64,000 nt of DNA from assembly GCA_034226945.1 (NCBI GenBank), contig CP120460.1, positions 744,001 through 808,000 of the forward strand, read 5' to 3'. Numbering within the stretch: the first letter of the stretch is position 1; every line of letters starts with the position of its first letter. Source of the stretch: Picochlorum sp. SENEW3 (taxonomy: Eukaryota). The notes beneath the pieces are model-generated. The model did no database searches, was not told the DNA's origin, and was given only the letters and a program-made list of their open reading frames with translations. Made by a program: the position numbers and the translations under genes. This document shows, piece by piece, positions 1 through 64,000 of this stretch.

Positions 1-2
1 AC

Positions 3-752
3 GGGTACTGGTACAGATGGACAGAAGTTTCCGGTCAAAATAAGGATGGAACCGTTGCGTGGACAGAAAGGTGGTGGGAAGTGAGTGATTGGTCTGGCAT
101 GAAGGAATTAGGGGCTGAAAAGTATGGAATTAATGACTCGGGGGATGCATGGCGGGAGACCTGGACGGAAAAAATAAGCATCGATAAAAAGACGAAACAG
201 CCAATGGTACTAAGAAATGCACATAAATGGGCGAGAGCTGCGAATCAGCAGGAATGGGAAGAAAAATGGTCAGAAGTGTACTGGAGTGGTGGAAAGACAG
301 AGAAATGGGCTGACAAGTGGGGACGGGATGGAGGGGATGTCTGGCATGAAACATGGGGAGAAGACTATGATGGATTTGGTGGTTGTGTAAAATGGACCGA
401 TCGATGGGCTGAACGCCCCGATGGGTATGGTGGACTGACCAAGTGGGGAGATAAGTGGAGGGAAGAGTTCAAACATGGTGTGGGGGAGAAGAATGGAGAG
501 ACGTGGCAAGAGATCCCAGGACAAGACAAGTATCAGAGGTGGTGGGGTGAAAATCATTTTGGAGACGGTCATGTCCAAAAACATGGAAACAGCAGTACAG
601 GGGAACATTGGGACGTGACAGAGCACATGGATACATATTATAATCCCATTCCTCACTTTGGATATGATTTGGCATTGGCACACTCCCCGCAGCTTCGGGA
701 GGTGCCTGTTCTGCCAAGAGACGATATTTTAGATTTAGAATTTGAATCTTGA
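3..752 (+). CDS. Trp-rich starch-granule protein of the ESV1/LESV family (5' truncated by window edge)
   Basis: Frame is open from position 3 (GYWYRWTEV...). Very dense W/E repeats (WRETW, AHKWA, WEEKW, KWADKWG, WWGENH) match the EARLY STARVATION1/LESV Trp-rich domain. Confidence 0.8.
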   Translation, partial: GYWYRWTEVSGQNKDGTVAWTERWWEVSDWSGMKELGAEKYGINDSGDAWRETWTEKISIDKKTKQPMVLRNAHKWARAANQQEWEEKWSEVYWSGGKTEKWADKWGRDGGDVWHETWGEDYDGFGGCVKWTDRWAERPDGYGGLTKWGDKWREEFKHGVGEKNGETWQEIPGQDKYQRWWGENHFGDGHVQKHGNSSTGEHWDVTEHMDTYYNPIPHFGYDLALAHSPQLREVPVLPRDDILDLEFES

Positions 753-781
753 GTCACTTCCACATTGAATACGTATTGAAA

Positions 782-786
782 TGTAA
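782..786 (+). promoter_or_regulatory. TGTAA chlorophyte polyadenylation signal (example)
   Basis: TGTAA 30 nt after the stop at 752. The same motif follows several other + strand genes (near 17613, 24634, 32347, 53055, 61876). Confidence 0.55.
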
Positions 787-877
787 ACTGTGCTCAACTG
801 TGGGCATTGAATGTGTGTGTTTATAAAACAACATGCGTGAAACAAAGTATGCTGCTTGATGAATGAATAATTGATGA

Positions 878-1962
878 TCAATACTGAGAAAACAATGATA
901 CACTGATGGAAAAGCAAAACGCAATGCAGGTAGCCCAATATATGCATGCTCTCACTGAATGGGATGATGCAGTATATTCCTCTACCCAAGTGGTCGAAAA
1001 AGGATCAATACGGGTCTCCAGTGGCATGTTCCCCTGCAATCCACTCAAGAGACGCCCATACGCAGCACCTTCATTCGGTTGGATATAGGTAAAACCATTG
1101 CAATTTGTCATACTTCTACAGACTTTAGCCACCGTCTCCAATTCTTCATAAATATGACAGTACTCTTGGTTGTTGGCTGAATAATCCAGCCCTCCAAATG
1201 ATGCAGGAATATCACATGGTGCCAACTCCTTGTCTTGAAGAATTTGTGCTGGATAATAATCAAATCCATCCAACATCGCAGTTCGCTCAAAGTTATTCAC
1301 GGCAGAAGAGACAATATTAGGAACATCAGATGAGAGATACTCCAGAGCATCTTTTCCTTGCACTGTTGATGGCAGTGCATTCCATAGAATGCATCCCTGG
1401 AAGGCCAGCGTCGTCACATTGATACGATCCGCCAAAACGTCAGGAATCTCACAATCGTTCAATCCATTGCAAAATATCCAAAGATTGCATCCACTCGTCT
1501 CAATACACTCTTGGCAGCACCCAACAAGGTTGCTGGACCCTCTTGCCACATTCAGTGACAAGAGCGTACCCTCTCTTGGAATGACCCACCTGTCGAACTG
1601 CAATATGCAACGTCCGCTATCTTCTATAGCACCTGAAAGTACACACATTATATAGGTTTGTTTGTCACTTGACATCCTAAAAACAATGCATCCTCATGCA
1701 GGGAATCTTCGCTCCCGTCGGTTTGTCTCGTGCGACTCACTATCCAGACGCGGACGCCACCGGTGAAGCCTCGTGCGGTATCGGAAGGGATGCGTTTGCG
1801 TTTATTCGGCATAAATATCATTCCGCATGCATTGCATATTATAGTAAACGTACTTGTATTCACAATTTCCTCCGCGTGAGCGACTGTAATGGCCCAAAGC
1901 ACCGCGACGACGGCACACGGTAGAGGGTGTAGCATAGAGTCAGTATGCTTTGACGAAGCCAT
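878..1962 (-). CDS. Secreted/GPI-like Cys-rich protein with PAN/apple-like repeats (multi-exon)
   Basis: Signal peptide in ORF 1648-1962 (CAVVAVLWAITVAHA). Likely intron GTGAGT(1740)..TTTTTAG(1678). Main exon has CCQEC..GCNLWIFC and VCRSMTNCNGFTY motifs and a hydrophobic C-terminus. Exon structure of the 5' part is uncertain. Confidence 0.55.
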
Positions 1963-2285
1963 TCAAAACGAAACAATTTTCATTACAAAATACTGTACAA
2001 TACGCATACATTGATATAGACTGGTACCATTGCTAGATGAATCTTCATCTAATACTCCAAGAGATGTGAGGCAGCTTCTACCTCATCACATCAGATATCT
2101 GCCCATCCTAGACATGGACGCAGTGACACCTCACGTTCGGATTCGTTTTCTTCCTTTACTCGCAAGAATCTCCCCTTTTGATACGAAGTAAGACATTCTA
2201 CAGAAGCATATCCATCTAAGTAGAAGTAGAGCCGCCGTATCGCCTGCGCCACCAGATATGGTTTCAGAACTCGAGTTGCCACGCC

Positions 2286-2879
2286 TTACATCGTTGACTC
2301 TGAACGATCGGCAACCCCAAGCTCTACATCGTTGATGGCATCTTGGTCTTGACTGCCCCCTGGTCCTCTGTTCCCATCTCCCTCGGCCATATAGGTACGA
2401 CACAATGGGCATGAAGAGTGAAGTCTCTGCCGAGATAGAATTCTATAGAAACACCGCTCACACAATTTGTGCGAGCATGACAGGACTATCCACCTCTTGA
2501 TAGACTTGGAGCTCTTGAGACAGACGGGGCAGTCGTCATGGGAATCATCCCCATGGTTCCCTCCAGAAGATGATTCCTTGTGCACGTTAAATACGAATTT
2601 CTCTGGTTCCTCCTTACCAGTCTCGGTCGAGTCTCGCAAGTATCCAGAAATGAGCATCTGTGCTGGAACACTGCCAAAGTCAAATGCTCTCCTGTACTTG
2701 ACATGCCTGTAGATCACATATGCCCCCAGAAATATCAATATCAGTGCCCCTAATATGGCAAGGACGAGCAGAATCACTGGAATATCACACTGAATACCGC
2801 CTGTACACTCAGAGGAAGTTCTCCTGTAGTAGTCCCAAGTCAAATGCCTCGTCGCAGCGTGTGCCATCATGGCAGGCAA
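2286..2879 (-). CDS. Single-pass membrane RING-HC (C3HC4) E3 ubiquitin ligase
   Basis: N-terminal TM helix (IPVILLVLAILGALILIFLGAYVIY) and CPVC..CSHKLCERC..CPLC. Confidence 0.8.
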   Translation of the reverse strand: MPAMMAHAATRHLTWDYYRRTSSECTGGIQCDIPVILLVLAILGALILIFLGAYVIYRHVKYRRAFDFGSVPAQMLISGYLRDSTETGKEEPEKFVFNVHKESSSGGNHGDDSHDDCPVCLKSSKSIKRWIVLSCSHKLCERCFYRILSRQRLHSSCPLCRTYMAEGDGNRGPGGSQDQDAINDVELGVADRSESTM

Positions 2880-3255
2880 ATTTCCTTATTTTCAATACAA
2901 TCTAGATCAAAGAGTATGTGATACAATCACTTTATGAGGGCAGAATTATCAAGCCATGAGAATATTCCGTTTTCTTCTGCTATCGCTGAAACAAATCTGG
3001 CATTTTGTGTCTTTGACAACCACAGCAATTGGTTTTTAATGACTAATGCTGTATATTAATGGTAGGGTACCGGAAGGTTCGCTGAGCAATACTTTGAAGG
3101 GTTTTCTCTGTGGCCAAGAGTCTTCGGCATGGCCCCGGGGGCGCCCTACTTCATGAAGGCTTGCAAGCCAAGCTTGGCAATAATAATGGCCACGCGTATT
3201 GGCCTCCCTGTGCACTCTAACCTTGAGATCATGATGAACGTGTCTTACTCGCCTC

Positions 3256-3276
3256 ATATATATATATATATATATA
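3256..3276. repeat. (AT)n microsatellite
   Basis: Seen directly. Confidence 0.9.
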
Positions 3277-3389
3277 ATATACACCTGGGAATACGTTGAT
3301 GAATACATGAATAAAATGTGGTCTTGAAGGCACCCAAGAAGAAATGTGACTGGTATCTGTTTGTGATTCAAACAGGAGATGATGCCTTG

Positions 3390-6300
3390 TTAGACAATGC
3401 CAGACTGAGGGGACAGAATATCTTCAAACATACGTTCCGTCGGTACTCTCTGAAGAGTTTTCTCTACTTGTTGTAACGTATTCCGATCCAATGAATTTCT
3501 AAAGGAATTTCTCATCGATGCTCTTTCCAAAGAACTTCGAGCTGAGGCCCTGTTGTACTCTCCTGACGTTCTCATGACTGGTGTTGGTGGTTTGTTCTTC
3601 CAACACGCATCTAATTCATATGCTGAAACAGTTTCAATGATGGAGTGTCCGCCAAAGGATACAAAATCTATGCCAGGTTTGTTGGGATCTGGGGCCCTTC
3701 CCCTGTAAATTCTTGTGCTGAGGACTTCTCCTGATCCTGTGAATACTTCCACACACGAATGGTCGATGAATATGCGGAGATGAAGCACATCGTTTTGCTG
3801 CATTGCTAGCGGTCCTCCTACACGCCGTGGTTCGTGGTGCTGCTGCTGTTGGCCGTCCTGTTCCTCTGCTCTCATTGGGGCCGCAAGGTCTTCCAGCAGG
3901 TTTCCGAGATCTTCGTCTTCAATGGCATCGCCACCGTCTTGACTGGCAAGATTTAGCATTGAAGGTGTTGATCGCATAAAACTGTCCATTCGAGAACCTG
4001 CTAGACTATTTGAGTACAATCGAGGGACTGATTGCTGCTGCCTGAAGCTCCCAAAGCTTTCAAAATTAGACATGGATACATTCCTTTGCATTGCCATCGA
4101 CAGAGAGCTTCCTGGTTGAATTTTCATTCCGTCCTGATGAAGTTCGCTGTCGTGAACATCCAGCCCTCTGGGACTGTCTGTTGATGAAAATGGACTGTCC
4201 AGGAGGTCACTTGAGAGAGGAGAGTCTTTCTTCATCGAATCATAATATTGCTGCACCCACATGGTATATATGAAACATCATTCAATATAATAAATATGCT
4301 AAATATAGTCGCACCATGAAAGACCCGGTCCGATTGAGAGATTGGGACGTGCACAGCATTGCTGCTGGGTCACAGGATTCATTGGAATCTTCACTAAATC
4401 TCTGACGCGCATGGGCAGCCATATCTGATATATGTGATGGTTTCCAATTCGCTGGTACATTAAAAATTGCTTCCAACTGGTTTTTACTCCAGTCGTAAAT
4501 TATTGCTGTGGATCCCTCAGCCTCTGCTTCATGAGACCTGAACAAGAGACCTGCTGCTGTAGCCGAACCTCTTTCAATGGAACACTGAACATCCAATCGC
4601 TCACTCTTGACAGATTTTAATGGAAAAACACTGTCATGATAAACCGTCACGTGCTGTGCATGGAATGCACGAGACGTTCTCCGGAGATTATCAATCTCAG
4701 GGGCAGGTGCCTGAATGAGGCGCCCCTCATCTGTGACATGCAATATGCGAGGAACAGTTAGGCAACCAGCATAGGCATACGAGCCTACTTTTCGCCTCTC
4801 TTGCAACCATCCCCACAAAACCCACCTGCCATGCCCATCCTCGCAGACATTTGGGGCATACAGGATGTCACCAAGGTCCAGCCTGTAAGGCCCCTTGGCA
4901 TTATCAATATCAAATTTGGGGCAAGTCGATGAATTCTTTTCCATATGTCCAGTCCAATATAACACTGGATTTGTTGGAGCATCTGGAGACACTGTGAAAA
5001 AGTACCAGTCAGATTCCTCTAGGAAATCAGTAGCAGCAAGCACATCACGAGCATCTTCGACACCAGACCGAGGGTTCCTCCCCACCTGGATCGGTCTGAC
5101 TTGAGATTTCACAAACTCAAAACTATCAGAATCGTCAGCATCTGGTTTCATCGAATTCACCCTGCTTGCTATCGACGGCGCCTCAGACGATCCCGAATCA
5201 TTCTCCTGAGAAACAGAAACCTCCTCCAATTTCTGTGCCAACAAGGACACACTGGGATTCTTCCGCCTTTCCATACTACCCCCACAACTACTAGACGCAA
5301 TCTCACGCGAAATTTCGGATTGTGATCTCGATTCAAAGCCTGCAAGGCTTTGCGCACCAGGAAGCTTTCCAGACCCAAAACTCTGACTTCCATAGAGGGA
5401 ACCCCTCCCAACAGACTTTTTCATCCCAGTGCTACGTGCTAAATCAGCGCTTGACAATTTCTTAGCTACAGATGATGGTTTGGAGAGCCAAAGAGGCGCC
5501 GACCGTCGCGTAGATGCACGTAAACCTTTTGGAATCTTTTTCAACGGGACCAGCAGTGGACACTCCCACACAACACCCGTATCATCAGCAATCCCTTCAC
5601 ACAGTAAACCAAGCAGCTCCCAATCTTTCTGTAAGCTATACGATCCATACACAAGCGCCGTCCCACCTTTATCTTTTATACCGGCACCTATCAGCATGGA
5701 ATAATACGTCTTCCCATCCTTGTTCATTGAAGTAACCACAGAACGATCGCAGATGAATGGATCCCTCCATCCAGTTAAATCAATTCCTTTAGGAGGTAGA
5801 TCTATAAAGGGAATATCGAGCTTCTTCCACTGAACAAGCAACTCGTCGCCCTCATCTTCTGGAACAGCTGCACACTGGCTTTCAATCCACACCATGCCCA
5901 AATCCTGACCGACCGGGGGAAGAGATCCAGCCTCGTGATTACTCCTCAGCCTCACACCAGTATATAATATCATGGGACTCCCGTCTTCACGCAGCGCACA
6001 GCAACCAGAGAAACATCCATCTGCATCCACCCAGTCCGGAGAGGGAACCAACGCAGGAGGCAAATGCTCCCAATGTACCAAATCCTCGCTATACGCATGA
6101 CCCCAGATGATGCCAAAGTCCCATTCACATGCATCAGGTAAATACTGGTAGAACCTGCAACGCAATACGCAGCCCGTGAGTGGAATTGAATAGAATGCCC
6201 GACGACGCGGGTATTGGAATACCCTACGCGTATTCTTCCCCCACGCATTCCCTAAAGCATATTCACGTACATGTGGTATCTTCCTTTGTAATAAATCGGC

Positions 6301-6404
6301 CCATTCGGATCATTCATCCACCCTGCTGGTGGTTGGATGTGAAACTGAGGGCGGTCATCGTCGAAATAGTCCTCTGGGAGGCTTCCTCCATCCCCCCCTA
6401 CCAT
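3390..6404 (-). CDS. GH32 beta-fructofuranosidase/invertase, 3 exons, with large low-complexity insertions
   Basis: Exon 1 (ATG 6404) reads [30 protein letters not shown]. Introns at about 6270-6154 and 4313-4252. Motifs WGHAYS, FSG, WRDP, VWECP, and [13 protein letters not shown] in the C-terminal beta-sandwich. Confidence 0.9.
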
Positions 6405-6891
6405 AATGTATCAATATTGAAGGATCTAAATACTGTTCTATGTAAGATTTAGAGTGAGAGACAGCGCTGCTAGACTGGAATTCGTAGCCCTGACAACCAC
6501 GATGTCCTTCTCTCAGACCAAACTACAACAAGGTCAGACCTCCTTCATCTCGGAAGGATGACCATCCTGCATTGCTTTTCCTTGCTTGCTGCCATCGCTT
6601 GTTCTTCCTCGGGTGGAAAGAGGTTGTGAAAGGGCGATCAAATCCATCATGGATAGCATTGCTATCATTGCAGTTCTGTTCTGCTCCTTGAACAGGGTAT
6701 ATGGATCTCTAGAGATCTGGAAGGAAAACTCCTACTTTAGAATATATAAGAAAGGTTCTCAATGAAACGCCTATTTGTATTTGTTGGGTATTTCTTTGTC
6801 AACCCTTCTCTGCATTCCACAACATGTAATTTGGAATAGAAAGTACTCTCGCTTTTTTTAATATACAATCTCCTACGCGTGGTGACGGCTC

Positions 6892-9249
6892 ATGGTATGG
6901 TTTGGCCTCTTGGTGGTTGTGCTCTTCGTGGGAGTTGCACTGGCGTGCAGGTTTTCTTCAGCCCATGATACAACGACAGCGTGTATCCAGAGTCTCTTGT
7001 CTCTGATTGGGATAGGTGTGCATCGTCGACGATCAGCGAAGGATCAACGAGGTGTTGCAAAGGCTGGAGGAGAGTGTGTGTATGCTGATTACGCAGGAAA
7101 CGCCCCAGTTGATACGGGACTCTTGGATGCATGTTTCCACGAGCTGCGCACCCATTCTCATGAATATAGAAACCCGCATAGTGTCGATGATGGGCTGGAA
7201 CATACAGACGCTACAAGTGTTCGCGCAATAGATGAGCTGAGGAAGAAGACCCTGGCGTATTGCAAGGCACAGGATGATGAGTATGCTTGCATCATCACAC
7301 ATGGTGCAACGTCAGCGTGTAAAATAGTGGCGGATTGCTTTCCTTGGAGCCATAGAAATGGTTTTTGGTACTTGATGGATAATCATACGAGTGTCTTTGG
7401 AATGAAAGGATGTGCAGAAGCAAAGGGTGCCAGCACAAGGGCTGTGTTTGCAGAAGAGGTGTTGCATGCAGTGGAAGAAAGGGGGAGTTCCGTCGGTGGC
7501 GTGGGACTTTTCGCTATGCCTTTGGAATCAAATTTTTCTGGTAGACGGTACAGTATGGATCTAGTTCATTCTATTCAGTATGGAAAATATGGAGAAAAAT
7601 ATGGAAACGGTCGGCAACGCATGCGGGTGTTGCTTGATGCAGCCAAGGCATGTGCATCGTATCCTCCAGATCTCTCTGGAGATGTGAAGCCTGATTTTGT
7701 GGTGCTGTCGTATTATAAAGTATTTGGATATCCAACAGGTTTAGGCGCTCTTATTGCTCGTCGAGATGCACTGCGCGAATTTTCACCCACGTATGTTGGT
7801 GGTGGGACGGTTGATTTTTTTGTAGCTCGGGAGGGTGTGTGCGATAGAAAGAAGGGCGAGGAGGCATTTGAAGACGGTACCCTCTCCTATTATAGCATTC
7901 CTTGTGCATGTATTGGGTTTGATTGGTTTGCACAGAATGTGGGGTCTGCATCTGAGATTGATGCTTCCTCTGTGTCAGTGGCAAAAAGGTGTGCAGAGCG
8001 ATTGATTGGGCTTCGACATGCTAATGGCAGGCCCATTTGCCGTGTTTATGGTGCATGGGAGGATGTAATGAATACATCGATTGAAGATTGTCGTACACGC
8101 CAAGGTCCAACGGTCTCCTTTAATGTATTTGATCAGTTTGGTGACGCATATGGCTGTCGACAAGTCAATCGCATGGCTTCTGTGTGTGGTATATCTTTGC
8201 GAGCAGGTGCTCTATGCAATTCGGGTGGATTGATAGAGGCGTTAGGAATACCTTCGAGTGAGATGATACGGTGGAGAAATCTTGGATATACGTGCGATGG
8301 GCAAGTTGATTCAATTGATGGAGTAACGACTGGGGTGGTGAGAGCATCATTTGGATACCAGTCTGTACCTGCGGATGCAGATCGTATCGCTGCTTTTGTC
8401 CAGAAGTACTTTATGGATACTTCTTCTATAAGTATGGATTTGGCAGGAAAAAAAGAGTCATCTGAGTTGGTATCACGAGTTCATGTGGAAGCCATGTATA
8501 TATACCCAATCAAATCGTGTCAACCACAGCAGGTTTGTTCCTGGCCCCTGGGACATGATGGACTTCAATATGATCGTTTCTGGAAGATTGTTGATGCTAA
8601 CGACCGAACCATATCTTTGAAAACGTGTCCATTATTGTGCAAAGTGAAGCCAGTTGTATCGACCAAAGAGGAAACGCTTCAAATCTTTTTTGATAAGGAA
8701 CATGACTGTGTCACTGTGCCACTGCACGGTGGGAATGCGCAGTATTCAGAAGTGAATGCATGGCTATCTTCAAAGCTAGGAATATCATGCACACTTGTAG
8801 ATCAGCGATCAAACGAATCGGGAAAGAATTACAGCAAACAAGGAGACTGCCTTGTTTTATTCAAAAGTTCGATCAAGTACCTGCACTCAATGAGTGGATG
8901 CTCAGAGGATTTGGAAACATTTACACAACGGTTGAGGCCGAATCTGGTATTGTCAGGCTCACACAATAACCAAGATGCTGCATTTGAGGACGATAAATGG
9001 CAAATGCTTGCTGCAAGGGACGGAGATATTGTTGGTAGGAAAACCAAACAATGCACTAGGTGTGGCGTAATATGCATGGATCCACATACTGGCAAACAGA
9101 GCAAGAACATGGAGCCTTTGAGATCCATCATGAGTGCCAAACAGGAGTATTCTCGGAAGGAGAAATGTTCGTTTGGATCACTGTTTTCATTCAATGGAAG
9201 CAAAGGCATGGTGATGCAATGTGGGATGGAGTTCAACACCATTGACTGA
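6892..9249 (+). CDS. ABA3: Molybdenum cofactor sulfurase (NifS-like PLP domain + MOSC domain)
   Basis: YADYAG, NPHS, DNHTSV, LDAAK, SYYKVFGYPTGLG, RAGALCN, VRASFG, then IYPIKSC..YDR and RLRPNLV..CTRC. Confidence 0.92.
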   Translation: MVWFGLLVVVLFVGVALACRFSSAHDTTTACIQSLLSLIGIGVHRRRSAKDQRGVAKAGGECVYADYAGNAPVDTGLLDACFHELRTHSHEYRNPHSVDDGLEHTDATSVRAIDELRKKTLAYCKAQDDEYACIITHGATSACKIVADCFPWSHRNGFWYLMDNHTSVFGMKGCAEAKGASTRAVFAEEVLHAVEERGSSVGGVGLFAMPLESNFSGRRYSMDLVHSIQYGKYGEKYGNGRQRMRVLLDAAKACASYPPDLSGDVKPDFVVLSYYKVFGYPTGLGALIARRDALREFSPTYVGGGTVDFFVAREGVCDRKKGEEAFEDGTLSYYSIPCACIGFDWFAQNVGSASEIDASSVSVAKRCAERLIGLRHANGRPICRVYGAWEDVMNTSIEDCRTRQGPTVSFNVFDQFGDAYGCRQVNRMASVCGISLRAGALCNSGGLIEALGIPSSEMIRWRNLGYTCDGQVDSIDGVTTGVVRASFGYQSVPADADRIAAFVQKYFMDTSSISMDLAGKKESSELVSRVHVEAMYIYPIKSCQPQQVCSWPLGHDGLQYDRFWKIVDANDRTISLKTCPLLCKVKPVVSTKEETLQIFFDKEHDCVTVPLHGGNAQYSEVNAWLSSKLGISCTLVDQRSNESGKNYSKQGDCLVLFKSSIKYLHSMSGCSEDLETFTQRLRPNLVLSGSHNNQDAAFEDDKWQMLAARDGDIVGRKTKQCTRCGVICMDPHTGKQSKNMEPLRSIMSAKQEYSRKEKCSFGSLFSFNGSKGMVMQCGMEFNTID

Positions 9250-9508
9250 CCAGGTCCTGAAACAATACTTTCCATATAGATGACGAACGAATGCGAACAC
9301 CTCAATTATTGTACGTATAGCTAAAATTATTATTGTTACAACTCAACACAACAGAAAGTAGTATATATATCAAATGGATTGCTTCTTCTTGATCTGTAGC
9401 ACTCTCAATTTGCATTTTGCACCCTGAAATTAAAGAAAAGAAAGCACACCTCTGTACGTATATTTCATTCAACCCATATTATTAGTATTCTTATCAACTC
9501 ATAGTATA

Positions 9509-10630
9509 TCAAATATCTCTGAATCGAGAGCTATGTCGACGATACAGCCCATGTTTATGACTGTCTCCCGCTGCTTGATGATGATCTGGATTCTCAAAGA
9601 CGTGATCTTGTAAATCTTTGAGAGCAGCAATATTCTGAAGAAATTCTGCCGATGGAACACCCTTTGGTGACCGCTTCCGCTCGTGTGCTTTGGGTTTCAT
9701 TTCAGATGTCGCCTTTGGGGACTCTTTGGACTTCATAATGGAGTCCAACATGGACGCTGAAAGTTCTGGAAGAGGATCAGGAGTCGTCCGTGCCCTACTC
9801 ATCCTTGGTATGGGCATAGCTTCAGAGCAGCTGCTTCCACCAGGTGATACATCACATATGTGCATTCCCTCCATGGTAGAATGTGTCTTCTGCTTCTCAG
9901 CTGGCTTGGGTGCTTTTTTTGCCCACGCATATCCTCTTCCACGTCTTGTTAATTCTCCTGGCGCCCTGCATGATAATGTCCGAACGAGTTCGCCATTGTC
10001 ATCCAGTTGTGTTGGAGTTTGATCGATATCGTCAATCTTGGACCCTGCAATATTCAGACTCTTCAGTCTCGACATTCGTGTGTCAAATGCAGTCTTCTCC
10101 AGCAACTCCTTGGTCAACCTGCTGGGAGCTCTCTCCATGCTACTCTTATACGTATGCATTGATGGATGTCCAAATGAACATTTATGCGAGTGTTCGTGTA
10201 CATCATCCGTCGACAAATCGCACATAGCTGTATCGTTAGAAAAAGGAGAGAACAAGTCATCCTGGAGATCCTGTGTCACTGAAGGAGGGGTTCCACCTCT
10301 CGCGGAATCACTCGGGGATTTCTGCTCCCCGTCCTCGATGTACGTATCTACCTCTTCTTCTTCAAAATTTCCAACAACCGAGTCCTCCGTTCTCGGAGAC
10401 GAGATCCGTGGATTGTCGCACGAATCTCCGCTATTCGCTTGTTCCCGTGCGCAGTGCTCACAAGAGGTCGAAAACCCGACCACGCGTTGCATTTTCAAGT
10501 CTGGAGTTATACAGTGCACAGGAGAATTCCCCAACCTGCGCTTCCAATAGCCACAGGATTCGATACTGTCGCCAACGTGTTTCGCGAGGTTGTTTGTCAA
10601 AACAATCCGCTGCCCCTTCAAATCGTCCAT
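9509..10630 (-). CDS. Hypothetical Ser-rich, probably disordered protein (start may be the internal MQRVVGF)
   Basis: Long 373-aa ORF with no recognisable domain. Confidence 0.55.
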   Translation of the reverse strand: MDDLKGQRIVLTNNLAKHVGDSIESCGYWKRRLGNSPVHCITPDLKMQRVVGFSTSCEHCAREQANSGDSCDNPRISSPRTEDSVVGNFEEEEVDTYIEDGEQKSPSDSARGGTPPSVTQDLQDDLFSPFSNDTAMCDLSTDDVHEHSHKCSFGHPSMHTYKSSMERAPSRLTKELLEKTAFDTRMSRLKSLNIAGSKIDDIDQTPTQLDDNGELVRTLSCRAPGELTRRGRGYAWAKKAPKPAEKQKTHSTMEGMHICDVSPGGSSCSEAMPIPRMSRARTTPDPLPELSASMLDSIMKSKESPKATSEMKPKAHERKRSPKGVPSAEFLQNIAALKDLQDHVFENPDHHQAAGDSHKHGLYRRHSSRFRDI

Positions 10631-10990
10631 CCACCTCCTATCCCACGAAATAATACCAGTATTACTTTGCTTGCTATAATATTTAATGGATCACAAGGTA
10701 CAATTTCTGTCCCAATAAACGTGCACTCGCCTTCTTCACGAAGAGTACACGTCAGACTTTTCGCACGCCGACACCCCGTCTCGGCGCTACAATACGCAAC
10801 CAATATAAGTATTTACTATAATATTTTTAAAATATGCAATTGATTTCGTTACACGAGGCGAGCACGGCGTCGCTATCTGCATATTAACCAAAAGATGACA
10901 GCCCACCGGGAGCGGTGCAATCTGAGCCTCCATTTTGGGCGCCCTATCCCCGATTGCATTAAGCGCGCCCATTCCATCCTGTGGAGAGCA

Positions 10991-12331
10991 CTACAGAGCC
11001 ATTTTGTCGAGATTACCTCTTGAAAATAAAGAGTCCACTCTGTGGTGTAATATAATCATCGGCAGGATTGATCCAGCAGGAATCTCTCCCTTCTTTTGAG
11101 GAACAACGAGGAGCCCATTTGCCTCGCGGAAACTCATAATTCTGGATGAGATCTGAGACCCATCGACAGGGTATGCCACAAGAGTGCCATTCGCATCTGA
11201 TGATGGCTCAAACACCACATGCACTCTTCTATATTCCACTCTAACAGGATCCATGGTGATTGGAAATGTGGTTTTAGCATGTGCCCGCAGTAATAGATCA
11301 TGATCAGGGTACCCGCCCATTCTGCGTATGCAGGGAGATACCAGTAAATGGAATGTCGTCAGAGCACTCACTGGGTTTCCTGGCAAGCCAAACACGACAG
11401 TATCACGTGTATTATCGTGAGATATGGTGGCAAACGTGCACGGCTTGCCCGGTTTCATCCTAATTTTCCCGAAATGAATGGTCCCACGTCGTTCCAAGAG
11501 TGGCTTTATGAAATCCTTGGTGCCCATGGACACGCCCCCAGTGGTGATGATAATGTCGGCACCCAAGGACATGGCTTCATCAAGAGCCTTCTCTATATTT
11601 TCTTCAGTATCTCGCGCAATACCCATATCCAAAGCTCGTGCCCCAGAGGCAGAGACGGCAGAGACAAGCATGGCCCTATTGGCATCGCGAACCTTTCCTC
11701 TGGGCAAACTCTCAATCGTCGGTTCCTCTACTTCGTCTCCGGTGGACATAATAGCTACAGTGGGTTTCCTATACACTGGAACTTCCCTCACACCCACCGT
11801 TGCCAGCATCGCAATCTCGCCAGCCCCAATGTATTCACCCTTCTGCATAACCACCTCTCCAGGACGCATATCAGAGCCCACCTCACGAATATCCTCTCCC
11901 GATTTCACCTCTCGAAGTATCTCTACAATACTATCATCACCCTCAACAGCATCTGTCATCTTCGTATCTTCGATCTGCACGACAGCATCAGCCCCATCAG
12001 GTACAGGTCCCCCAGTTCCAATATATGCAACCTGCCCAGGACAGAGCACTGCATTCGCATCTCCCCCCGCATGCGCTTCAAACACAACTGGATATCTTCC
12101 CGGACCATCTCCAGCAACCACAGCATACCCATCCTTGATGGACGCCCGAAACGCTGGCACAGGTTCCACTGCGACAACGTCGTCACCAATAACGTGTCCT
12201 TGTGCTGCATCCAAACTCACAGATTGAACATCCAATGGAATAGAAACAGTGTTTAGAACCGTTTTAAAAGCCTCTTCGACAGAGATCATGGGAAATGATG
12301 CAGAAGGCGTTTTGGGAGTGACAATGACCAT
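10991..12331 (-). CDS. CNX1E: Molybdopterin molybdenumtransferase (MoeA / CNX1 E-domain)
   Basis: PAFRASIKDGYA, IGTGGPVPDGADAVVQIE, STGDEV, TTGGVSMG, MKPGKP, GLPGNPVS, QISSRIMS. Confidence 0.93.
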   Translation of the reverse strand: MVIVTPKTPSASFPMISVEEAFKTVLNTVSIPLDVQSVSLDAAQGHVIGDDVVAVEPVPAFRASIKDGYAVVAGDGPGRYPVVFEAHAGGDANAVLCPGQVAYIGTGGPVPDGADAVVQIEDTKMTDAVEGDDSIVEILREVKSGEDIREVGSDMRPGEVVMQKGEYIGAGEIAMLATVGVREVPVYRKPTVAIMSTGDEVEEPTIESLPRGKVRDANRAMLVSAVSASGARALDMGIARDTEENIEKALDEAMSLGADIIITTGGVSMGTKDFIKPLLERRGTIHFGKIRMKPGKPCTFATISHDNTRDTVVFGLPGNPVSALTTFHLLVSPCIRRMGGYPDHDLLLRAHAKTTFPITMDPVRVEYRRVHVVFEPSSDANGTLVAYPVDGSQISSRIMSFREANGLLVVPQKKGEIPAGSILPMIILHHRVDSLFSRGNLDKMAL

Positions 12332-12599
12332 GACGATACTCTTGTTGGCTGATGTCCTACCACAAACTTTTATACCGTATGTTTCGAAAATATATATAGG
12401 AATCGATTGAGATTGGTTTCACCAGGCATACAAACAAATAATCAGTTTTGAACCCATACGGGTTTTGACAACCCTTTGACTCAGATGCACATGAGACTCA
12501 GATAATCCGAGTCCAGACTCAAATAATGTGAGCAGGGTTGATTATTGCCCATGACAGGATAACAATGACCCGGGATGATCTTCACTTTGAGTGCAGGAC

Positions 12600-12624
12600 T
12601 ATATATATATATATATATATATAT
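12600..12624. repeat. (TA)n microsatellite
   Basis: Seen directly. Confidence 0.9.
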
Positions 12625-12885
12625 CTGCATTATTTTGACTGCATGTTGACTGCAATGATGATTCCCCAGGACCAACAACAACAAGTGTTTAGATTGTATA
12701 TTACCTTTCCATCAAGCAGAAAAGAGTATGAATATCAAATGGGAATAGTACATGCATTCTTTTCATTTGAGATTGATTCGTCTCCAGAATATATGGAATC
12801 CAGAGTCTCTTTTGCGAAGATTTAGCAAGCACTCTGGATGCTTGAGAACATGGCCAGGGGGGATTTCCTTTGATGCCAATTTCTT

Positions 12886-14757
12886 TCAGCCATGTCTGTG
12901 CCCGTAATGAAGACGGGTGAAAATTGATATCTTTTGATCATCACTGGTGTGATCAAATACATACCTCTGCTTTAATGTCACCCGACTTTGGCCATCGTTG
13001 TTGTTCATGTTGGACCATTGGACAGAAGTGACAATTGACATGTGTGGCACACGGTGCAATTTCTTGCAATGCGCACGAATGTCGCCTTCTGTCAGATTCA
13101 TTTGATCTATACCATTGAAGAAGAAAAAGAAACGTTTACGGAAGCACTGATAAGATGGCAGACCATTCTCCCATGCTTCTTCACACCTTGGCAAGGAGTT
13201 GACAAAGACAGGTCCATCTAACACATACTGGAAGAGATTTTCGGCAGTCAAAAAATCACCCCCTGGCAGATCAAATTTCTGCCACTCATGTCTCATAACC
13301 TCTAGGAGGGAACGGCCGAATATGACCTTCTCTGCGATACGCTCTGTCATTTGCAAGTAGGACTGTGCATCCCTACACTGTTGCTGTTCGTGTAGAAAGG
13401 TGCGTATCTGCATATGATCATCCCTGATCCCACTGAGAACGTAATCCCACGTTATTGAGTACTTTTCGCTTAGTTTGGATGCTCTGTCGCGTGCTTCTCC
13501 TTGTGTGTGCTCTGGTATAAACGGTCCATGCACATGCCCCTCCCCCTGTCTGGCAGCATTGAATGCATACAGGATCACAGAGATATCCAAGACATCCGCG
13601 TCGTCGAATCCTCTTTGCATCCACATTTCCTGGACAGATATTGCACGATCAATCATATCTGATACTATGTATGCACTTGCCTCTGTGAGTCCTATGACAC
13701 CATGCCTGCTCTCCAGCTCTTGCATCATTCTTCGTGATGCAATTGCACGCTCCATAAGAGAATTCGCTTTTCGTATAGATTCTTCTCCATTATTCTGTAC
13801 ATATGCCAGGCGAGCATATGAGTGTGGATATATCTTGGCGAACTCTGGTGGCTGTTCATGCAGGAGGTTCAATCCTGACCATCCTTCCTGGTCCCATATT
13901 TCACTGATCTGTGCCATGGAATTTTGTATCTGCACCCGCATCGTATCCTCCGTGCGAATTGCATCGATTATTTCTTGCCTTGTATTGATAGATTCCATAA
14001 CGGTAGCCATCTTGCCCTCGTCAAACAAGAGCGAGGCAACATACAAGACGAAACTGGGCCTGTACAAGTCCACCCATTGATACCAAACCCCCGTGCGAAT
14101 CCTAGAGGCCTTGAATTTTATCTCAGAAATAATGGACTGAGGCAAGTTGAATGGTTTGCCCACCATTCGCCGTTTGTGCATGCTATAGCATGCATCTGTG
14201 GAAGCCAAAATATGTTCAATCCATAAAGGATGCCTGCCATCATCAATCATACCCTCACACGCTATTCTTTTGATCTTGTTGAGGCGCTCCATCTTGACTT
14301 GCTCTACTACCTTGCGGTATAAACTTGCAGGGATTGTGACAGTCGGTCCAAGACGATCCAGCAATGCTGCTTTATTGCCACTAGTTGATACCCCAGCAGT
14401 CCTACATAATGCCTTCAATTGCGCGACTGTCCTCTTTTCATCTTCTTGCAAGAACTCATCTAGAGAATAGCCGCAGTGATGCATCAGATGGCTGCGAATT
14501 TGTGCCGTCCCCACCAGTCCAAGTCTCTGCAGCTGCAGCAATGTCTGAACATGGTCTATTATATCTCTCCCTGAAACCTGCTCTGATTCCTGGCTTGACA
14601 TCGGCAGATGTCTCATAATATCTTCCCCGACGGCATTAAAAACATCGAACGCCGTATGTGGAAGCCGACCAGTGCTCGCAAGAGCACCCTCCTCCTGCTT
14701 GTGCCGCTTCCTCGAGCGCGACTCGACGTAGTCTTGCAACCGTATGCTCCTTTGCAT
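12886..14757 (-). CDS. SAP-domain-containing protein, otherwise unrecognised
   Basis: TVAQLKALCRTAGVSTSGNKAALLDRL fits the SAP consensus. Basic N-terminal NLS-like RSRKRHK. First ATG is at 14757. Confidence 0.7.
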   Translation of the reverse strand: MQRSIRLQDYVESRSRKRHKQEEGALASTGRLPHTAFDVFNAVGEDIMRHLPMSSQESEQVSGRDIIDHVQTLLQLQRLGLVGTAQIRSHLMHHCGYSLDEFLQEDEKRTVAQLKALCRTAGVSTSGNKAALLDRLGPTVTIPASLYRKVVEQVKMERLNKIKRIACEGMIDDGRHPLWIEHILASTDACYSMHKRRMVGKPFNLPQSIISEIKFKASRIRTGVWYQWVDLYRPSFVLYVASLLFDEGKMATVMESINTRQEIIDAIRTEDTMRVQIQNSMAQISEIWDQEGWSGLNLLHEQPPEFAKIYPHSYARLAYVQNNGEESIRKANSLMERAIASRRMMQELESRHGVIGLTEASAYIVSDMIDRAISVQEMWMQRGFDDADVLDISVILYAFNAARQGEGHVHGPFIPEHTQGEARDRASKLSEKYSITWDYVLSGIRDDHMQIRTFLHEQQQCRDAQSYLQMTERIAEKVIFGRSLLEVMRHEWQKFDLPGGDFLTAENLFQYVLDGPVFVNSLPRCEEAWENGLPSYQCFRKRFFFFFNGIDQMNLTEGDIRAHCKKLHRVPHMSIVTSVQWSNMNNNDGQSRVTLKQRYVFDHTSDDQKISIFTRLHYGHRHG

Positions 14758-15753
14758 TATACCCAAGCACGCCCTATAATCATATACACGTATTATTTGT
14801 ACCTCGATACTATGTATTCAATGCTAACAGATAGTATCGCTCTGTCTGTGTGAAAAACACTCGCCCAGAGACAGTTGCAGTTGAAATCCCTCGTTTGAAC
14901 TGTGCTTGATCTTCAATCCTTCCAAGAGTCTAAGAGCGCTACAATCGCTATTAAATAGACTTTAATTGACTATGAATTCCAATAAATCCCCCACGGAGCG
15001 CTATACGAATTGACAGCTCTGGGTGTCGGATTCCTCAGTTCGCTGGTCAACGGTACGCTGTCTATAGCCAATTGTGACCTGATTTATGCTGATCCTTACA
15101 CAATGGTATAACATATATATTTTTAGATATGATACAAGGACAAGGACGGTGTAAAAATACCATTCATCACACGGGATGGTATGCTCATGCACCAACCTCG
15201 CCTCGACATGCTGACCGGTACAGGTCGGTGCCCGATGGGGCACTCGAGTGCCACGTCCAAGGCTCATGAGCAACGTGTTTGCTGTCCTATTCCATGACGT
15301 AGAGCGTAGTATAGCATGGTTTACCACTGCTGATAGCTGGGAGTGATCAGAATAATGTGGTGGTCGGGATCAGATCCAGGTGATTGATGCATCTCTGCAG
15401 GCGAATGTGCCAGCTTTAAAGCCGTGCATCACCATATGCATATGATCTTGCAATTGCAAGGTGGTGGCCGTTGCTTTCGTCCTTGACAATCTAAGGACGT
15501 CATTTGGCTAGTAGATCATTCCTTTGCATAGAACCATGGTATAATTATTAAAATTTTTACTACATCATTCTTCTCAGATTCGTTGAACGTTAGATGCATC
15601 GATCAGTGGAACCTGAACGGACGTCCGTCACTGGGCTCAGTGTCTTTCCCCTGATACTCACACACGCAGCATGCTGCGTAAAAGGATATAAAGACCATGA
15701 CTTTATCATTTGATATTTTAATTGTCTAGTTCCGTGGCGAAAATAGGAGCGGT

Positions 15754-17580
15754 ATGGCCAGGCACGCGTCAGCAACTGACGTTGGTGGCGAACTACCTGC
15801 TGTGGTTCAACAACTCGTCGAAGGGAGAGCGAATGGGACGGCAAAGGATATAAAAGTTAGAAAATTAGTTCATTCGAATCAGAATAGCAAGCATTGGACT
15901 CGGAGCAGGATCGCCGGGGTTGTTTTGGTAGTCTTGTTGATTCATGTGGCTGGGTCGTCGTATTTGGCTCCGCGGATCGTATCTAGGATTGAAGGAGAGG
16001 ATGGAAGTGAATCACTGTTTCAAATGAAGTACAAGACGAGTGCAAAAGGGGTAGGGCGCTCTTCTTCTGAAGGTGGAATTGTGTCTCGTTTGTTGTCAGA
16101 AACTGCCAGCACGTTGCATATGCACCATTTGTTCGAGTCTTCCAACTCGCGGGCTGCGCTCCTTGGCGAAGATATTGAGAAGGTGTTGAGGATTAGAGAC
16201 GGTCTGAAGAATCCGTTGAATAGTTTCCCAAAGAGCGGTGCTGACCTTGTGGCCGAGCACAATCTTCATGTGCATACAGCTCCTCCATTGATTACGTTGC
16301 ACGAGGAGAAATGCCGAGATACTGAGATGAAAGTAACCGATAAAGGATTGAAGATTTCTTCCAGACGATGGGTGAAAAAGTATGGAGAGCAGGTTGTGCG
16401 ATACAAATGGTGCAGAGGTGGTCTGGCATCCGAAGTTCCAGAGTTGGAGAGGGTTTTAATCCTGAGGAGCAGGAAAGAAATGCCCAAACGGGCTGTGACA
16501 ATTGTTACTCAACTTTCTGTTGAACGTTTGTCCATGTTGGAACAACAATGTGCGCATTGGCCTCATCCAATTTCGGCTGTGGTGTATATACCTTTGGTGA
16601 AGGGAAGAATATCGAGTACAGAGGATGATGAGTGGAATGGCAGTGGACTTGATCTTGGTATTCAGGCGGTCAAACAATCGGCTGAGCGCATGCAAAACTC
16701 TCGATGCTTGATTGACATAGAATTAGTGGTGGAAGAGCGATGCACTTTTGAGCAGGCTACGTTGTATCCAACAAATGCTGTGAGGAACAGGGCATTACTC
16801 ATGTCTAGAAGCGACATTGTTCTTCTGCTGGACGTCGACTTCGTCGTTGATTTATCACTCGCGCTTGATTTAGAGAACGATAAACGACATAGTGAGCTGA
16901 CGGATATGCTCGAGTCCGGCGTGGCAGTAGTCTTGCCTGCTTTTGAGGCATGGGACCAAGAGGAGCGAGGGAAGAAGATTGCCTTGACGGCAGTCCAGGA
17001 AGGGAAAAAGTATATTTCGAAAAAGTTTATGTACAACATAGTGATGGGATTTCATATGGCACATTATCCACAGGGGCATGAGCCGACATTGTTCTGGAAG
17101 TGGATAAACACGACAGAGCCATATGGGATCAAGCATGAGGTTGGGTTTGAACCATATATACTCATGCTGAAGAAGCATGTTCCATACTATGATGAACGAT
17201 TTAGAGGATATTATTTCAACAAGGTGGAGCAACTGATGCATATATCCACTCAGTTTGAGCTCCCTTTCGTGGTTCATCCTTCATCATTTGTTGTGCATGT
17301 CCCACATCCCAAAGCCAAGACAAAATGGAGAACAAAACGTTCAGGACAGAAGGAAAGGAACCATGCCATGTTTCTAGATGCCCTCGAAGATATTAAAAAG
17401 CATCGGTTTGTTCCAGTGACCAGCTTTCCTCACCTATGCCTGCCTCCAGACGTGCAAATGGCGCTTGCCGAGTCCATTGAGAAGAGCAAGCAGAGCCAAG
17501 GCGCGGAAGAGCAGATTAGCATGCTCCGGAAGATGGCACGAGTCGTACAACCACCACAGGTGCTGGAAAGCGCTGTTTAA
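15754..17580 (+). CDS. Glycosyltransferase family 49 (LARGE/B4GAT1-like), type II membrane protein
   Basis: TM anchor, VTIVTQLSVERL, YPTNAVRNRA, LLLDVDF (DXD), VVLPAFE, FEPYIL, YDERFRGY.FNK, FVVHVPH. Confidence 0.88.
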   Translation: MARHASATDVGGELPAVVQQLVEGRANGTAKDIKVRKLVHSNQNSKHWTRSRIAGVVLVVLLIHVAGSSYLAPRIVSRIEGEDGSESLFQMKYKTSAKGVGRSSSEGGIVSRLLSETASTLHMHHLFESSNSRAALLGEDIEKVLRIRDGLKNPLNSFPKSGADLVAEHNLHVHTAPPLITLHEEKCRDTEMKVTDKGLKISSRRWVKKYGEQVVRYKWCRGGLASEVPELERVLILRSRKEMPKRAVTIVTQLSVERLSMLEQQCAHWPHPISAVVYIPLVKGRISSTEDDEWNGSGLDLGIQAVKQSAERMQNSRCLIDIELVVEERCTFEQATLYPTNAVRNRALLMSRSDIVLLLDVDFVVDLSLALDLENDKRHSELTDMLESGVAVVLPAFEAWDQEERGKKIALTAVQEGKKYISKKFMYNIVMGFHMAHYPQGHEPTLFWKWINTTEPYGIKHEVGFEPYILMLKKHVPYYDERFRGYYFNKVEQLMHISTQFELPFVVHPSSFVVHVPHPKAKTKWRTKRSGQKERNHAMFLDALEDIKKHRFVPVTSFPHLCLPPDVQMALAESIEKSKQSQGAEEQISMLRKMARVVQPPQVLESAV

Positions 17581-17707
17581 TTTATTTATGAAGATGTTTT
17601 TTGTAATGAACATGTAAAGTATGCCTTTATTGGCCCTCGATAGATGGGTTTTCAACGTGAGCTGGCTGTTCATGAACTGCTGGTAGCAAAGCTCTGAACT
17701 CATTCGA

Positions 17708-19024
17708 ATGCTGGGAATTACAAGATCCAGAGGATGGATTCTATTGATATTATTTATTATTTTTATTTCAGTACTAATTGCATTGCAAACAAATCGACAC
17801 GGAGTTCAACAAGCAACGAAGGTTTTGCTTCAAAAGTTTGGGGAACCAGCCAGCCGACAAGATGCTGCAAGAAGCACACAGAGGCCGCGAGCAGTGCTTC
17901 ATTTTGGACCACATAAAACAGGTAGCTCCAGTCTGCAGTGGAAGCTTTGTGAGAAGAGGGCAGAGCTGGAACAAGCAGGATGGATCTATCCAATTTGTCC
18001 AGCCTGCAATAGATCAATTGCTGCTGGTGGGAGTTCCTGCATCTCAAAATCATTCGCAGGTTTAGCATTTCAGTTGCAAGGAGTTGATCGTAGCATATTC
18101 AAGTGCAGCGAGGACGAGCTTCAATGCCTACAGGATGTTCTGAAGACCCACCCAGGTCAAAATATCATCCTAAGTTCTGAAGAGTTCTCCAGGGTATCGT
18201 TTGATGGCCTGAAGACATTATATACAGCTCTCGAAGACTATGATATATCAGTAGTTTTATTTTGGAGAAATAAAGCAGACATTGCTAAGAGTCTCTACAC
18301 AGAACTGTATTACAGGAATATTCCATGGAAAACATTTGAAGAGCAGCTTCTGGACTCCATTGGCGGCACAATGACTCAAATGCCTTCTCAGATGTGTCCC
18401 AATATTCAGACTGTACTCGATGTGTTTGGAGACAACTCGCAAAACAATGTACAGTTGATTTCATTTGATGGACTTGTGGAGATGTGTCAGCATCCCTTTG
18501 ATTTCCTTGCAGAAACGATTCTTGACATTCCCATACAAGTGCCGGATGATTCGACACAGGCAAAAGACGAGGGTACCAAGCGACGCGTATTGGCGGGCCG
18601 GGCCGTGATTCATAACAAACGTGTTGACCTTGTAACCGAGGCACTGAAGAATCAAATCATCAAGTATTACCATATTATAGGGAAGGATGTCAAAAAATTC
18701 TGTCCGCAAAGTGTCTTTCAGGTTGCTCAAGAGTTTAGAGATGAGATAAAGCCACCATTACGCTGCCATAATTTGAGCAGAGTGTTTGAAAACTTGGATG
18801 AGAATGACTTGGCATGTGTTCGTGCGTTCAACCATGCAAAGAGTATGGCAATGCATGCAATCAAATTCCATGCATTTGGCGAAAACTTTGATACTCTTCC
18901 GCTGCGTGAAGGAAGTGGAGAATTTTGTCTCGTGAGTGATGCGTCCTTGAAGGAGCACTGGCATACCTGGTTTGCCCAAGTACCACTAAGGAGACTCACA
19001 GATTGTCCTCCCAGGAAACCTTGA
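17708..19024 (+). CDS. Type II membrane sulfotransferase-like protein
   Basis: N-terminal TM, LHFGPHKTGSSSLQ (5'-PAPS-binding-like loop), ILSSEEFS, VVLFWRN...SLY (3'-PB-like). Confidence 0.65.
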   Translation: MLGITRSRGWILLILFIIFISVLIALQTNRHGVQQATKVLLQKFGEPASRQDAARSTQRPRAVLHFGPHKTGSSSLQWKLCEKRAELEQAGWIYPICPACNRSIAAGGSSCISKSFAGLAFQLQGVDRSIFKCSEDELQCLQDVLKTHPGQNIILSSEEFSRVSFDGLKTLYTALEDYDISVVLFWRNKADIAKSLYTELYYRNIPWKTFEEQLLDSIGGTMTQMPSQMCPNIQTVLDVFGDNSQNNVQLISFDGLVEMCQHPFDFLAETILDIPIQVPDDSTQAKDEGTKRRVLAGRAVIHNKRVDLVTEALKNQIIKYYHIIGKDVKKFCPQSVFQVAQEFRDEIKPPLRCHNLSRVFENLDENDLACVRAFNHAKSMAMHAIKFHAFGENFDTLPLREGSGEFCLVSDASLKEHWHTWFAQVPLRRLTDCPPRKP

Positions 19025-19153
19025 TGTGATTGTGCATTGTACCGCTCTATTCATTCCTTACATAGAAAAATGACATGGTTTCTTCATCGACACTCATATA
19101 GAAGCTAGATTGAAAATTCAAATCCAAAATAGTTGAAAAAACAAATTCACTCA

Positions 19154-20845
19154 TCAAGAACCGAAAATTTTGTATGTCGAAAATCCTACCACAATGGTCC
19201 TCACAGCTCCAATCGCTGCCACGAGAGTGATCAACACATATGTCCACCACAGAAAAGCAAGGAGTATATCGAAACCTCTGGAAGTCCTAAATGTCTTCTG
19301 GAACATTTTGAATGGAAAATGTATTGTCAAGGGAAAATAATTCACTGTTCCAATCAACCCTACAAAAGCACCAAAGAAGGGCATAATGCAGGCAATTAAA
19401 ATCTGAAGCAATACAACAGTACATCGAACAATAGCGCGTTGCCAAAAAGCAAGTATGGCGCCCTCCTTTGTGGCACACACGGTCTCATTTGCAAAACCAC
19501 TTCTCAGCATCCTTGGTGCCGTTGCATACTGGATAAGAGCGCTACTATTCAAGCTGAGGAACTCATTCCAGCTCATTTGACTGGTCGAGGATCCTCGTTC
19601 GCCCTGTAACGGATGATGTGCTGCCTTCAGACCAGATACTGTTTGCTCGCATGGACAATCAAAGCCATACACAGATGGCCTGGGTTCCATCATTCCATCA
19701 TCAATCCCCTGTTCACCTTCTTTACGACCGAATCCATGTCTTGACTCCTCATCATTGTCTTTCTGTTTCAAAGTATCTGGTTTCCTGTTTCGTCTCAACT
19801 CTCTCTTCAAAACCCAATCCTTTATGTTTGATTCTACCGTCTCAAACAGTGCTTGAGCGAATATCTGAAAGCTGGCGAGCATATTCAACAATAAGGCGCA
19901 ATATGCAAGAAGCAAAGCCCAACGAGGAGAAGTAAAAGAGTCCAGGATTACTGGAGTAACCTCATTTCCTTTTGCAGCATATCCTGAGGTACCCACTAAA
20001 ATGTAGAGCAAAAAGCAGGTTGATAGACTATACGCAAGCGACTTGTGCGCCTGCTTCGTCGGACTTGGCGGCTGTGCAAGTGTATCTTGAACCTCCAACA
20101 AGATCAAACTGACACCGAAGGCGCTCCCAAGCTGCCCCAAGGCATTGAAGATGCCAAAAATTTTGTTGGCTGCCGAGGTGGATATTCCACCTAATGAACC
20201 AGCACCCTCTGTAACATTGCAAAATGATACAATCATGGCCACCAAACTATAAATTACAGCGCAAACAGTCCCCACAGTAGACCCGATCGCATTCTCTGAA
20301 AATTCTGAAATGCATAGTGACAGAAGTATCTCTGTGGCTCCGAAAATCAATATGCCCTGCCAAGTGCCCCCTCGCTCCGCCCCGAGGCAAGATTGATCAA
20401 AAGGAATTAAGTCTGGATCCTTTCCTTGTATCAAACAGGAAAATTTCGCAATCTGCTGAATCGACAACCCTCCTGTTATGGCAAAGGCTATATTGACAAG
20501 AAAGAACATGGCCAACTGCACACTGGACAATACAATGGCCTCCTTCCTTCCCAATATATCACGAACCGCATAATGATACTTTGAGTGAATCCTATCGCCA
20601 ACAAGATATATAGATGCCAACATGGAGCAAGCCAGAAGAGTCACCAGGAAGAATACAAACAACAGCAAAGGCCCAGCAATCCACCCAAGGTATGATATCG
20701 CAGAAGGCAACGCCAGCACCCCGATACCAATAATGGCACATATAATGTGCATGGAAGACGAGAAGACGTTCCCATATTTGTTTTCCGTGGGCAGATAGTT
20801 TGAGATTTCAGTCCCCCAGTCGAGCTTTGCTTGCCCACTAGACAT
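19154..20845 (-). CDS. Amino acid permease (AAAP/Aa_trans family)
   Basis: HIICAIIGIGVLALP..LGWIAG, FNALG..FG..ILLEVQDTL, MPFFGAFVGLIG...FPL, and multiple TM helices. Confidence 0.9.
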   Translation of the reverse strand: MSSGQAKLDWGTEISNYLPTENKYGNVFSSSMHIICAIIGIGVLALPSAISYLGWIAGPLLLFVFFLVTLLACSMLASIYLVGDRIHSKYHYAVRDILGRKEAIVLSSVQLAMFFLVNIAFAITGGLSIQQIAKFSCLIQGKDPDLIPFDQSCLGAERGGTWQGILIFGATEILLSLCISEFSENAIGSTVGTVCAVIYSLVAMIVSFCNVTEGAGSLGGISTSAANKIFGIFNALGQLGSAFGVSLILLEVQDTLAQPPSPTKQAHKSLAYSLSTCFLLYILVGTSGYAAKGNEVTPVILDSFTSPRWALLLAYCALLLNMLASFQIFAQALFETVESNIKDWVLKRELRRNRKPDTLKQKDNDEESRHGFGRKEGEQGIDDGMMEPRPSVYGFDCPCEQTVSGLKAAHHPLQGERGSSTSQMSWNEFLSLNSSALIQYATAPRMLRSGFANETVCATKEGAILAFWQRAIVRCTVVLLQILIACIMPFFGAFVGLIGTVNYFPLTIHFPFKMFQKTFRTSRGFDILLAFLWWTYVLITLVAAIGAVRTIVVGFSTYKIFGS

Positions 20846-20981
20846 GGCGACCTTTTCTCATAAGAATACACATACAGAATGGTGTACGATTTCAAAATAT
20901 TTTGGGTTATCGGCGGTGCGCAGCAGATACAATGAGATTCGACCCAGCCGCAATCCATGGATTTGCGGTATATCGGGCGCC

Positions 20982-21186
20982 GACAAGACCCAACCATGCT
21001 AGCATGCTGACTGCCGACAGCACACACACACAAGAATCCTTGCAATAGGAATAAAATGAGGTGCGCTCACTCAGCATCAGAATCTTGCATTTCATCAAAT
21101 CTATACTCCTCTACCATATTGTTCGCATCCGCAACCTTATGCCACGCTTTGCAATGCTCACATTGAACAATCACCATGCCTTTTTC
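20982..21186 (-). repeat. ~200-bp direct-repeat copy of 25546-25742 (3' end and 3' UTR of the DNL zinc-finger gene); gene fragment
   Basis: Near-identical sequence GACAAGACCCAACC...CATGCCTTTTTC at both sites, with only a few substitutions and small indels. Confidence 0.95.
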
Positions 21187-21883
21187 GCACGCAATTTGAG
21201 CAGGAGGGGATAGATTGGTGCCTGTATCTGCCTGTGGCTGAGGCTAGAGGGTCCAATACTCGCCTTGGTAGAGAGGTGTAGCGGTTGTAGTGATCACGAA
21301 AATGAAATACCTCCGCTTCATCGATGCCATGCGAATTTGGGTCGACGTTTTTCTGAGCATTGTAGCTCATCACGAATCAATACTGATATCGGCAACCGAT
21401 GCGGACCACGCTCACAATGCTCTGTCTCGTGTACGTATATGTATACAAGTAAAATTTAAATCGAAGGCAAATCAGTGAACGTATATGAATATATATATGA
21501 CAGAGGATGGATGAGGTCCGACTGGGAATGAGAGTAATTCCTGATTAGAATAGTATCATACAACATGCCGTGTCATCCAGCAAAGAAGAAGATTCTTTCG
21601 CTCGGATACCAACAGATATATCTGATCTCTCATAGATCTCCCATAGATCTCGAGACGAACCGATTCGTACGCGTACGCGTACGCGTACCAGTACGTGCCT
21701 ATTTAGGGCGGCCGCGTCCGCGTCCGCGTGCAACCTAGTAGTACTGCGCCAACCTTGCAATTGCAAGCATGCTTCATTCTTGCAACAAGCCTGACGCTGG
21801 TTGCAACAACAATATGGGAAATTCTTTTTAAATTCCACGATATTATTATTTCTTTCTATTATTCTTTTAATTGATGAAGAACG

Positions 21884-24579
21884 ATGAAAGCCAAATGTGT
21901 GATAACCCCTTCTTTATGGGCTAAAGCGCTGGTGATGCTGGTGATCACTTGTGGGCCGCGTTTTGCCTGGGCCTTCTTTACTGTCGACTGTGGCATTGTC
22001 ACGATTGAACGCTCCGATCCCCTTGTGTCTCCTGGAGCTGTTTCAGCGCATACTCATGTTGTTGCTGGATCAGATACTTTTGGTCCATCTGCGACGAATG
22101 CTATTCTGCGACAAGGTGCGATTTCTGTACGCGGCCCGCGGACACGCTCGGCCTGCAGGCAGTCAGACTCCAGTCTGACCGGTCAGTCTGGCTGGCGAAG
22201 AGTCACTCCAATGCATCCCTGACAGAAACCTTCCTGGCAGGAATGACAGACATTTATGTCGGGAGGTCAAATTATTAGCGTCGAACTTTTTCTGTGATGC
22301 GTGTTGTAAGTAACTTACTTCTTGTGTACACCTATTGCAGGGTCGTGTACCTCGTGCGACGTGAAGGAAGACAAGTCGGCGTATTGGACCCCACAGCTCT
22401 ATGTTGCTCCATCGGGAGCAAAGGGTCAGCTCCAGGAAGATATTGAGGCCCAAGGTGGTGTGCCTGTGCCCTTGGTGAACGGCAATGCTTTCATCATCTA
22501 CTATAAACTTATAACAGACAAGGGTGAAAGACAGGACAACGACGACGAAAAATGGGGAGAAATCGTCCCATTTCCAAAGGATTTCAGGGTGCTTGTGTCT
22601 GAAAGTATGATCAAAGAGAAGACGAAATCAGCTGGTACTCTCTTCAACCATCCTGTGACATACAAATGTCTTGGGTTTGGTGATCAAAGAGACACAGAAG
22701 ACTTCCCAAGCAACCCAGAGTTATGCACGGGCGGGCTGAGGACACAACTCACCTTCCCATCTTGCTGGGATGGTCAAAACTCAGACTCTGCGGACCATGG
22801 TTCTCATGTTTCATATCCAACTGGAAGCTGGGCTGGATCGCCATGCCCCGCATCTCACCCCATCAGATTACCAACTCTGTTCATTGAAGTCATCTACAAG
22901 ACAACGGACATCAAAGAGGAGTTTGCAAAGGGATGGAAGCTGATGTTCCCAGGAATGCCAAACCAGTTCCTTGACAGTGGTGGCCCTCTCTTTCATGCTG
23001 ACTTCATGAACGGCTGGCAGCAAGACTTTTTGATAAAGGCTGTGAATGAGTGTGGCATCACACCGTGCCCATTGATTCAGAAAAGATCGTCCTCTTGCAA
23101 GAAGTTGGATCAGAGCCCAAGCCCACCTGCAACCAGTCCTCCTCCTCCTCCTCCTCCTGCAACCAGTCCTCCTCCTCCTCCTGCAACCAGTCCTCCTCCT
23201 CCTCCTGCAACCAGTCCTCCTCCTCCTCCAACACCGTCTCCATCACCATCTCCATCACCCGAGCCCATACCACCCGAACCACCAAGTGGAGATGATGGAT
23301 TTACACTTCTATGGGCTGATGAATTTGATTCAAATAGCCTGGATAAGAGTAAGTGGACGCCAATGGAAGGAGATGGCTGCGAATATGGTATCTGTGGTTG
23401 GGGTAATGGAGAGTTTCAGTACTACACAAACATGGAAAGGAACGCCTTTGTCTCCGATGGCAGGCTTGTAATTCGTTCTATAAACGAGGCACAAGACCCA
23501 AAAGCACTCGAATCCTTCAGATCATACTGCAAGGGCAGGTGCGTTTTTCTCATCTTATATTTTGAATGCAGCAACCGATTCATTGATCCACTGGTTGACA
23601 TTTCTAACGGCCATGCAGGTGCCAGGTGACTGACCAAGCTTGCACATCTCGCTGTGACTCGATCAAAATCTCTTCTGCAAGATTGCGTACCAAGGGCAAA
23701 TTCGAAGTCAGTCCAAAGAATGCCCCATACCAGGATATGGACATCATCAAGATACAGACCCGATTCAGAGTGACCCCTGGTGCTGGACAATGGCCTGCTA
23801 TATGGATGCTCCCTTCCGCCAATGAGTATGGGGGATGGGCCGCGAGCGGAGAAATCGACATCATGGAGGCGGCGAATTCCATGGATTCAAGTACCAGCGC
23901 CATTCATTACGGAGGGCCCTGGCCGCAGAATGTCTTTTACAGCAAGAGAGCCTCTGCTGATGTCAGCCAGTGGACAACCATCACCTACTATTGGGAGGAG
24001 GACTTTATGCGTTGGGAAGTAAATGGAAATGAGTACATGACTGCCCAAAGTGGTCAAGGAAGAACAAGAGAAGGATGGTACACGACTGCGGCGAATGCAC
24101 CACCCAATGCTCCTTTCGACGAAAACTTTCATCTGTTGGTGAACCTGGCTGTTGGAGGAGGTTATACTGGAAATGTTGCCCTGGATACTGCGCTGCAAGC
24201 CTTGAATGAAGGATCCAAGCAGCTCGAAGTGGACTATATACGTGTGTCTGGAAAAACTGCCGTCCCATCACCATCGCCATCGCCATCGCCATCACCATCG
24301 CCATCGCCATCGCCATCACCATCACCATCGCCATCGCCATCGCCAAACCCATCGCCAAACCCATCGCCAAACCCAATTGATCCCCTGGACTCTTGTTCTT
24401 TCTGCTCAAACATCAGGCAGCAGGGCAAGCCTTATGGGTACTATGGAGATCCCTCCACTGGTTGCAGAGGATACTATACTTGCAAACAACGTGGGGCATG
24501 GTACAACGAATGTCCTCCTGATTTGCTCTTCAATGAGGCTTCAGCAGTTTGCGACCAGCCTGAAAATGTAGACTGCTAG
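21884..24579 (+). CDS. Secreted multidomain protein: DUF1996 - Pro-rich linker - GH16 beta-1,3-glucanase - (SP)n linker - CBM14-like chitin-binding domain; 3 exons
   Basis: Exons 21884-22115, 22341-23538 and 23619-24579, with phase-compatible GT-AG introns. DUF1996 motifs RSDPLVSPG..HTH, CTSC..EDKSAYW, FPSCWDG, HADFMNGW. GH16 motifs WADEF, WGNGE.QYY, WPAIWML, GEIDIME, F.LL.NLAVGG, VDYIRV. C-terminus has C..YYTC..CP..L.FN....CD....C. Confidence 0.88.
23124..23230 (+). repeat. Coding tandem repeat (PATSPPPP) x4
   Basis: CCTGCAACCAGTCCTCCTCCT... units seen directly. Confidence 0.9.
24265..24375 (+). repeat. Coding (Pro-Ser)n/(Pro-Asn) hexanucleotide repeat
   Basis: CCATCG/CCATCA/CCAAAC units, resembling a hydroxyproline-rich glycoprotein linker. 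Confidence 0.9.
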
Positions 24580-24632
24580 TCTATGCCAGTCTATGCCAGT
24601 CTATGCCAGTCTATGCCAGTCTATGTCAGTCT
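24578..24632. repeat. 10-bp tandem repeat AGTCTATGCC x~5.5
   Basis: Seen directly. It begins within the TAG stop of the upstream gene. Confidence 0.92.
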
Positions 24633-24931
24633 GTGTAAATGGAGATGACACTTTTCTCTCTGCTTCAAGTTGTATACTTTCAATTCTCCCATTACCCTGC
24701 CACACAGTTCTCTCCGAAATAAAAGCGATTGCTTTCATGCCTTAACAGAGGCTTGCATCACAATTGCAATGGACTTGTAACTTGCGTTTCCTTTCTTGGG
24801 ACATTTATTGAGGCACAGTGGAGATGCCCCCAGCGTCCTTGTGAACCCGACTCAATGCCGCCCTCCTCCATCACCCAACAATAATAATTGAAATATATTC
24901 CTCACACATCAATCACCCAATTCTAGGGAAT

Positions 24932-25443
24932 GCACCCATCTGACAGAGATTCCATGCCAGAGAGTTTCAGGCACCCAAAGAGAATCAAAACAGGATCAAA
25001 AGTTCAGCATGTTTCAGGACAAAAGCTAGACATTGACTCGCCTGTTGATGAGAACGAGGAGCCCGTGATCTTGATTAATCCAATCGACCATATTTTTCAG
25101 TTTCACAAGGCACTGAAGCAGGAACTCAAAGATCTGGAAAAGGCAGCCCTGCATCTCCAGCGAGAGGCCAGCGCAGCCGAGTCGTGGACCTCGGGTTCTG
25201 TCCTCTGTAGCATGATTCCTGACTTGCAAACGAGATTTGAGTTTCTCAGAGGTATCTACAGAGCACACTCGAGAGCTGAAGATGAAATTGTCTTCCCAGC
25301 ACTTGAATCAAAGGAAACTTTGTGAAACGTGAGCCATGCGTACTCCCTCGACCACAAACAGGAGGAACATCTGTTCCAGCGGGTCTCATCTGACGTGGCA
25401 GAGGTAGGTGCATGCATGGAGACGTTCAACTTGGAGATTTTGC
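24932..25443 (+). pseudogene. 512-bp duplicated internal fragment of the BRUTUS-like gene (copy of 28189-28700) with premature TGA
   Basis: Ungapped alignment at offset 3257 with 13 substitutions, including TCA>TGA at 25323-25325. Confidence 0.95.
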
Positions 25444-25622
25444 TGAACTAGCCAAATATACAACTACCACTACCAATGGGGAGTCCCCTTCACTATATGT
25501 ATGTCACCTGTGTTTTGCATCCAGTAAACGCATGAATGTGTCGAAGACAAGACCCAACCCATGCTGACTGCCGACAGCACACACACAAGAATCCTTGCAA
25601 ATAGGAATAAAATGAGGTGCGC

Positions 25623-26277
25623 TCACTCAGCATCAGAATCTTGCATTTCATCAAATCTATACTCCTCTACCATATTGTTCGCATCCGCAACTTTATGCCA
25701 CGCTTTGCAATGCTCACATTGAACAATCACCATGCCTTTTTCCCATGCCAGTGGATTCACCAACCGCTCTGACCTACCTCCTGCAAAGAGATGCTTGCAC
25801 AAAACATCATGACCGGACAAAATCACCGAGGGTACGGCATTGAAATTAAATCACGTACCACATGCGTTGCACGTAAAACTGACAAGCATGGACCTTCGTG
25901 GTAAATTCAAATCGATGGATGCACTGTTCCCCTGAACGGTTGCATCATCATCGTCCCCTGTATACAACACTCTCTGGGAATAAGATGACAGTCGTCGAAT
26001 GGAATCGCATGTACGAATTTGATCGAATTTGAACAAACATGAACGTACCATTGGCACGCACGATACAAAGCAAACGACGCCGGAGGAGAGAAGAGCCACA
26101 AAAGTACTGTGAGCATGGAGAGGAATGACCACCTTGCTGGTTCTTTCTTGGCGGCACCCTCCTGAGCGCCGTCACGGCCAACCTGCACGTACTGTCCCTC
26201 AAATAGCAAGCAGCAGGCTTTCCAGCCTCGCTCCTACGAGACTCGAGTGGAAGAGTAGAGATACTGAGCGCATGCAT
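25623..26277 (-). CDS. DNL-type zinc finger protein (Zim17/Tim15/HEP-like Hsp70 escort), organelle-targeted, 3 exons
   Basis: PRRSMLVSFTCNACG | GRSERLVNPLAWEKGMVIVQCEHCKAWHKVAD. GTACGT donors near 26047 and 25858. N-terminus resembles a transit peptide. Confidence 0.82.
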
Positions 26278-26599
26278 GATCTACCGAATGAAATAAGATT
26301 TCTGGGAAGAAAGAAGATACGATGAATTCAATCTGGGATCGACGCCGTAACCAGGACATGATTGAGAACATGAAGTTTGGCCCAGTTCATGAACTTTTTT
26401 TGTATTCCTAATGTAGGAAGGATCGGAGATTTTTCATGCAAGTCAATAGCACCCAGCATATACCATACCAATCATAGATTAAATAAATCCGTAAGAATGC
26501 ATTGCCCTGATGTGGGAAATACAAACAGACGTAGGATTCTAAGTTCTCGATTGGATTGAAGCATTTGTCCAAGGATCGCAGCCCTGACGACAAAATACG

Positions 26600-29500
26600 A
26601 TGAATGAGGACGTTTTATCGTCACCTTTATTAGTTTTTTATTCACAATTACATGATGCCATTCGACGGGAGCTTTCAGGCTTGTTCAAGACAGCGTTGTC
26701 CTTGGAAAAGGAGAGTATGCGCCAGGACAGGCGTGTTTCGGCGGTTGACAGCGGGTTAAAGGCATTGAAGGAGCGTTATAAATTCTTGGAAGAGTTGTAC
26801 AAGTATCACAGTAGTATTGAGGATGAAGTGCTGTACCCAGCGTTGGATGACAAGGTTCGAAATGTGACCCTTGCCTACTCTGTGGAGCATGAGGATGAGG
26901 AGCATTTGCTGGAGGAGCTATCGTCAATATTGACATCTGAGAATGCGCTGAAAGGTTTTCGCGAAAATGGTGGTGTTGATGGGCATAGTGATGGAAGCGT
27001 GCATACATCTGAAGGGCTGCATAAGCTTGCACGAAAGGTGGAGGAGGTCCATACCACGCTTACCAAGCATTTGGAAAAGGAGGGGGAGCAGATTTTACCG
27101 TTACTTCAGAATAACTTTAGCATCAATGAGCAGGCAGGGTTGGCGGTTCAATTTTTGTGTTGCATACCATATTCTGCAGTCAAGCCAATGCTTCAGTGGT
27201 TGCTTGGATCATTGTCCAAGGAGGACATGAGAAAGTTGAGCAATCAGATGGCCGAAGCCATCAGTGATCCTTGGCTGAAAAAAGTGATTCATAATTGTTT
27301 GGAACCTCAAGAGGTTGCTGGAGAGTTGAAGGAAGAACATGCTGGCGAGGAGTCGCCGCAAAGGGTTGTTGGAGAACCAAATGAGTTTGTGTGTTGTGGG
27401 TGCAGTCCTTGCACCACTGTAGTTGAGGGGGATATTGAGAATGGTGCACATCATCCTTTGAAAGAAGTGGTGTATTTTCATGAGGCTATTCGGTCAGCTA
27501 TCAGGTCTTTTGCCAAGGAGGCAGCATTGTTGAACAATAATCCTGCAGCGGCAGGAGTCTCATTGGAGCAATTGCAGGGTCTGGCAGAGAGGCATAGATT
27601 CATTAGAGCAGTTTGTCATTTCCATTCAACGTCAGAAGATGAAATATTATTTCCTGCTTTGAACAGGAGTGCTTCCCCTGGGGTTGAGATCAGTCATCAG
27701 TGTGAGGAGGATCATTCCTTGGAGACTGCCAGATTTGAAGCTCTGGGCCGGTTGCTGGGGGATGCCAGGGCTTGTGCGAGGCGTGGAGCGAAAGAGGTAT
27801 CTGAACTTATAGGAGAATTGGCCGAGGTTGCTCAGAAGTTGTCAAAGAGCATGCATGTGCATATGGCAAGGGAAGAGAGTGATATTTTCCCTGCGCTGAT
27901 GGAGAGACTGTGCCCTGCAGAACAAAGATATATTGTTTGGAGGCTTGTGCAGGCGATGCCTTTGCGCTTACTTGAGCGATTTATGCCCTGGATCGCATCA
28001 CAAATTTCCAAAACTGATTTAGATATGTGGCTTTCTGATATGAGGAAAGCCTCTCAGACTGAGCAGAAGCCTCTGGTCGAACTCCTTCGCCAGTGGGCTT
28101 TAAGAAGTATCACTGGCCAAGAATTGGCAAATGAAATGACAGAAAATCCTGCGGCGTATCCTATCAAGACGTGCGGTCCTTCTGAAAGGCACCCATCTGA
28201 CAGAGATTCCATGCCAGAGAGTTTCAGGCACCCAAAGAGAATCAAAACAGGATCAAAAGTTCAGCATGTTTCAGGACAAAAGCTAGACATTGACTCGCCT
28301 GTTGATGAGAACGAGGAGCCCGTGATCTTGATTAATCCAATCGACCATATTTTTCAGTTTCACAAGGCACTGAAGCAGGAACTCAAAGATCTGGAAAAGG
28401 CAGCCCTGCATCTCCAGCGAGAGGCCAGCGCAGCCGAGTCGTGGACCTCGGGTTCTGTCCTCTGTAGCATGATTCCTGACTTGCAAACGAGATTTGAGTT
28501 TCTCAGAGGTATCTACAGGGCTCACTCGAGAGCTGAGGATGAAATTGTCTTCCCAGCACTAGAATCAAAGGAAACTTTGTCAAACGTGAGCCATGCATAC
28601 TCTCTCGACCACAAGCAGGAGGAGCATCTGTTCCAGCAAGTCTCATCTGACGTAGCAGCGGTAGGTGCATGCATGGAGACGTTCAACTTGGAGATTTTGC
28701 GGTCTGCGGCATCAAAGTTATCTAGAATGTGTGCTGCTATCCGCGCTTCGCTCGAAACTCATATTAGGGCGGAAGAGAAAGAATTGTGGCCCTTGTTTAC
28801 GGAGCACTTTACTGTGCAAGAGCAGGAGGAGCTTGTGGGCATCATCATTGGCCAGACAGGAGCAGAGGTTTTGCAGGTGATGCTTTCCTGGGTGACCAAG
28901 TCAATGACTGAGGAGGAAGCAAATGCCATGATGTTCTCATTAAAATCCGCATCAAAATCCACTGCATTTGCAAATTGGTTGGGTGCAGCTCAAGCAAATG
29001 CGTCAAATGGATTAACCAGCAATTCGAATGGAAATGATGTGGGGCACAGCAGCTCTCCTGTGATTGCCATGCAGGAACAAAAGGCAGTTCTGGAAGAAGT
29101 GGCAGCATATCTGGCGAAAAATAATATCTCAGGGCCCAACGCTGCTCCATTGCATCAAAACATTCTCGTTGAACCAACGAGTTTGGATGCAACCCCTTTC
29201 AAACCAGGATGGGAGGATATATTCCGGATGAATCAAAAGCAGCTTGAGAGTGCAGTCAGGCGAGTGTCCGCTGACGATTCTCTTGAACCACAAAGAAAAG
29301 CATATCTGATTCAGCATCTCATGGCCAGTCGCTATATCGTGGCACAGCAAAAGCGAAATCCCGTCTTGTTGAAAGCAAAAGAGCATGGAATGCCTTCAGT
29401 ATCCACACTACGACCAAATAACACTCGTCATGGAAGTCAACAAGCAACAACGTCCCCTCTTGCAAATAGTTCAACTCCATCAGAGTGTACCAAAATGTAT

Positions 29501-30256
29501 CACGACAAGGAGAAGGGCATCCTAGGATGCAAGCATTATGCCAGAAATGCAATGCTTATTGCCCCATGCTGTGACAAAGAATTCACGTGTAGATTATGCC
29601 ATGATGAAAAAGTACTCGATCATAAACTGGATCGGTATCAAGTCAAGGAGATGAGATGCATGTTATGTGGGCTGAGGCAAAACATTAGCAATACGTGCTC
29701 TGGCTGTGGCAGCACCATGGCAGCATACTACTGCAACATATGCCATTTATTCGACAACGATGGCACCAAGGACATTTATCATTGCCCATTCTGCAATTTC
29801 TGCAGACGTGGCAAGGGGCTTGGAATAGACTCTTTTCATTGCATGTCCTGCAATGCATGCATGTCTCTGGAGCTCTTCAATAAGCACAAATGCACCGAAG
29901 CTGCCCTCTCAGGGACATGCCCCGTGTGTTCTGATCCTCTTTTTGAATCAAATACCCCAATCAAAGAACTCCCATGTGGGCATTTCATGCATTCATTGTG
30001 CTTTGGAGCATATGTCAGGTATTCATACACGTGTCCAATCTGTTCAAAATCTCTCGGAGACATGGAAGTGTACTGGAAAATGATTGACGCCATGCTCGCA
30101 TCAGAAAAGCTTCCATATGAATACGCCAAGAGAAAGCAAACCGTGAGGTGCAATGATTGCGGGGCAACATCACAGGCTCCATTCCACTTTGTCTATCACA
30201 AGTGCTCAAGCTGCCATGGGTACAACACAAGAGTATGCCATTCAGAGCATGAATAA
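26600..30256 (+). CDS. BTS: BRUTUS/HRZ-like iron-sensing E3 ligase (3 hemerythrin domains + CHY/CTCHY Zn finger + RING + Zn ribbon)
   Basis: Three H..IR/H...ED..L.PAL/EH/H...E repeats, FKPGWEDIFRMNQ, GCKHYARN..CC..CRLCHD, CPVC..CGHFMH..C..CPIC, CNDC..FHFVYHKC..C..YNT. Confidence 0.93.
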   Translation: MNEDVLSSPLLVFYSQLHDAIRRELSGLFKTALSLEKESMRQDRRVSAVDSGLKALKERYKFLEELYKYHSSIEDEVLYPALDDKVRNVTLAYSVEHEDEEHLLEELSSILTSENALKGFRENGGVDGHSDGSVHTSEGLHKLARKVEEVHTTLTKHLEKEGEQILPLLQNNFSINEQAGLAVQFLCCIPYSAVKPMLQWLLGSLSKEDMRKLSNQMAEAISDPWLKKVIHNCLEPQEVAGELKEEHAGEESPQRVVGEPNEFVCCGCSPCTTVVEGDIENGAHHPLKEVVYFHEAIRSAIRSFAKEAALLNNNPAAAGVSLEQLQGLAERHRFIRAVCHFHSTSEDEILFPALNRSASPGVEISHQCEEDHSLETARFEALGRLLGDARACARRGAKEVSELIGELAEVAQKLSKSMHVHMAREESDIFPALMERLCPAEQRYIVWRLVQAMPLRLLERFMPWIASQISKTDLDMWLSDMRKASQTEQKPLVELLRQWALRSITGQELANEMTENPAAYPIKTCGPSERHPSDRDSMPESFRHPKRIKTGSKVQHVSGQKLDIDSPVDENEEPVILINPIDHIFQFHKALKQELKDLEKAALHLQREASAAESWTSGSVLCSMIPDLQTRFEFLRGIYRAHSRAEDEIVFPALESKETLSNVSHAYSLDHKQEEHLFQQVSSDVAAVGACMETFNLEILRSAASKLSRMCAAIRASLETHIRAEEKELWPLFTEHFTVQEQEELVGIIIGQTGAEVLQVMLSWVTKSMTEEEANAMMFSLKSASKSTAFANWLGAAQANASNGLTSNSNGNDVGHSSSPVIAMQEQKAVLEEVAAYLAKNNISGPNAAPLHQNILVEPTSLDATPFKPGWEDIFRMNQKQLESAVRRVSADDSLEPQRKAYLIQHLMASRYIVAQQKRNPVLLKAKEHGMPSVSTLRPNNTRHGSQQATTSPLANSSTPSECTKMYHDKEKGILGCKHYARNAMLIAPCCDKEFTCRLCHDEKVLDHKLDRYQVKEMRCMLCGLRQNISNTCSGCGSTMAAYYCNICHLFDNDGTKDIYHCPFCNFCRRGKGLGIDSFHCMSCNACMSLELFNKHKCTEAALSGTCPVCSDPLFESNTPIKELPCGHFMHSLCFGAYVRYSYTCPICSKSLGDMEVYWKMIDAMLASEKLPYEYAKRKQTVRCNDCGATSQAPFHFVYHKCSSCHGYNTRVCHSEHE

Positions 30257-30776
30257 ATGAATCATTCCATCAATCAATTATGAATTGCACATTCCTTGTT
30301 TCTGTGTAATACCTGCGTGTATCGGATACGATACGCCTTCTTCTTAGGACCTATCAGGGAAATCCCCCACCCCAATCGATTGGGGTGGTACGATCCCATG
30401 GGATGGCCATCGAATCGTTTAAACCCGAAGCGCTGTAGGTTCCTCAACGCACCAAATAACCCGATTATCGCATTGTGTATGAAATTCTGTCATTATATCT
30501 GGATCCATCATTAAAGTTCGGAGAGATATTGCAAAGTGTCTGCAATTGCACCAGGAGTGCGCGTGATTTGGGTTGGAGCACTCCTCTCTACCAGTGAGCT
30601 ATATTCGATCGATTATTCAAAGAATCACAGTCTTTTAGTAGATATTTGATAAACATCGACTGGTCTTGATGGCAAAATAGAGTTTTTCGCAGTTCGATTA
30701 CTTGCGCCTCTTAAATTCGCAAACATTCCTATTCAGCACCGCTGATTGAATTCCTTGGAGATTTTTGCTCATAAAT

Positions 30777-32195
30777 ATGGATAGATCGTTTGGTGGGGGC
30801 GATAACACCGAACGAGAGGCGTCAACACAGGAGACAACTGGAGTTGGGTTTCCAAAGACACAGGAGCGCTCTCAGTCTGATCGTGAAAAGGATGCTGTGC
30901 ATGTTGCATTGGAACAAGCACCATTTCAGGAAGATGAGGATGCCGTGTCAAAACATGAACAGATCGCGGGCGGCTCGGGTGAGGTGAGAGAACACGAAGA
31001 GGTAGTAGTTACAGCACAGGACTTGGGCTTGTTGCCCAAGAGAGAGCCCAAGTCTGCTCTCACTCGGCTCTGTCATGACTTTTTGGATAAATTTGGTCAT
31101 GTTGAGCCGGATGGTCGCCCAGGATCGCTGGTATTAAGTCATGCTGCTGCCCACTGTGGGGTTCCACGGCGACGCATGTATGATGTGATTAATGTATTAG
31201 AAGCGATAAAGGTTGTCAAACGAGTTGGAAAGTTACAATATGAGTTTCTTGGATATGATGGCTTGCCTGATGTTATCACAGAGATCATGAGTGAGACAGA
31301 TCCATTGCATAACCCAGACATCAATGTGTCTGATGCCCAGATGAAGGATCTGAATTCGTTATCCAATCTCACCAGGCGTTTGATTCGAACGTTGCTACAT
31401 GCTGGAGGAACTGCATCGCTTTCTGATTGCGCTGCGTATCTTCTTGGCCCAGGTTTTGTCCCAGAGACAGTCAAGAAGAACAGGACCCAGAGGCAGATCA
31501 CGACCGAAAGACGGCTGTACGACATTGGCTCGATACTCTGTAGTATAGGAATTATTGAAAAATTGAATCCACACAAACGGCAGCCCTCATTCCATTGGAC
31601 ATATGGTTGGAAACCAGGAGATGCCCATCAACCTCCTGAATTGGCAGTAGCAAAACAGGCACGCGAACCGAGGCCGATTCTGGAAAAGCTTTCTGAAGAA
31701 GATGTACTGGAAACGAGTTCAAGCAAGAGAAAAAAGCCTGCTGAAGCGAAAAGTCCTGAGAAATCTGCCAGGATGCATACGCCCACACAACAGCCACAGT
31801 TCTCTGGCATGATGCCACCAGGCTTCAATTTGGAGGCTGCAGACGCAGAGAAGTTTTCCAATCTCATGTATAATCCAGCTCTATTCAATTCAATGTCCAT
31901 GCCGATGGGCATGCTGCCAAACACCATGCCGCACTCAGCAGAGCCAATTGATCCAGTACAGCTTGATCCATCAGCACTGGCTGCATTTATTGCGGCGCAG
32001 CAAAATATCGATTTTTCATCACACCAATCACCTGGTATTCCAAACGATGTGGCGCACGGAGATTTCATGATGCAATTCCTGCCATACATGCAGCAACTGA
32101 TATCAGGGACGCTGGATCCATCACCTGCTCCAGAACAGCGTGGAAAAGAAACCGATGAGCAGCAGCCAGACTATAGAACTCAAGATCCGTCATAA
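30777..32195 (+). CDS. Atypical E2F (DEL/E2F7-8-like) transcription factor with two DNA-binding domains
   Basis: RRRMYDVINVLE and ERRLYDIGSIL duplicated E2F/DP signatures, with no dimerisation or Rb-binding region evident. First ATG is at 30777. Confidence 0.85.
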   Translation: MDRSFGGGDNTEREASTQETTGVGFPKTQERSQSDREKDAVHVALEQAPFQEDEDAVSKHEQIAGGSGEVREHEEVVVTAQDLGLLPKREPKSALTRLCHDFLDKFGHVEPDGRPGSLVLSHAAAHCGVPRRRMYDVINVLEAIKVVKRVGKLQYEFLGYDGLPDVITEIMSETDPLHNPDINVSDAQMKDLNSLSNLTRRLIRTLLHAGGTASLSDCAAYLLGPGFVPETVKKNRTQRQITTERRLYDIGSILCSIGIIEKLNPHKRQPSFHWTYGWKPGDAHQPPELAVAKQAREPRPILEKLSEEDVLETSSSKRKKPAEAKSPEKSARMHTPTQQPQFSGMMPPGFNLEAADAEKFSNLMYNPALFNSMSMPMGMLPNTMPHSAEPIDPVQLDPSALAAFIAAQQNIDFSSHQSPGIPNDVAHGDFMMQFLPYMQQLISGTLDPSPAPEQRGKETDEQQPDYRTQDPS

Positions 32196-32571
32196 AAGAG
32201 TGAGTGGTTTTCCCATGTTGATCCATGCTTCGGAGAGACCGATTCAGCGCAATGGGTGATCCTGGACCACTGGTCCAGGACCATGCATGTGGGTGGTAGT
32301 AGGAACATTTCTGTCCACCCAAGATCTCATAGTTTCACCGAATACCTGTAATATTCCAACACTGTATTTTATTTTATTTTATTTCATTCATAGGTATAGA
32401 GAGCCTCTTTGACGGGTTTATTTAGAAGAGTACAGTATTCGAGAACGTCTTGAGTGACAACTGGTCTTCCCTGGGCGTGTAGTCGACAGAGGGGATTTGA
32501 TTGGTTCCATTACCACCTACGTATTGTCAAGGTAATAGTATTGAGTCGACTGTGTGCCAGAGACCCGCTGT

Positions 32572-35319
32572 ATGAACGGACGGTCGTCGGCGAGTGGGTC
32601 CCCTGAGGAGGAACTGCTTTCTTTGCGAGCAGAGGTATGTTACAAGGGCAGCATTGTGGTCTGAAAGATTTATTAATGTTACGTTATGGAGGGATCGGGT
32701 GTATATGCTGCGATTGGTTGGTTGGGTGAACACGAACATGAGCGACATGCGTATTTTGTGCAGGTATCACGGCTGCAAGCTCGAATTCGTACATTAGAAA
32801 GACAACTTGAGGTTAATGAATCAAATAAGGTGGATATTGAGGAGAAGGAATACGTAGCAAAGCGTGTGTCGTCGCACGGGTATGCAGAGGAGGATATTGT
32901 GTGTATGAAACGAAGCGATCTGGAGCTTTTACACCTGAAGGAAAAGGCTATGGATGCTATTCAAGAGGGAATCACTATTGCTGATGCAAAATCCCCGGAC
33001 ATGCCTCTGATTTACATCAATGAAGGATTTTCAAAAATGACTGGATATCCTGTGAAAGAGGTCATGCACAAGAACTGCAGATTTCTGCAAGGCGAAGGGA
33101 CGGATGAGAGCAGTGTAGAGACATTGAAGCGTTCTATCAAGAGAGGAGAGCCGTGTGTGGTTCAACTGACGGTGAGTAGCCTTGTTGTGTTGGTATGTTG
33201 ACGGCCATGTGTTTGATGGTGTATTGTTGTGTAGAATTACAAACGGAGTGGAGACGCATTCATTAATTATCTTAGTTTGACCCCAATACGCGATGATCGG
33301 GGGTCTTTGACGCATTATGTGGGTATTCAGTCGGATATCACAGAGTTGGTTAGGTACAAGCAAGCCCAATTGGCAGCAAAGCATGAAGCATCTCAAGCCG
33401 CTGCTGCAACCGAAGCGAAAAGTCAGTTTTTTAGCCGTATGTCGCATGAAATTCGAACGCCTTTGAACGGCATGATTGCAGTGGGACAGCTGCTTGCTGA
33501 TACAAGGTTGACACCACAGCAGTGGGACCTTGTGAATACCATTCGATGCAGTGGTGAAGCTCTTTTGTCGCTGATTACTGATATATTGGATTTTAGCAAG
33601 ATAGAAGCAAACAAAATGGAATTATTATCGACCCAGTTTTACCTCATGTCGACTGTGGAGGCTGCCATGGAGATAGCAGGGATGCATGCTGCGCAGAAGA
33701 GATTGCACCTTGCATATCACATTGATGATGATGTCCCCCCATTGCTCACTGGAGATCCTCATCGATTGCAACAGATATTGCTCAATATTTTGAATAATGC
33801 AGTGAAATTTACAGACGAGGGTGAGATATTTTTGGAGATTGCTGCAAAGCCATTTCCCCAGAATGCTTCTGTGCAACGGCATCTTCCTCATGGTCCAGGG
33901 TACATTCACTTTAGAGTGAGTGATACTGGCATCGGAATAGATACGAATGATTTGGATAGATTGTTTAGATCATTTTCACAATTAGATGCGACGCCCACGC
34001 GAAAATTCGGTGGCTCTGGGTTGGGGTTGACAATCTCTCAAAAGCTCTGTGAGGCCATGGGAGGAGACATGTGGGCACACTCTGATGGGATTGGCACTGG
34101 CAGTACGTTTGCGTGGAGTGTGAAGCTTCCTGCTCCATTAGATTCAAAGCAGCAGCATGAGCAATACATTCAACCGTATCCATATTCCCCCAATTTAGAG
34201 GTGACATCTGGGAAGAAAGTACTGCTGGTGGAGGCGTCAACGGTAGTCCGCAGTGTAGTGGAGAAATCCTTGCTGACCTGGGGATGCAGAGTTCGCTCAA
34301 TGGCATCGGAAGAAGAAGCGATGAAACTGATAAAAACAGTGCACCAAGATGAGCATGGAATGTCAAATCTATCCTTGAATGACAGCCTTGTCACTGGACC
34401 TTTTGATGTCATCATCATGAGCGTATCACACAAGACGCTGCTATCGAAACTGCTTAAACAAAGACATCCAGAAGAAGCAAGAAGGTGCATACTGCTATCA
34501 TGGCCTGGCCATGTGAATTTGTCAGAAGTCCAGCAAGTCGATCCCCATCATGCAGGGGACAAACATGTAGTCCACAATTTGAACGACTCAAAAGCAGCCA
34601 AGACTCTTTGCCAAAGTGAACACGGTGATTGGAAGGCGCTCGACATCGATAAGGGTCTTGATCCAATATGTCCTGGCAGTCTAGGCTATGTCACCGTATC
34701 AAGGCCTGTACGCCAGGGCAGATTGCAAATGGCACTTCAAGAAGTCCTCCAACTGGACATTGATAGCATGCCATGCGACCACGACCACCATACCACGACA
34801 ACGCCGGATGCAAAATCACCGGAAGTATCTGATCCAGATTGTGACATGCAACAAAGCTTTGCTTCATCAAGCAGTTTGTTGCAGGTGTCTTTAAAGCATG
34901 TTGCATCCAGCAACAGTCTTGTTGACGGCCTTGATTCAGACAACAGTGAGAGACGATTACTCATAGCAGAAGACAATGTTATCAACATGAAAGTAGCAAT
35001 CCGCATTCTAAAACGTTTGGGATTCACTCAGATTGACACGGCAGAGGATGGCATTGAAGCAGTCGCCAAGGTGAAGGAGGCCGGTGGACCAGAATACTAT
35101 CATGCAATTCTCATGGATCTCCACATGCCACGCATGGGTGGCATGGATGCGGTCAAAGAAATCAAATTGCTATTCCCTAATCAATCGACAAAGATCATTG
35201 CCGTCACAGCGGACGCATTTGAAGACACCCGAGACACATGTGTTGCACACGGTTTCACTGGCTGGTTGGCAAAGCCATTCCGAGTGGAAGAATTCGCACG
35301 CATTATGAACGAAAACTAA
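32572..35319 (+). CDS. LOV-domain hybrid histidine kinase (LOV-HisKA-HATPase-degenerate REC-REC), 3 exons
   Basis: Exons 32572-32634, 32764-33171 and 33235-35319, both introns phase 0. LOV motifs NCRFLQG and NYKRSG..F.N, H-box MSHEIRTPLNG, N-box NAVKFT, G1 DTGIG, G2 GGSGLGL, REC AEDNVIN..MDLHMP..KP. Confidence 0.92.
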
Positions 35320-35409
35320 TCATCAGGACAAACGACACTCCGTATATTTTCAATTTATTCATACTTGTTATTATTACAATCATATCGTATGACAACTGTA
35401 CCAATTTCA

Positions 35410-35811
35410 TCAAGTCAACCCCGGCCATCCTCTTGTTGGCAATGGTGGCAAATTGATGGACCTGCTCCCAGAGCATCCACATATCGTATCAATTGTATTC
35501 AACCGCACGGACTGCATCGCAGACGCATCTTCTCCAGAACAAAAGCATGCAGACACCTGCTCCCACTGACTCGAATGACGCAAATTACAGCACTGATCTG
35601 GCTGGAAGTCAACGTCACTGCATGCTGATACCAACGTCTGACTCGCCAAAGCCTTCTCTGCTGATGACAATGACGCACATACTGCAGCAGCATTTGGACT
35701 GCAAGTACCACATTGTAACAATGCGCGCCCTTGTACAGTGGAGGATGGCAACACGAGGAACGCGAGGAACCAAATACTGGCCTGTACTGTCCAGCTCGGA
35801 CGCCACTCCAT
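35410..35811 (-). CDS. Small secreted Cys-rich protein (10 Cys, CC..CxC pattern)
   Basis: Signal peptide, RALLQ pro-site-like motif, C-x2-C-x7-C-x18-C-x9-CC-x13-CxC-x19-CxC. Confidence 0.7.
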   Translation of the reverse strand: MEWRPSWTVQASIWFLAFLVLPSSTVQGRALLQCGTCSPNAAAVCASLSSAEKALASQTLVSACSDVDFQPDQCCNLRHSSQWEQVSACFCSGEDASAMQSVRLNTIDTICGCSGSRSINLPPLPTRGWPGLT

Positions 35812-36675
35812 GGACAGATGCTCTATTCTCGTCAGCCTTTATCCAATAAATATACTATAGTTTGAGACACAACCAATCGTATCAATCAAAAACCTCTCTC
35901 TTCTACCCACGGACTGCCAGTCTATTTGCCAATCCTTGCTCAACAACTCCAACTCACGCAGAGTCGTACTATTCGCAAGGAACGGTATTCCAAGACAAAC
36001 GAGAGATATTATTATTACGTTTGGATTTCCAAACGAGACGCCATGTAATTCGAATTCTACTACTGCCCCGACTCGCTCGATGCGTCGGTCAGCTCTTGGA
36101 ATGATTTCCCACGTGTCCTAGGACGCTTCGATCTGTCCAAGAACCCCACAGTTGACCACCTAGAACTCAAAGAACCACCATTCTTTTCATGATATATGCT
36201 TTTGCACGTATGCATGGCCTGTACAGAGTCTGTCGGATGATGTCTCGGTGCCATGCAGCGCCATGACACTCATGCACGATGGGAGATTGGTGGAGTGCAG
36301 ATTCGAATGCTGACAGCTCCCGCGACTTGGGAAGCCAAGATCAGCTGCTAGAGGATTCTGAGTCCGTGTTGCATGAAATGAATACGAATGCCTCCCAATG
36401 ACTGGTTTGGAAGTTAATACGACATAAGAATTGTAAACAGTATGCTCTAGAGACGAGCAGGTATCGTGCGACGTATCCTTCGTGGTTCGGACCGACAACA
36501 GAAGCGACGAGGTATGGCGCATTTCTGCATCTTATGGTGCAGTTGGATGGAATTCTGATGGATATTTTGATATTTTAGGAAACGAGAGAGTGAGCGGGTG
36601 ATGGTGTCGACGTGTGTGGGTTTGACGGAAGAGGGGCGCGAGGCGTAGGCGTTTTCTTCTGCGATAGTATTTGAT

Positions 36676-39600
36676 ATGGTCTACCAATGCCACGAGGGCT
36701 GTGGATTGACAGCACGGTTGATAGTATGTATCTTCTTGTTGAGTGCTGTCTGTCAGCAGCAGCCTGCTCGTGCGAGGAGTTTGCATGGTGCCAAGGGACT
36801 GAGCATCGGTCGTCCCAAGGACATGTCTGCTCCTCATAATAAGGATGTGGTATTTGGTAGAAAGCTGCTGCAGGGTGTGACTGCGTCTCCACAATGTTTG
36901 TTAAAGGTGAATTATACGGTGAATTCTGTGAAAGGGAATGATCAGTATTATTTGTCCAAGTTTTGGTTGGGAGGAGTGGATACCAACGTGACTGCATGGA
37001 GATTTGGTGTCGTATTCCCCGATGGAGACTATATTCGAGATCAGAACGAGTTGATCGGTACCGATGTGGTGCTGGTGAGGAATGGGAGCGCGCCTGTATT
37101 TGGATCTTCACCAACAGAGTATATTGCTCCAGACAACCCTGTGTTTTTCACGTTTCTTCAGTCAATTGGAGAGAATGGGACCCAGCCAAAGCCAGTAGAG
37201 AAAATGATGTTCAACAATTTGTGGTGTTCTCTTGGATCGACTGCGAGTGGAACTGCGGTTGATCAGCAGACAAATGTGTCGACAGAGGTCCCACAGTTGG
37301 TGACCTTGAATTACTTGCCGATCGACTATAGGGACGTAAAATATAACGGCATTACTGAATTTTATATAAAGCTACAGAATGTTCAGAGATACTCATCGAT
37401 TTCGTTAGGAGATTTGAAACTGGTGTATTACTTCCATGGCATGACAGAGCCTCCTGTGAGTGTGTTGAACAATCCTAATGCATTCTTTGACGTCACCTGT
37501 CGTCAATGGGAGAAGAGCGATTGTAATGGAATCAGGCTTGATATTGTGAAGGCGTATCCGGATGAAAGTGGTGCTCAATTTGCTGTAGAAATTACATTTA
37601 ATGAGGATGCAGGATTGTTGCTTCCAAGGCCATCTGGGCAGCAGGATGCATTTTTTGATACAAGTGATCCAAGGATACGAGATGAATTGGGATTTCAACT
37701 TTCTTTGACTCCAAATGCGTTCACAGGTTTTGCATTGAATGAGACCCTGGATTATTCGTACATGATGGCGCCAGAGTTTACAAGTGCACCAGTGAATACA
37801 ACTATCATTCCGAGGTTTGAGGTGAAGAACGATAGGATTCCAGTCTATTTACAGGATCAGTTGATATGGGGTGTACTTCCAGAGAGTGGACAGAATACGG
37901 TCGATGAGCAGGTAGCAGCTAATTCATCGTCGTATGTTTGTGTCAATGGGACACAGTGCGAATTCACTGCTGTATACTGCTGTACTCCCATTAACGCATC
38001 GGATGAGGAGATTTCGACAACGATTCCTGCGTTTTGGAAGGGAGATTGGAGTAGCATTACTATAGATACCAATGATACTGTAGATCCGCCCATGAATGAT
38101 ACGACCTCGTCCATTTTTGACACCACAGAGTCGAGTATTGCATGGGTGGTTGGGCTCGTGGTTGGTCTGGTTAGTGGAGTTCTGATCCTCTTTGGTGGCT
38201 TTCTCTTGTGGCGGAGCAGAAGAAGAAATGGATTTAGTGGGAAAGGCAAGAAAATTGTGGATACATGTCCATCATCACCTGGGGGTAATAGGTCAAGCCA
38301 GGATACCCTTGATACAAGTGATTTGTCATGGGTGATTCCAATCCACCGCAGGTTGGGATCTGATGTGGTTAATAGTGACATGACGATAACGCCTATATCA
38401 TCGCAGAGATCTGTCTCAATATCTGGTGCACTCTTAAAAGCCCAGTCTCTTCCTACTGATACTCGGTTGACGGGAAATTCTGCATCAAGTGAGCAACAGG
38501 GTATGGAAGGATTGTCTCCAAAATCTCCTTCACACCCGAGCGTCTTTGGATACTCTGGAGTAGGCCCTTTGCCACCGAATGTAGATCAGCTTGTAGATTC
38601 AAAGTGCCTGACAATATCGTCTAGAATTAACTGTAGCTCAAGCGAAGCATGTGATGATAATGACATGGATGTAGATGAGGAATTCGTGATTGAGGATTGG
38701 CAGCTGAAGCGTAATAAATCATGGGATGGATTTTTGCACACTGCGTACGAGTCAGATAGTAAAAATGCAGCTCATAGAATTAGAAGAAGGAGACAGCAAG
38801 GTGGTGGCCGGCTAAACACTGTGCTACCACCTCTGTCACCATTACCTCCACCAATGTTTGGAGATGATGAGACAAATGGTATAGACCTGCACATTCCTCC
38901 AGCTGTCATCGAAAAGCATTTAGGAAAGTGCTTGGGAACTGGTGGTTTTGGAGCTGTATACGAAGGAAAATACAAGGGTAAACCGGTCGCTGTGAAAAAG
39001 CTGCCTTCTTTCGTGAGATTGTCTTCTGGAGATGAACAGAATGGTCAAGCTGCATACGAGGCATTGATCAGAGAAATCAAATTGGCATCAAAATTCGATT
39101 GTGAGAGGTTGGTCAAGGTATTTGGGGCATGCACTGATGATAAAAACAAATGTTGTTTAGTCATGGAACTCATGAGAGGTGGAAATTTATACCAGCGCAT
39201 TCACGACCGGAACAGGCGTCGTTTGACATATATTGAAATTCTGCAGCTCATCCATGACATCGCTGAAGGACTAGCATACTTGCATCCATTTGTCATACAT
39301 AGAGACTTGAAGCCTCAAAACATTCTTTTGGATGACGAGGGACGTGCAAAGATTGCCGATTTTGGAATTTCCAAGGTGAAGGACCCTGCAAAGAGTTACC
39401 TCACACAAATGACTGCAGAGAATGGCACGCCCATGTACATGTCTCCAGAGCAAATGAATGGTGGAAAAGTGGATGAAAAGGTAGATGTGTATGCTTTAGG
39501 ATGCATACTTAACGAAATGTACACACGGCGTCAGCCGTGGAAGGATTCCAACCACTTTTTCCAAATCATTCTGAAAGTGGCTGTGAATGGAGACCGGCCG

Positions 39601-39798
39601 TGGGTGGATCCTGACACGCCAGAGCCATTGAAGCGCCTCATCAAGAAATGCTGGCACCAAGACCCCCATCAGCGCCCATCATGTGCAGAGATCATGCGTA
39701 GAACAGATATTCTGATCCAAGAAGAACTCATGCGATGGGAAACAATTGGAATGTCCCAAGCAATACAAAGTTCAAAAAAAGCAATAGTACATGTGTAA
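36676..39798 (+). CDS. Single-pass receptor-like TKL kinase with CBM2-like and CBM3-like ectodomain
   Basis: Signal peptide and TM (IAWVVGLVVGLVSGVLILFGGFLLW-RSRRR). Kinase motifs GTGGFG, VAVK, HRDLKPQN, DFG, GTPMYMSPE, DVYALG. Ectodomain motifs are described in the findings. Confidence 0.88.
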   Translation: MVYQCHEGCGLTARLIVCIFLLSAVCQQQPARARSLHGAKGLSIGRPKDMSAPHNKDVVFGRKLLQGVTASPQCLLKVNYTVNSVKGNDQYYLSKFWLGGVDTNVTAWRFGVVFPDGDYIRDQNELIGTDVVLVRNGSAPVFGSSPTEYIAPDNPVFFTFLQSIGENGTQPKPVEKMMFNNLWCSLGSTASGTAVDQQTNVSTEVPQLVTLNYLPIDYRDVKYNGITEFYIKLQNVQRYSSISLGDLKLVYYFHGMTEPPVSVLNNPNAFFDVTCRQWEKSDCNGIRLDIVKAYPDESGAQFAVEITFNEDAGLLLPRPSGQQDAFFDTSDPRIRDELGFQLSLTPNAFTGFALNETLDYSYMMAPEFTSAPVNTTIIPRFEVKNDRIPVYLQDQLIWGVLPESGQNTVDEQVAANSSSYVCVNGTQCEFTAVYCCTPINASDEEISTTIPAFWKGDWSSITIDTNDTVDPPMNDTTSSIFDTTESSIAWVVGLVVGLVSGVLILFGGFLLWRSRRRNGFSGKGKKIVDTCPSSPGGNRSSQDTLDTSDLSWVIPIHRRLGSDVVNSDMTITPISSQRSVSISGALLKAQSLPTDTRLTGNSASSEQQGMEGLSPKSPSHPSVFGYSGVGPLPPNVDQLVDSKCLTISSRINCSSSEACDDNDMDVDEEFVIEDWQLKRNKSWDGFLHTAYESDSKNAAHRIRRRRQQGGGRLNTVLPPLSPLPPPMFGDDETNGIDLHIPPAVIEKHLGKCLGTGGFGAVYEGKYKGKPVAVKKLPSFVRLSSGDEQNGQAAYEALIREIKLASKFDCERLVKVFGACTDDKNKCCLVMELMRGGNLYQRIHDRNRRRLTYIEILQLIHDIAEGLAYLHPFVIHRDLKPQNILLDDEGRAKIADFGISKVKDPAKSYLTQMTAENGTPMYMSPEQMNGGKVDEKVDVYALGCILNEMYTRRQPWKDSNHFFQIILKVAVNGDRPWVDPDTPEPLKRLIKKCWHQDPHQRPSCAEIMRRTDILIQEELMRWETIGMSQAIQSSKKAIVHV

Positions 39799-39804
39799 CT
39801 GCGA

Positions 39805-41367
39805 CTACTTTACAAAAATTGCTACAAAAAATCCATCAGTACCATCTTCTATAGGGTCTACTCTCAAAACCTTTCTGGCCTCACCAGCAGGCAGAATGTC
39901 TTCTTGTCTTTCTTCCTGCTGGAGAACCAGCCCTCTCCGAGGCCAGGAGGGGAATACCTCTGCCACATGAAACCCATGCTCCTTTGCAAACTCCAAAACA
40001 TGAGCAACGACACCCTCATTTTCTTCATAATAAATACTGCACGTTGAATACACAATCTTCTTTACGTTTGGAAACGACATGGCATGCTGAATTACTGAGA
40101 TTTGAAACTGCTTTAAGGACAGCACACGCTCATCCACATGCATGACTCCTCTCTGAGACACATGTTGACTAGAATTTGGGAGTAAATAGTCCATTCTTGA
40201 CACTGCAGTCCCACTGCCACTGCATGATGGGTCAAGCAGTATGGCATCCACTCGAGCAAACTCACTAGGGTCTGCCTCTAGAAAATCTCGACACGAGGGT
40301 TCTATTATGGAAGTCGTACCAGTGAGTGCGACATTTTTCTTCAATATCTCCAACCTTCGCGTATCTTTGTCAAATGCAAATACTTTTCCACGAACATCAG
40401 AAGTGCCTGTTGCTTTATGTGACATGATTGCAGCCAGGTGTGTCGTCTTGTTCCCTGGAGCTGCACAGGCATCAATGACATGCCAATGTGGCTCCGGATC
40501 CAACACAGAAGCAGGAATACATGATGCCAAACTTTGAAGAACAACATTTCCGCTCCGAACTAAAGTATGCGAATGCAAATCGCTCCCTGGATCCAATTCA
40601 ATAACATCAGGCAGATGCTCAGAAATACTCACCGATTGGAATTCTTCCATCAACTGATTCTTCACCTCTTCCACGGATACCTTTGCCAAATTTACTCGCA
40701 ATGTTCTTTTTCTCTTTGCTGCTGCCACCATCAACTCATTCTGTGGCAGCATGTCGGCCACACTCTGTACACCAGACTGTTCTACCAGATTTGAGAGCTC
40801 CCTCTTCAATTCCTCCTCCTTCTCCAGCACCAGTCTTTCCGCACGGCCAATCCGCGATATACCATCTCCCAAGACAATCTCTCTAACAAGTACACACAAG
40901 GTTGCCTCAGACATACCCCCAAAATCACCCCTGAAAACCTCATTGACCAAACTCTTGAGCACACTGTAGTACTTTAACGTCTCAACCGTCACAGCATACA
41001 CTGCCTTTTTCTGTCGAACATTCTTCCCAAGAGTCAAAGATTTAAGCGACACCCCATGTTTCCCTGTTGCATCCGCCTCGACAAGCCTCCCTATAGCATA
41101 TGCAGCCTGTCGAAGAATATCAGACTGTGCAAGTGTATACTGATGCGATCTTGACCGACCCTCAGAGCTTTTTCCCACCTTTGAAACTGAACTACCTTTA
41201 TGAGACGTATACGAGGCAGACCTTTGCTTCTTTACCTTCTTCCCAGGTGTGGGCACACCTCCTTTTCCCCCACCAGTTAGAGTACCTCCTCCAGTTGTGC
41301 TGTTCGGAAAAGACCCATTCCCCTTCCTTTTCCCCAGAATACTGGTCTTCTTCTTTCTCTTTCTCAT
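39805..41367 (-). CDS. NSUN5: NSUN5/Rcm1-like rRNA (cytosine-C5) methyltransferase
   Basis: LQSLASCIPA, IDACAAPGNKTTH, LLDPSCSGSG, VYSTCSI...ENE, TDGFFVA. Start position uncertain. Confidence 0.87.
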   Translation of the reverse strand: MRKRKKKTSILGKRKGNGSFPNSTTGGGTLTGGGKGGVPTPGKKVKKQRSASYTSHKGSSVSKVGKSSEGRSRSHQYTLAQSDILRQAAYAIGRLVEADATGKHGVSLKSLTLGKNVRQKKAVYAVTVETLKYYSVLKSLVNEVFRGDFGGMSEATLCVLVREIVLGDGISRIGRAERLVLEKEEELKRELSNLVEQSGVQSVADMLPQNELMVAAAKRKRTLRVNLAKVSVEEVKNQLMEEFQSVSISEHLPDVIELDPGSDLHSHTLVRSGNVVLQSLASCIPASVLDPEPHWHVIDACAAPGNKTTHLAAIMSHKATGTSDVRGKVFAFDKDTRRLEILKKNVALTGTTSIIEPSCRDFLEADPSEFARVDAILLDPSCSGSGTAVSRMDYLLPNSSQHVSQRGVMHVDERVLSLKQFQISVIQHAMSFPNVKKIVYSTCSIYYEENEGVVAHVLEFAKEHGFHVAEVFPSWPRRGLVLQQEERQEDILPAGEARKVLRVDPIEDGTDGFFVAIFVK

Positions 41368-41756
41368 GATGAATACATAAACATGTAATTCATAACCCCT
41401 CAATCAGACCAGAGCTGAAATTTAAGTGCTTTTATAATGCATGCACGATGCCAAATTTTACTAAATATTACGAAATACGAAACGCGTTGGTTGACGGACT
41501 GTGTCCTGTTTGTATTTGGCTTCACATTCGATCCGAAAAGGCATAAAGATAACATATTTGATGCGTTAAATTCGTTTAATATTCATTATTATATAGAAAT
41601 AAGAAGCGAGTAGCCGAAAAGGTGGACATACAGCGAGTCGGTTGGTGGTGGACAAGCGTCCTCTCCAACGCACAGGGAGTCTAGATATATATAACTGACA
41701 TCTTGACTGTGCTCCGCATACACACTAGGACATTACTTTTAAAACATTAAAAAGAG

Positions 41757-43440
41757 ATGGCGATAGTTTGTAAGGGATTGGTATTGCTCGCCTCGATGCT
41801 GGTCTCAGCTGTACTCGCTCAGGAGCAGGGGGACGCAGCGTCTACGGCACCATCCTACTCGACATGCCAGAGACAGTTTTTAGACGCATTGATCCCTGTT
41901 GGAAGAAATGCATCGGCTCCCATGGTTGATTTGATCGATCCAGATACCCCCGAGCAGGATTGTATAAAAAGGCTATGCTTGGGTGACTATGCAACCTGTG
42001 ATCCAATTGCAAACAATGCAAACGACATCCCATACTCGGACATGATACTCGTCTTTTCTGACGAATTCAATACCGATGGGAGAGAATTTGGAGTGAAAGC
42101 GAGGGACCCGCGATGGACTGCAGAGGATATTTATTACTTCCCAACACAGGATATAGAAGTGTACAAACCAGAGCAGGTCACAACATCAGGTTCGTTGGTA
42201 TCTCGGATACTCTGCAGTCATGATCATCATAACAGTATGACTTTTTTAAAATATACATGCAGGTGGCCATGCAACCATCACCATGGAAAAGTTACGAAAG
42301 CCAGAGCATGCCATCAGTTTGCAGCCTAATGGGGAGAAATGGGATGTGGCAAAGAATTTCAAGAGTGGGATGGTGAACTCATGGAATAAGTTTTGCTTTA
42401 CTGGAGGATACATGGAAATGAATGTCAAGATGCCAGGAGATGACAAAGTTCCAGGTTTATGGCCAGCCTTTTGGGCCATGGGGAATCTGGGTAGAGCAGG
42501 ATATATGCCATCCACGGGAGGATTTTGGCCATACTCGTACAACGAATGTGGAAAAGGATCGAATTCATCAAGCACCATACCAGGGTCTCTTGTACCAGAT
42601 CAACGAGTGAGTGCATGCCAACTCAGCCCAGAGGACCCTGGGTACGTGAACAGATCCCGGTATGGTTTTGAAGAAGGAAAAGCCAGAAACTCACCAGAAT
42701 TCGACGTATTCGAGGTGGTTGTCGTACGAGACATTGGATCAGAAACGAGTCAAACATTACAAATGGCCCCTCTTGTACCACAAGGAACATCATGGGCTGA
42801 TTTAGACTGGTATGTCCAAGATGGCGTACCAGAGGGTGTCGCATACCCAGGCGGTATTTCATTCCTCCGCACTGAAGGTAATCAGTGGCAGGGCCGATGG
42901 GGAAGACCAGGTAATGAATACCAAGACTCTCTATCTGCCATATCCCACCTCAACAGTACATTTTATGATTCATACCACACCTTTGGTGTCGACTGGGACC
43001 CAGGAAACTATCTAAGATGGTATGTGGATGGATTGTTTGCATACGAAATAAACGCAAACGCACTGCGAGAAATGACAGGCAATGTCAGCGGAGAATTCAT
43101 TACTATCGGAGAGAGAATGATCCCTATGGAACCCATGTACATGATTTTCAACCTGGGAATGTCAAGAGACTTTGGAGAAGTCGACATTGAAAACCTGCAG
43201 TTCCCAGCAGAGATGGACATTGATTACATTAGAGTCTATCAGAGACCAGACAAGGTGAATGTCGGATGCGATCCCCCAGATTATCCGACATCCCAGTGGA
43301 TTGCGTGTCATAAGAATGATTTTATGACGAATCCAGACGATGAGATTCTCTTTGACGAATGCCTGTCCCGTGCCTTCGCCCCCAGCACCGTGACAACCAT
43401 GATGATTGCATTGCTCTCCATTGTATTGTTCTTTTTCTAA
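41757..43440 (+). CDS. KRE6/SKN1-like GH16 beta-glucan transglycosylase, 2 exons
   Basis: Intron 42190-42262. LVFSDEFN, SGMVNSWNKFCFTGG, GLWPAFWAMGNLGRAGY, WPYSY, PEFDVFE, IP.EPMY.I.NLG.S, FPA.M.IDYIRVYQ, CDPPDYPT. Signal peptide and hydrophobic C-terminus. Confidence 0.9.
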
Positions 43441-43489
43441 ACCATCCATGTTAATACCATAAAAGAATTGGGTAGTAGTAGTAGTAATC

Positions 43490-44161
43490 ATGAGGACAGC
43501 GTTGCGTGGTCTTTGTTGGAGGGATTTGAATTCTGCTCTTGTTGAACAATCGAACAGCACAAGGGGAAGAATTGCTTCATCATATTTCTCAACGACATCT
43601 TCGAATCATGGGACAGATTCCAAGGATATCATTGATGGATGCCTTCGAGTAGACCACGTGTCCGTTCAAGCAGTAGCGTCATTCTTCAAGGGCATGGCCA
43701 TAACACGACGGCATGCTCCAGACATTCAATCTGCACTCGAGGTGGAACAGCAGTTCAAAGAGAATGTCTCAGATCTCATGCATGCGTCATCCAGTAGGCC
43801 ATCGCTTCTCCAACCAGTTACACAGGCATGCTTTGGAGCAGCTGGTCTTTTGGTGGGTGCCACAGCCAGGGCAACGGAACGAGACAGCGTCGTTGCTGGC
43901 ATATACGATGCATTAGTTGATGTATATACAGATCAGTTGAGGGAGATTCGAGAATCAGGGTCCAAGGATGATACCAAGATCAGGGTATTGCTACGAAAAC
44001 TCAGGGATGTCCACGAATCCTCCCTCCCCGACGGCACACTGCCCATTCCAGACGTGGTATCCCTTTCTTCATCTGATTCTCATATCCAACCATCCCAGTA
44101 CGCATCCCTCCTTGCCAAGGAAGCAACGCTGCGCGTGTTACATCTATCAAAAACACTATAG
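43490..44161 (+). CDS. COQ7-like mitochondrial protein (degenerate di-iron site)
   Basis: Presequence-like N-terminus. LRVDH, RPSLLQP, YTDQLRE and KLRD align with COQ7 motifs RVDHAGE, RPTAL.P, HYNDQ.R and FRDEE.EH. Confidence 0.6.
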   Translation: MRTALRGLCWRDLNSALVEQSNSTRGRIASSYFSTTSSNHGTDSKDIIDGCLRVDHVSVQAVASFFKGMAITRRHAPDIQSALEVEQQFKENVSDLMHASSSRPSLLQPVTQACFGAAGLLVGATARATERDSVVAGIYDALVDVYTDQLREIRESGSKDDTKIRVLLRKLRDVHESSLPDGTLPIPDVVSLSSSDSHIQPSQYASLLAKEATLRVLHLSKTL

Positions 44162-44169
44162 TAGTAGCA

Positions 44170-44192
44170 GTATTATTATTATTATTATTATT
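44170..44192. repeat. (TAT)n microsatellite in the short gap between convergent genes
   Basis: Seen directly. A similar (TAT)n/(AAT)n run lies at about 44849-44868. Confidence 0.85.
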
Positions 44193-44847
44193 CTTTCGCT
44201 CGTTTAAATTCATCCGACTGCGTCGTAAATGATTCCCCACACCCACACGTCCCAGCTGCATTTGGATTCACAAACACAAACTCTGCCCTCAAATCATCCT
44301 CCACATAGTCCATCCGTGTCCCCAACACATGCATAATAGCCCCTGCATCCACCAACATCCTCACCCCATACGGCTGACTATAATCTACCTCTTCATCAAA
44401 CTTCTTCTTGGTCGAATCGTAGTTGAGCGTATATGCTAGACCATTACAACCCCGGCGCTTCACCCCCAACCGTATATACACATCATCATCACCACTCTTC
44501 GCTTCCTTCCTATGCTTCTCTAACAACATGCGCATTCTCTCCAGAGCAGAGTCTGTCAATTCAACAATGGATGCTTTCTTTCGTCGCCGAGGGCTCCCCA
44601 AGCTATCCTTTTTGTCCTGTTCCATGTGTTGATTCGCAACAGTCTCCATGGTGGGGTTCTTTTCCCCATCTTCAGTACCTCGTTTTTCTTCAACTACATT
44701 GGTACTATACCAACTCCCTTGTCCATGCCAATGCGTCGCCTGTAAGGTTTGTAGTAGGGTCGATATGTGTGGTTGGTCACTTGGAGGACCATGACCAAAT
44801 AGAATGCAATCTCGTATCACTCCGTATCTCCTCAGGAGAGCAGCCAT
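44188..44847 (-). CDS. ISCA1: Mitochondrial A-type Fe-S cluster assembly protein (IscA/ISCA1)
   Basis: LTDSA, GVKRRGCNGLAY, GTRMDY, F.F.NPNA..TCGCGESF. Likely start is MAALLRR at 44847. Confidence 0.92.
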   Translation of the reverse strand: MAALLRRYGVIRDCILFGHGPPSDQPHISTLLQTLQATHWHGQGSWYSTNVVEEKRGTEDGEKNPTMETVANQHMEQDKKDSLGSPRRRKKASIVELTDSALERMRMLLEKHRKEAKSGDDDVYIRLGVKRRGCNGLAYTLNYDSTKKKFDEEVDYSQPYGVRMLVDAGAIMHVLGTRMDYVEDDLRAEFVFVNPNAAGTCGCGESFTTQSDEFKRAKE

Positions 44848-45157
44848 TTTATTATTATTATTATTATTGTTACTCTTTTTTTCTATTAAGATGTGCTCAT
44901 GTGCTGGTCCGTGGATGATGAAAACCATCATCATCATCATAGAGCAAGGCGCCCTTAAGGGCAAGCTTGCCGAGGGCCCTCAGGGCCAGATCTCCATGGA
45001 GATCTCCATGATTATTCGTATACCTACCGGTATATGGTATGGTTGATGATGAATTTTTTTCTCATCCCATTTTTTACATTGTTGCATCTATCCAGTAAAT
45101 TCCATGCATTGGTATTGATAGTGATTCCTACCACTAAAGTTGCAATTTGCATGGACC

Positions 45158-45932
45158 ATGAAATTAAAACAATTGGAATCCATGCTTCAGGTGCGATTGA
45201 ATTCATCCTTCATAATTAATATTATTAATGTATATTAACGTTTCACCATATGGTATTGATGGATAGGATGTGGCTGTGTTTCGGGATCCAAAGGTGGAGT
45301 TGGAGCAGTATCCCACGGGTGCCCACCTGGCGTCGAGGTTGCTCTATACTGTACGTGTCTGGTTGCGTGTATGTATGTATGTCTTCAAGGAGGTATAGAG
45401 TATATATTGAATGTGTGCATTGGTATAGGCGGCGACGTCGTTTGATGATGTGGAGAGCAAGCTGGTGGTGGACTTGGGGTGTGGGACTGGAATGTTGAGT
45501 ATTGGTGCTGCGCTTCTGGGTGCTGGGCATGTTCTGGGTATTGATGCGGATGGAGATGCGCTGTGTATTGCTCAAGAGAATTTGGATGAGTATGAAGGGA
45601 TGCCTGTGGATTTGGTGTGTGCTCGGGTGGAACACACTGCTAGTGTGGTGTCTGCGGATACTGTGATTACAAACCCTCCGTTTGGAACTCGTTCGAAAGG
45701 GGCTGATATGGAGTTTCTTCGAGCTGCGTTTCGTATATCGAGACATAGTGTGTATTCGTTGCATAAGACATCGACGAGAAAGTATATTGCCAAGTATGCG
45801 GTGAATGTGTTGGGTGCATTGTCAGCAGAGCCTGTTGCGCAGTTGAGGTATGATTTGCCGGCGTCGTATTCGTTTCATACGATGGCTTCCAAGGATATTG
45901 AGGTTGATGTGTGGCGTTTTGAAGTTCCATAG
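45158..45932 (+). CDS. METTL5: METTL5-like 18S rRNA m6A methyltransferase, 3 exons
   Basis: Spliced MKLKQLESMLQ|DVAVFRDPKVELEQYPTGAHLAS..|..VDLGCGTGML..NPPFG..YSLHKTSTR..LP.SY.FH..DIEVD. Confidence 0.9.
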
Positions 45933-46130
45933 GTGTATACATCAATACTAATAATAATAATATATTCTTGAGGCACACGTGATATTATTTATTGATTCCC
46001 ATGTTGGTACTGTGTGTGTGAATATGCATGTGCATGGAAAAGGATATTACTACACCATACATGCATACGAGATGGATCTGTCGCGACCTGAAGATACTCA
46101 GGTATATATATATATATAGAATCTTATTGC

Positions 46131-46902
46131 TTAGCCAGATGTGGCAAAGGAAAACGAGGAGGAGGAGCTTGTACCAGGTCCAACTGATGTCTTTGTCTGT
46201 GTTGATGTTTTGGCGGAAGGTCCGGTTGCTTGAGCCTGTGCTGTTGCCTCTGCCACACTCTGATCATTGGATGCGCGGGACTCTGCAAGACTCTGCGCAA
46301 TGGCATTCTTTCCACACAGGTTGGTTGCCTCTGATTCTGCCTTTGAGGCAGAGGTGACAAAGGCATTCCCTTGTCCAATACTTTCGGCGTGGGATTTGGC
46401 ATTTGCCAGTGCGATACCAAGATTCAAGCAGCAAGCGTCGGATGCGAGGACGACAGCCTTGGTGGCAGCCTTGGCTTCAGCAGAGTCCTTGCCAGCAGCA
46501 AACGCCTTGCTCAAAGCTTCTGCTGTTGTTGGCTTTGATGCAAACTTGCAAATGCAGTCCAAAAAGTATTCTGGCGTGTTGGTTGTTGTCTGAGCACCAG
46601 TCATTGCCTCGCCTTGATCGACAGAAGCTTCGGATGCAGCTTGTGCAGCTGCACTCGGGGGCTGTCTGAATGGCCACCATGAGGATGACGGTGTGCTCCA
46701 ACTGAATGCATCAGACCTTGCAGAATTCTGCATCAGCTTTCTGGAACCTGAATGAAAGCAGTAACGTAGTTATATGTACAAGTATCATGTGCTAAGAAAA
46801 AGGCCAACACGGCATACCTTGTTTGAGTCCATGAACTTGATTTGGACTGGTGGCCACGAGCAAGGAGACCATAGCAAGAAGAAGAATCATATGCTTTGCC
46901 AT
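46131..46902 (-). CDS. Secreted Ala/Ser-rich protein, 2 exons
   Basis: Exon 1 46902-46818 (signal peptide MAKHMILLLAMVSLLVA), intron 46817-46748, joined in frame as GSRKLMQ to ORF 46131-46733. Confidence 0.7.
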
Positions 46903-47207
46903 AATGATACTGTTGATGAGCAGTTGTATACACGTAAATGTAAGACGAAAGATGCAATGTATTTTTAGAATTGATGTGTGTGCATCTGTTCAGGTTGCAC
47001 GCGTTTATATGATTTCCATGCAAGTCCTCACTGCATCATCCAGAGTCAAATTCCAGGATTTTCCACCTGTCACCATTCTGGGATGGATCGATTCGTTTTG
47101 CCACGAGGCCAACGGCTTCCGCCACAACCAGCAGCAGCAGCAGCAATCAAGACGGTAGGAAAAAACACTGAGAGATCATGGGATGTATCCTACAAGCATT
47201 GTCAAAG

Positions 47208-48412
47208 CTACAAGGTGCCGATGAGACCCCGCTCTCCGACACAGCTGCTATAGTCCTCTAGCTGGGCAGGCGACGATATGCTCACGTCCACCTCTAAACC
47301 CTTTCTTGTCACTCGATACGGTATTTCTACAACAGGTGCAGATGATGATTTCGTCACGAGCAAGGATCGCCCCGGGCCTTTGTCGCTTTGCGTTGCAGTC
47401 AACTCCAACCTGGTGTTGACAGCATGAGCCCACATGGGACCCAGGGCTGCCACCAACGTACTCTTTCCATCTTTGAATTGAGTAGTGATCTGATTCGTAA
47501 CGAGAACCGGAATACGGAAAGATTCCGCCAGGGATTTCAAGGCAGACGCCTGTTGACCCAACAGTTTTTGCCGGTCCCAGAGGGTGCTTCCTCCAAACTC
47601 TGCCCGTGCCAAGGATGCTATGCTATCAATCACTATAAGCACTATATTCAGACTAATAATGGCACTTTGAAGACCCTATATATGAATATTCATACCATGA
47701 ATGCATCAGATCAATGAAACTGGACACAGACATGCATTTTTCCTTTCCCAAGAGTAGTGTTTTACTAAAAAGAGATGTATACACCGCATACCTGTAAAAT
47801 ATCGAGTAAATTGTGCGAGGATGTCGGCACCTGAACGATAACACGCTTTAGCATTTCCCCTATAGCTCCTTTTTCTGCAAAACTCTCTGGAAAACGAGAT
47901 ATACCAATCTCTGACAGCCTCTCCCCACTAAATTTCTTCTCTGTATCAATATACAGCACTTTACCCTGTGTGTCCAGTCTATCCAAGCAGCCCATGACAC
48001 ACATGCCCAGACAAAACTGAGTCTTACCCAAACCAGCAGGCCCAACTATTTCTGTCACCCTACCAGCCTCAATCCCCCCGCCCAAGACTTGATCAAGAGG
48101 GTCAATAAGCGTCCTGAGGTGCCCACCTGGACCCTCCAATAACGCCCTTGCCTGCGCACATACCAACTTATTAGGTCAAATCTAAACACATATGATACCA
48201 ATAAAACATACGGTCACGGGTTTGGGCGCAATCAATGCCCCAACTGCCCCCAATAGAATTTGAACATCGTCCAGCGAGATGTCAAGAATCTCCTTCAGAT
48301 CCCACAGTGTTCTCCCAAACAAATCTTTCACTGTATAAATATCATAGTATTCTAATCTCTCGACCACACGTGGCTCCAAAGAACACCTCGTCAAGGGTCG
48401 AGCACTTTGCAT
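47208..48412 (-). CDS. RAD51B: RAD51 paralog (RAD51B-like), 3 exons
   Basis: LDQVLGGGI..TEIVGPAGLGKTQFC (Walker A), YIDTEKKFS, IVIDSIASL.R.EF (Walker B), VLVTNQ, AALGPMWAHAVNTRL. Confidence 0.85.
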
Positions 48413-48504
48413 TAGTATTCTCTACCAGGATTCTCATTCCCAAGAACAACACCAAGCTCGTTATCGAATGATCAATATCACCATCGTACACAATTATCTT
48501 TATA

Positions 48505-50196
48505 TTAAATACATTTTAGAAGCGCATAGTAATGTAAAGATACAAATAGATTGTCGAATTGGTCTGTAATGGATTCCAGAAAACTGGATGCAACGGTTGC
48601 AAACATCAACCAAGCTACATCCATGGGTCCATGGGGGGTGCCTGGTGGTAAGATGAACATGTATGCCAATATCCAACTGAAGATGATGGAAACGATACCA
48701 GCAAGGCTGCCTTCTAGGGTCTTGTTGCAATTGTAGGCAATCTTTGTCCTTCCATACAAGGTACCCACAATGGATGCCATGGCATCCCCAACACCAGTGG
48801 CCATGATCCCTGCAAGGCTCGCAAAGCGAGCATATGGATCATCCCATGGCTGGGATATCCAGATGGGAAGAGCAAGGCCCAGTAGTAATGTCATGTGTGT
48901 GACATAAAACACACCACCATCTCGGGAGTCCACAAAGGCACTCATGCATGAATGCACGTATCGGCTCACGTATGGCACATGACTGATGCGTATAATCTCT
49001 AATGCCATAAAGGCAGCAAGCGCGATGGAGAGGGCCATACCCAGTAGACCAGAGTCAAGCACCATGGAGGGAATGAAGAGAATCAGGGCAAGTGCATGGA
49101 ATCCTTTCCGAACTGAACACATGTACGAGTCATAGTGATGAGACAGCGTATCAAATCAAACCGTCATGATATATATCGATATATATATTTATATATATCA
49201 GCGCAAGGAGATGATGTGAGAAAAACAAAACGTACCCATGGTGTGTGGTAGGACAATAGGCATGTCCCGTCTACCCAACATCATCATGAATGGAAGACTC
49301 ACGGATAACGTGGCGATCCAAAATATGATAATCTTCCTTCTATTCATGTCATATATAATATGCTCTATAAACCATGCCACACCCTCATGGTAATAATGGT
49401 ACACAACAATGCCAACAGCAATGCATGCTGCACCATGCACAGCCCATGAAATACCTCTGCGCCGCTGTACCAACTGATGCACCAGCACAGAAGAAAGAAA
49501 CAGTACCAAACTCATACCCACAACAGACACGATACACAGTGCAATAGGGCTCGTGTATGCCACTCGATCACCCAGCAGGATGCGCCACATTTCCAGCACC
49601 ACATGCACACTGCCAGAGCTCAGTGCCACCCCTTCTCCCAATGTAAATGTAAACGGAGCATATTGCATGATTCCATGAAAACATGCAATACACAGCAGCG
49701 ATATAATCGCGTCATACACGCGCGAATCCGAGTAGGAGAACAAGAGATACACGTATAACACCAGCCCACAGAGAAATATCAACTCATCAGGAATCCACTG
49801 CTGCTTCTCTCTCCCAGATACCCAAGGCAGCATCATTCCTAAGAACAACAAAACACCAAAAGAGCTCAAAGCCATCGTATGACACCCTCCTTGCGTATAC
49901 AGCACCCAAGGTAATAGCAAGGATCCAATCGCCAGTCCACTGGACATGGCATGGCGTTGACCGTAGACTGGACTCGCATCTGCTATCCGCTCTTCAACAA
50001 GAACCGCAAATAAATTAATTAACAAAATCTCTAGGTAACTATACCTCTCTTCCTCAGAAATCTGCCCTCTGCAACAACTACCAAGGAGAAGTGTCGTTCC
50101 GAGACACACCGCATGTTCCAAATACCGAGCATCCAGCGGTATCAACACAGCATTGCTGCCACTGTCATCGTCTTTTTTCACTTTTGTGACTGCCAT
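48505..50196 (-). CDS. Dolichol kinase, 2 exons
   Basis: Intron 49235-49113. VRKGFH, FVDSRD, H..LL.G.A.P, GVGDAMASIVG, KTLEGS, DNL; polytopic membrane protein. Confidence 0.87.
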
Positions 50197-50641
50197 TGCA
50201 TTCTATGAATCAGATGTAGACAAGAGTTGTGTTTTCATCCATTTTTCAAACACACAGTGTTTGATACAGTGCTTGTTCTGGATCGTCTTCTTCTTCTTGG
50301 TTTCTCTGAACCAAATATATACATGTTATATTCTCTTATGAAGTATATCTAGTTCAAGAAGGCTGCAAATGAAGGGAAACTGTTTGATAACGGCATATTC
50401 CCGAATTACTTCGCAACAATCATTGTGCTATTGAATAGTATTGTCGGTGTCTTCACCATGCAGGATTGTTGATCTGATACCTCTGGTAACACCTATGAAG
50501 TATATTTCATTTCATGTAGTATTAATTAATCAATCCTCGATAGATAGATTGGGTCAGAGCACGTATGAGGTCCCGCTGACTGGCAAGCGAATATTCTTTT
50601 TGCCCTTCTGCGACGTGTACGGCAATTGATACCAAGACGCC

Positions 50642-51754
50642 ATGAATGCCACAACACAGCAAGTAGAGTTTCATGAGCAACCTCTAGAGTCGGCGGTCGA
50701 TCAAGGACTTGCTCGGCGGTTGAAACGTCAGCATACCCTCTTGTTCGTTGGCGTTGGCTCGCTCCTCCTCGTCCTTGGCCTGTTTGAGTTGGTTGTGTCA
50801 CTTCCTTCTTTAGTATCAAATAATACAGACGATAGGATGGCATTCTTGGTTCTGGGGGACTGGGGACGACGGGGAGAGTTCAACCAAAGCTTGGTTGCAG
50901 ATGCCATGGCTAGGAAGGCTGCTCTGGTGGGGCCAGATTTCATCGTATCCACTGGGGATAATTTCTATGAATCTGGTCTGACATCACCAGATGATGTGGA
51001 TTTCGATGCGTCGTTTCGTGAGGTGTATCATCACAAAAGAGCCCAAGTGCCTTGGTATGCAGTTCTTGGAAACCATGATTATGGGGAGGTGGACGAGCCA
51101 GAGAAAGGACCATCGGATTGTCCTAAGAATAAGAAGAAAGAGTGCTTCTATTCACCACTGCATCAGATGGATGTTAAGCTGAAGGAGAGAGATTCCCGGT
51201 GGCACTGTTCCAGATCATTTGCATTAGAAGACCCATCACAGTTTGTTGACATATTCTTTATTGATACTACCCCAATCCTTACCAGTAAGTATAATAATGT
51301 GCCGTGGGCGACGAATAGAGGCGGTGTTCTCGATCAAGACTGGCAATCTCAGCTGGAAGAGCTGGAAGGACAACTGTCTCGCTCCAAGGCAACGTGGAAG
51401 TTGTTGGTTGGCCATCACCCAATTCATTCGAACCATATAAAGACGAGACAATTTGAAGAAATGGTCGCTGCAGTGGAACCCCTTATCGATAGGTATAATG
51501 TGGATGCATACTTTTGTGGCCATGATCATAATTTGCAGCACATTCAGAAGAACAAGGTGGGCTATCATCAAATCACTAGTGGTGCTGGAAGTCAAATCGG
51601 CACAGGGTTCTTCTCGCAGAAGGATTCCCCATTCCAGTACGATAAGAATGGGTTTGTATCCGTCGAGATTCGTGGGAATGACATGGTCATTGAGTATTTT
51701 GGTATTGACTCTGATGATCCGCTCTTTTCCACAACTGTACATGCTCGAAAGTAG
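50642..51754 (+). CDS. Small purple acid phosphatase (ACP5/TRAP-like metallophosphoesterase), type II anchored
   Basis: GDWG, GDNFY, GNHD, VGHH, GHDH metal-ligand motifs. Confidence 0.92.
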   Translation: MNATTQQVEFHEQPLESAVDQGLARRLKRQHTLLFVGVGSLLLVLGLFELVVSLPSLVSNNTDDRMAFLVLGDWGRRGEFNQSLVADAMARKAALVGPDFIVSTGDNFYESGLTSPDDVDFDASFREVYHHKRAQVPWYAVLGNHDYGEVDEPEKGPSDCPKNKKKECFYSPLHQMDVKLKERDSRWHCSRSFALEDPSQFVDIFFIDTTPILTSKYNNVPWATNRGGVLDQDWQSQLEELEGQLSRSKATWKLLVGHHPIHSNHIKTRQFEEMVAAVEPLIDRYNVDAYFCGHDHNLQHIQKNKVGYHQITSGAGSQIGTGFFSQKDSPFQYDKNGFVSVEIRGNDMVIEYFGIDSDDPLFSTTVHARK

Positions 51755-51917
51755 ATATTATTATTGAATTTTTTTCTGTATTCGTAAGACGGTTTTGTTC
51801 GCTGATTGTAGACGTGGTGATATTGACGTGCGCTCGACACGCGCCACAGTTGTCGGCTACCTTCTTTGAATTCCTGCGATACATTGCCCGATCTCTGTGA
51901 CATATAGTATATTGAGT

Positions 51918-53003
51918 ATGCATAGATTGGGATCATTGGTGAGGAAGACTGTGTTTCGCGTGGGATTAGGTTCTGCTGCAGTAGGAGCAAAAAAGGGAGT
52001 GTCTGAGAAGACCACTACTCGACTGATGTCTCAGGCTGTGGATAGACCCGAGAGTGAAGTATTGATATCTTCTAGCTTTGGGTCCCAATCTATTTGGAAA
52101 GAAAGGTTGGAGGAGGCTGGTTTGACTGTGAGGCTTCCTGGAGAGGATGTCTCAAAGGTGGAAGTGGCTATTGTGTTCAATCCTCCTCAAGGGGTGCTCG
52201 AACCCTGTATGAATCTCAAAGCTGTGCAAAGTCTTGGTGCAGGGGTAGACTTTATGATGGAAGATCCTACCATCATCGCGAAGAATGTGCCCCTGATGAG
52301 GATCGTGGACCCATTGATGGCTGAGCGAATGAGTACGTTTTGTGTATGGGCGGTGACAAATATACAGCGAAAATGCGATGCATACTATGAAGCTCAGATG
52401 GATTGTCGATGGGACAAATCAGTCGAGAATTATAAGAATATAGATAATAAGGATGTTCGGATAGGTGTCATGGGCCTTGGCGTTATGGGGAATCATGTGG
52501 CAAAGACGCTGAGTATGCTGGGGTACCCTGTGCGTGGATGGACTCGGACACCAAAAGATAGTCGTGCATTTGGTGAGAAGGTGCAGTTGTATCATGGTGA
52601 TGAGCAATTTGTTGATTTTGCAAGCAACAGTGATATCGTCATAAATTTACTGCCTCTGACTCCCCAGACCAAGGGAATATTAAACTCGAGGCTGTTTGAT
52701 GCGATGCCCCGTGGAGGTGCAGTGATGAATCTTGCGAGAGGTGCTCACTTGGTGGCAGATGACCTGCTTGATGCACTCGAGCGTGGGCAACTAGAGGCAG
52801 CAGTGTTGGATGTCTTTGTCAAAGAACCACTGCCACCCACATGTCCGTTCTGGAAGCACCCAAAGATACGCGTGTTTCCTCATATGAGCAGTGTGACTGA
52901 TATTCCAAATGGAGTGGAGCAGATACTGAGAAATAGAAGCCTGATATTGTCCAATAAACCTCTCCCTCCTGGGGTGCAAGCTCATGTTGATGTGGGGTAC
53001 TGA
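51918..53003 (+). CDS. Glyoxylate/hydroxypyruvate reductase A-like D-2-hydroxyacid dehydrogenase, organelle-targeted
   Basis: GAGVD, GLGVMG, GWTRT, LLPLTPQT, NLARGAHL, LDVF..EP, PH. Confidence 0.85.
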   Translation: MHRLGSLVRKTVFRVGLGSAAVGAKKGVSEKTTTRLMSQAVDRPESEVLISSSFGSQSIWKERLEEAGLTVRLPGEDVSKVEVAIVFNPPQGVLEPCMNLKAVQSLGAGVDFMMEDPTIIAKNVPLMRIVDPLMAERMSTFCVWAVTNIQRKCDAYYEAQMDCRWDKSVENYKNIDNKDVRIGVMGLGVMGNHVAKTLSMLGYPVRGWTRTPKDSRAFGEKVQLYHGDEQFVDFASNSDIVINLLPLTPQTKGILNSRLFDAMPRGGAVMNLARGAHLVADDLLDALERGQLEAAVLDVFVKEPLPPTCPFWKHPKIRVFPHMSSVTDIPNGVEQILRNRSLILSNKPLPPGVQAHVDVGY

Positions 53004-53604
53004 TTGATGTGAAAGCATGGCTATTCCCATCCAATCCGCCATTAATGCGAGAGTGTAATATTTATATTTGTAAAATTAATATATATACATCGGCGTCATC
53101 CGAGTATAGAGTAGTAGTACTTGTCGAAAGACACACCTGGGAGAAGCAAGGAAGACCACACCATGGCCTCGGATGGTAGGTTGACAATGTGCGATCGATC
53201 GTCACGTGTATATGCTCAACAATAATAGTGTAATACTTCAGGAAGTCAACCAGTGAAATGGGCTGGTCAGGCGTTTTCGTATTTGATGCACCACCCACAG
53301 AATCCACATGGGAGTGATTCGTACTACAAGGCATCGCAACGTACGTGCATTGGTACAGAGTACATGTCTATGTTCTTTTGATGATCGATATGGGTATGAC
53401 TTGCAGGGGAACAGGCCGAGAGTGAGGCACCTCGTCAAGGAAATGTGGGGACGTGGCAAGGACCAGCACCACCAGGGCAGGGTATTGCTCCACGACATGT
53501 ACGATGATTACTGTTTGGCGATGAATTCATGTGATCTTCTTGAACATATATTATTGATACAGGCTCAAGATAACCATGAGGCTGTGATAACATCGTCGTG
53601 CGTG

Positions 53605-54522
53605 ATGTCAGAGCCAGAAGATGTCATGTTGAGGGGAGGTGCACGAATGCCCCTTCTGGGGCTTGGAACATTCAAGATTCAGGATGCCTCTGTGGTGACA
53701 CAGGCACTCGAGATTGGATACAGACACATTGATTGTGCTCGTATTTATGGCAATGAGGATGTTGTTGGTGAAGGACTGAAGGACTTTTTGGCTGCTGGTG
53801 AGGAGGCGAGAAGGTCACTGTGGATCACGTCCAAGGTTTGGAATGATTCTCATAGGCCAGAGGATGTGGTAAAGTCCGTAGATGCTACACTAAAAGATCT
53901 AGGTTGTGGATATCTGGATCTGTTGCTGATTCATTGGCCAGAGGCTTGGTTGCCAGGCACAGAGGAACCAGACACAACAGTAACCATCAAGGATACATAT
54001 CAAGCAATGGAACGATTGGTGGGAGAGGGTAAAGTGAGGTTTTTGGGTGTATCTAATTTTAGCTTGGCCCAGATCGAGGATGTTCTGTCTTGGTGCACAG
54101 AAAAACCTGTGGTCAACCAAATTGAGCTTCACCCCATGCTGCCACAAAGAAAACTCGTTGGTGTCTCTTGCAGAAAAGGCGTGCACTCTGTCGCATACTC
54201 CCCCCTTGGTGTAGGTGGTGAAGAGCTCCTCAATCACCCTACAGTGACAAAGATTGCACAGGAAACTGGCAAGAGCAATGCCCATGTTCTCCTCAAATGG
54301 AATGTCCAGCGTGGTGTGGCAGTCATTCCAAAGGCCAGCAGTGAAAAACATTTGAGGGACAATTTTGTGGATTTATTCACATGGAGGCTTACGTGGGACC
54401 AAAAGGCAGCATTAGATGCCTTGGAGAAGCCTGGTAAGAGGTTTATTGACCCATCATTCCACGTCTGGGCAGATGTTGAGGAGGGAGGAGCCAAAAAGCC
54501 CTCTGCAGTGTTTAACTATTAA
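53605..54522 (+). CDS. Aldo-keto reductase
   Basis: MPLLGLGT, GYRHIDCA.IYGNE, TSKVW, DLLLIHWP, GVSNFS, NQIELHP, AYSPLG, IPKAS. Likely start is MSEPED at 53605. Confidence 0.92.
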   Translation: MSEPEDVMLRGGARMPLLGLGTFKIQDASVVTQALEIGYRHIDCARIYGNEDVVGEGLKDFLAAGEEARRSLWITSKVWNDSHRPEDVVKSVDATLKDLGCGYLDLLLIHWPEAWLPGTEEPDTTVTIKDTYQAMERLVGEGKVRFLGVSNFSLAQIEDVLSWCTEKPVVNQIELHPMLPQRKLVGVSCRKGVHSVAYSPLGVGGEELLNHPTVTKIAQETGKSNAHVLLKWNVQRGVAVIPKASSEKHLRDNFVDLFTWRLTWDQKAALDALEKPGKRFIDPSFHVWADVEEGGAKKPSAVFNY

Positions 54523-55381
54523 TTACTCATCATTGCAAAGTGATAATAAAACAGATTTGAACCTCTGAAGGTCGCTTTTTCGACCACTGGTCGAACCAAA
54601 ATCAATAAAATCTACTGTTTTCCGCCACTGCTCCTTACTAAATACCGTACCGTCATTTTCATCATCATCATTGCGGCCGTGGTGCTTTGCCTTGATCCAG
54701 TCATTTTGTACAGGTTTCGTTTCTTCTCGCTCTTCTTCTTCAGGCTCAGGCATGGCCATTGGCTGTTGCTCCTCCAGTCCTGGAATATCCACAACCCAAG
54801 GCTCCCCTGGCTCACTTGAAACTACATAATTCTCTCCCTCCACCTGACTAGCATCATACACCTTATCAAACTGATTCTTGCTGGGATCTAAATGAGCACA
54901 GGCAAAATGACGGTCAAGCCCATGATACGAACCAGACCAGGAGGAAATGCGAATCCCTGTGCACTGGGACAAGGTTGGCCCCGTTGCACAATACAGTCCA
55001 AACGAGCAGTTGCTGCATTCTTTCGCCTGAAACTGCTGCGATGCCACCGCAACATGACAGTTTGAGCAATCTTGAAAGAGTGCTGGCCCATCCACTGGTC
55101 CAATGAAGATTTGACAGTTGACACAGTGGAACACTTCAACTTCAGAAGCGTAGTCCAAAAGATACACCGTGCAATCTGTCAGGTTCTTCAGCGTCACTCC
55201 CTCTCTGTATTACAGATATACAAAAGTTAGTACAAAGGTGAAATCCTCATCCTCCAGATGCAACGCACCCGTCGATTGAACCTGGGAGCTTGATCAACGT
55301 CTCCCCAGCGTTGCCAGCGTATTTGATCGGATTCGCATCCGATAGAGGAGATGTCAGATTAGCTAGAGCTTCTTCCTCCAT
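54523..55381 (-). CDS. RP2/TBCC (C-CAP/cofactor C) domain protein with clathrin-light-chain-like C-terminus, 2 exons
   Basis: Exon 1 MEEEA..LIKLPGSIDG. Exon 2 has beta-helix repeats DCTVYLLD..CVNCQIFIGP..DCSNC..ASQQF..CAT.P, and N.FDKVYD. Confidence 0.78.
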
Positions 55382-55746
55382 TTTTATTTATTATAGTGTA
55401 TCAGATGGGGAGGGAGAGACAGAAACCAGGATATCCGCTTCGGCGCGCAACATTCAAGTCAGCGCGGCCTTGCTAGATTGCTGACCAGGGATTTTCAGCC
55501 TCAACGCGAGACGATTGTCTGAGACCAGTCCTTGGATAGCAAGATCAGTGATCATAATCTTTTTTCAGACGGTGTCCGACAACAATGGCGTCGGAGACGG
55601 GGAGATTTATGGGTCGAGAGGGACCTGCCACATTCATTTGGAAGCCAGGAAATTCGTTGTGGGCACCCCATATTGCGGCCACCATTCGTTAGACTGGCGG
55701 CTGATTCCCGCTCTACCATCCTGCTGGATAGGAGACGGCCAATCAC

Positions 55747-55847
55747 GCACCTATAACTCAGTTGGTTAGAGTGTCGGTCTTATGGCGGTAAGGATGTTGT
55801 CCTTCCAAGGTAGCCGGAAGTCGGCGGTTCGAGCCCGCCTAGGTGCA
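55747..55847 (+). tRNA. tRNA-Ile (anticodon UAU) with 27-nt canonical intron (55785-55811)
   Basis: Acceptor stem GCACCTA/TAGGTGC+A, D arm ACTC..GAGT, anticodon loop CT-TAT-G|A, T arm GGCGG-TTCGAGC-CCGCC. Mature length 74 nt, with a T-run just downstream. Confidence 0.92.
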
Positions 55848-55956
55848 ACTGATGATTTCTTTTGCTCTTCAAAACTCCAAAGAAAAAGAATCAATGCATG
55901 ACGATGAACTACTCAAAAAGTCAACACAATGCTGAATGAAAGAGTGCATAACAATA

Positions 55957-58164
55957 TCAGACAGAGTCGAAAACCACCCTGAACTTGGCAAACACATATT
56001 TGTAGTTTGCTTGATAAAAATTGCGAAATGACCTTCTGACCATGGATGAATGTGTGTATGGGGAGCTTCCCTTGAGGGTGTAATGGATTCCATCGAAAAA
56101 GTCTGTGGAATACTCTGGGTATCCAGGATCGGGTTGGAAGCCAGGGAATGGAGCAAACTCGCTGTTAGTCCACTCCCATCCTCCGCCCTCGAGATTGCTC
56201 CAGTTTGTTGTTGTGGAACAATTCCTGATTCCCATCTGCTCCGTGGCGGACGCATACTCATATTCTGTCATGATACGGCCATGCTTCCAGGCCGCATATG
56301 CGATGGCTTCTTTCAGGGATACATACACTGGCTGGTCGATGACGTCCTCTGCTCTATAGGTTGCTTCTGGCATATGGATGCTGTATTGGGAGGAGGAATT
56401 CATAGACCACGTGGCTGGCAAGCCATTGCATTTTTCATCTTGCAAATAGACGATATACTCACCTACTGTGACCGGATGAGAACACATATTGAACGCTTCC
56501 ACGTGGCGGGTCGATGTGCCATACTCATTATCCCAATGAAACACGCCGTCCTGGTGACGCTTGACACCCAACCTCACAGTGTATGCAGGGACATGAACGA
56601 CCTCCTGAGTACTGGCGCACGCCTGAAGAGCATTTTGATACACTGCATGATTGAAATAAAATCCCCTGCTAGAGTTTTTCATGCATAGGTCACCATTAGA
56701 AGCATTCTCCTTCCTAAGTTGCGCAAGCATGTAGCACAAGGTTTCCTGGTGCATTCGTTCATGTTCCAAACACATGCACAGTTGATGCATGTCCAGCGAT
56801 GTCTCCAGGTACTTTCTCATGACCTGTCGAGCATGCTCAACATACTCGATAACCTTGCCTTTTGAAGGCCACGCATCAGGAACCTCTGGATGGGGATGGC
56901 ACACCTCTGGAGTATCAACGCAAGGATCAATCCCTCGAGAAAACATCATGTCCAGATCTGTTTCTCCTTCGTTTGACATTCTGCTCTTTGAAAATGACGC
57001 TAGATGTCCGTAATAAAACAGAAATGGGTGCCGTAGATCAATCGGCTGTGCATTCCAGTCCGCAATATGCGAAAAGAGGACATCTGTATCCCTCCAGCAC
57101 TGTTCCAAGGCTGTCTGGGGACTGCAGAGAAGCTGTACACGGAACATTGACGACTTCCAAGAAGAGCTCACGACCAACCCTGATGCATGAATAATGGACA
57201 AAAGATCGTCATCTCGAAACTTGCGACTGATTTCCACGAGCAGCTTTTCACCACAGGAAATCTCCGTCTCCCATGCAGCAGGAAGAACAAGTCTCTGTTT
57301 GGCCTTTACCCACATCTCCACTTGTGTCAGTGTCCGGTTCACGCGAGGCTCGTATTCCCACAGTGACTGCGCACACTCATTCTTCAACGGGTGATTGCAG
57401 CATCGCAATACATGCATCATCCCATTACAGATGAAATCCCTGGTGACCCCTTGAGAATCATTGTACGCAGCATACAAAACGTCTTCATTCTTCCACACAT
57501 CCGACCCCAACAGTATCATCGAGTTCCTATTCAACCCTGAAAAAGCAACTTTTAGAAATTCAATCGACTCATCCCTCGTAAAATTCCCAATAGAACTCCC
57601 CAACCACAGCACACACAGAGGAGCATCCCCAAATTTCATCTGTGCCTCATTCAGACCCTGCATGTACTCTGCCTCAACCAAATGAATATTCTTCTCAGGG
57701 AGCCCATCACACAGGTCTCGTAGACACGCCTCCGCCTGCCTCAAAGCTTCCCTCGACACATCAATAGCAACGTATCGCACAGCGTGCTCACCGCGCCTGG
57801 CAATCATACTGTTCAAAAGCAAACACGTTTTCGAACAGTCACCTGCACCTAATTCTACAATAACCGCCCCATCTGGAATGCTGTCCACAATATCATCAGA
57901 GAATTCATTTAAAATCTCTTTCTCTGCCTGATATGGGTAATATTCCTTCAGCGAAGTGATCTTTTCAAACAGCTGGGACCCAGCAGAATCGTAAAGCAGC
58001 TTGAATGGAATCTTTTTGTAGGGTTTTTCACACAACCCTTTGATTAAATCATCATCGATATCAACACAACCATTTCCATCCCCCTGTGCACCGAGGCAAT
58101 CGTTCTGTGCTCCCTGGTGAGCAGCGTCCTGCGTTGGACACGTTTGTACTCGTACAGAGTTCAT
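55957..58164 (-). CDS. EGT1: Egt1-type ergothioneine biosynthesis fusion (EgtD histidine methyltransferase + EgtB-like sulfoxide synthase, DinB/FGE domains)
   Basis: LYDSAGSQLFEKIT..EYY, VELGAG, WLGSSIGN, AYNDSQGVT..F, EISRKF, then LRHPFLFYYGH, GIDP..CHPH, EHERMHQE, GWEWT, YPEYS.DFFDG.H, RRSFRNFYQ. Confidence 0.9.
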   Translation of the reverse strand: MNSVRVQTCPTQDAAHQGAQNDCLGAQGDGNGCVDIDDDLIKGLCEKPYKKIPFKLLYDSAGSQLFEKITSLKEYYPYQAEKEILNEFSDDIVDSIPDGAVIVELGAGDCSKTCLLLNSMIARRGEHAVRYVAIDVSREALRQAEACLRDLCDGLPEKNIHLVEAEYMQGLNEAQMKFGDAPLCVLWLGSSIGNFTRDESIEFLKVAFSGLNRNSMILLGSDVWKNEDVLYAAYNDSQGVTRDFICNGMMHVLRCCNHPLKNECAQSLWEYEPRVNRTLTQVEMWVKAKQRLVLPAAWETEISCGEKLLVEISRKFRDDDLLSIIHASGLVVSSSWKSSMFRVQLLCSPQTALEQCWRDTDVLFSHIADWNAQPIDLRHPFLFYYGHLASFSKSRMSNEGETDLDMMFSRGIDPCVDTPEVCHPHPEVPDAWPSKGKVIEYVEHARQVMRKYLETSLDMHQLCMCLEHERMHQETLCYMLAQLRKENASNGDLCMKNSSRGFYFNHAVYQNALQACASTQEVVHVPAYTVRLGVKRHQDGVFHWDNEYGTSTRHVEAFNMCSHPVTVGEYIVYLQDEKCNGLPATWSMNSSSQYSIHMPEATYRAEDVIDQPVYVSLKEAIAYAAWKHGRIMTEYEYASATEQMGIRNCSTTTNWSNLEGGGWEWTNSEFAPFPGFQPDPGYPEYSTDFFDGIHYTLKGSSPYTHSSMVRRSFRNFYQANYKYVFAKFRVVFDSV

Positions 58165-58210
58165 ATTGCGCTCTGATATGCTTACAAAATGAATAAACTA
58201 TGCTAGATTA

Positions 58211-58813
58211 CTATTCAGGAATAAATTCCACATGGCGCAACACATGACCGGTTGACGTGCTGGATTCCACATCCACCTTGACTCGTTGATCTGCCATATT
58301 TCCCTGACCCACATTCATGATGAAATGGTGCACCACTTTGCCCCCATTCTCATCAGTCTTGGAAGCTCGTACGAGTTTCTTCAACTGAAATGGAGCCAAC
58401 GAATTGCTCTGCTGTGACAGCATTTCCAGGGCAAAGCTGACAGCAGCATCCACCCCTGGATCCTGGATGGATTCTACATCTGATGCCCCACTCGAATCCA
58501 CTGCTTTGATCGAAGTAACTTCAAATCCACCTCCATACACAGGAAGTTTCTGCCATACGTGTGCCTCGTAGAAATTCTCGCCTCTCGAATCGCCAACAAT
58601 GACTTTCCAGTTGGTCCCAGCGACCACTTGGCTCTCTGCCTTGAGGATTTTCAACGCCCCATCCGTATGCCCTATTTTCGAAGCGACGGCGTCGATAATT
58701 CCTCTATATACCACACCAGACTCGTCCCCACCGATACTATTCGTCGATGCATCCACATGAGCGTCGGAGAATCCTCCAGCCAATGGACCTTCGCCTCGTT
58801 GAAGCAAACCCAT
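58211..58813 (-). CDS. C-terminally extended (two-domain) phytocystatin
   Basis: LAGG, SQVVAGTNW (QxVxG), HVWQK; second domain with SQQSNSL. First in-frame ATG is at 58813. Confidence 0.85.
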   Translation of the reverse strand: MGLLQRGEGPLAGGFSDAHVDASTNSIGGDESGVVYRGIIDAVASKIGHTDGALKILKAESQVVAGTNWKVIVGDSRGENFYEAHVWQKLPVYGGGFEVTSIKAVDSSGASDVESIQDPGVDAAVSFALEMLSQQSNSLAPFQLKKLVRASKTDENGGKVVHHFIMNVGQGNMADQRVKVDVESSTSTGHVLRHVEFIPE

Positions 58814-61276
58814 CGTGGCTGTGATAAGTAATAGTACAGATAGAATGCCTACAAATATATATTTGAAATAGGGAAGTAAAGTGCCCCACTCTCGTGTGTC
58901 AGCCGAGCAGAGTTGTATCGGAAACCCAGGCAAGACTGATCCGACGCTTCGTCGCTGCTGCTTCCCCTCCACGAGTATCGGTTGTTGCTCAATTTTTTTC
59001 CTGTTTCTTATTACAATTGTATAGTATTTTTTTGGTGTGAAATGACTCTGCAAGGCGTCGCAGCTTTCACCCGACTTTGAGCATTCCTTGCTCAGCAAGG
59101 ATGTGTCACAATATTGACGCTCTCATTGGCGCATATGTATACATATATCACGCATAATGTAGATGAATTATCTTCTTAATGCTTTTGTTTGTCATACGAG
59201 ACCAAAGGGTGATTGAGACGGGACAGGATGCTTGTACTCTGCCACACGAATGCATGAATGTGACCTGAGGACTTGGCAATAAAGAGATTGGTACGACATG
59301 AACTGTTGTTAGCTGCTGATTTACAATAGCTTGAGCTCAGACTGCTTGGGCAGGAACTCAATGATATAGGTTCAGAACACGTGTGTGCGTTGTATCACTT
59401 TAGATGTTAGTACAAGTTACAATAGTTACTTGCTTATATCTCTTCGTTGACTGTTATTGTTATCTCAATGCTTATATACCTTGGCAACCATCATGAGTAA
59501 ATGGCTGTTCTAATTTAGATGATTTAAGACGTAACAACTGTACACGTGTACACTTTCCACGGGTGGTCCGAATCTGTAATAGCGTGCACTGAACGTCCTG
59601 AGACTGATGATTAGGTTCGGTTGGCTGACGGTCCACACCGTAGTAGAGACTGAACTATCCTGGTATCCTGGTAACACAGGCCTTGATTATAATGTGTTAG
59701 GGCGGATCAAGTCGATTGTGGGATTTCTATTAGGGACTTTGAAAAAGTCCTATGGGGGAGCGGGGCATCTTTTAGTAACTGATAATTTGATAAAGGTGCC
59801 AAGCCGGCATCCAATCGCCTCTTAAAGTCTCTGAATCCATGCGTATGCATATCCTAGTGCACAACCGTCATAAACATGGTCGCTTGGCTGATCCTGTGTG
59901 GAGGAATCTTGTCTGGATCACTGTCCATGGCATGTCCTCTGTACGGGCCTTGTACCCCAAATCCCTGGCGAATTTTGCCAGGTTCATCATCCCCGAATAC
60001 TCTCATGATGCACCAAGATATACAGCATGTGCATTTGGTATTCGATTTCACGCCAGATACGAGAGAGATGTCGACACAAGGCAAAATTCAAGCATCCTCT
60101 GACCATATTCTTTTCATTCACCATGATTTCTGCTGTTTCCTTCGCCCCAAACCCAATTCATTGATTCAATACCTCAAAAAGGCAAATATGTTATATGCTG
60201 TGAAAATCCTTGAAAATGGACCCACTTCGGGGTGTCTCTGTGGCAGATCTGAAGCTGAGATGCAGATCCAGGCTTTGCCATATATTATCATTATTGAGGC
60301 TTTCCCCGGGTACGTAATGACATTTGCCGGTGTGTAGGATGTTTGAATGCATCAAAAGGGTTGACTAAAGCCCACGTAGAGTGGATTTGGCTCAAATTAT
60401 CACTTTACAAAATCATGTCCAATTCTGAGAAAATCCTAATTAATTAGTGTGGGTTACAGCCTCATCGTGGTGGCGTGCAGTTATAGCTTGGATGATATTC
60501 GACGACAGATCTTCAAGGCCTCGGCAGACGCTACATCTGCCCAATTTATTGACACCCTCATCAGCACATTCAATGAGGTATTAGATGCTTATAAAGATAG
60601 CCTTTCTCCCGGGTCGGTAGCTCAGACATGTCTCCCCATCATTCGTTGGCGAGATTCTGAGCACCGCTGGGAACTTGCCAGGTAGTTTGTGCCTACTGTG
60701 GGTATTCTCACCCCTTGTACTAGCTTCTTTTCCCCTCTTTCGGTTGCCTCAGACCTCAGTTTTTACTATTGGATAGCTACTTCTCGCTGGAAACTTGTGT
60801 TTTTATGGTACTCTGGATCAAGGTCGTTTATGACAGTTTTACCTGCTAGAGTTACTCTGACACTGGTCTCCTCCCTGTATTAGTGGGTTGATTACAGGTG
60901 GAGTCGTATCTCGAGTTGAATCAATAGCGTAGATTTATTTGCCACTGCATTTGTTTTCTCTGTTTTCTTATTTTTTTTCCTCTTCGCCAATGATGTCTGG
61001 AGTGGGGCCTCCGACGGACGAATTCCTCCGTCGACCGGGAACTCCCAGGCTGATGCTGTAATCCTATGGGCGGGGCCGTCCCTACGGTTATCACGGCCGG
61101 CCTGTGGGGCGGGGCTAATGGTGGCCACAATCGACTTGATCCGCCCTTACAGAATCTCATCATGTTCCGCGTAAGATTTGATCCACACACAATCCACGAT
61201 TCAGAAGAACAAATATTCAGCCATTTTTGTACTATCGGATCAATTTGAATTCACAACAGGACAATTGTATAACACC

Positions 61277-61798
61277 ATGGTATTCGTATCTGCACAGAAG
61301 GTATCTGCCAACGTTACCGTCGTTGCCGGTTGCAAGGTCCAAGCGCCTCACAAGGTAGAAATGTCGTCATGTATCTGTGATTCAAATATATGCTTTCATA
61401 GGGAATCTATTGTGTGGTTATTATGCACGCAGGTGGCTGCTAGACCGGACAAGGCAGTCCATAACAAGTTGGTGTCCATGACAGTGGGAGCTGTTGCTGC
61501 CGGCCTGTGCATCGCCTCCCCTGTGATGGCTTCAAACTTGCAGCTAGGCGAGGAGATTTTCTCAAACAATTGTGCTGCATGCCACACTGGTGGCCAAAAT
61601 ATTGTTCAGGTTGAGAAGACGCTTCAGAAGCCTGCCTTGGAGCAGTACTTGGATGGAGGCTTGTCTGAAGCCAGTATTGTCACACAGGCAACAAATGGAA
61701 AGGGTGCCATGCCTGCATTTGGGGATAGCTTGTCCGAGGAAGAGATTCAAGCTGTCGCGTCGTATGTGTACAACCAGGCAACAAATGACTTGTGGTAA
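61277..61798 (+). CDS. petJ: Cytochrome c6, thylakoid lumen, 2 exons
   Basis: Bipartite targeting peptide, CAACH heme motif, KTL, NGKGAMPAF (axial Met). Intron 61355-61432. Confidence 0.92.
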   Translation: MVFVSAQKVSANVTVVAGCKVQAPHKVEMSSCICDSNICFHRESIVWLLCTQVAARPDKAVHNKLVSMTVGAVAAGLCIASPVMASNLQLGEEIFSNNCAACHTGGQNIVQVEKTLQKPALEQYLDGGLSEASIVTQATNGKGAMPAFGDSLSEEEIQAVASYVYNQATNDLW

Positions 61799-61924
61799 TT
61801 ATGGAGTACTGTACCCTGTATTACATTTCATGTGATGCGTCGTAGCCATTATTGCACATAAAACTCCCAATTTTTTGTAAATATCTTGGTTACAAGTAGT
61901 AGTATATTATAGAGGAGCATGTAA

Positions 61925-62986
61925 TCATCCCTGCAAGCATTCAAATGCAAGGGCCTTTTCTTCCACAAGCTCATCCCCTGTAATTTTCATCTTCTCCGCA
62001 GAGGCATCATTGATAGTCAAGCCCTGTACAATAGACCACTTGCCATCCTTGCATGTGCAAGGAAATGAGTACATGATATCCTTTGGAGCACCATAGCTAC
62101 CATCACTCAGCACACCCATGGACACCCAGGTACCATCTGGGGTTCCCAGCACCCAATCCCTCAAATGATCGCATGCCGAGGATCCAGCCGATAATGCCGA
62201 TGAGAGGCCTCGAGCCTTGATAATAGCCGCACCTCTCTGCTGCACTGTTGTGATAAACTCCCCATCCAACCATGCGTCATCCTTGATCACATCCCTGGCA
62301 GGTGCCCCGTCGATCGTTGCATGATTCACATCTGGGTACTGCGTACTGGAATGATTGCCCCAGATAATCGTGTTCTTCACCTTGGAAATATGCACGCCTG
62401 AGCGAACAGACAACTGTCCCATGGCCCTGTTGTGATCCAACCTCGTCATACATGTGATGTTCTCTGGTGGAATAGAAGGAGCGTGCTCCTTCAATATAAG
62501 GGCATTTGTGTTTGCTGGATTCGCCACGACAACCACCTTGACATCTTTCTTCGAAAATCTCTCCAATGCAGAAGCCTGGCCTTTGTAGATTGCCACATTC
62601 TTTGACATGACGTCTTTGCGCTCCATCCCTGCCTTTCTGGGGAATCCTCCCACCAATATCGCATAATCAGCATCCTTAAATGCCACTTCTGGATCAGTTG
62701 TCGCAATCACATCGGTAAGGAGAGGAAATGCAGAATCGATCAGTTCCATCTTCACCCCCTCCAATGCCGTTTTCGCTGGTTCAATATCAAGCATATGCAA
62801 AATGACTGGCTGATCTGGTCCCAATGCAGCACCACGGGCAATCTGTGGGCAAATTGCATATCCAATTTGACCTGCAATGGGAAAATGTATCCCGTATCAT
62901 TGTGGGAAGAGTCACGTCATGAATCAGGGCAGAAAAAGCATACCAGCAGCTCCAGTGACAACGATTCTCTTTACTTCTTTCACCAT
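61925..62986 (-). CDS. MDH: Cytosolic NAD-malate dehydrogenase, 2 exons
   Basis: [62 protein letters not shown]. Confidence 0.95.
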
Positions 62987-63499
62987 ATTGATAGATTGAA
63001 TGGAATGAATAAAATCTAACAAAGGGTTTGGGTTATTGACCGCCTCCATCATACCTCGTGACGAGGTCATCCTAATTGTATTTATTTAAGGACTCGAACG
63101 TTGAGTCCACTCGCCGAGTGGGACTCGCTCTCTTGAGGGCTTCATGCTTTTCTTAGTCCATGTCCACTCTTCGGCCTCGTTCTTCGTGCCCAGTGCATCA
63201 TTTGACCTTAAAGTGCTATCACATTCTACAGCATGATATAAGGTTTCATAATATGTGTGTTTCCAGAAACATAATCCACTACAGAGGGAGAAAAGGTCCT
63301 TGAGCTCCTCACACCCCAACGGATTTGTTCCCAACGGTGCACCGGTCACGTGACCGTGACGTCGACGTGTACTATTTACGGACGTTCGTAAACAAAAAGG
63401 CGCGTGTCGAGCGCGTGTCATGGTAAAACAGACTGAATCTTTCGGCGGGCATTGAGAATGCACAGACTGCAGGCAATAAATTCTATGAATTAGGATACA

Positions 63500-64000
63500 A
63501 TGGCTATGTCAGAGAATGTGAGCGAACCTGGGAAGGAGGAGGCGCAAGAAGGGCAGGAATGTGGTGGCAGAGAGAAGCATACGAATACCTTGAATTTGCT
63601 GGATGGGGATAATTTATCATGGATTGATTTGGATGATAAGACATTGCAGTGTCTCGTAGGGGGTATGCCTCTCCCTCAGGTGGGACAGATGGACGAGGCT
63701 GGGCCGAGTGATCCATCCAAACAAGTACACTGGATTCCGGATATGGGGAAACAGGAGTGGGAAAAGAGGAAGAGTGCTGATTCGGATGAAGTCAATGGAA
63801 AATCTAAGAAGAGTAGATCTGCGGCGGCGGTGGCGAAGGCGGATAGAGAGAAGAAGAGGAGGGAAAAACTGAACTCGTGCTTTGAGGAGTTGGCACAAGT
63901 GTGCGGAGGGGAAGGGACGGGGTATAAGACTGATAGACTGTCTATTATTGTCGACGCCATACGAGTTGTGAGGCAGTTGCGGGTAGAAGTGAACCAATTG
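63500..64000 (+). CDS. bHLH transcription factor, subgroup IVc (ILR3-like); 3' truncated by window edge
   Basis: Frame is open from ATG 63500 to the window end: AKADREKKRREKLNSCFEELAQV..KTDRLSIIVDAIRVVRQLRVEVNQL. Confidence 0.82.
   Translation, partial: MAMSENVSEPGKEEAQEGQECGGREKHTNTLNLLDGDNLSWIDLDDKTLQCLVGGMPLPQVGQMDEAGPSDPSKQVHWIPDMGKQEWEKRKSADSDEVNGKSKKSRSAAAVAKADREKKRREKLNSCFEELAQVCGGEGTGYKTDRLSIIVDAIRVVRQLRVEVNQL

Follow-up and report, generated by a model that had tools for sequence, protein, structure and literature searches.

The gene at positions 21884 to 24579 of the window, by which we mean the whole 64,000-nucleotide stretch of Picochlorum sp. SENEW3 DNA analysed here, is a single three-exon gene that joins DUF1996, GH16 and CBM14 domains in one protein, as the original prediction had observed. 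Its architecture is new although its parts are known, and it probably serves the alga's own wall. On the sequence evidence laid out below, we lean slightly towards a secreted multi-module endo-beta-1,3-glucanase that would remodel this wall.

Once the two introns are removed, the frame is open from the ATG at 21884 to the TAG ending at 24579 and encodes 796 amino acids in 3 exons (forward strand, as for all features below unless stated). The domain order is a predicted leader (residues 1-30), DUF1996 (31-335), a Pro linker, GH16 (398-687), an (SP)n stretch and CBM14 (736-796). Exon 1 (22115 being its last position, 21884..22115) carries the signal peptide and the N-terminus of DUF1996 with its DPxxxP and HxH motifs; exon 2 (22341..23538) carries the remaining DUF1996 (to about 23113), the first Pro linker and the N-terminal part of GH16; exon 3 (23619..24579) carries the C-terminal part of GH16, the (SP)n linker, CBM14 and the stop. 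Both introns are GT-AG: intron 1 (22116..22340) is 225 nt long and in phase 1, and intron 2 (23539..23618) is 80 nt long and in phase 2, with a CTAAC at 23604. The signal peptide (21884..21973), which would leave Phe31 as the mature N-terminus, is predicted from its hydrophobic core (11-residue Kyte-Doolittle maximum of 2.27) and from the N-termini of homologs, whose consensus starts A-F-W. Linker 1 (23114..23296), rich in Pro, Ser and Thr, consists of PATSPPPP repeats followed by SP repeats and varies in length among orthologs, and linker 2 (24265..24378) has an (SP)n/(NPSP) repeat composition. The sequence of both stretches contains (SP)n and SPn repeats, in line with the HRGP-type linkers first proposed.

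How firmly are the junctions placed? There are 27 alternative frame-preserving GT-AG splice pairs for intron 1 and 6 for intron 2, and all were rejected, since the chosen junctions alone agree with the homologs. Junction 1 (22115/22341) gives a spacing of 25 residues, which fits the G-X25-26-D element of the DUF1996 family formula as printed in PMC4738358. Intron 1 has the same place and phase in both genomic DUF1996 paralogs (C2 and C12), and P0290, a transcriptome-derived protein of the C12 type, is spliced at this position. Intron 2 is absent from the C12 paralog, which runs uninterrupted across junction 2 in one 602-aa ORF covering DUF1996 and GH16. Furthermore, two close orthologs, P0012 from P. 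renovo and P0265 from Picochlorum sp. BPE23, have public gene models with exactly the same two junctions, and the P. renovo annotation is reported to have drawn on RNA-seq (PMC6811619). The 4 public read runs examined, out of 22, showed no joint at either intron, and their X1 and X3 contigs cross both introns in a DNA-like manner; these runs behave as DNA and speak neither for nor against splicing. Three other runs, registered as RNA, contained 7-10% of the sequence words. Homology and the two public models thus uphold the proposal that the three pieces of the ORF track form one gene after splicing at 22115/22341 and 23538/23619. There is no sign of separate genes.

The genome searched (13.85 Mb, 14 contigs) contains three DUF1996 genes: this one, C12, a DUF1996-GH16 gene with neither linker nor CBM14, and C2, a DUF1996-linker-YbaB-like gene. 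Over the aligned domains, named Picochlorum proteins share 94-99% identity with the protein. When the C12 protein was used as query, DUF1996 and GH16 occurred together in 11 of the 120 clusters listed, the single named one being Picochlorum, and none of these 11 carried a CBM14. With the DUF1996 exon, 59 of 480 candidates passed: 16 matches scored 261-592 bits, the 3 named ones all being Picochlorum, and after a gap came 43 matches at 125 bits or below, of which the 31 named are all fungi. The GH16-linker-CBM14 exon was found in 3 of the 120 clusters listed, at 85, 81 and 55% identity. These word-limited searches, which do not prove absence, revealed the fusion in no named chlorophyte other than Picochlorum, so that the wide chlorophyte distribution that would have spoken against a special architecture was not seen; DUF1996-GH16 appears to be genus-wide and, in these searches, to lie within Picochlorum-type algae. 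P0271 and P0453, the exon-2 and exon-3 products of one relative, both have 195,548 as their longest contig, which suggests that the two are linked there too. The P0265 model omits linker 2 and translates the CBM14 DNA out of frame. In P. renovo, P0012 has a frameshift ahead of the catalytic motif, and a further copy next to it is fragmented (P0267-P0269); these broken models may stem from faulty assembly or mean that the gene is dispensable. No form with a CBM14 was seen in the P. soloecismus cluster, and a metagenome scan gave one close locus (L032), which is syntenic with the C12 paralog and ends before its GH16.

The laminarinase-type assignment of GH16 (23300..24249, split by intron 2) was borne out by its motifs and by its solved relatives. 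WPAIW (23791-23805, from W535) is followed by EIDIME (23851-23868; E555, D557 and E560), an intact ExDxxE catalytic motif, and this motif is intact in 14/14 DUF1996-GH16 homologs whose sequence extends to it. The Pfam score is marginal (PF00722, 22.2 bits against a cut-off of 22, with exon 3 alone scored), and among PDB structures the domain comes closest to beta-1,3(4)-glucanases and laminarinases (best E 1.6e-15). GH16 enzymes with ExDxxE cleave beta-1,3-glucan by a retaining mechanism with two glutamates, and we take the laminarinase-type relatives of this domain to be subfamily GH16_3.

The CBM14-fold module (24394..24576; 43.6 bits in Pfam, cut-off 22.1) departs from what had been described. 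It has 7 Cys rather than 6, the six canonical ones of the peritrophin-A pattern and one extra. It aligns with 6g9c and 5wus, but Gln790 (24556-24558) stands where solved CBM14s have the Trp or Tyr of C-D-[W/Y]. This position corresponds to Trp465 of CHIT1 and Tyr103 of Avr4, and Val787 occupies that of Avr4 Trp100, which leaves the module devoid of the chitin-stacking aromatic at both places. A Trp or Tyr at the Gln790 position is found in 0/4 orthologous CBM14s and in 8/10 paralogous ones. Substitution of Trp465 in CHIT1 is reported to have the strongest effect on binding (PMC5459812), and Avr4 is reported to depend on Trp100 instead, not on Tyr103 (PMC6128652). Judged from these residues, chitin binding by this module is doubtful, and the module may have lost or altered its specificity; chitin binding stays conceivable because the two solved CBM14s bind by different modes.

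DUF1996 (PF09362) scores 164 bits on exon 2 against a cut-off of 27, with profile positions 1-30 on exon 1 and 34-237 on exon 2, and the ortholog P0265 spans positions 1-237. The formula D-X4-P..H-X-H-X3-G-X25-26-D-X-S-X-YW..H-X-D-X3-GW, as printed in PMC4738358, is present in full, including H56-x-H58 (22049..22057), preceded by D45 at 22016, and HADFMNGW (22994..23017; H296, D298 and W303). We aligned 190 distinct domains of 200-420 aa, of which 21 were algal-type, 118 other eukaryote-type, 25 from bacterial genomes and 26 viral, the bacterial and viral loci being picked on a PxCWxG motif independently of the Asp and His residues. Counted in that order of groups, and out of the rows that have any residue at the column in question, H56 is found in 14/14, 94/95, 23/24 and 25/25, H58 in 13/14, 94/95, 23/24 and 25/25, H233 in 21/21, 118/118, 25/25 and 24/25, H296 in 20/20, 114/115, 25/25 and 23/23, D298 in 18/20, 115/115, 24/25 and 23/23, and D45 in 14/14, 94/97, 20/23 and 25/25. 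All six are intact in this protein. No glutamate is conserved in all four groups of the 190-domain alignment, E260 being conserved in eukaryotes only. This pattern suggests that D45, H56, H58, H233, H296 and D298 form an unrecognised catalytic or metal site, and a classical glycoside hydrolase would account for it less well. Some algal copies have a degraded set: D298 is replaced by Gly in P0005 and P0280, where the GH16 motif is intact, and both H58 and D298 are changed in P0018. Covariation over these 190 sequences (effective number 160) yielded plausible pairs for strands and disulfides, with a signal too weak to show His/Asp clustering. An LPMO-like copper enzyme was considered and rejected, as the predicted mature start is Phe31 (consensus F-W) and the N-terminal His1 of the histidine brace is missing.

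Two relatives of the window's own protein, the algal-type standalone P0022 and a minimal bacterial copy, gave confident and mostly beta predicted DUF1996 structures (pLDDT 90.9 and 89.3). Their best structural matches among 48,161 PDB chains had Z scores of 2.7 (rmsd 4.2, 108 aligned) and 3.5 (rmsd 4.5, 118 aligned), below the usual background of 7-8. Foldseek returned no match at E<=0.001, no fold match was found among viral models, and the ESM Atlas had no match outside the DUF1996 family. At the sequence level there was likewise no PDB relative (best E 0.33). This lack of a PDB match for the models does not by itself prove a new fold.

DUF1996 is a large family (3,212 clusters at 50% identity), with 27 genes reported in Podospora (PMC3689799). 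Among 144 further homologs of non-Picochlorum type that we scanned, 54 carried WSC and there were single cases of malectin, ricin or PAN; the GH16 or CBM14 partner was found in 0/144. Among bacterial copies, one carries a fused apiosidase-like hydrolase domain and another a cupredoxin, and the 20 bacterial neighbourhoods inspected showed no consistent sugar-use cluster. A link of DUF1996 to carbohydrates was already proposed from its CBM1, CBM6 and WSC partners (PMC7679414). The suggestion that the fusion hints at such a link is therefore supported, but the idea itself is not new. The sampled portions of the DUF1996 literature give no biochemical activity, and a full-text search returned no algal study as judged by titles and the first lines of abstracts. 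For fungal DUF1996 proteins, roles as stress sensors or in vacuolar homeostasis are described (PMC4738358 among others), and their deletion is reported to bring sensitivity to wall-perturbing dyes with unaltered virulence (PMC4738358). The same source places them in vacuoles, not in walls, an observation that runs against an own-wall reading.

Where do the modules come from? A quick tree of 50 GH16 domains, from which P0115 was dropped, places the 9 DUF1996-fused GH16s in one group (SH-aLRT 96) within the standalone algal GH16s (98), and 29 ungrouped rows, bacterial where named, are separate from the algal ones. This nesting points to a single fusion event that involved a resident algal gene. 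A second fusion, with another GH16 subgroup, may be represented by P0017 and P0018, as judged on 43 residues only. CBM14 gave 11 matches on 6 genes of the genome (this one, three LPMOs and two GH18s), and the closest paralogous module is that of the C11 LPMO, with 32/58 residues identical and with its Trp retained. In a quick DUF1996 tree of 78 domains (P0011 dropped, 55 non-algal domains used, bacterial rows left aside), the algal sequences form a long-branched group (99) beside two unnamed sequences and outside the fungal-type rows. A direct fungal transfer is not shown by this tree, and a chlorovirus-like source was rejected, the viral matches examined lying in phage-type modules and all 29 being at 22-33% identity. 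The claim that domains of different origin were joined was thus overstated for GH16, which nests in algal GH16s, and for CBM14, which belongs to the alga's own LPMO/GH18 family; DUF1996 alone looks foreign. One DUF1996-GH16 fusion in the Picochlorum ancestor would have been followed by duplication, and this copy would have acquired its linkers and its CBM14 from the alga's chitin-LPMO/chitinase family.

The gene sits in a rearranged duplication. Upstream lie a 94% copy (20982..21192) of the 3' end of the neighbouring zf-DNL gene (25546-25748) and, at the left border, a terminal remnant of a dispersed DDE_1-type DNA transposon (21208..21365, no strand assigned). On the other side, part of the hemerythrin/CHY-RING gene located downstream (28186-28700) recurs as a 97% copy containing a stop codon (24929..25443), so that the gene is placed between the DNL-end copy and the hemerythrin-RING copy. 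This rearranged DNA, together with the broken P. renovo copies and the P. soloecismus cluster without a CBM14 form, sits uneasily with a role in the alga's own wall.

The nature of the target is the next issue. Chitin and beta-1,3-glucan had been taken to indicate a fungal wall, and this is not required by the data, as genes for both synthases are present in this genome: a chitin synthase that has EDR and QRRRW (Chitin_synth_1, 145 bits) and a 1959-aa beta-1,3-glucan synthase. The alga itself therefore probably makes both polymers. The genome also has 2 CE4 deacetylase matches, 5 LPMO matches and 2 CBM14-GH18 genes (chitinases) with DxxDxDxE. Such a set of GH16, GH18, LPMO and CBM14 would equally suit defence or feeding. 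A chitin synthase has been reported in Picochlorum (PMC5122149), its wall is described as trilaminar (PMC6141220) and its division as autosporulation (PMC6811619, PMC12458973). Chitin-like polymers are reported in Chlorella walls (PMC8759652, PMC12142970) and a callose wall has been proposed between Chlorella daughter cells (PMC4928020); for Picochlorum walls, our literature search found neither chitin nor beta-1,3-glucan measured directly.

Self-remodelling is the simplest use of the enzyme, since an alga producing both polymers has to open them whenever it divides. Its most likely role would be to loosen the mother wall, or a callose-like layer between daughter cells, at autospore release. 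The Pro-rich linkers would act as glycosylated spacers, and the CBM14-fold module could tether the enzyme to wall material, probably not by canonical chitin stacking. DUF1996 would be a second, disulfide-bonded module whose Asp/His set may serve catalysis or bind metal, with the same wall as its target. We give about even chances to DUF1996 being catalytic in this protein; otherwise it would be a binding module.

Could the protein be directed against other organisms instead? The anti-fungal half of the original prediction was weakened by the synthases for both polymers and by Gln790, and its wall-remodelling half is the one we favour. We consider it unlikely, though worth weighing, that this is an anti-fungal or anti-parasite enzyme acting on the chitin-glucan walls of chytrids, aphelids or other fungi, comparable to a plant PR-2 with an added wall-targeting module. 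Such an enzyme would account for a secreted GH16 with a CBM14 in a genome that also has chitinases and LPMOs. The locus shows duplication and domain shuffling, both typical of conflict genes. In fungi, DUF1996 genes are reported to be enriched among those induced in non-self reactions (12/27; PMC3689799). However, the alga encodes synthases for both polymers, the stacking aromatic is lost in the orthologous CBM14s and mostly kept in the paralogous ones, and DUF1996-GH16 is conserved genus-wide without a CBM14 in the 11 fused clusters listed. Defence stays in the discussion because the tool kit would be identical. Picochlorum is mixotrophic, and the enzyme might also release glucose from external laminarin, chrysolaminarin or fungal and diatom debris for uptake. 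The closest solved relatives are indeed bacterial laminarinases, and PMC7679414 reports a DUF1996 protein from a biomass-degrading fungal secretome. Nevertheless, the long HRGP-like linkers and CBM14 would suit an insoluble wall target more than soluble laminarin, and the GH16 comes from an old algal family, not from a recent bacterial transfer; we hold nutritional scavenging to be very unlikely.

A different possibility concerns the division of labour inside the protein, which would be a wall-resident glucanase or transglycosylase with a non-catalytic DUF1996 and CBM14 serving as scaffold, stress sensor or metal buffer. The degraded Asp/His sets of P0005, P0280 and P0018 agree with this, as do the descriptions of fungal DUF1996 proteins as sensors or homeostasis factors in the sources cited above, and the C2 paralog, by joining DUF1996 to a YbaB-like domain, indicates that fusions can be opportunistic. 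On the other hand, the six residues are intact here and nearly invariant over four groups of organisms, and DUF1996 occupies the position of a catalytic domain, ahead of WSC in 54/144 homologs. We therefore find a purely non-catalytic role quite unlikely, and just as unlikely its corollary, that the fusion is uninformative on DUF1996 chemistry.

Own-wall remodelling remains our preferred reading, and it has consequences beyond this gene. DUF1996 is abundant in fungal secretomes and is also found in bacteria and phages. What is new here is the combination of confident models that match no solved fold with the Asp/His set, the carbohydrate link itself being already in print. In a genus for which genetic tools exist, this conserved link with an intact beta-1,3-glucanase narrows the choice of substrates for DUF1996 and supplies residues to mutate. 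It also points to a system that turns over chitin and beta-1,3-glucan in the wall of an industrial alga, in which extraction and transformation are limited by that wall. More tentatively, and with the odds against it, DUF1996 could be a so far unrecognised family of carbohydrate-active enzymes, secreted and metal-dependent, whose fold is still missing from the PDB and in which D45, H56, H58, H233, H296 and D298 would modify beta-1,3-glucan or the junctions between this polymer and chitin. If so, the substrate would be named by the algal protein, a natural pair of two enzymes with a CBM14 shifted away from chitin, and fungi, actinobacteria and phages would rely on the same chemistry. If DUF1996 is non-catalytic, the gene would be a case of ordinary lineage-specific domain shuffling.

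Compared with known systems, the protein shares its parts and differs in their assembly. Like the Beauveria Vlp1-3 and Wsc1I proteins (DUF1996, with or without WSC) described in PMC4738358 and PMC9148135, it has the full formula and a DUF1996 placed directly after the leader; it is only about 31-37% identical to fungal DUF1996, the algal copies form a separate long branch, and the partner is a catalytic GH16 instead of WSC. With the GH16 laminarinase-type structures 7wwc, 6jh5, 4crq, 2vy0 and 3iln it shares WPAIW, ExDxxE and a secreted, modular organisation, whereas it differs by an algal Cys-rich insertion around intron 2, and its partner modules, DUF1996 and CBM14, differ from those of bacterial relatives. 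Its CBM14 resembles those of human CHIT1, Avr4 and insect and nematode chitinases in Cys spacing and in scoring above the Pfam cut-off, but the stacking aromatic is missing and the partner is a glucanase, not a chitinase or an LPMO. The nearest likeness is with the C12-type proteins P0290 and P0005, the latter annotated as a glucan endo-beta-glucosidase, which have the same fusion and the same intron 1. P0290 is 63% identical in DUF1996 and 49% in GH16, and the C12 type has no Pro linkers, no intron 2 and no CBM14.

The linkers of the DUF1996-GH16-CBM14 gene are the same as those of a family of secreted chitin-active genes in the host genome (loci L023, L024, L025, L027 and L028, at places C11, C7 and C2). 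The architectures found in this family are LPMO-CBM14, with one to four repeats, and CBM14x2-GH18. The 13.85-Mb genome gave five LPMO matches, and C2 carries a tandem LPMO pair. A chitin synthase gene is also present, at positions 586-3591 of L029 (place C6); it matches Chitin_synth_1N, Chitin_synth_1 and Chitin_synth_2, and its EDR and QRRRW motifs are intact.

The DUF1996-GH16-CBM14 gene lies between two degenerate copies, one from each of its downstream neighbours. A copy of the zf-DNL 3′ end lies at 20982-21192 of the window (94%), and a copy of a hemerythrin/CHY-RING fragment, with a stop, at 24929-25443 (97%). The neighbouring hemerythrin/CHY/RING gene itself (26588-30256) is intronless and encodes a protein of 1222 aa, which we take to be a BRUTUS-like iron sensor. 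The left border is occupied by a DDE_1 transposon end (21208-21365), for which we found seven further matching places in the genome; on C5 the element is present as two inverted copies. Other repeat-like ORFs adjoin copies of this element (L113, 599-1174; L111, 308-937), and one of the two is also similar to an ORF beside the C7 GH18 gene (L024). Approximately six repeats of a 10-bp unit (24574-24633) start at the stop codon of the DUF1996-GH16-CBM14 gene.

Other DUF1996 fusions were found in algae. In a paralog on C2 (L021, 4776-6257), kept in several Picochlorum records, a signal peptide, DUF1996 and a Pro linker precede a YbaB/EbfC-like DNA-binding domain. The homologous proteins P0017 and P0018 are ordered as DUF1996, linker, an unknown segment of ~100 aa, linker and the start of a GH16 from a different subgroup, and are devoid of intron 1, the intron in the DUF1996-coding part. 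They possibly represent a second, independent DUF1996-GH16 fusion.

DUF1996 genes also occur in 29 viral contigs (L047-L075), with leader peptides and the His/Asp set (D45, H56, H58, H233, H296 and D298) intact, and often adjoin portal, head, tail or endolysin genes. None of the seven viral DUF1996 proteins scanned matched a PHROG family, and one of these seven contains LysM. Two bacterial DUF1996 copies are also fusions: the partner is a cupredoxin-like copper-binding domain in one (L080, 5896-7053) and, in the other, an apiosidase-like hydrolase domain (L100, 5311-7590).

What the first reader, a model, noticed from the sequence alone, without database searches (positions are those of the whole stretch)
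36676..39798. Receptor kinase with tandem bacterial-type cellulose-binding modules (CBM2 + CBM3): candidate algal cell-wall integrity sensor
Seen: signal peptide, ~410-aa ectodomain, one TM helix and a catalytically intact TKL kinase. The first ectodomain module (~36895-37227; CLLKVNYTV..VTAWRFGVVFPDG..IAPDNPVFFTF..FNNLWC) follows the CBM2 pattern: terminal Cys pair, Y-x-V, W-x-F, iaP..v.F.F, lN..C. The second (~37350-37875; FYIKLQN..ISLGDLKLVYYF..LDYSY..NDRIPVY..QLIWG) follows the CBM3 pattern: N...i.L.dl...YYF, DYS, N..i.vY....L.WG. Knowledge: CBM2/CBM3 are typical of microbial cellulases and cellulosomes, whereas land-plant wall sensors use malectin, WAK or LRR ectodomains on RLK/Pelle kinases. 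Inference: this is an independently assembled polysaccharide-sensing receptor kinase.
Basis: partly seen in the sequence, partly recalled or inferred. Interest (0 to 1): 0.85.

Follow-up and report, generated by a model that had tools for sequence, protein, structure and literature searches.

The report
Green-algal receptor kinase with CBM2–CBM3 ectodomain
This is an expressed green-algal membrane receptor kinase whose outer part is built from two bacterial-type carbohydrate-binding folds (CBM2-like and CBM3-like); relatives occur across many green algae and were listed in a 2026 survey, but what it binds is unknown.

Summary
Window 36676-39798 (+) is one 1040-aa ORF: an N-terminal hydrophobic leader, a ~455-aa ectodomain, one TM helix (aa 488-512) and an intact TKL-type Ser/Thr kinase.

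The domain guess is also right at the level of fold and homology:
- Module 2 (aa ~204-404) is CBM3-like: family profile vs PDB E=1.2e-14; VIA Z 18.1.
- Module 1 (aa 74-187) is CBM2-like: profile E=2e-5; Z ~10; Pfam CBM_2 above cut-off in 3 of 68 relatives.

The window protein itself hits neither Pfam model.

It belongs to a conserved orthogroup of core chlorophytes (Chlorella, Micractinium, Auxenochlorella, Prototheca, Coccomyxa, Tetradesmus, Pleodorina, Acetabularia). A near-identical strain yields a contig with a spliced 5'-UTR.

Two caveats:
- The residues that bind crystalline cellulose in model CBM2a and CBM3a modules are mostly not conserved, so the ligand is open.
- Orthologues with CBM_2/CBM_3 annotations already appear in the supplements of Marciano et al. 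2026 (PMC12757656), uncharacterised.

Verdict: a real, interesting but already catalogued kind, and a plausible glycan-sensing receptor kinase.

The parts
36472..36509 (+). 5' UTR exon seen in an RNA-type contig of a near-identical strain (the contig begins here behind adapter letters, so the true 5' end may lie further upstream)
   Evidence: run X10 record 1, pieces 36472-36509 and 36577-38471
36510..36576 (+). 67-nt GT..AG intron in the 5' UTR
   Evidence: table 5: joint 36509->36577, skips 67, ends GT..AG, depth 262. An in-frame stop lies just before 36649, so the intron does not extend the ORF.
36676..39798 (+). Coding sequence, 1040 aa plus stop, single exon
   Evidence: Contigs of X10 cover 36577-38471, 38473-39376 and 39347-39702 with no joint inside the CDS.
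36676..36765 (+). Probable signal peptide (hydrophobic core about aa 8-26; cleavage site not predicted with a dedicated tool)
   Evidence: hydropathy windows; sequence
36895..37227 (+). Module 1: divergent CBM2-like beta-sandwich, aa 74-184, bounded by invariant Cys74 and Cys184
   Evidence: Family profile vs PDB: 6qfs_A E=2.1e-5 and 1exg_A 6.4e-5, and again 8.9e-4 and 1.3e-3 with a module-only profile. VIA: 6qfs_A Z 10.1, rmsd 2.3 A, 102 of 104 residues; 3ndy_E Z 9.9 and 1exg_A Z 8.9. Foldseek: 6qfs_B E=1.1e-4. Pfam CBM_2 is above the cut-off in relatives P0007, P0060 and P0072.
37228..37284 (+). Inter-module linker, low model confidence
   Evidence: pLDDT below 50 at model residues 130-145 (aa 189-204)
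37285..37887 (+). Module 2: divergent CBM3-like beta-sandwich, aa ~204-404, with the conserved Cys275-Cys283 loop, the YYF, DYSY and IPVY..LIWG motifs
   Evidence: Profile vs PDB: 6d5b_A E=1.2e-14, 2wnx 1.7e-10, 3zqw 3.3e-10, 4b97 1.1e-9. Foldseek: 4b97 E=7.7e-9, TMt 0.80. VIA: 2wo4 Z 18.1, rmsd 2.3 A, 155 of 159 residues; 4b97 Z 17.8, 149 of 151 residues, model 148-343.
37915..38055 (+). Cys-rich membrane-proximal stalk (C422, C428, C435, C436; family motif C..C.L.A.YCC), predicted beta-hairpin, no known family
   Evidence: A1 invariant or near-invariant Cys columns; strands at model 359-364 and 368-379; only a weak TIG hit, E 0.026
38137..38211 (+). Single transmembrane helix, aa 488-512, followed by RSRRR
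38212..38919 (+). Long cytoplasmic juxtamembrane region, mostly low complexity, with short motifs shared with P0003 (for example DLSWVIPIH, GVGPLP.NVDQL, EDWQL.R.KSWDG)
   Evidence: comparison by eye; not analysed further
38920..39699 (+). Ser/Thr protein kinase domain (TKL-type, RD kinase, all catalytic motifs present)
   Evidence: Pfam Pkinase aa 749-1008, E=2.1e-54. Best solved relatives: TAK1 132.6 bits, CTR1 124.9, CERK1 105.7, IRAK4 96.5.

Best explanation
The gene encodes a type-I single-pass receptor Ser/Thr kinase of a trebouxiophyte-like green alga. The order of parts is: signal peptide, a CBM2-like beta-sandwich, a CBM3-like beta-sandwich, a small Cys-rich stalk, one TM helix, a long disordered juxtamembrane region, and an active TKL-type kinase.

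Shown here:
- The architecture.
- Homology and fold of both modules to bacterial CBM2 and CBM3.
- Membership in a conserved orthogroup spread over core chlorophytes.
- A spliced-5'-UTR contig in a near-identical strain, which is evidence of transcription.
- Mostly synonymous strain differences.

Inferred:
- The tandem CBM-like ectodomain binds an extracellular glycan polymer, most likely a component of the alga's own wall.
- Binding does not use the classical flat aromatic face for crystalline cellulose.
- Occupancy, clustering or mechanical load on the ectodomain changes kinase activity and starts a phospho-relay. That would make it a wall-status or polysaccharide sensor.
- It is functionally analogous to the CBM3-bearing RsgI anti-sigma sensors of Clostridium thermocellum, but with a eukaryotic kinase output.
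For: Architecture.

CBM3 homology:
- Profile of 19 family ectodomains vs PDB gives 19 CBM3 chains, best E=1.2e-14. This includes the C-terminal VY..G.LVWG stretch.
- The AlphaFold model has mean pLDDT 81.2.
- Foldseek: 29 hits at E<=1e-3, and every listed row down to rank 36 is a CBM3 module or a GH9-CBM3c enzyme. The top hit is the RsgI-like biomass-sensing module 4b97.
- VIA Z is 15.5-18.1 for rows 1-19, which cover essentially whole CBM3 chains.

CBM2 homology:
- Profile E=2.1e-5 and 6.4e-5 to C. fimi Cex CBM2a, reproduced with a module-only profile of 13 sequences.
- Pfam CBM_2 is above its gathering score in 3 of 68 relatives scanned (26.2, 27.7 and 25.4 bits vs 24).
- The module-1 model has pLDDT 86.8. 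Its best matches are CBM2 modules and chitinase C-terminal domains (not checked for family), Z 9.9-8.9.
- The language-model atlas also ranks CBM_3 and then CBM_2 clusters first (a lead only).

Conservation:
- The ectodomain search finds 31 relatives.
- The kinase search finds 129 proteins at E<=1e-40. Of the 108 new proteins fetched, 46 carry module 2 and 30 carry both modules.
- Named members are all chlorophytes.
- All 34 two-module rows fall in one kinase clade of 50 rows (SH-aLRT 96). Its branching follows algal classes.

Expression and constraint:
- An X10 contig joins 36509 to 36577 across a GT..AG gap and runs on into the CDS.
- 20 synonymous vs 10 non-synonymous among the 30 listed strain differences.

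Precedent for CBM3 as a transmembrane sensor module: RsgI papers (search listing and abstract starts only) and the PDB titles of 4b97, 4b9p and 4b9c.
Against: - No binding was tested.
- The window protein itself gives no Pfam CBM hit even at E<=10. CBM_3 never reaches its gathering score in any of the 68 relatives (best 22.0 vs 22.4).
- CBM2 triad: the positions aligned to Trp54 and Trp72 of Cex CBM2a are non-aromatic in 13 of 13 family members. The window has N124 and P146 there. Trp17 lies outside the aligned stretch. These residues are named as cellulose-binding in PMC11272768 (passage read).
- CBM3 strip (mapping inferred): among 79 family proteins, the Arg112-equivalent position is mostly hydrophobic, with Arg not among the eight commonest residues listed. 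The Trp118-equivalent is mostly Gly. Only the Asp56/His57-equivalent pair is often kept, as E/D and W (window Q277, W278).
- Among the closest structural matches is the 3b' module of Cel9V (2wo4). That this module does not bind cellulose is recalled, not checked here.
- For module 1, the margin over generic beta-sandwiches is small: Z 9.9 against 8.7-8.0 for unrelated rows.
- The family also occurs in algae whose walls are said to lack cellulose. An example is a Chlamydomonas species; the wall statement comes from a passage of PMC12757656.
Confidence: 0.55

Rival explanations
1. Strict first-reader version. The ectodomain binds crystalline or amorphous cellulose of the alga's own wall in the way CBM2a and CBM3a do, and the protein is a cellulose-specific wall-integrity sensor.
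For: Both modules are homologous to cellulose-binding families. The best fold match, 4b97, is titled a biomass-sensing module. An E/D-W pair at the position inferred to equal CipA Asp56/His57 is present in many members, and the window has W278.
Against: Two of the three CBM2a triad positions are non-aromatic in 13 of 13 members, and the third is unaligned. The Arg112- and Trp118-equivalent positions of the CBM3a strip are not kept (mapping inferred). CBM2 and CBM3 families also hold chitin- and xylan-binding members, for example 2rtt and 2xbd among the matches. That some members bind nothing is recalled. The orthogroup occurs in lineages with very different walls.
Confidence: 0.15
2. The CBM folds have lost sugar binding and serve as a scaffold for a non-glycan ligand. 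This could be a wall glycoprotein, a secreted peptide, or homo- or hetero-dimerisation. The protein would then be a receptor kinase for a proteinaceous cue.
For: Canonical aromatic binding residues are largely absent. The sequences are so diverged that Pfam models mostly miss them. Module 1 also resembles generic adhesin, macroglobulin and cohesin sandwiches at Z 7-8.7. Nested in the same kinase clade are receptors with a different ectodomain, PF03382.
Against: The tandem of two different carbohydrate-binding folds is kept together in 34 of the 93 tree rows, across algal classes. One Chlamydomonas member adds CBM_14 chitin-binding domains, 49.9 bits. Both facts fit a glycan theme.
Confidence: 0.25
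3. The receptor senses foreign polysaccharide (from bacteria, fungi, grazers or detritus) rather than the alga's own wall. It would be an innate-immunity or nutrient-cue receptor.
For: The modules are of bacterial enzyme type. The closest working analogue, RsgI, senses external biomass. PMC12757656 raises this possibility for algal RLK carbohydrate modules in general (passage).
Against: Nothing in the data separates own-wall from foreign ligands. The wide, low-copy conservation fits a housekeeping role at least as well.
Confidence: 0.1
4. The ORF is an annotation artefact, a pseudogene or a recent bacterial insertion.
For: Only the absence of direct Pfam CBM hits in the window protein.
Against: The frame is intact over 1040 codons. 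A spliced-UTR contig is evidence of transcription. Strain differences are 20 synonymous to 10 non-synonymous. Orthologues exist in many chlorophyte genomes and transcriptomes. Synteny with NSUN5 and SKN1/KRE6 is kept in L001.
Confidence: 0.02

Closest known systems
Chlorophyte receptor-like kinases with CBM_2/CBM_3-annotated ectodomains, catalogued by Marciano et al. 2026 (PMC12757656), e.g. Auxenochlorella protothecoides A0A087SE27 (= P0013 here) and Coccomyxa sp. Obi A0A8J9SA59
   Same: Same orthogroup. P0013 is an ectodomain hit of the window protein and 62% identical in the kinase. It sits in the same kinase clade. The paper's Table S5 labels its ectodomain CBM_2 (42-108) and CBM_3 (142-212). 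Table S2 gives fold matches to RsgI4 and to a crystalline-cellulose-binding endoglucanase module. The paper proposes algal RLKs with such modules as putative wall-integrity sensors (abstract and passages).
   Different: The window protein is from another, unnamed alga and is not in that table: its FNNLWC motif was searched and gave 0 hits. In the passages I searched, the main text mentions 'cellulose-binding modules' only once. I found no passage that treats the CBM2+CBM3 tandem as a conserved family, tests binding residues or gives any experiment. I searched the supplements by terms and did not read them in full.
RsgI anti-sigma-I factors of Clostridium thermocellum with extracellular CBM3 sensing modules (PDB 4b97, 4b9p, 4b9c)
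   Same: A CBM3-fold module is displayed outside the membrane on a single-pass protein and used as a sensor. 4b97 is the best Foldseek match (E=7.7e-9) and among the best VIA matches (Z 17.8, 149 of 151 residues).
   Different: Bacterial. Opposite topology (recalled). The output is release of a sigma factor after proteolysis (abstracts), not phosphorylation. There is no CBM2 module and no kinase. This is an analogue in how it works, not a family member.
CBM3 modules of cellulosomal scaffoldins and GH9 cellulases (CipA CBM3a 1nbc; ScaA CBM3b 3zqw; Cel9V CBM3b' 2wo4)
   Same: Same fold and detectable sequence homology. Shared motifs are L..YYF/YWF, DYS(F/Y) and VY..G.LVWG.
   Different: 16-26% identity. 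Below the Pfam gathering score. An extra disulfide loop (C275-C283) and insertions with low model confidence are present. Most of the CipA planar-strip positions are not kept (mapping inferred). The module is fused to a eukaryotic kinase rather than to an enzyme or scaffoldin.
CBM2a of Cellulomonas fimi Cex (1exg, 6qfs) and other CBM2 modules (EngD 3ndy; Chi18aC 2rtt)
   Same: Same fold, with about 100 of about 105 residues superposed at 2.3-3.0 A. The W-x-L-x-F-x-FP core motif is shared, and terminal Cys residues are conserved in the family.
   Different: At least two of the three aromatic-triad positions are not aromatic. Identity is 13-19%.
Land-plant wall sensors of the RLK/Pelle family (malectin-like CrRLK1L such as FERONIA, WAKs, LRR-RLKs) and the LysM kinase CERK1
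   Same: Single-pass receptor kinases with a wall- or glycan-facing ectodomain.
   Different: The ectodomain folds differ. The kinase scores higher against TAK1/CTR1 than against CERK1/IRAK4. The two land-plant RLK rows in the tree lie outside the clade (quick tree, midpoint root, biased sampling).

Membership tests
CBM2 (Pfam PF00553 CBM_2) | Scores at or above the Pfam gathering cut-off (24 bits) | tested here: not met
   The window protein and its module 1 alone give no CBM_2 hit at E<=10. Three of 68 relatives pass: P0007 26.2, P0060 27.7, P0072 25.4. Six more are below threshold at 16.4-22.0 bits.
CBM2 | Sequence homology to solved CBM2 modules by profile search | tested here: met
   A1 profile: 6qfs_A E=2.1e-5, 1exg_A 6.4e-5. 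Module-only A4 profile: 8.9e-4, 1.3e-3, and 2rtt 0.011. A 3-sequence profile failed.
CBM2 | CBM2 beta-sandwich fold | tested here: met
   6qfs_A Z 10.1, rmsd 2.3 A, 102 of 104 residues. 3ndy_E Z 9.9, 1exg_A Z 8.9. Foldseek 6qfs_B E=1.1e-4, TMt 0.70. The margin over unrelated sandwiches (Z 8.7-8.0) is small.
CBM2 type A (cellulose-binding) | Surface aromatic triad (Cex Trp17, Trp54, Trp72; PMC11272768 passage; the triad concept is in bioRxiv 10.64898/2026.10.13.758739, passage) | tested here: not met
   Positions aligned to Trp54 and Trp72 are non-aromatic in 13 of 13 family members (window N124, P146). Trp17 is outside the aligned stretch. A Phe three residues after the Trp54 position is present in 8 of 13 but not in the window. 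A Tyr three residues after the Trp72 position is present in 4 of 13, including the window (Y149).
CBM3 (Pfam PF00942 CBM_3) | Scores at or above the Pfam gathering cut-off (22.4 bits) | tested here: not met
   No hit for the window protein. None of 68 relatives passes; the best is 22.0 bits (P0105). Sub-threshold hits occur in 10 of 31 (E<=0.1) and 7 of 37 (E<=0.01), and P0003 scores 13.9.
CBM3 | Sequence homology to solved CBM3 modules by profile search, including the C-terminal VY..G.L.WG strand | tested here: met
   19 CBM3 sequences at E<=10. Best: 6d5b_A 1.2e-14, 2wnx 1.7e-10, 3zqw 3.3e-10, 4b97 1.1e-9. A second stretch at profile 317-339 aligns to the chain C-terminus.
CBM3 | CBM3 nine-stranded beta-sandwich fold | tested here: met
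   VIA Z 18.1 (2wo4, 155 of 159 residues, rmsd 2.3 A), 17.8 (4b97), 16.2 (1nbc). Foldseek TMt 0.64-0.81 for ranks 1-27.
CBM3a/b (cellulose-binding) | Planar strip: CipA Asp56, His57, Tyr67, Arg112, Trp118 (PMC11272768 passage) | tested here: inconclusive
   No tool aligned CipA over these residues. The mapping was inferred from the 1nbc range (profile 163-191 = chain 19-46) and the 3zqw alignment. On that mapping, across 79 family proteins: Asp56 position E/D in 41; His57 position W/Y in 31 (window Q277, W278); Arg112 position L/I/F/V; Trp118 position mostly Gly. The Tyr67 loop was not mapped.
TKL-group protein kinase | Active eukaryotic protein kinase domain whose closest relatives are TKL kinases | tested here: met
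   Pkinase E=2.1e-54 and PK_Tyr_Ser-Thr 1e-50. Catalytic motifs are present. The best PDB matches are TAK1, CTR1, MLK4, CERK1, DLK, RIPK1, TNNI3K and IRAK4. That these belong to the TKL group is established knowledge, recalled. No kinome-classification HMM library was available.
RLK/Pelle (IRAK) family of land plants | Kinase domain nests within the RLK/Pelle clade | tested here: inconclusive
   Lower scores to CERK1/IRAK4 than to TAK1/CTR1. The Nyssa and Oryza RLK rows lie outside the 50-row clade. However, the tree is quick, midpoint-rooted and built only from the query's own best hits.
Receptor-like kinase as defined in PMC12757656 (signal peptide, ectodomain, one TM, cytoplasmic kinase) | Topology | tested here: met
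   Orthologue P0013 = A0A087SE27 is in their Table S1.
RsgI anti-sigma factors | N-terminal anti-sigma domain and periplasmic autoproteolytic domain | tested here: not met
   Pfam finds only kinase families in the window protein. The resemblance is functional, limited to the CBM3 sensor module.

The most novel reading that the evidence does not exclude
A tandem of bacterial-derived CBM2 and CBM3 modules was fused to a TKL kinase before the core chlorophytes diverged. It has been kept ever since as a principal wall-polysaccharide sensor of green algae. It would be convergent with the RsgI sensors of cellulolytic clostridia and with land-plant wall-integrity kinases. Its re-shaped binding faces would read a non-cellulosic or non-crystalline wall glycan, for example a chitin-like, mannan or beta-glucan polymer.
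Probability: 0.3. Interest if true: 0.7.

Novelty: new member of a known kind. Interest (0 to 1): 0.45.

Why it matters
How green algae sense the state of their very diverse cell walls is largely unknown. Land-plant wall sensors use different ectodomains on RLK/Pelle kinases. This gene belongs to a conserved chlorophyte receptor-kinase orthogroup that carries two carbohydrate-binding folds otherwise typical of bacterial cellulases. That makes it a concrete, testable candidate for an algal wall or polysaccharide sensor, and a eukaryotic parallel to the bacterial RsgI CBM3 sensors.

The family is present in tractable or industrial algae such as Chlorella, Auxenochlorella and Coccomyxa. What tempers this is that the architecture has already been listed in a 2026 survey. 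The classical cellulose-binding residues are also mostly missing, so the ligand is an open question rather than a given.

Tried and rejected
- Direct Pfam scans of the window protein and of its three ectodomain pieces gave no CBM hit.
- Single-sequence phmmer vs PDB gave only a weak CBM3 hit (4b97, E 0.027). The stronger hits, to BenM, were spurious.
- No whole genome is held for the window, and there were no earlier scan notes.
- A sub-range reference for protein ids is not accepted.
- The search for related loci with alignment A1 failed for lack of a conserved stretch. With the window ectodomain it found nothing in metagenome contigs. With the kinase it gave 39 loci, of which only L001-L004 (76-88% identical in the kinase) look like the family, L003 and L004 being partial. 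I read L001 and L002.
- A 3-sequence module-1 profile (A3) did not reach any CBM2 chain; its only hit was ribosomal protein L27 at E 0.026, taken as chance.
- Model coordinates are not exposed. Surface exposure of aromatic residues could therefore not be computed, and residue mapping rests on HMM alignments.
- CipA (1nbc) was not aligned over its strip residues by any search.
- Parts of the gene without cover in runs X17, X19 and X20, and the small-share RNA runs X19 (0.16) and X20 (0.07), are not used as evidence of expression or habitat.
- Literature searches for 'CBM3 + receptor kinase + alga' and 'cellulose-binding + receptor kinase + Chlorophyta + Chlorella' found only PMC12757656 as relevant.
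- Complex prediction was not used, because no protein-protein binding is claimed.

Full report
WHAT IS THERE. Window 36676-39798 (+) is one uninterrupted ORF of 1040 codons. Hydropathy shows an N-terminal hydrophobic leader (aa 8-26) and one strong TM segment (aa 488-512) followed by RSRRR. The stretch between them holds 12 N-x-S/T sequons. Its cysteines lie at 74/184, 275/283 and 422/428/435/436. Pfam finds only a protein kinase domain, at aa 749-1008 (E=2e-54). GTGGFGAV, VAVKK, HRDLKPQN, DFG and SPE are all present. The window is gene-dense at about 46% G+C.

THE GENE IS REAL AND USED. Near-identical DNA is held by 18 run rows with at least half of the sampled words. In run X10 one contig starts at 36472, jumps from 36509 to 36577 across a 67-nt GT..AG gap, and continues through the first 1.9 kb of the CDS. 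X10's library type is only guessed to be RNA. Further contigs cover the rest of the CDS with no joint. That is a spliced 5' UTR, so the sequence is transcribed in that strain. An in-frame stop just before 36649 means the intron does not lengthen the protein. Of the 30 CDS differences listed for that strain, 20 are synonymous and 10 are not. A relative's contig (L001) keeps the order kinase, then NSUN5 (convergent), then SKN1/KRE6.

THE ECTODOMAIN.
- The window protein gives no Pfam CBM hit. Alone it gives only E=0.027 to one CBM3 structure.
- An exhaustive HMMER search with aa 60-480 found 31 relatives.
- Pfam on these relatives gave CBM_2 above its cut-off in P0007 (26.2 vs 24 bits). It also gave sub-threshold CBM_3 hits in 10 of 31.
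- A profile of 19 aligned ectodomains (A1) was searched against all PDB sequences. It returned 22 hits at E<=10: 19 CBM3 modules (best 1.2e-14), 2 CBM2 modules (C. fimi Cex, 2.1e-5 and 6.4e-5) and one unrelated hit at E 0.88.
- The AlphaFold model of aa 60-480 has mean pLDDT 81.2. Two confident beta-sandwiches are joined by a low-confidence linker.
- Foldseek gave 29 hits at E<=1e-3. All listed rows to rank 36 are CBM3 modules or GH9-CBM3c enzymes, headed by the RsgI-like 'biomass sensing' module 4b97 (E=7.7e-9, TMt 0.80). The CBM2 chain 6qfs_B is at rank 43.
- VIA-align places the CBM3 chains on model residues ~145-345 (aa ~204-404). Z is 15.5-18.1 and nearly whole chains are covered.
- It places the CBM2 chains on model residues 16-128 (aa 75-187): 6qfs_A Z 10.1, rmsd 2.3 A, 102 of 104 residues; 3ndy_E Z 9.7.
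- Module 1 folded alone has pLDDT 86.8. It again finds CBM2 modules and chitinase C-terminal domains first: Foldseek 1.1e-4; VIA-wide 3ndy_E 9.9, 1exg 8.9. The margin over generic sandwiches (Z 8.7-8.0) is small.
- A module-1-only profile of 13 sequences (A4) hits only CBM2 chains: 6qfs 8.9e-4, 1exg 1.3e-3, 2rtt 0.011, 3ndy 0.92.

Between CBM3 and the membrane lies a conserved four-Cys stalk with no known family.

ARE THE SUGAR-BINDING FACES KEPT? A review names Trp17, Trp54 and Trp72 as the cellulose-binding residues of Cex CBM2a. It names Trp118, Arg112, Asp56, His57 and Tyr67 for CipA CBM3 (PMC11272768, passage read). A preprint describes the CBM2 'aromatic triad' (passages).

For CBM2, the HMM alignment to 1exg puts Trp54 and Trp72 on profile positions 62 and 86. 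At both positions 13 of 13 family members are non-aromatic (window N124, P146). Trp17 lies outside the aligned stretch. A nearby Phe is kept in the Chlorella-type members, and a nearby Tyr in the window's subgroup (Y149).

For CBM3, no call aligned CipA across its strip. I inferred the mapping from the 1nbc range and from the 3zqw alignment. On that mapping, across 79 family proteins:
- the Asp56 position is E/D in 41;
- the His57 position is W/Y in 31 (window Q277, W278);
- the Arg112 position is hydrophobic (window F326);
- the Trp118 position is mostly Gly.

The classical flat face for crystalline cellulose is therefore mostly not conserved. The ligand cannot be assumed to be cellulose.

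THE KINASE AND THE FAMILY. The best solved relatives of the kinase are TAK1 (132.6 bits) and CTR1 (124.9). These score ahead of CERK1 (105.7) and IRAK4 (96.5), so the kinase is TKL-type and not demonstrably RLK/Pelle.

A search with the kinase region found 129 proteins at E<=1e-40. Of the 108 new proteins fetched, 46 carry module 2 and 30 carry both modules. This was judged with HMMs built from A1, so it tests family membership, not CBM identity.

Named members are all green algae: Micractinium, Chlorella vulgaris and C. variabilis, Myrmecia bisecta, Prototheca, Auxenochlorella, Helicosporidium, Coccomyxa, Tetradesmus, Pleodorina, Chlamydomonas sp. UWO241 and Acetabularia. The closest named kinases are 68-70% identical (Chlorellales). 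Unnamed ones reach 88%.

Pfam on 37 more relatives gave CBM_2 above cut-off in P0060 and P0072. CBM_3 was never above cut-off; the best was 22.0 vs 22.4.

I built a quick IQ-TREE of 93 kinase domains. These came from 102 proteins with at least 230 aligned positions, after dropping near-identical cluster members. The tree puts all 34 two-module proteins in one clade of 50 rows (SH-aLRT 96). Acetabularia, Chlorophyceae and Trebouxiophyceae branch in that order. The 11 rows in that clade without the modules are fragments, a Tetraselmis group, and four proteins with a PF03382 ectodomain. The land-plant RLK rows lie outside. The tree is midpoint-rooted and sampled from the query's own hits, so it supports an old, vertically inherited orthogroup but does not settle its deeper origin.

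WHAT IS ALREADY IN PRINT. Full-text searches found one relevant paper: Marciano et al., Physiol Plant 2026 (PMC12757656). I read the outline, the abstract, passages found by term, and term searches in supplementary file 2. I did not read the whole text. The paper catalogues 736 putative RLKs in 34 chlorophytes and proposes them as possible wall-integrity sensors.
- The main text mentions 'cellulose-binding modules' once.
- Table S1 contains the orthologues A0A087SE27, A0A1D1ZQR8 and A0A3M7KU95 (Auxenochlorella) and A0A8J9SA59 (Coccomyxa sp. Obi).
- Table S5 labels A0A087SE27 with CBM_2 (42-108) and CBM_3 (142-212).
- Table S2 gives its aa 154-338 a fold match to the RsgI4 sensing domain.

The architecture is thus catalogued but not characterised. 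I found no passage that treats the tandem as a conserved family or examines binding residues. The window's own protein is not in the table.

HOW IT MOST LIKELY WORKS. It is a type-I receptor kinase. The CBM2-like and CBM3-like pair, held off the membrane by a disulfide-rich stalk, contacts an extracellular glycan polymer, most plausibly of the alga's own wall. Changes in occupancy, clustering or load alter the activity of the cytoplasmic TKL kinase. This part is inferred. The closest working analogue is the bacterial RsgI system, in which a CBM3 outside the membrane reports polysaccharide to a sigma factor (listing and abstract starts; PDB titles). I put about 0.55 on glycan sensing in general. 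I put about 0.15 on classical cellulose binding and about 0.25 on a non-glycan ligand.

VERDICT. This is a new member of a known but uncharacterised kind, of moderate interest.

Noticed in passing
window 36510-36576: A 67-nt GT..AG intron sits in the 5' UTR of the receptor-kinase gene, seen as a joint in one high-depth contig of run X10. Contigs of run X19, laid at 90-99% likeness, cover the donor side (36200-36524) and part of the intron (from 36533) without the joint.
   Followed up: partly
window 39798-39805: The kinase gene and the convergent NSUN5-like methyltransferase gene (39805-41367, minus strand) have stop codons only 6 nt apart, so their 3' UTRs must overlap. The same convergent pair is kept in L001 (4778-7939 + and 7976-9433 -).
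   Followed up: partly
window 42283-43440; L001 10004-11599: An SKN1/KRE6-type GH16 beta-glucan synthesis protein lies two genes downstream. The window ORF is 385 aa and matches only profile positions 181-478. The L001 orthologue is 531 aa and matches 51-479. The window gene may therefore have an upstream exon or another start. The order kinase-NSUN5-KRE6 is kept in L001.
   Followed up: partly
window 33439-35319 and 35410-35811: Immediately upstream lie a hybrid histidine kinase (HisKA, HATPase_c, receiver; + strand) and a 133-aa Cys-rich ORF with an N-terminal hydrophobic leader and no Pfam hit (- strand). In L001 the upstream neighbour is instead an MscS-like channel with EF-hands.
   Followed up: no
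window 26600-30256: A 1218-aa protein with three hemerythrin stretches, a CHY zinc finger, a RING and a zinc ribbon. That this matches the BRUTUS-type iron-sensing E3 ligase architecture is recalled.
   Followed up: no
window 55957-58164 (-): A fusion of a histidine-specific methyltransferase, DinB_2 and an FGE-sulfatase domain. The resemblance to Egt1 of ergothioneine synthesis is recalled.
   Followed up: no
proteins P0073, P0074, P0075, P0078: Four kinases nested inside the window's nearest kinase subclade (62-64% identical) carry PF03382 instead of the CBM modules. This suggests an ectodomain swap on the same kinase, on a long branch (0.4).
   Followed up: partly
proteins P0101, P0103-P0105, P0107, P0108, P0119, P0123: A second group of 8 kinases has only the CBM3-like module. 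In the quick tree it sits apart from the main clade, next to Chloropicon-type LRR kinases, with weak support (81-83).
   Followed up: partly
protein P0032 (Chlamydomonas sp. UWO241, KAG1668435.1): This family member also carries CBM_14 chitin-binding peritrophin-A domains (49.9 bits) between the CBM3-like module and the membrane.
   Followed up: no
protein P0082 (Coccomyxa subellipsoidea C-169): The 1579-aa gene model has an N-terminal HLH DNA-binding domain in front of the receptor kinase. This is probably two genes merged in the annotation.
   Followed up: no
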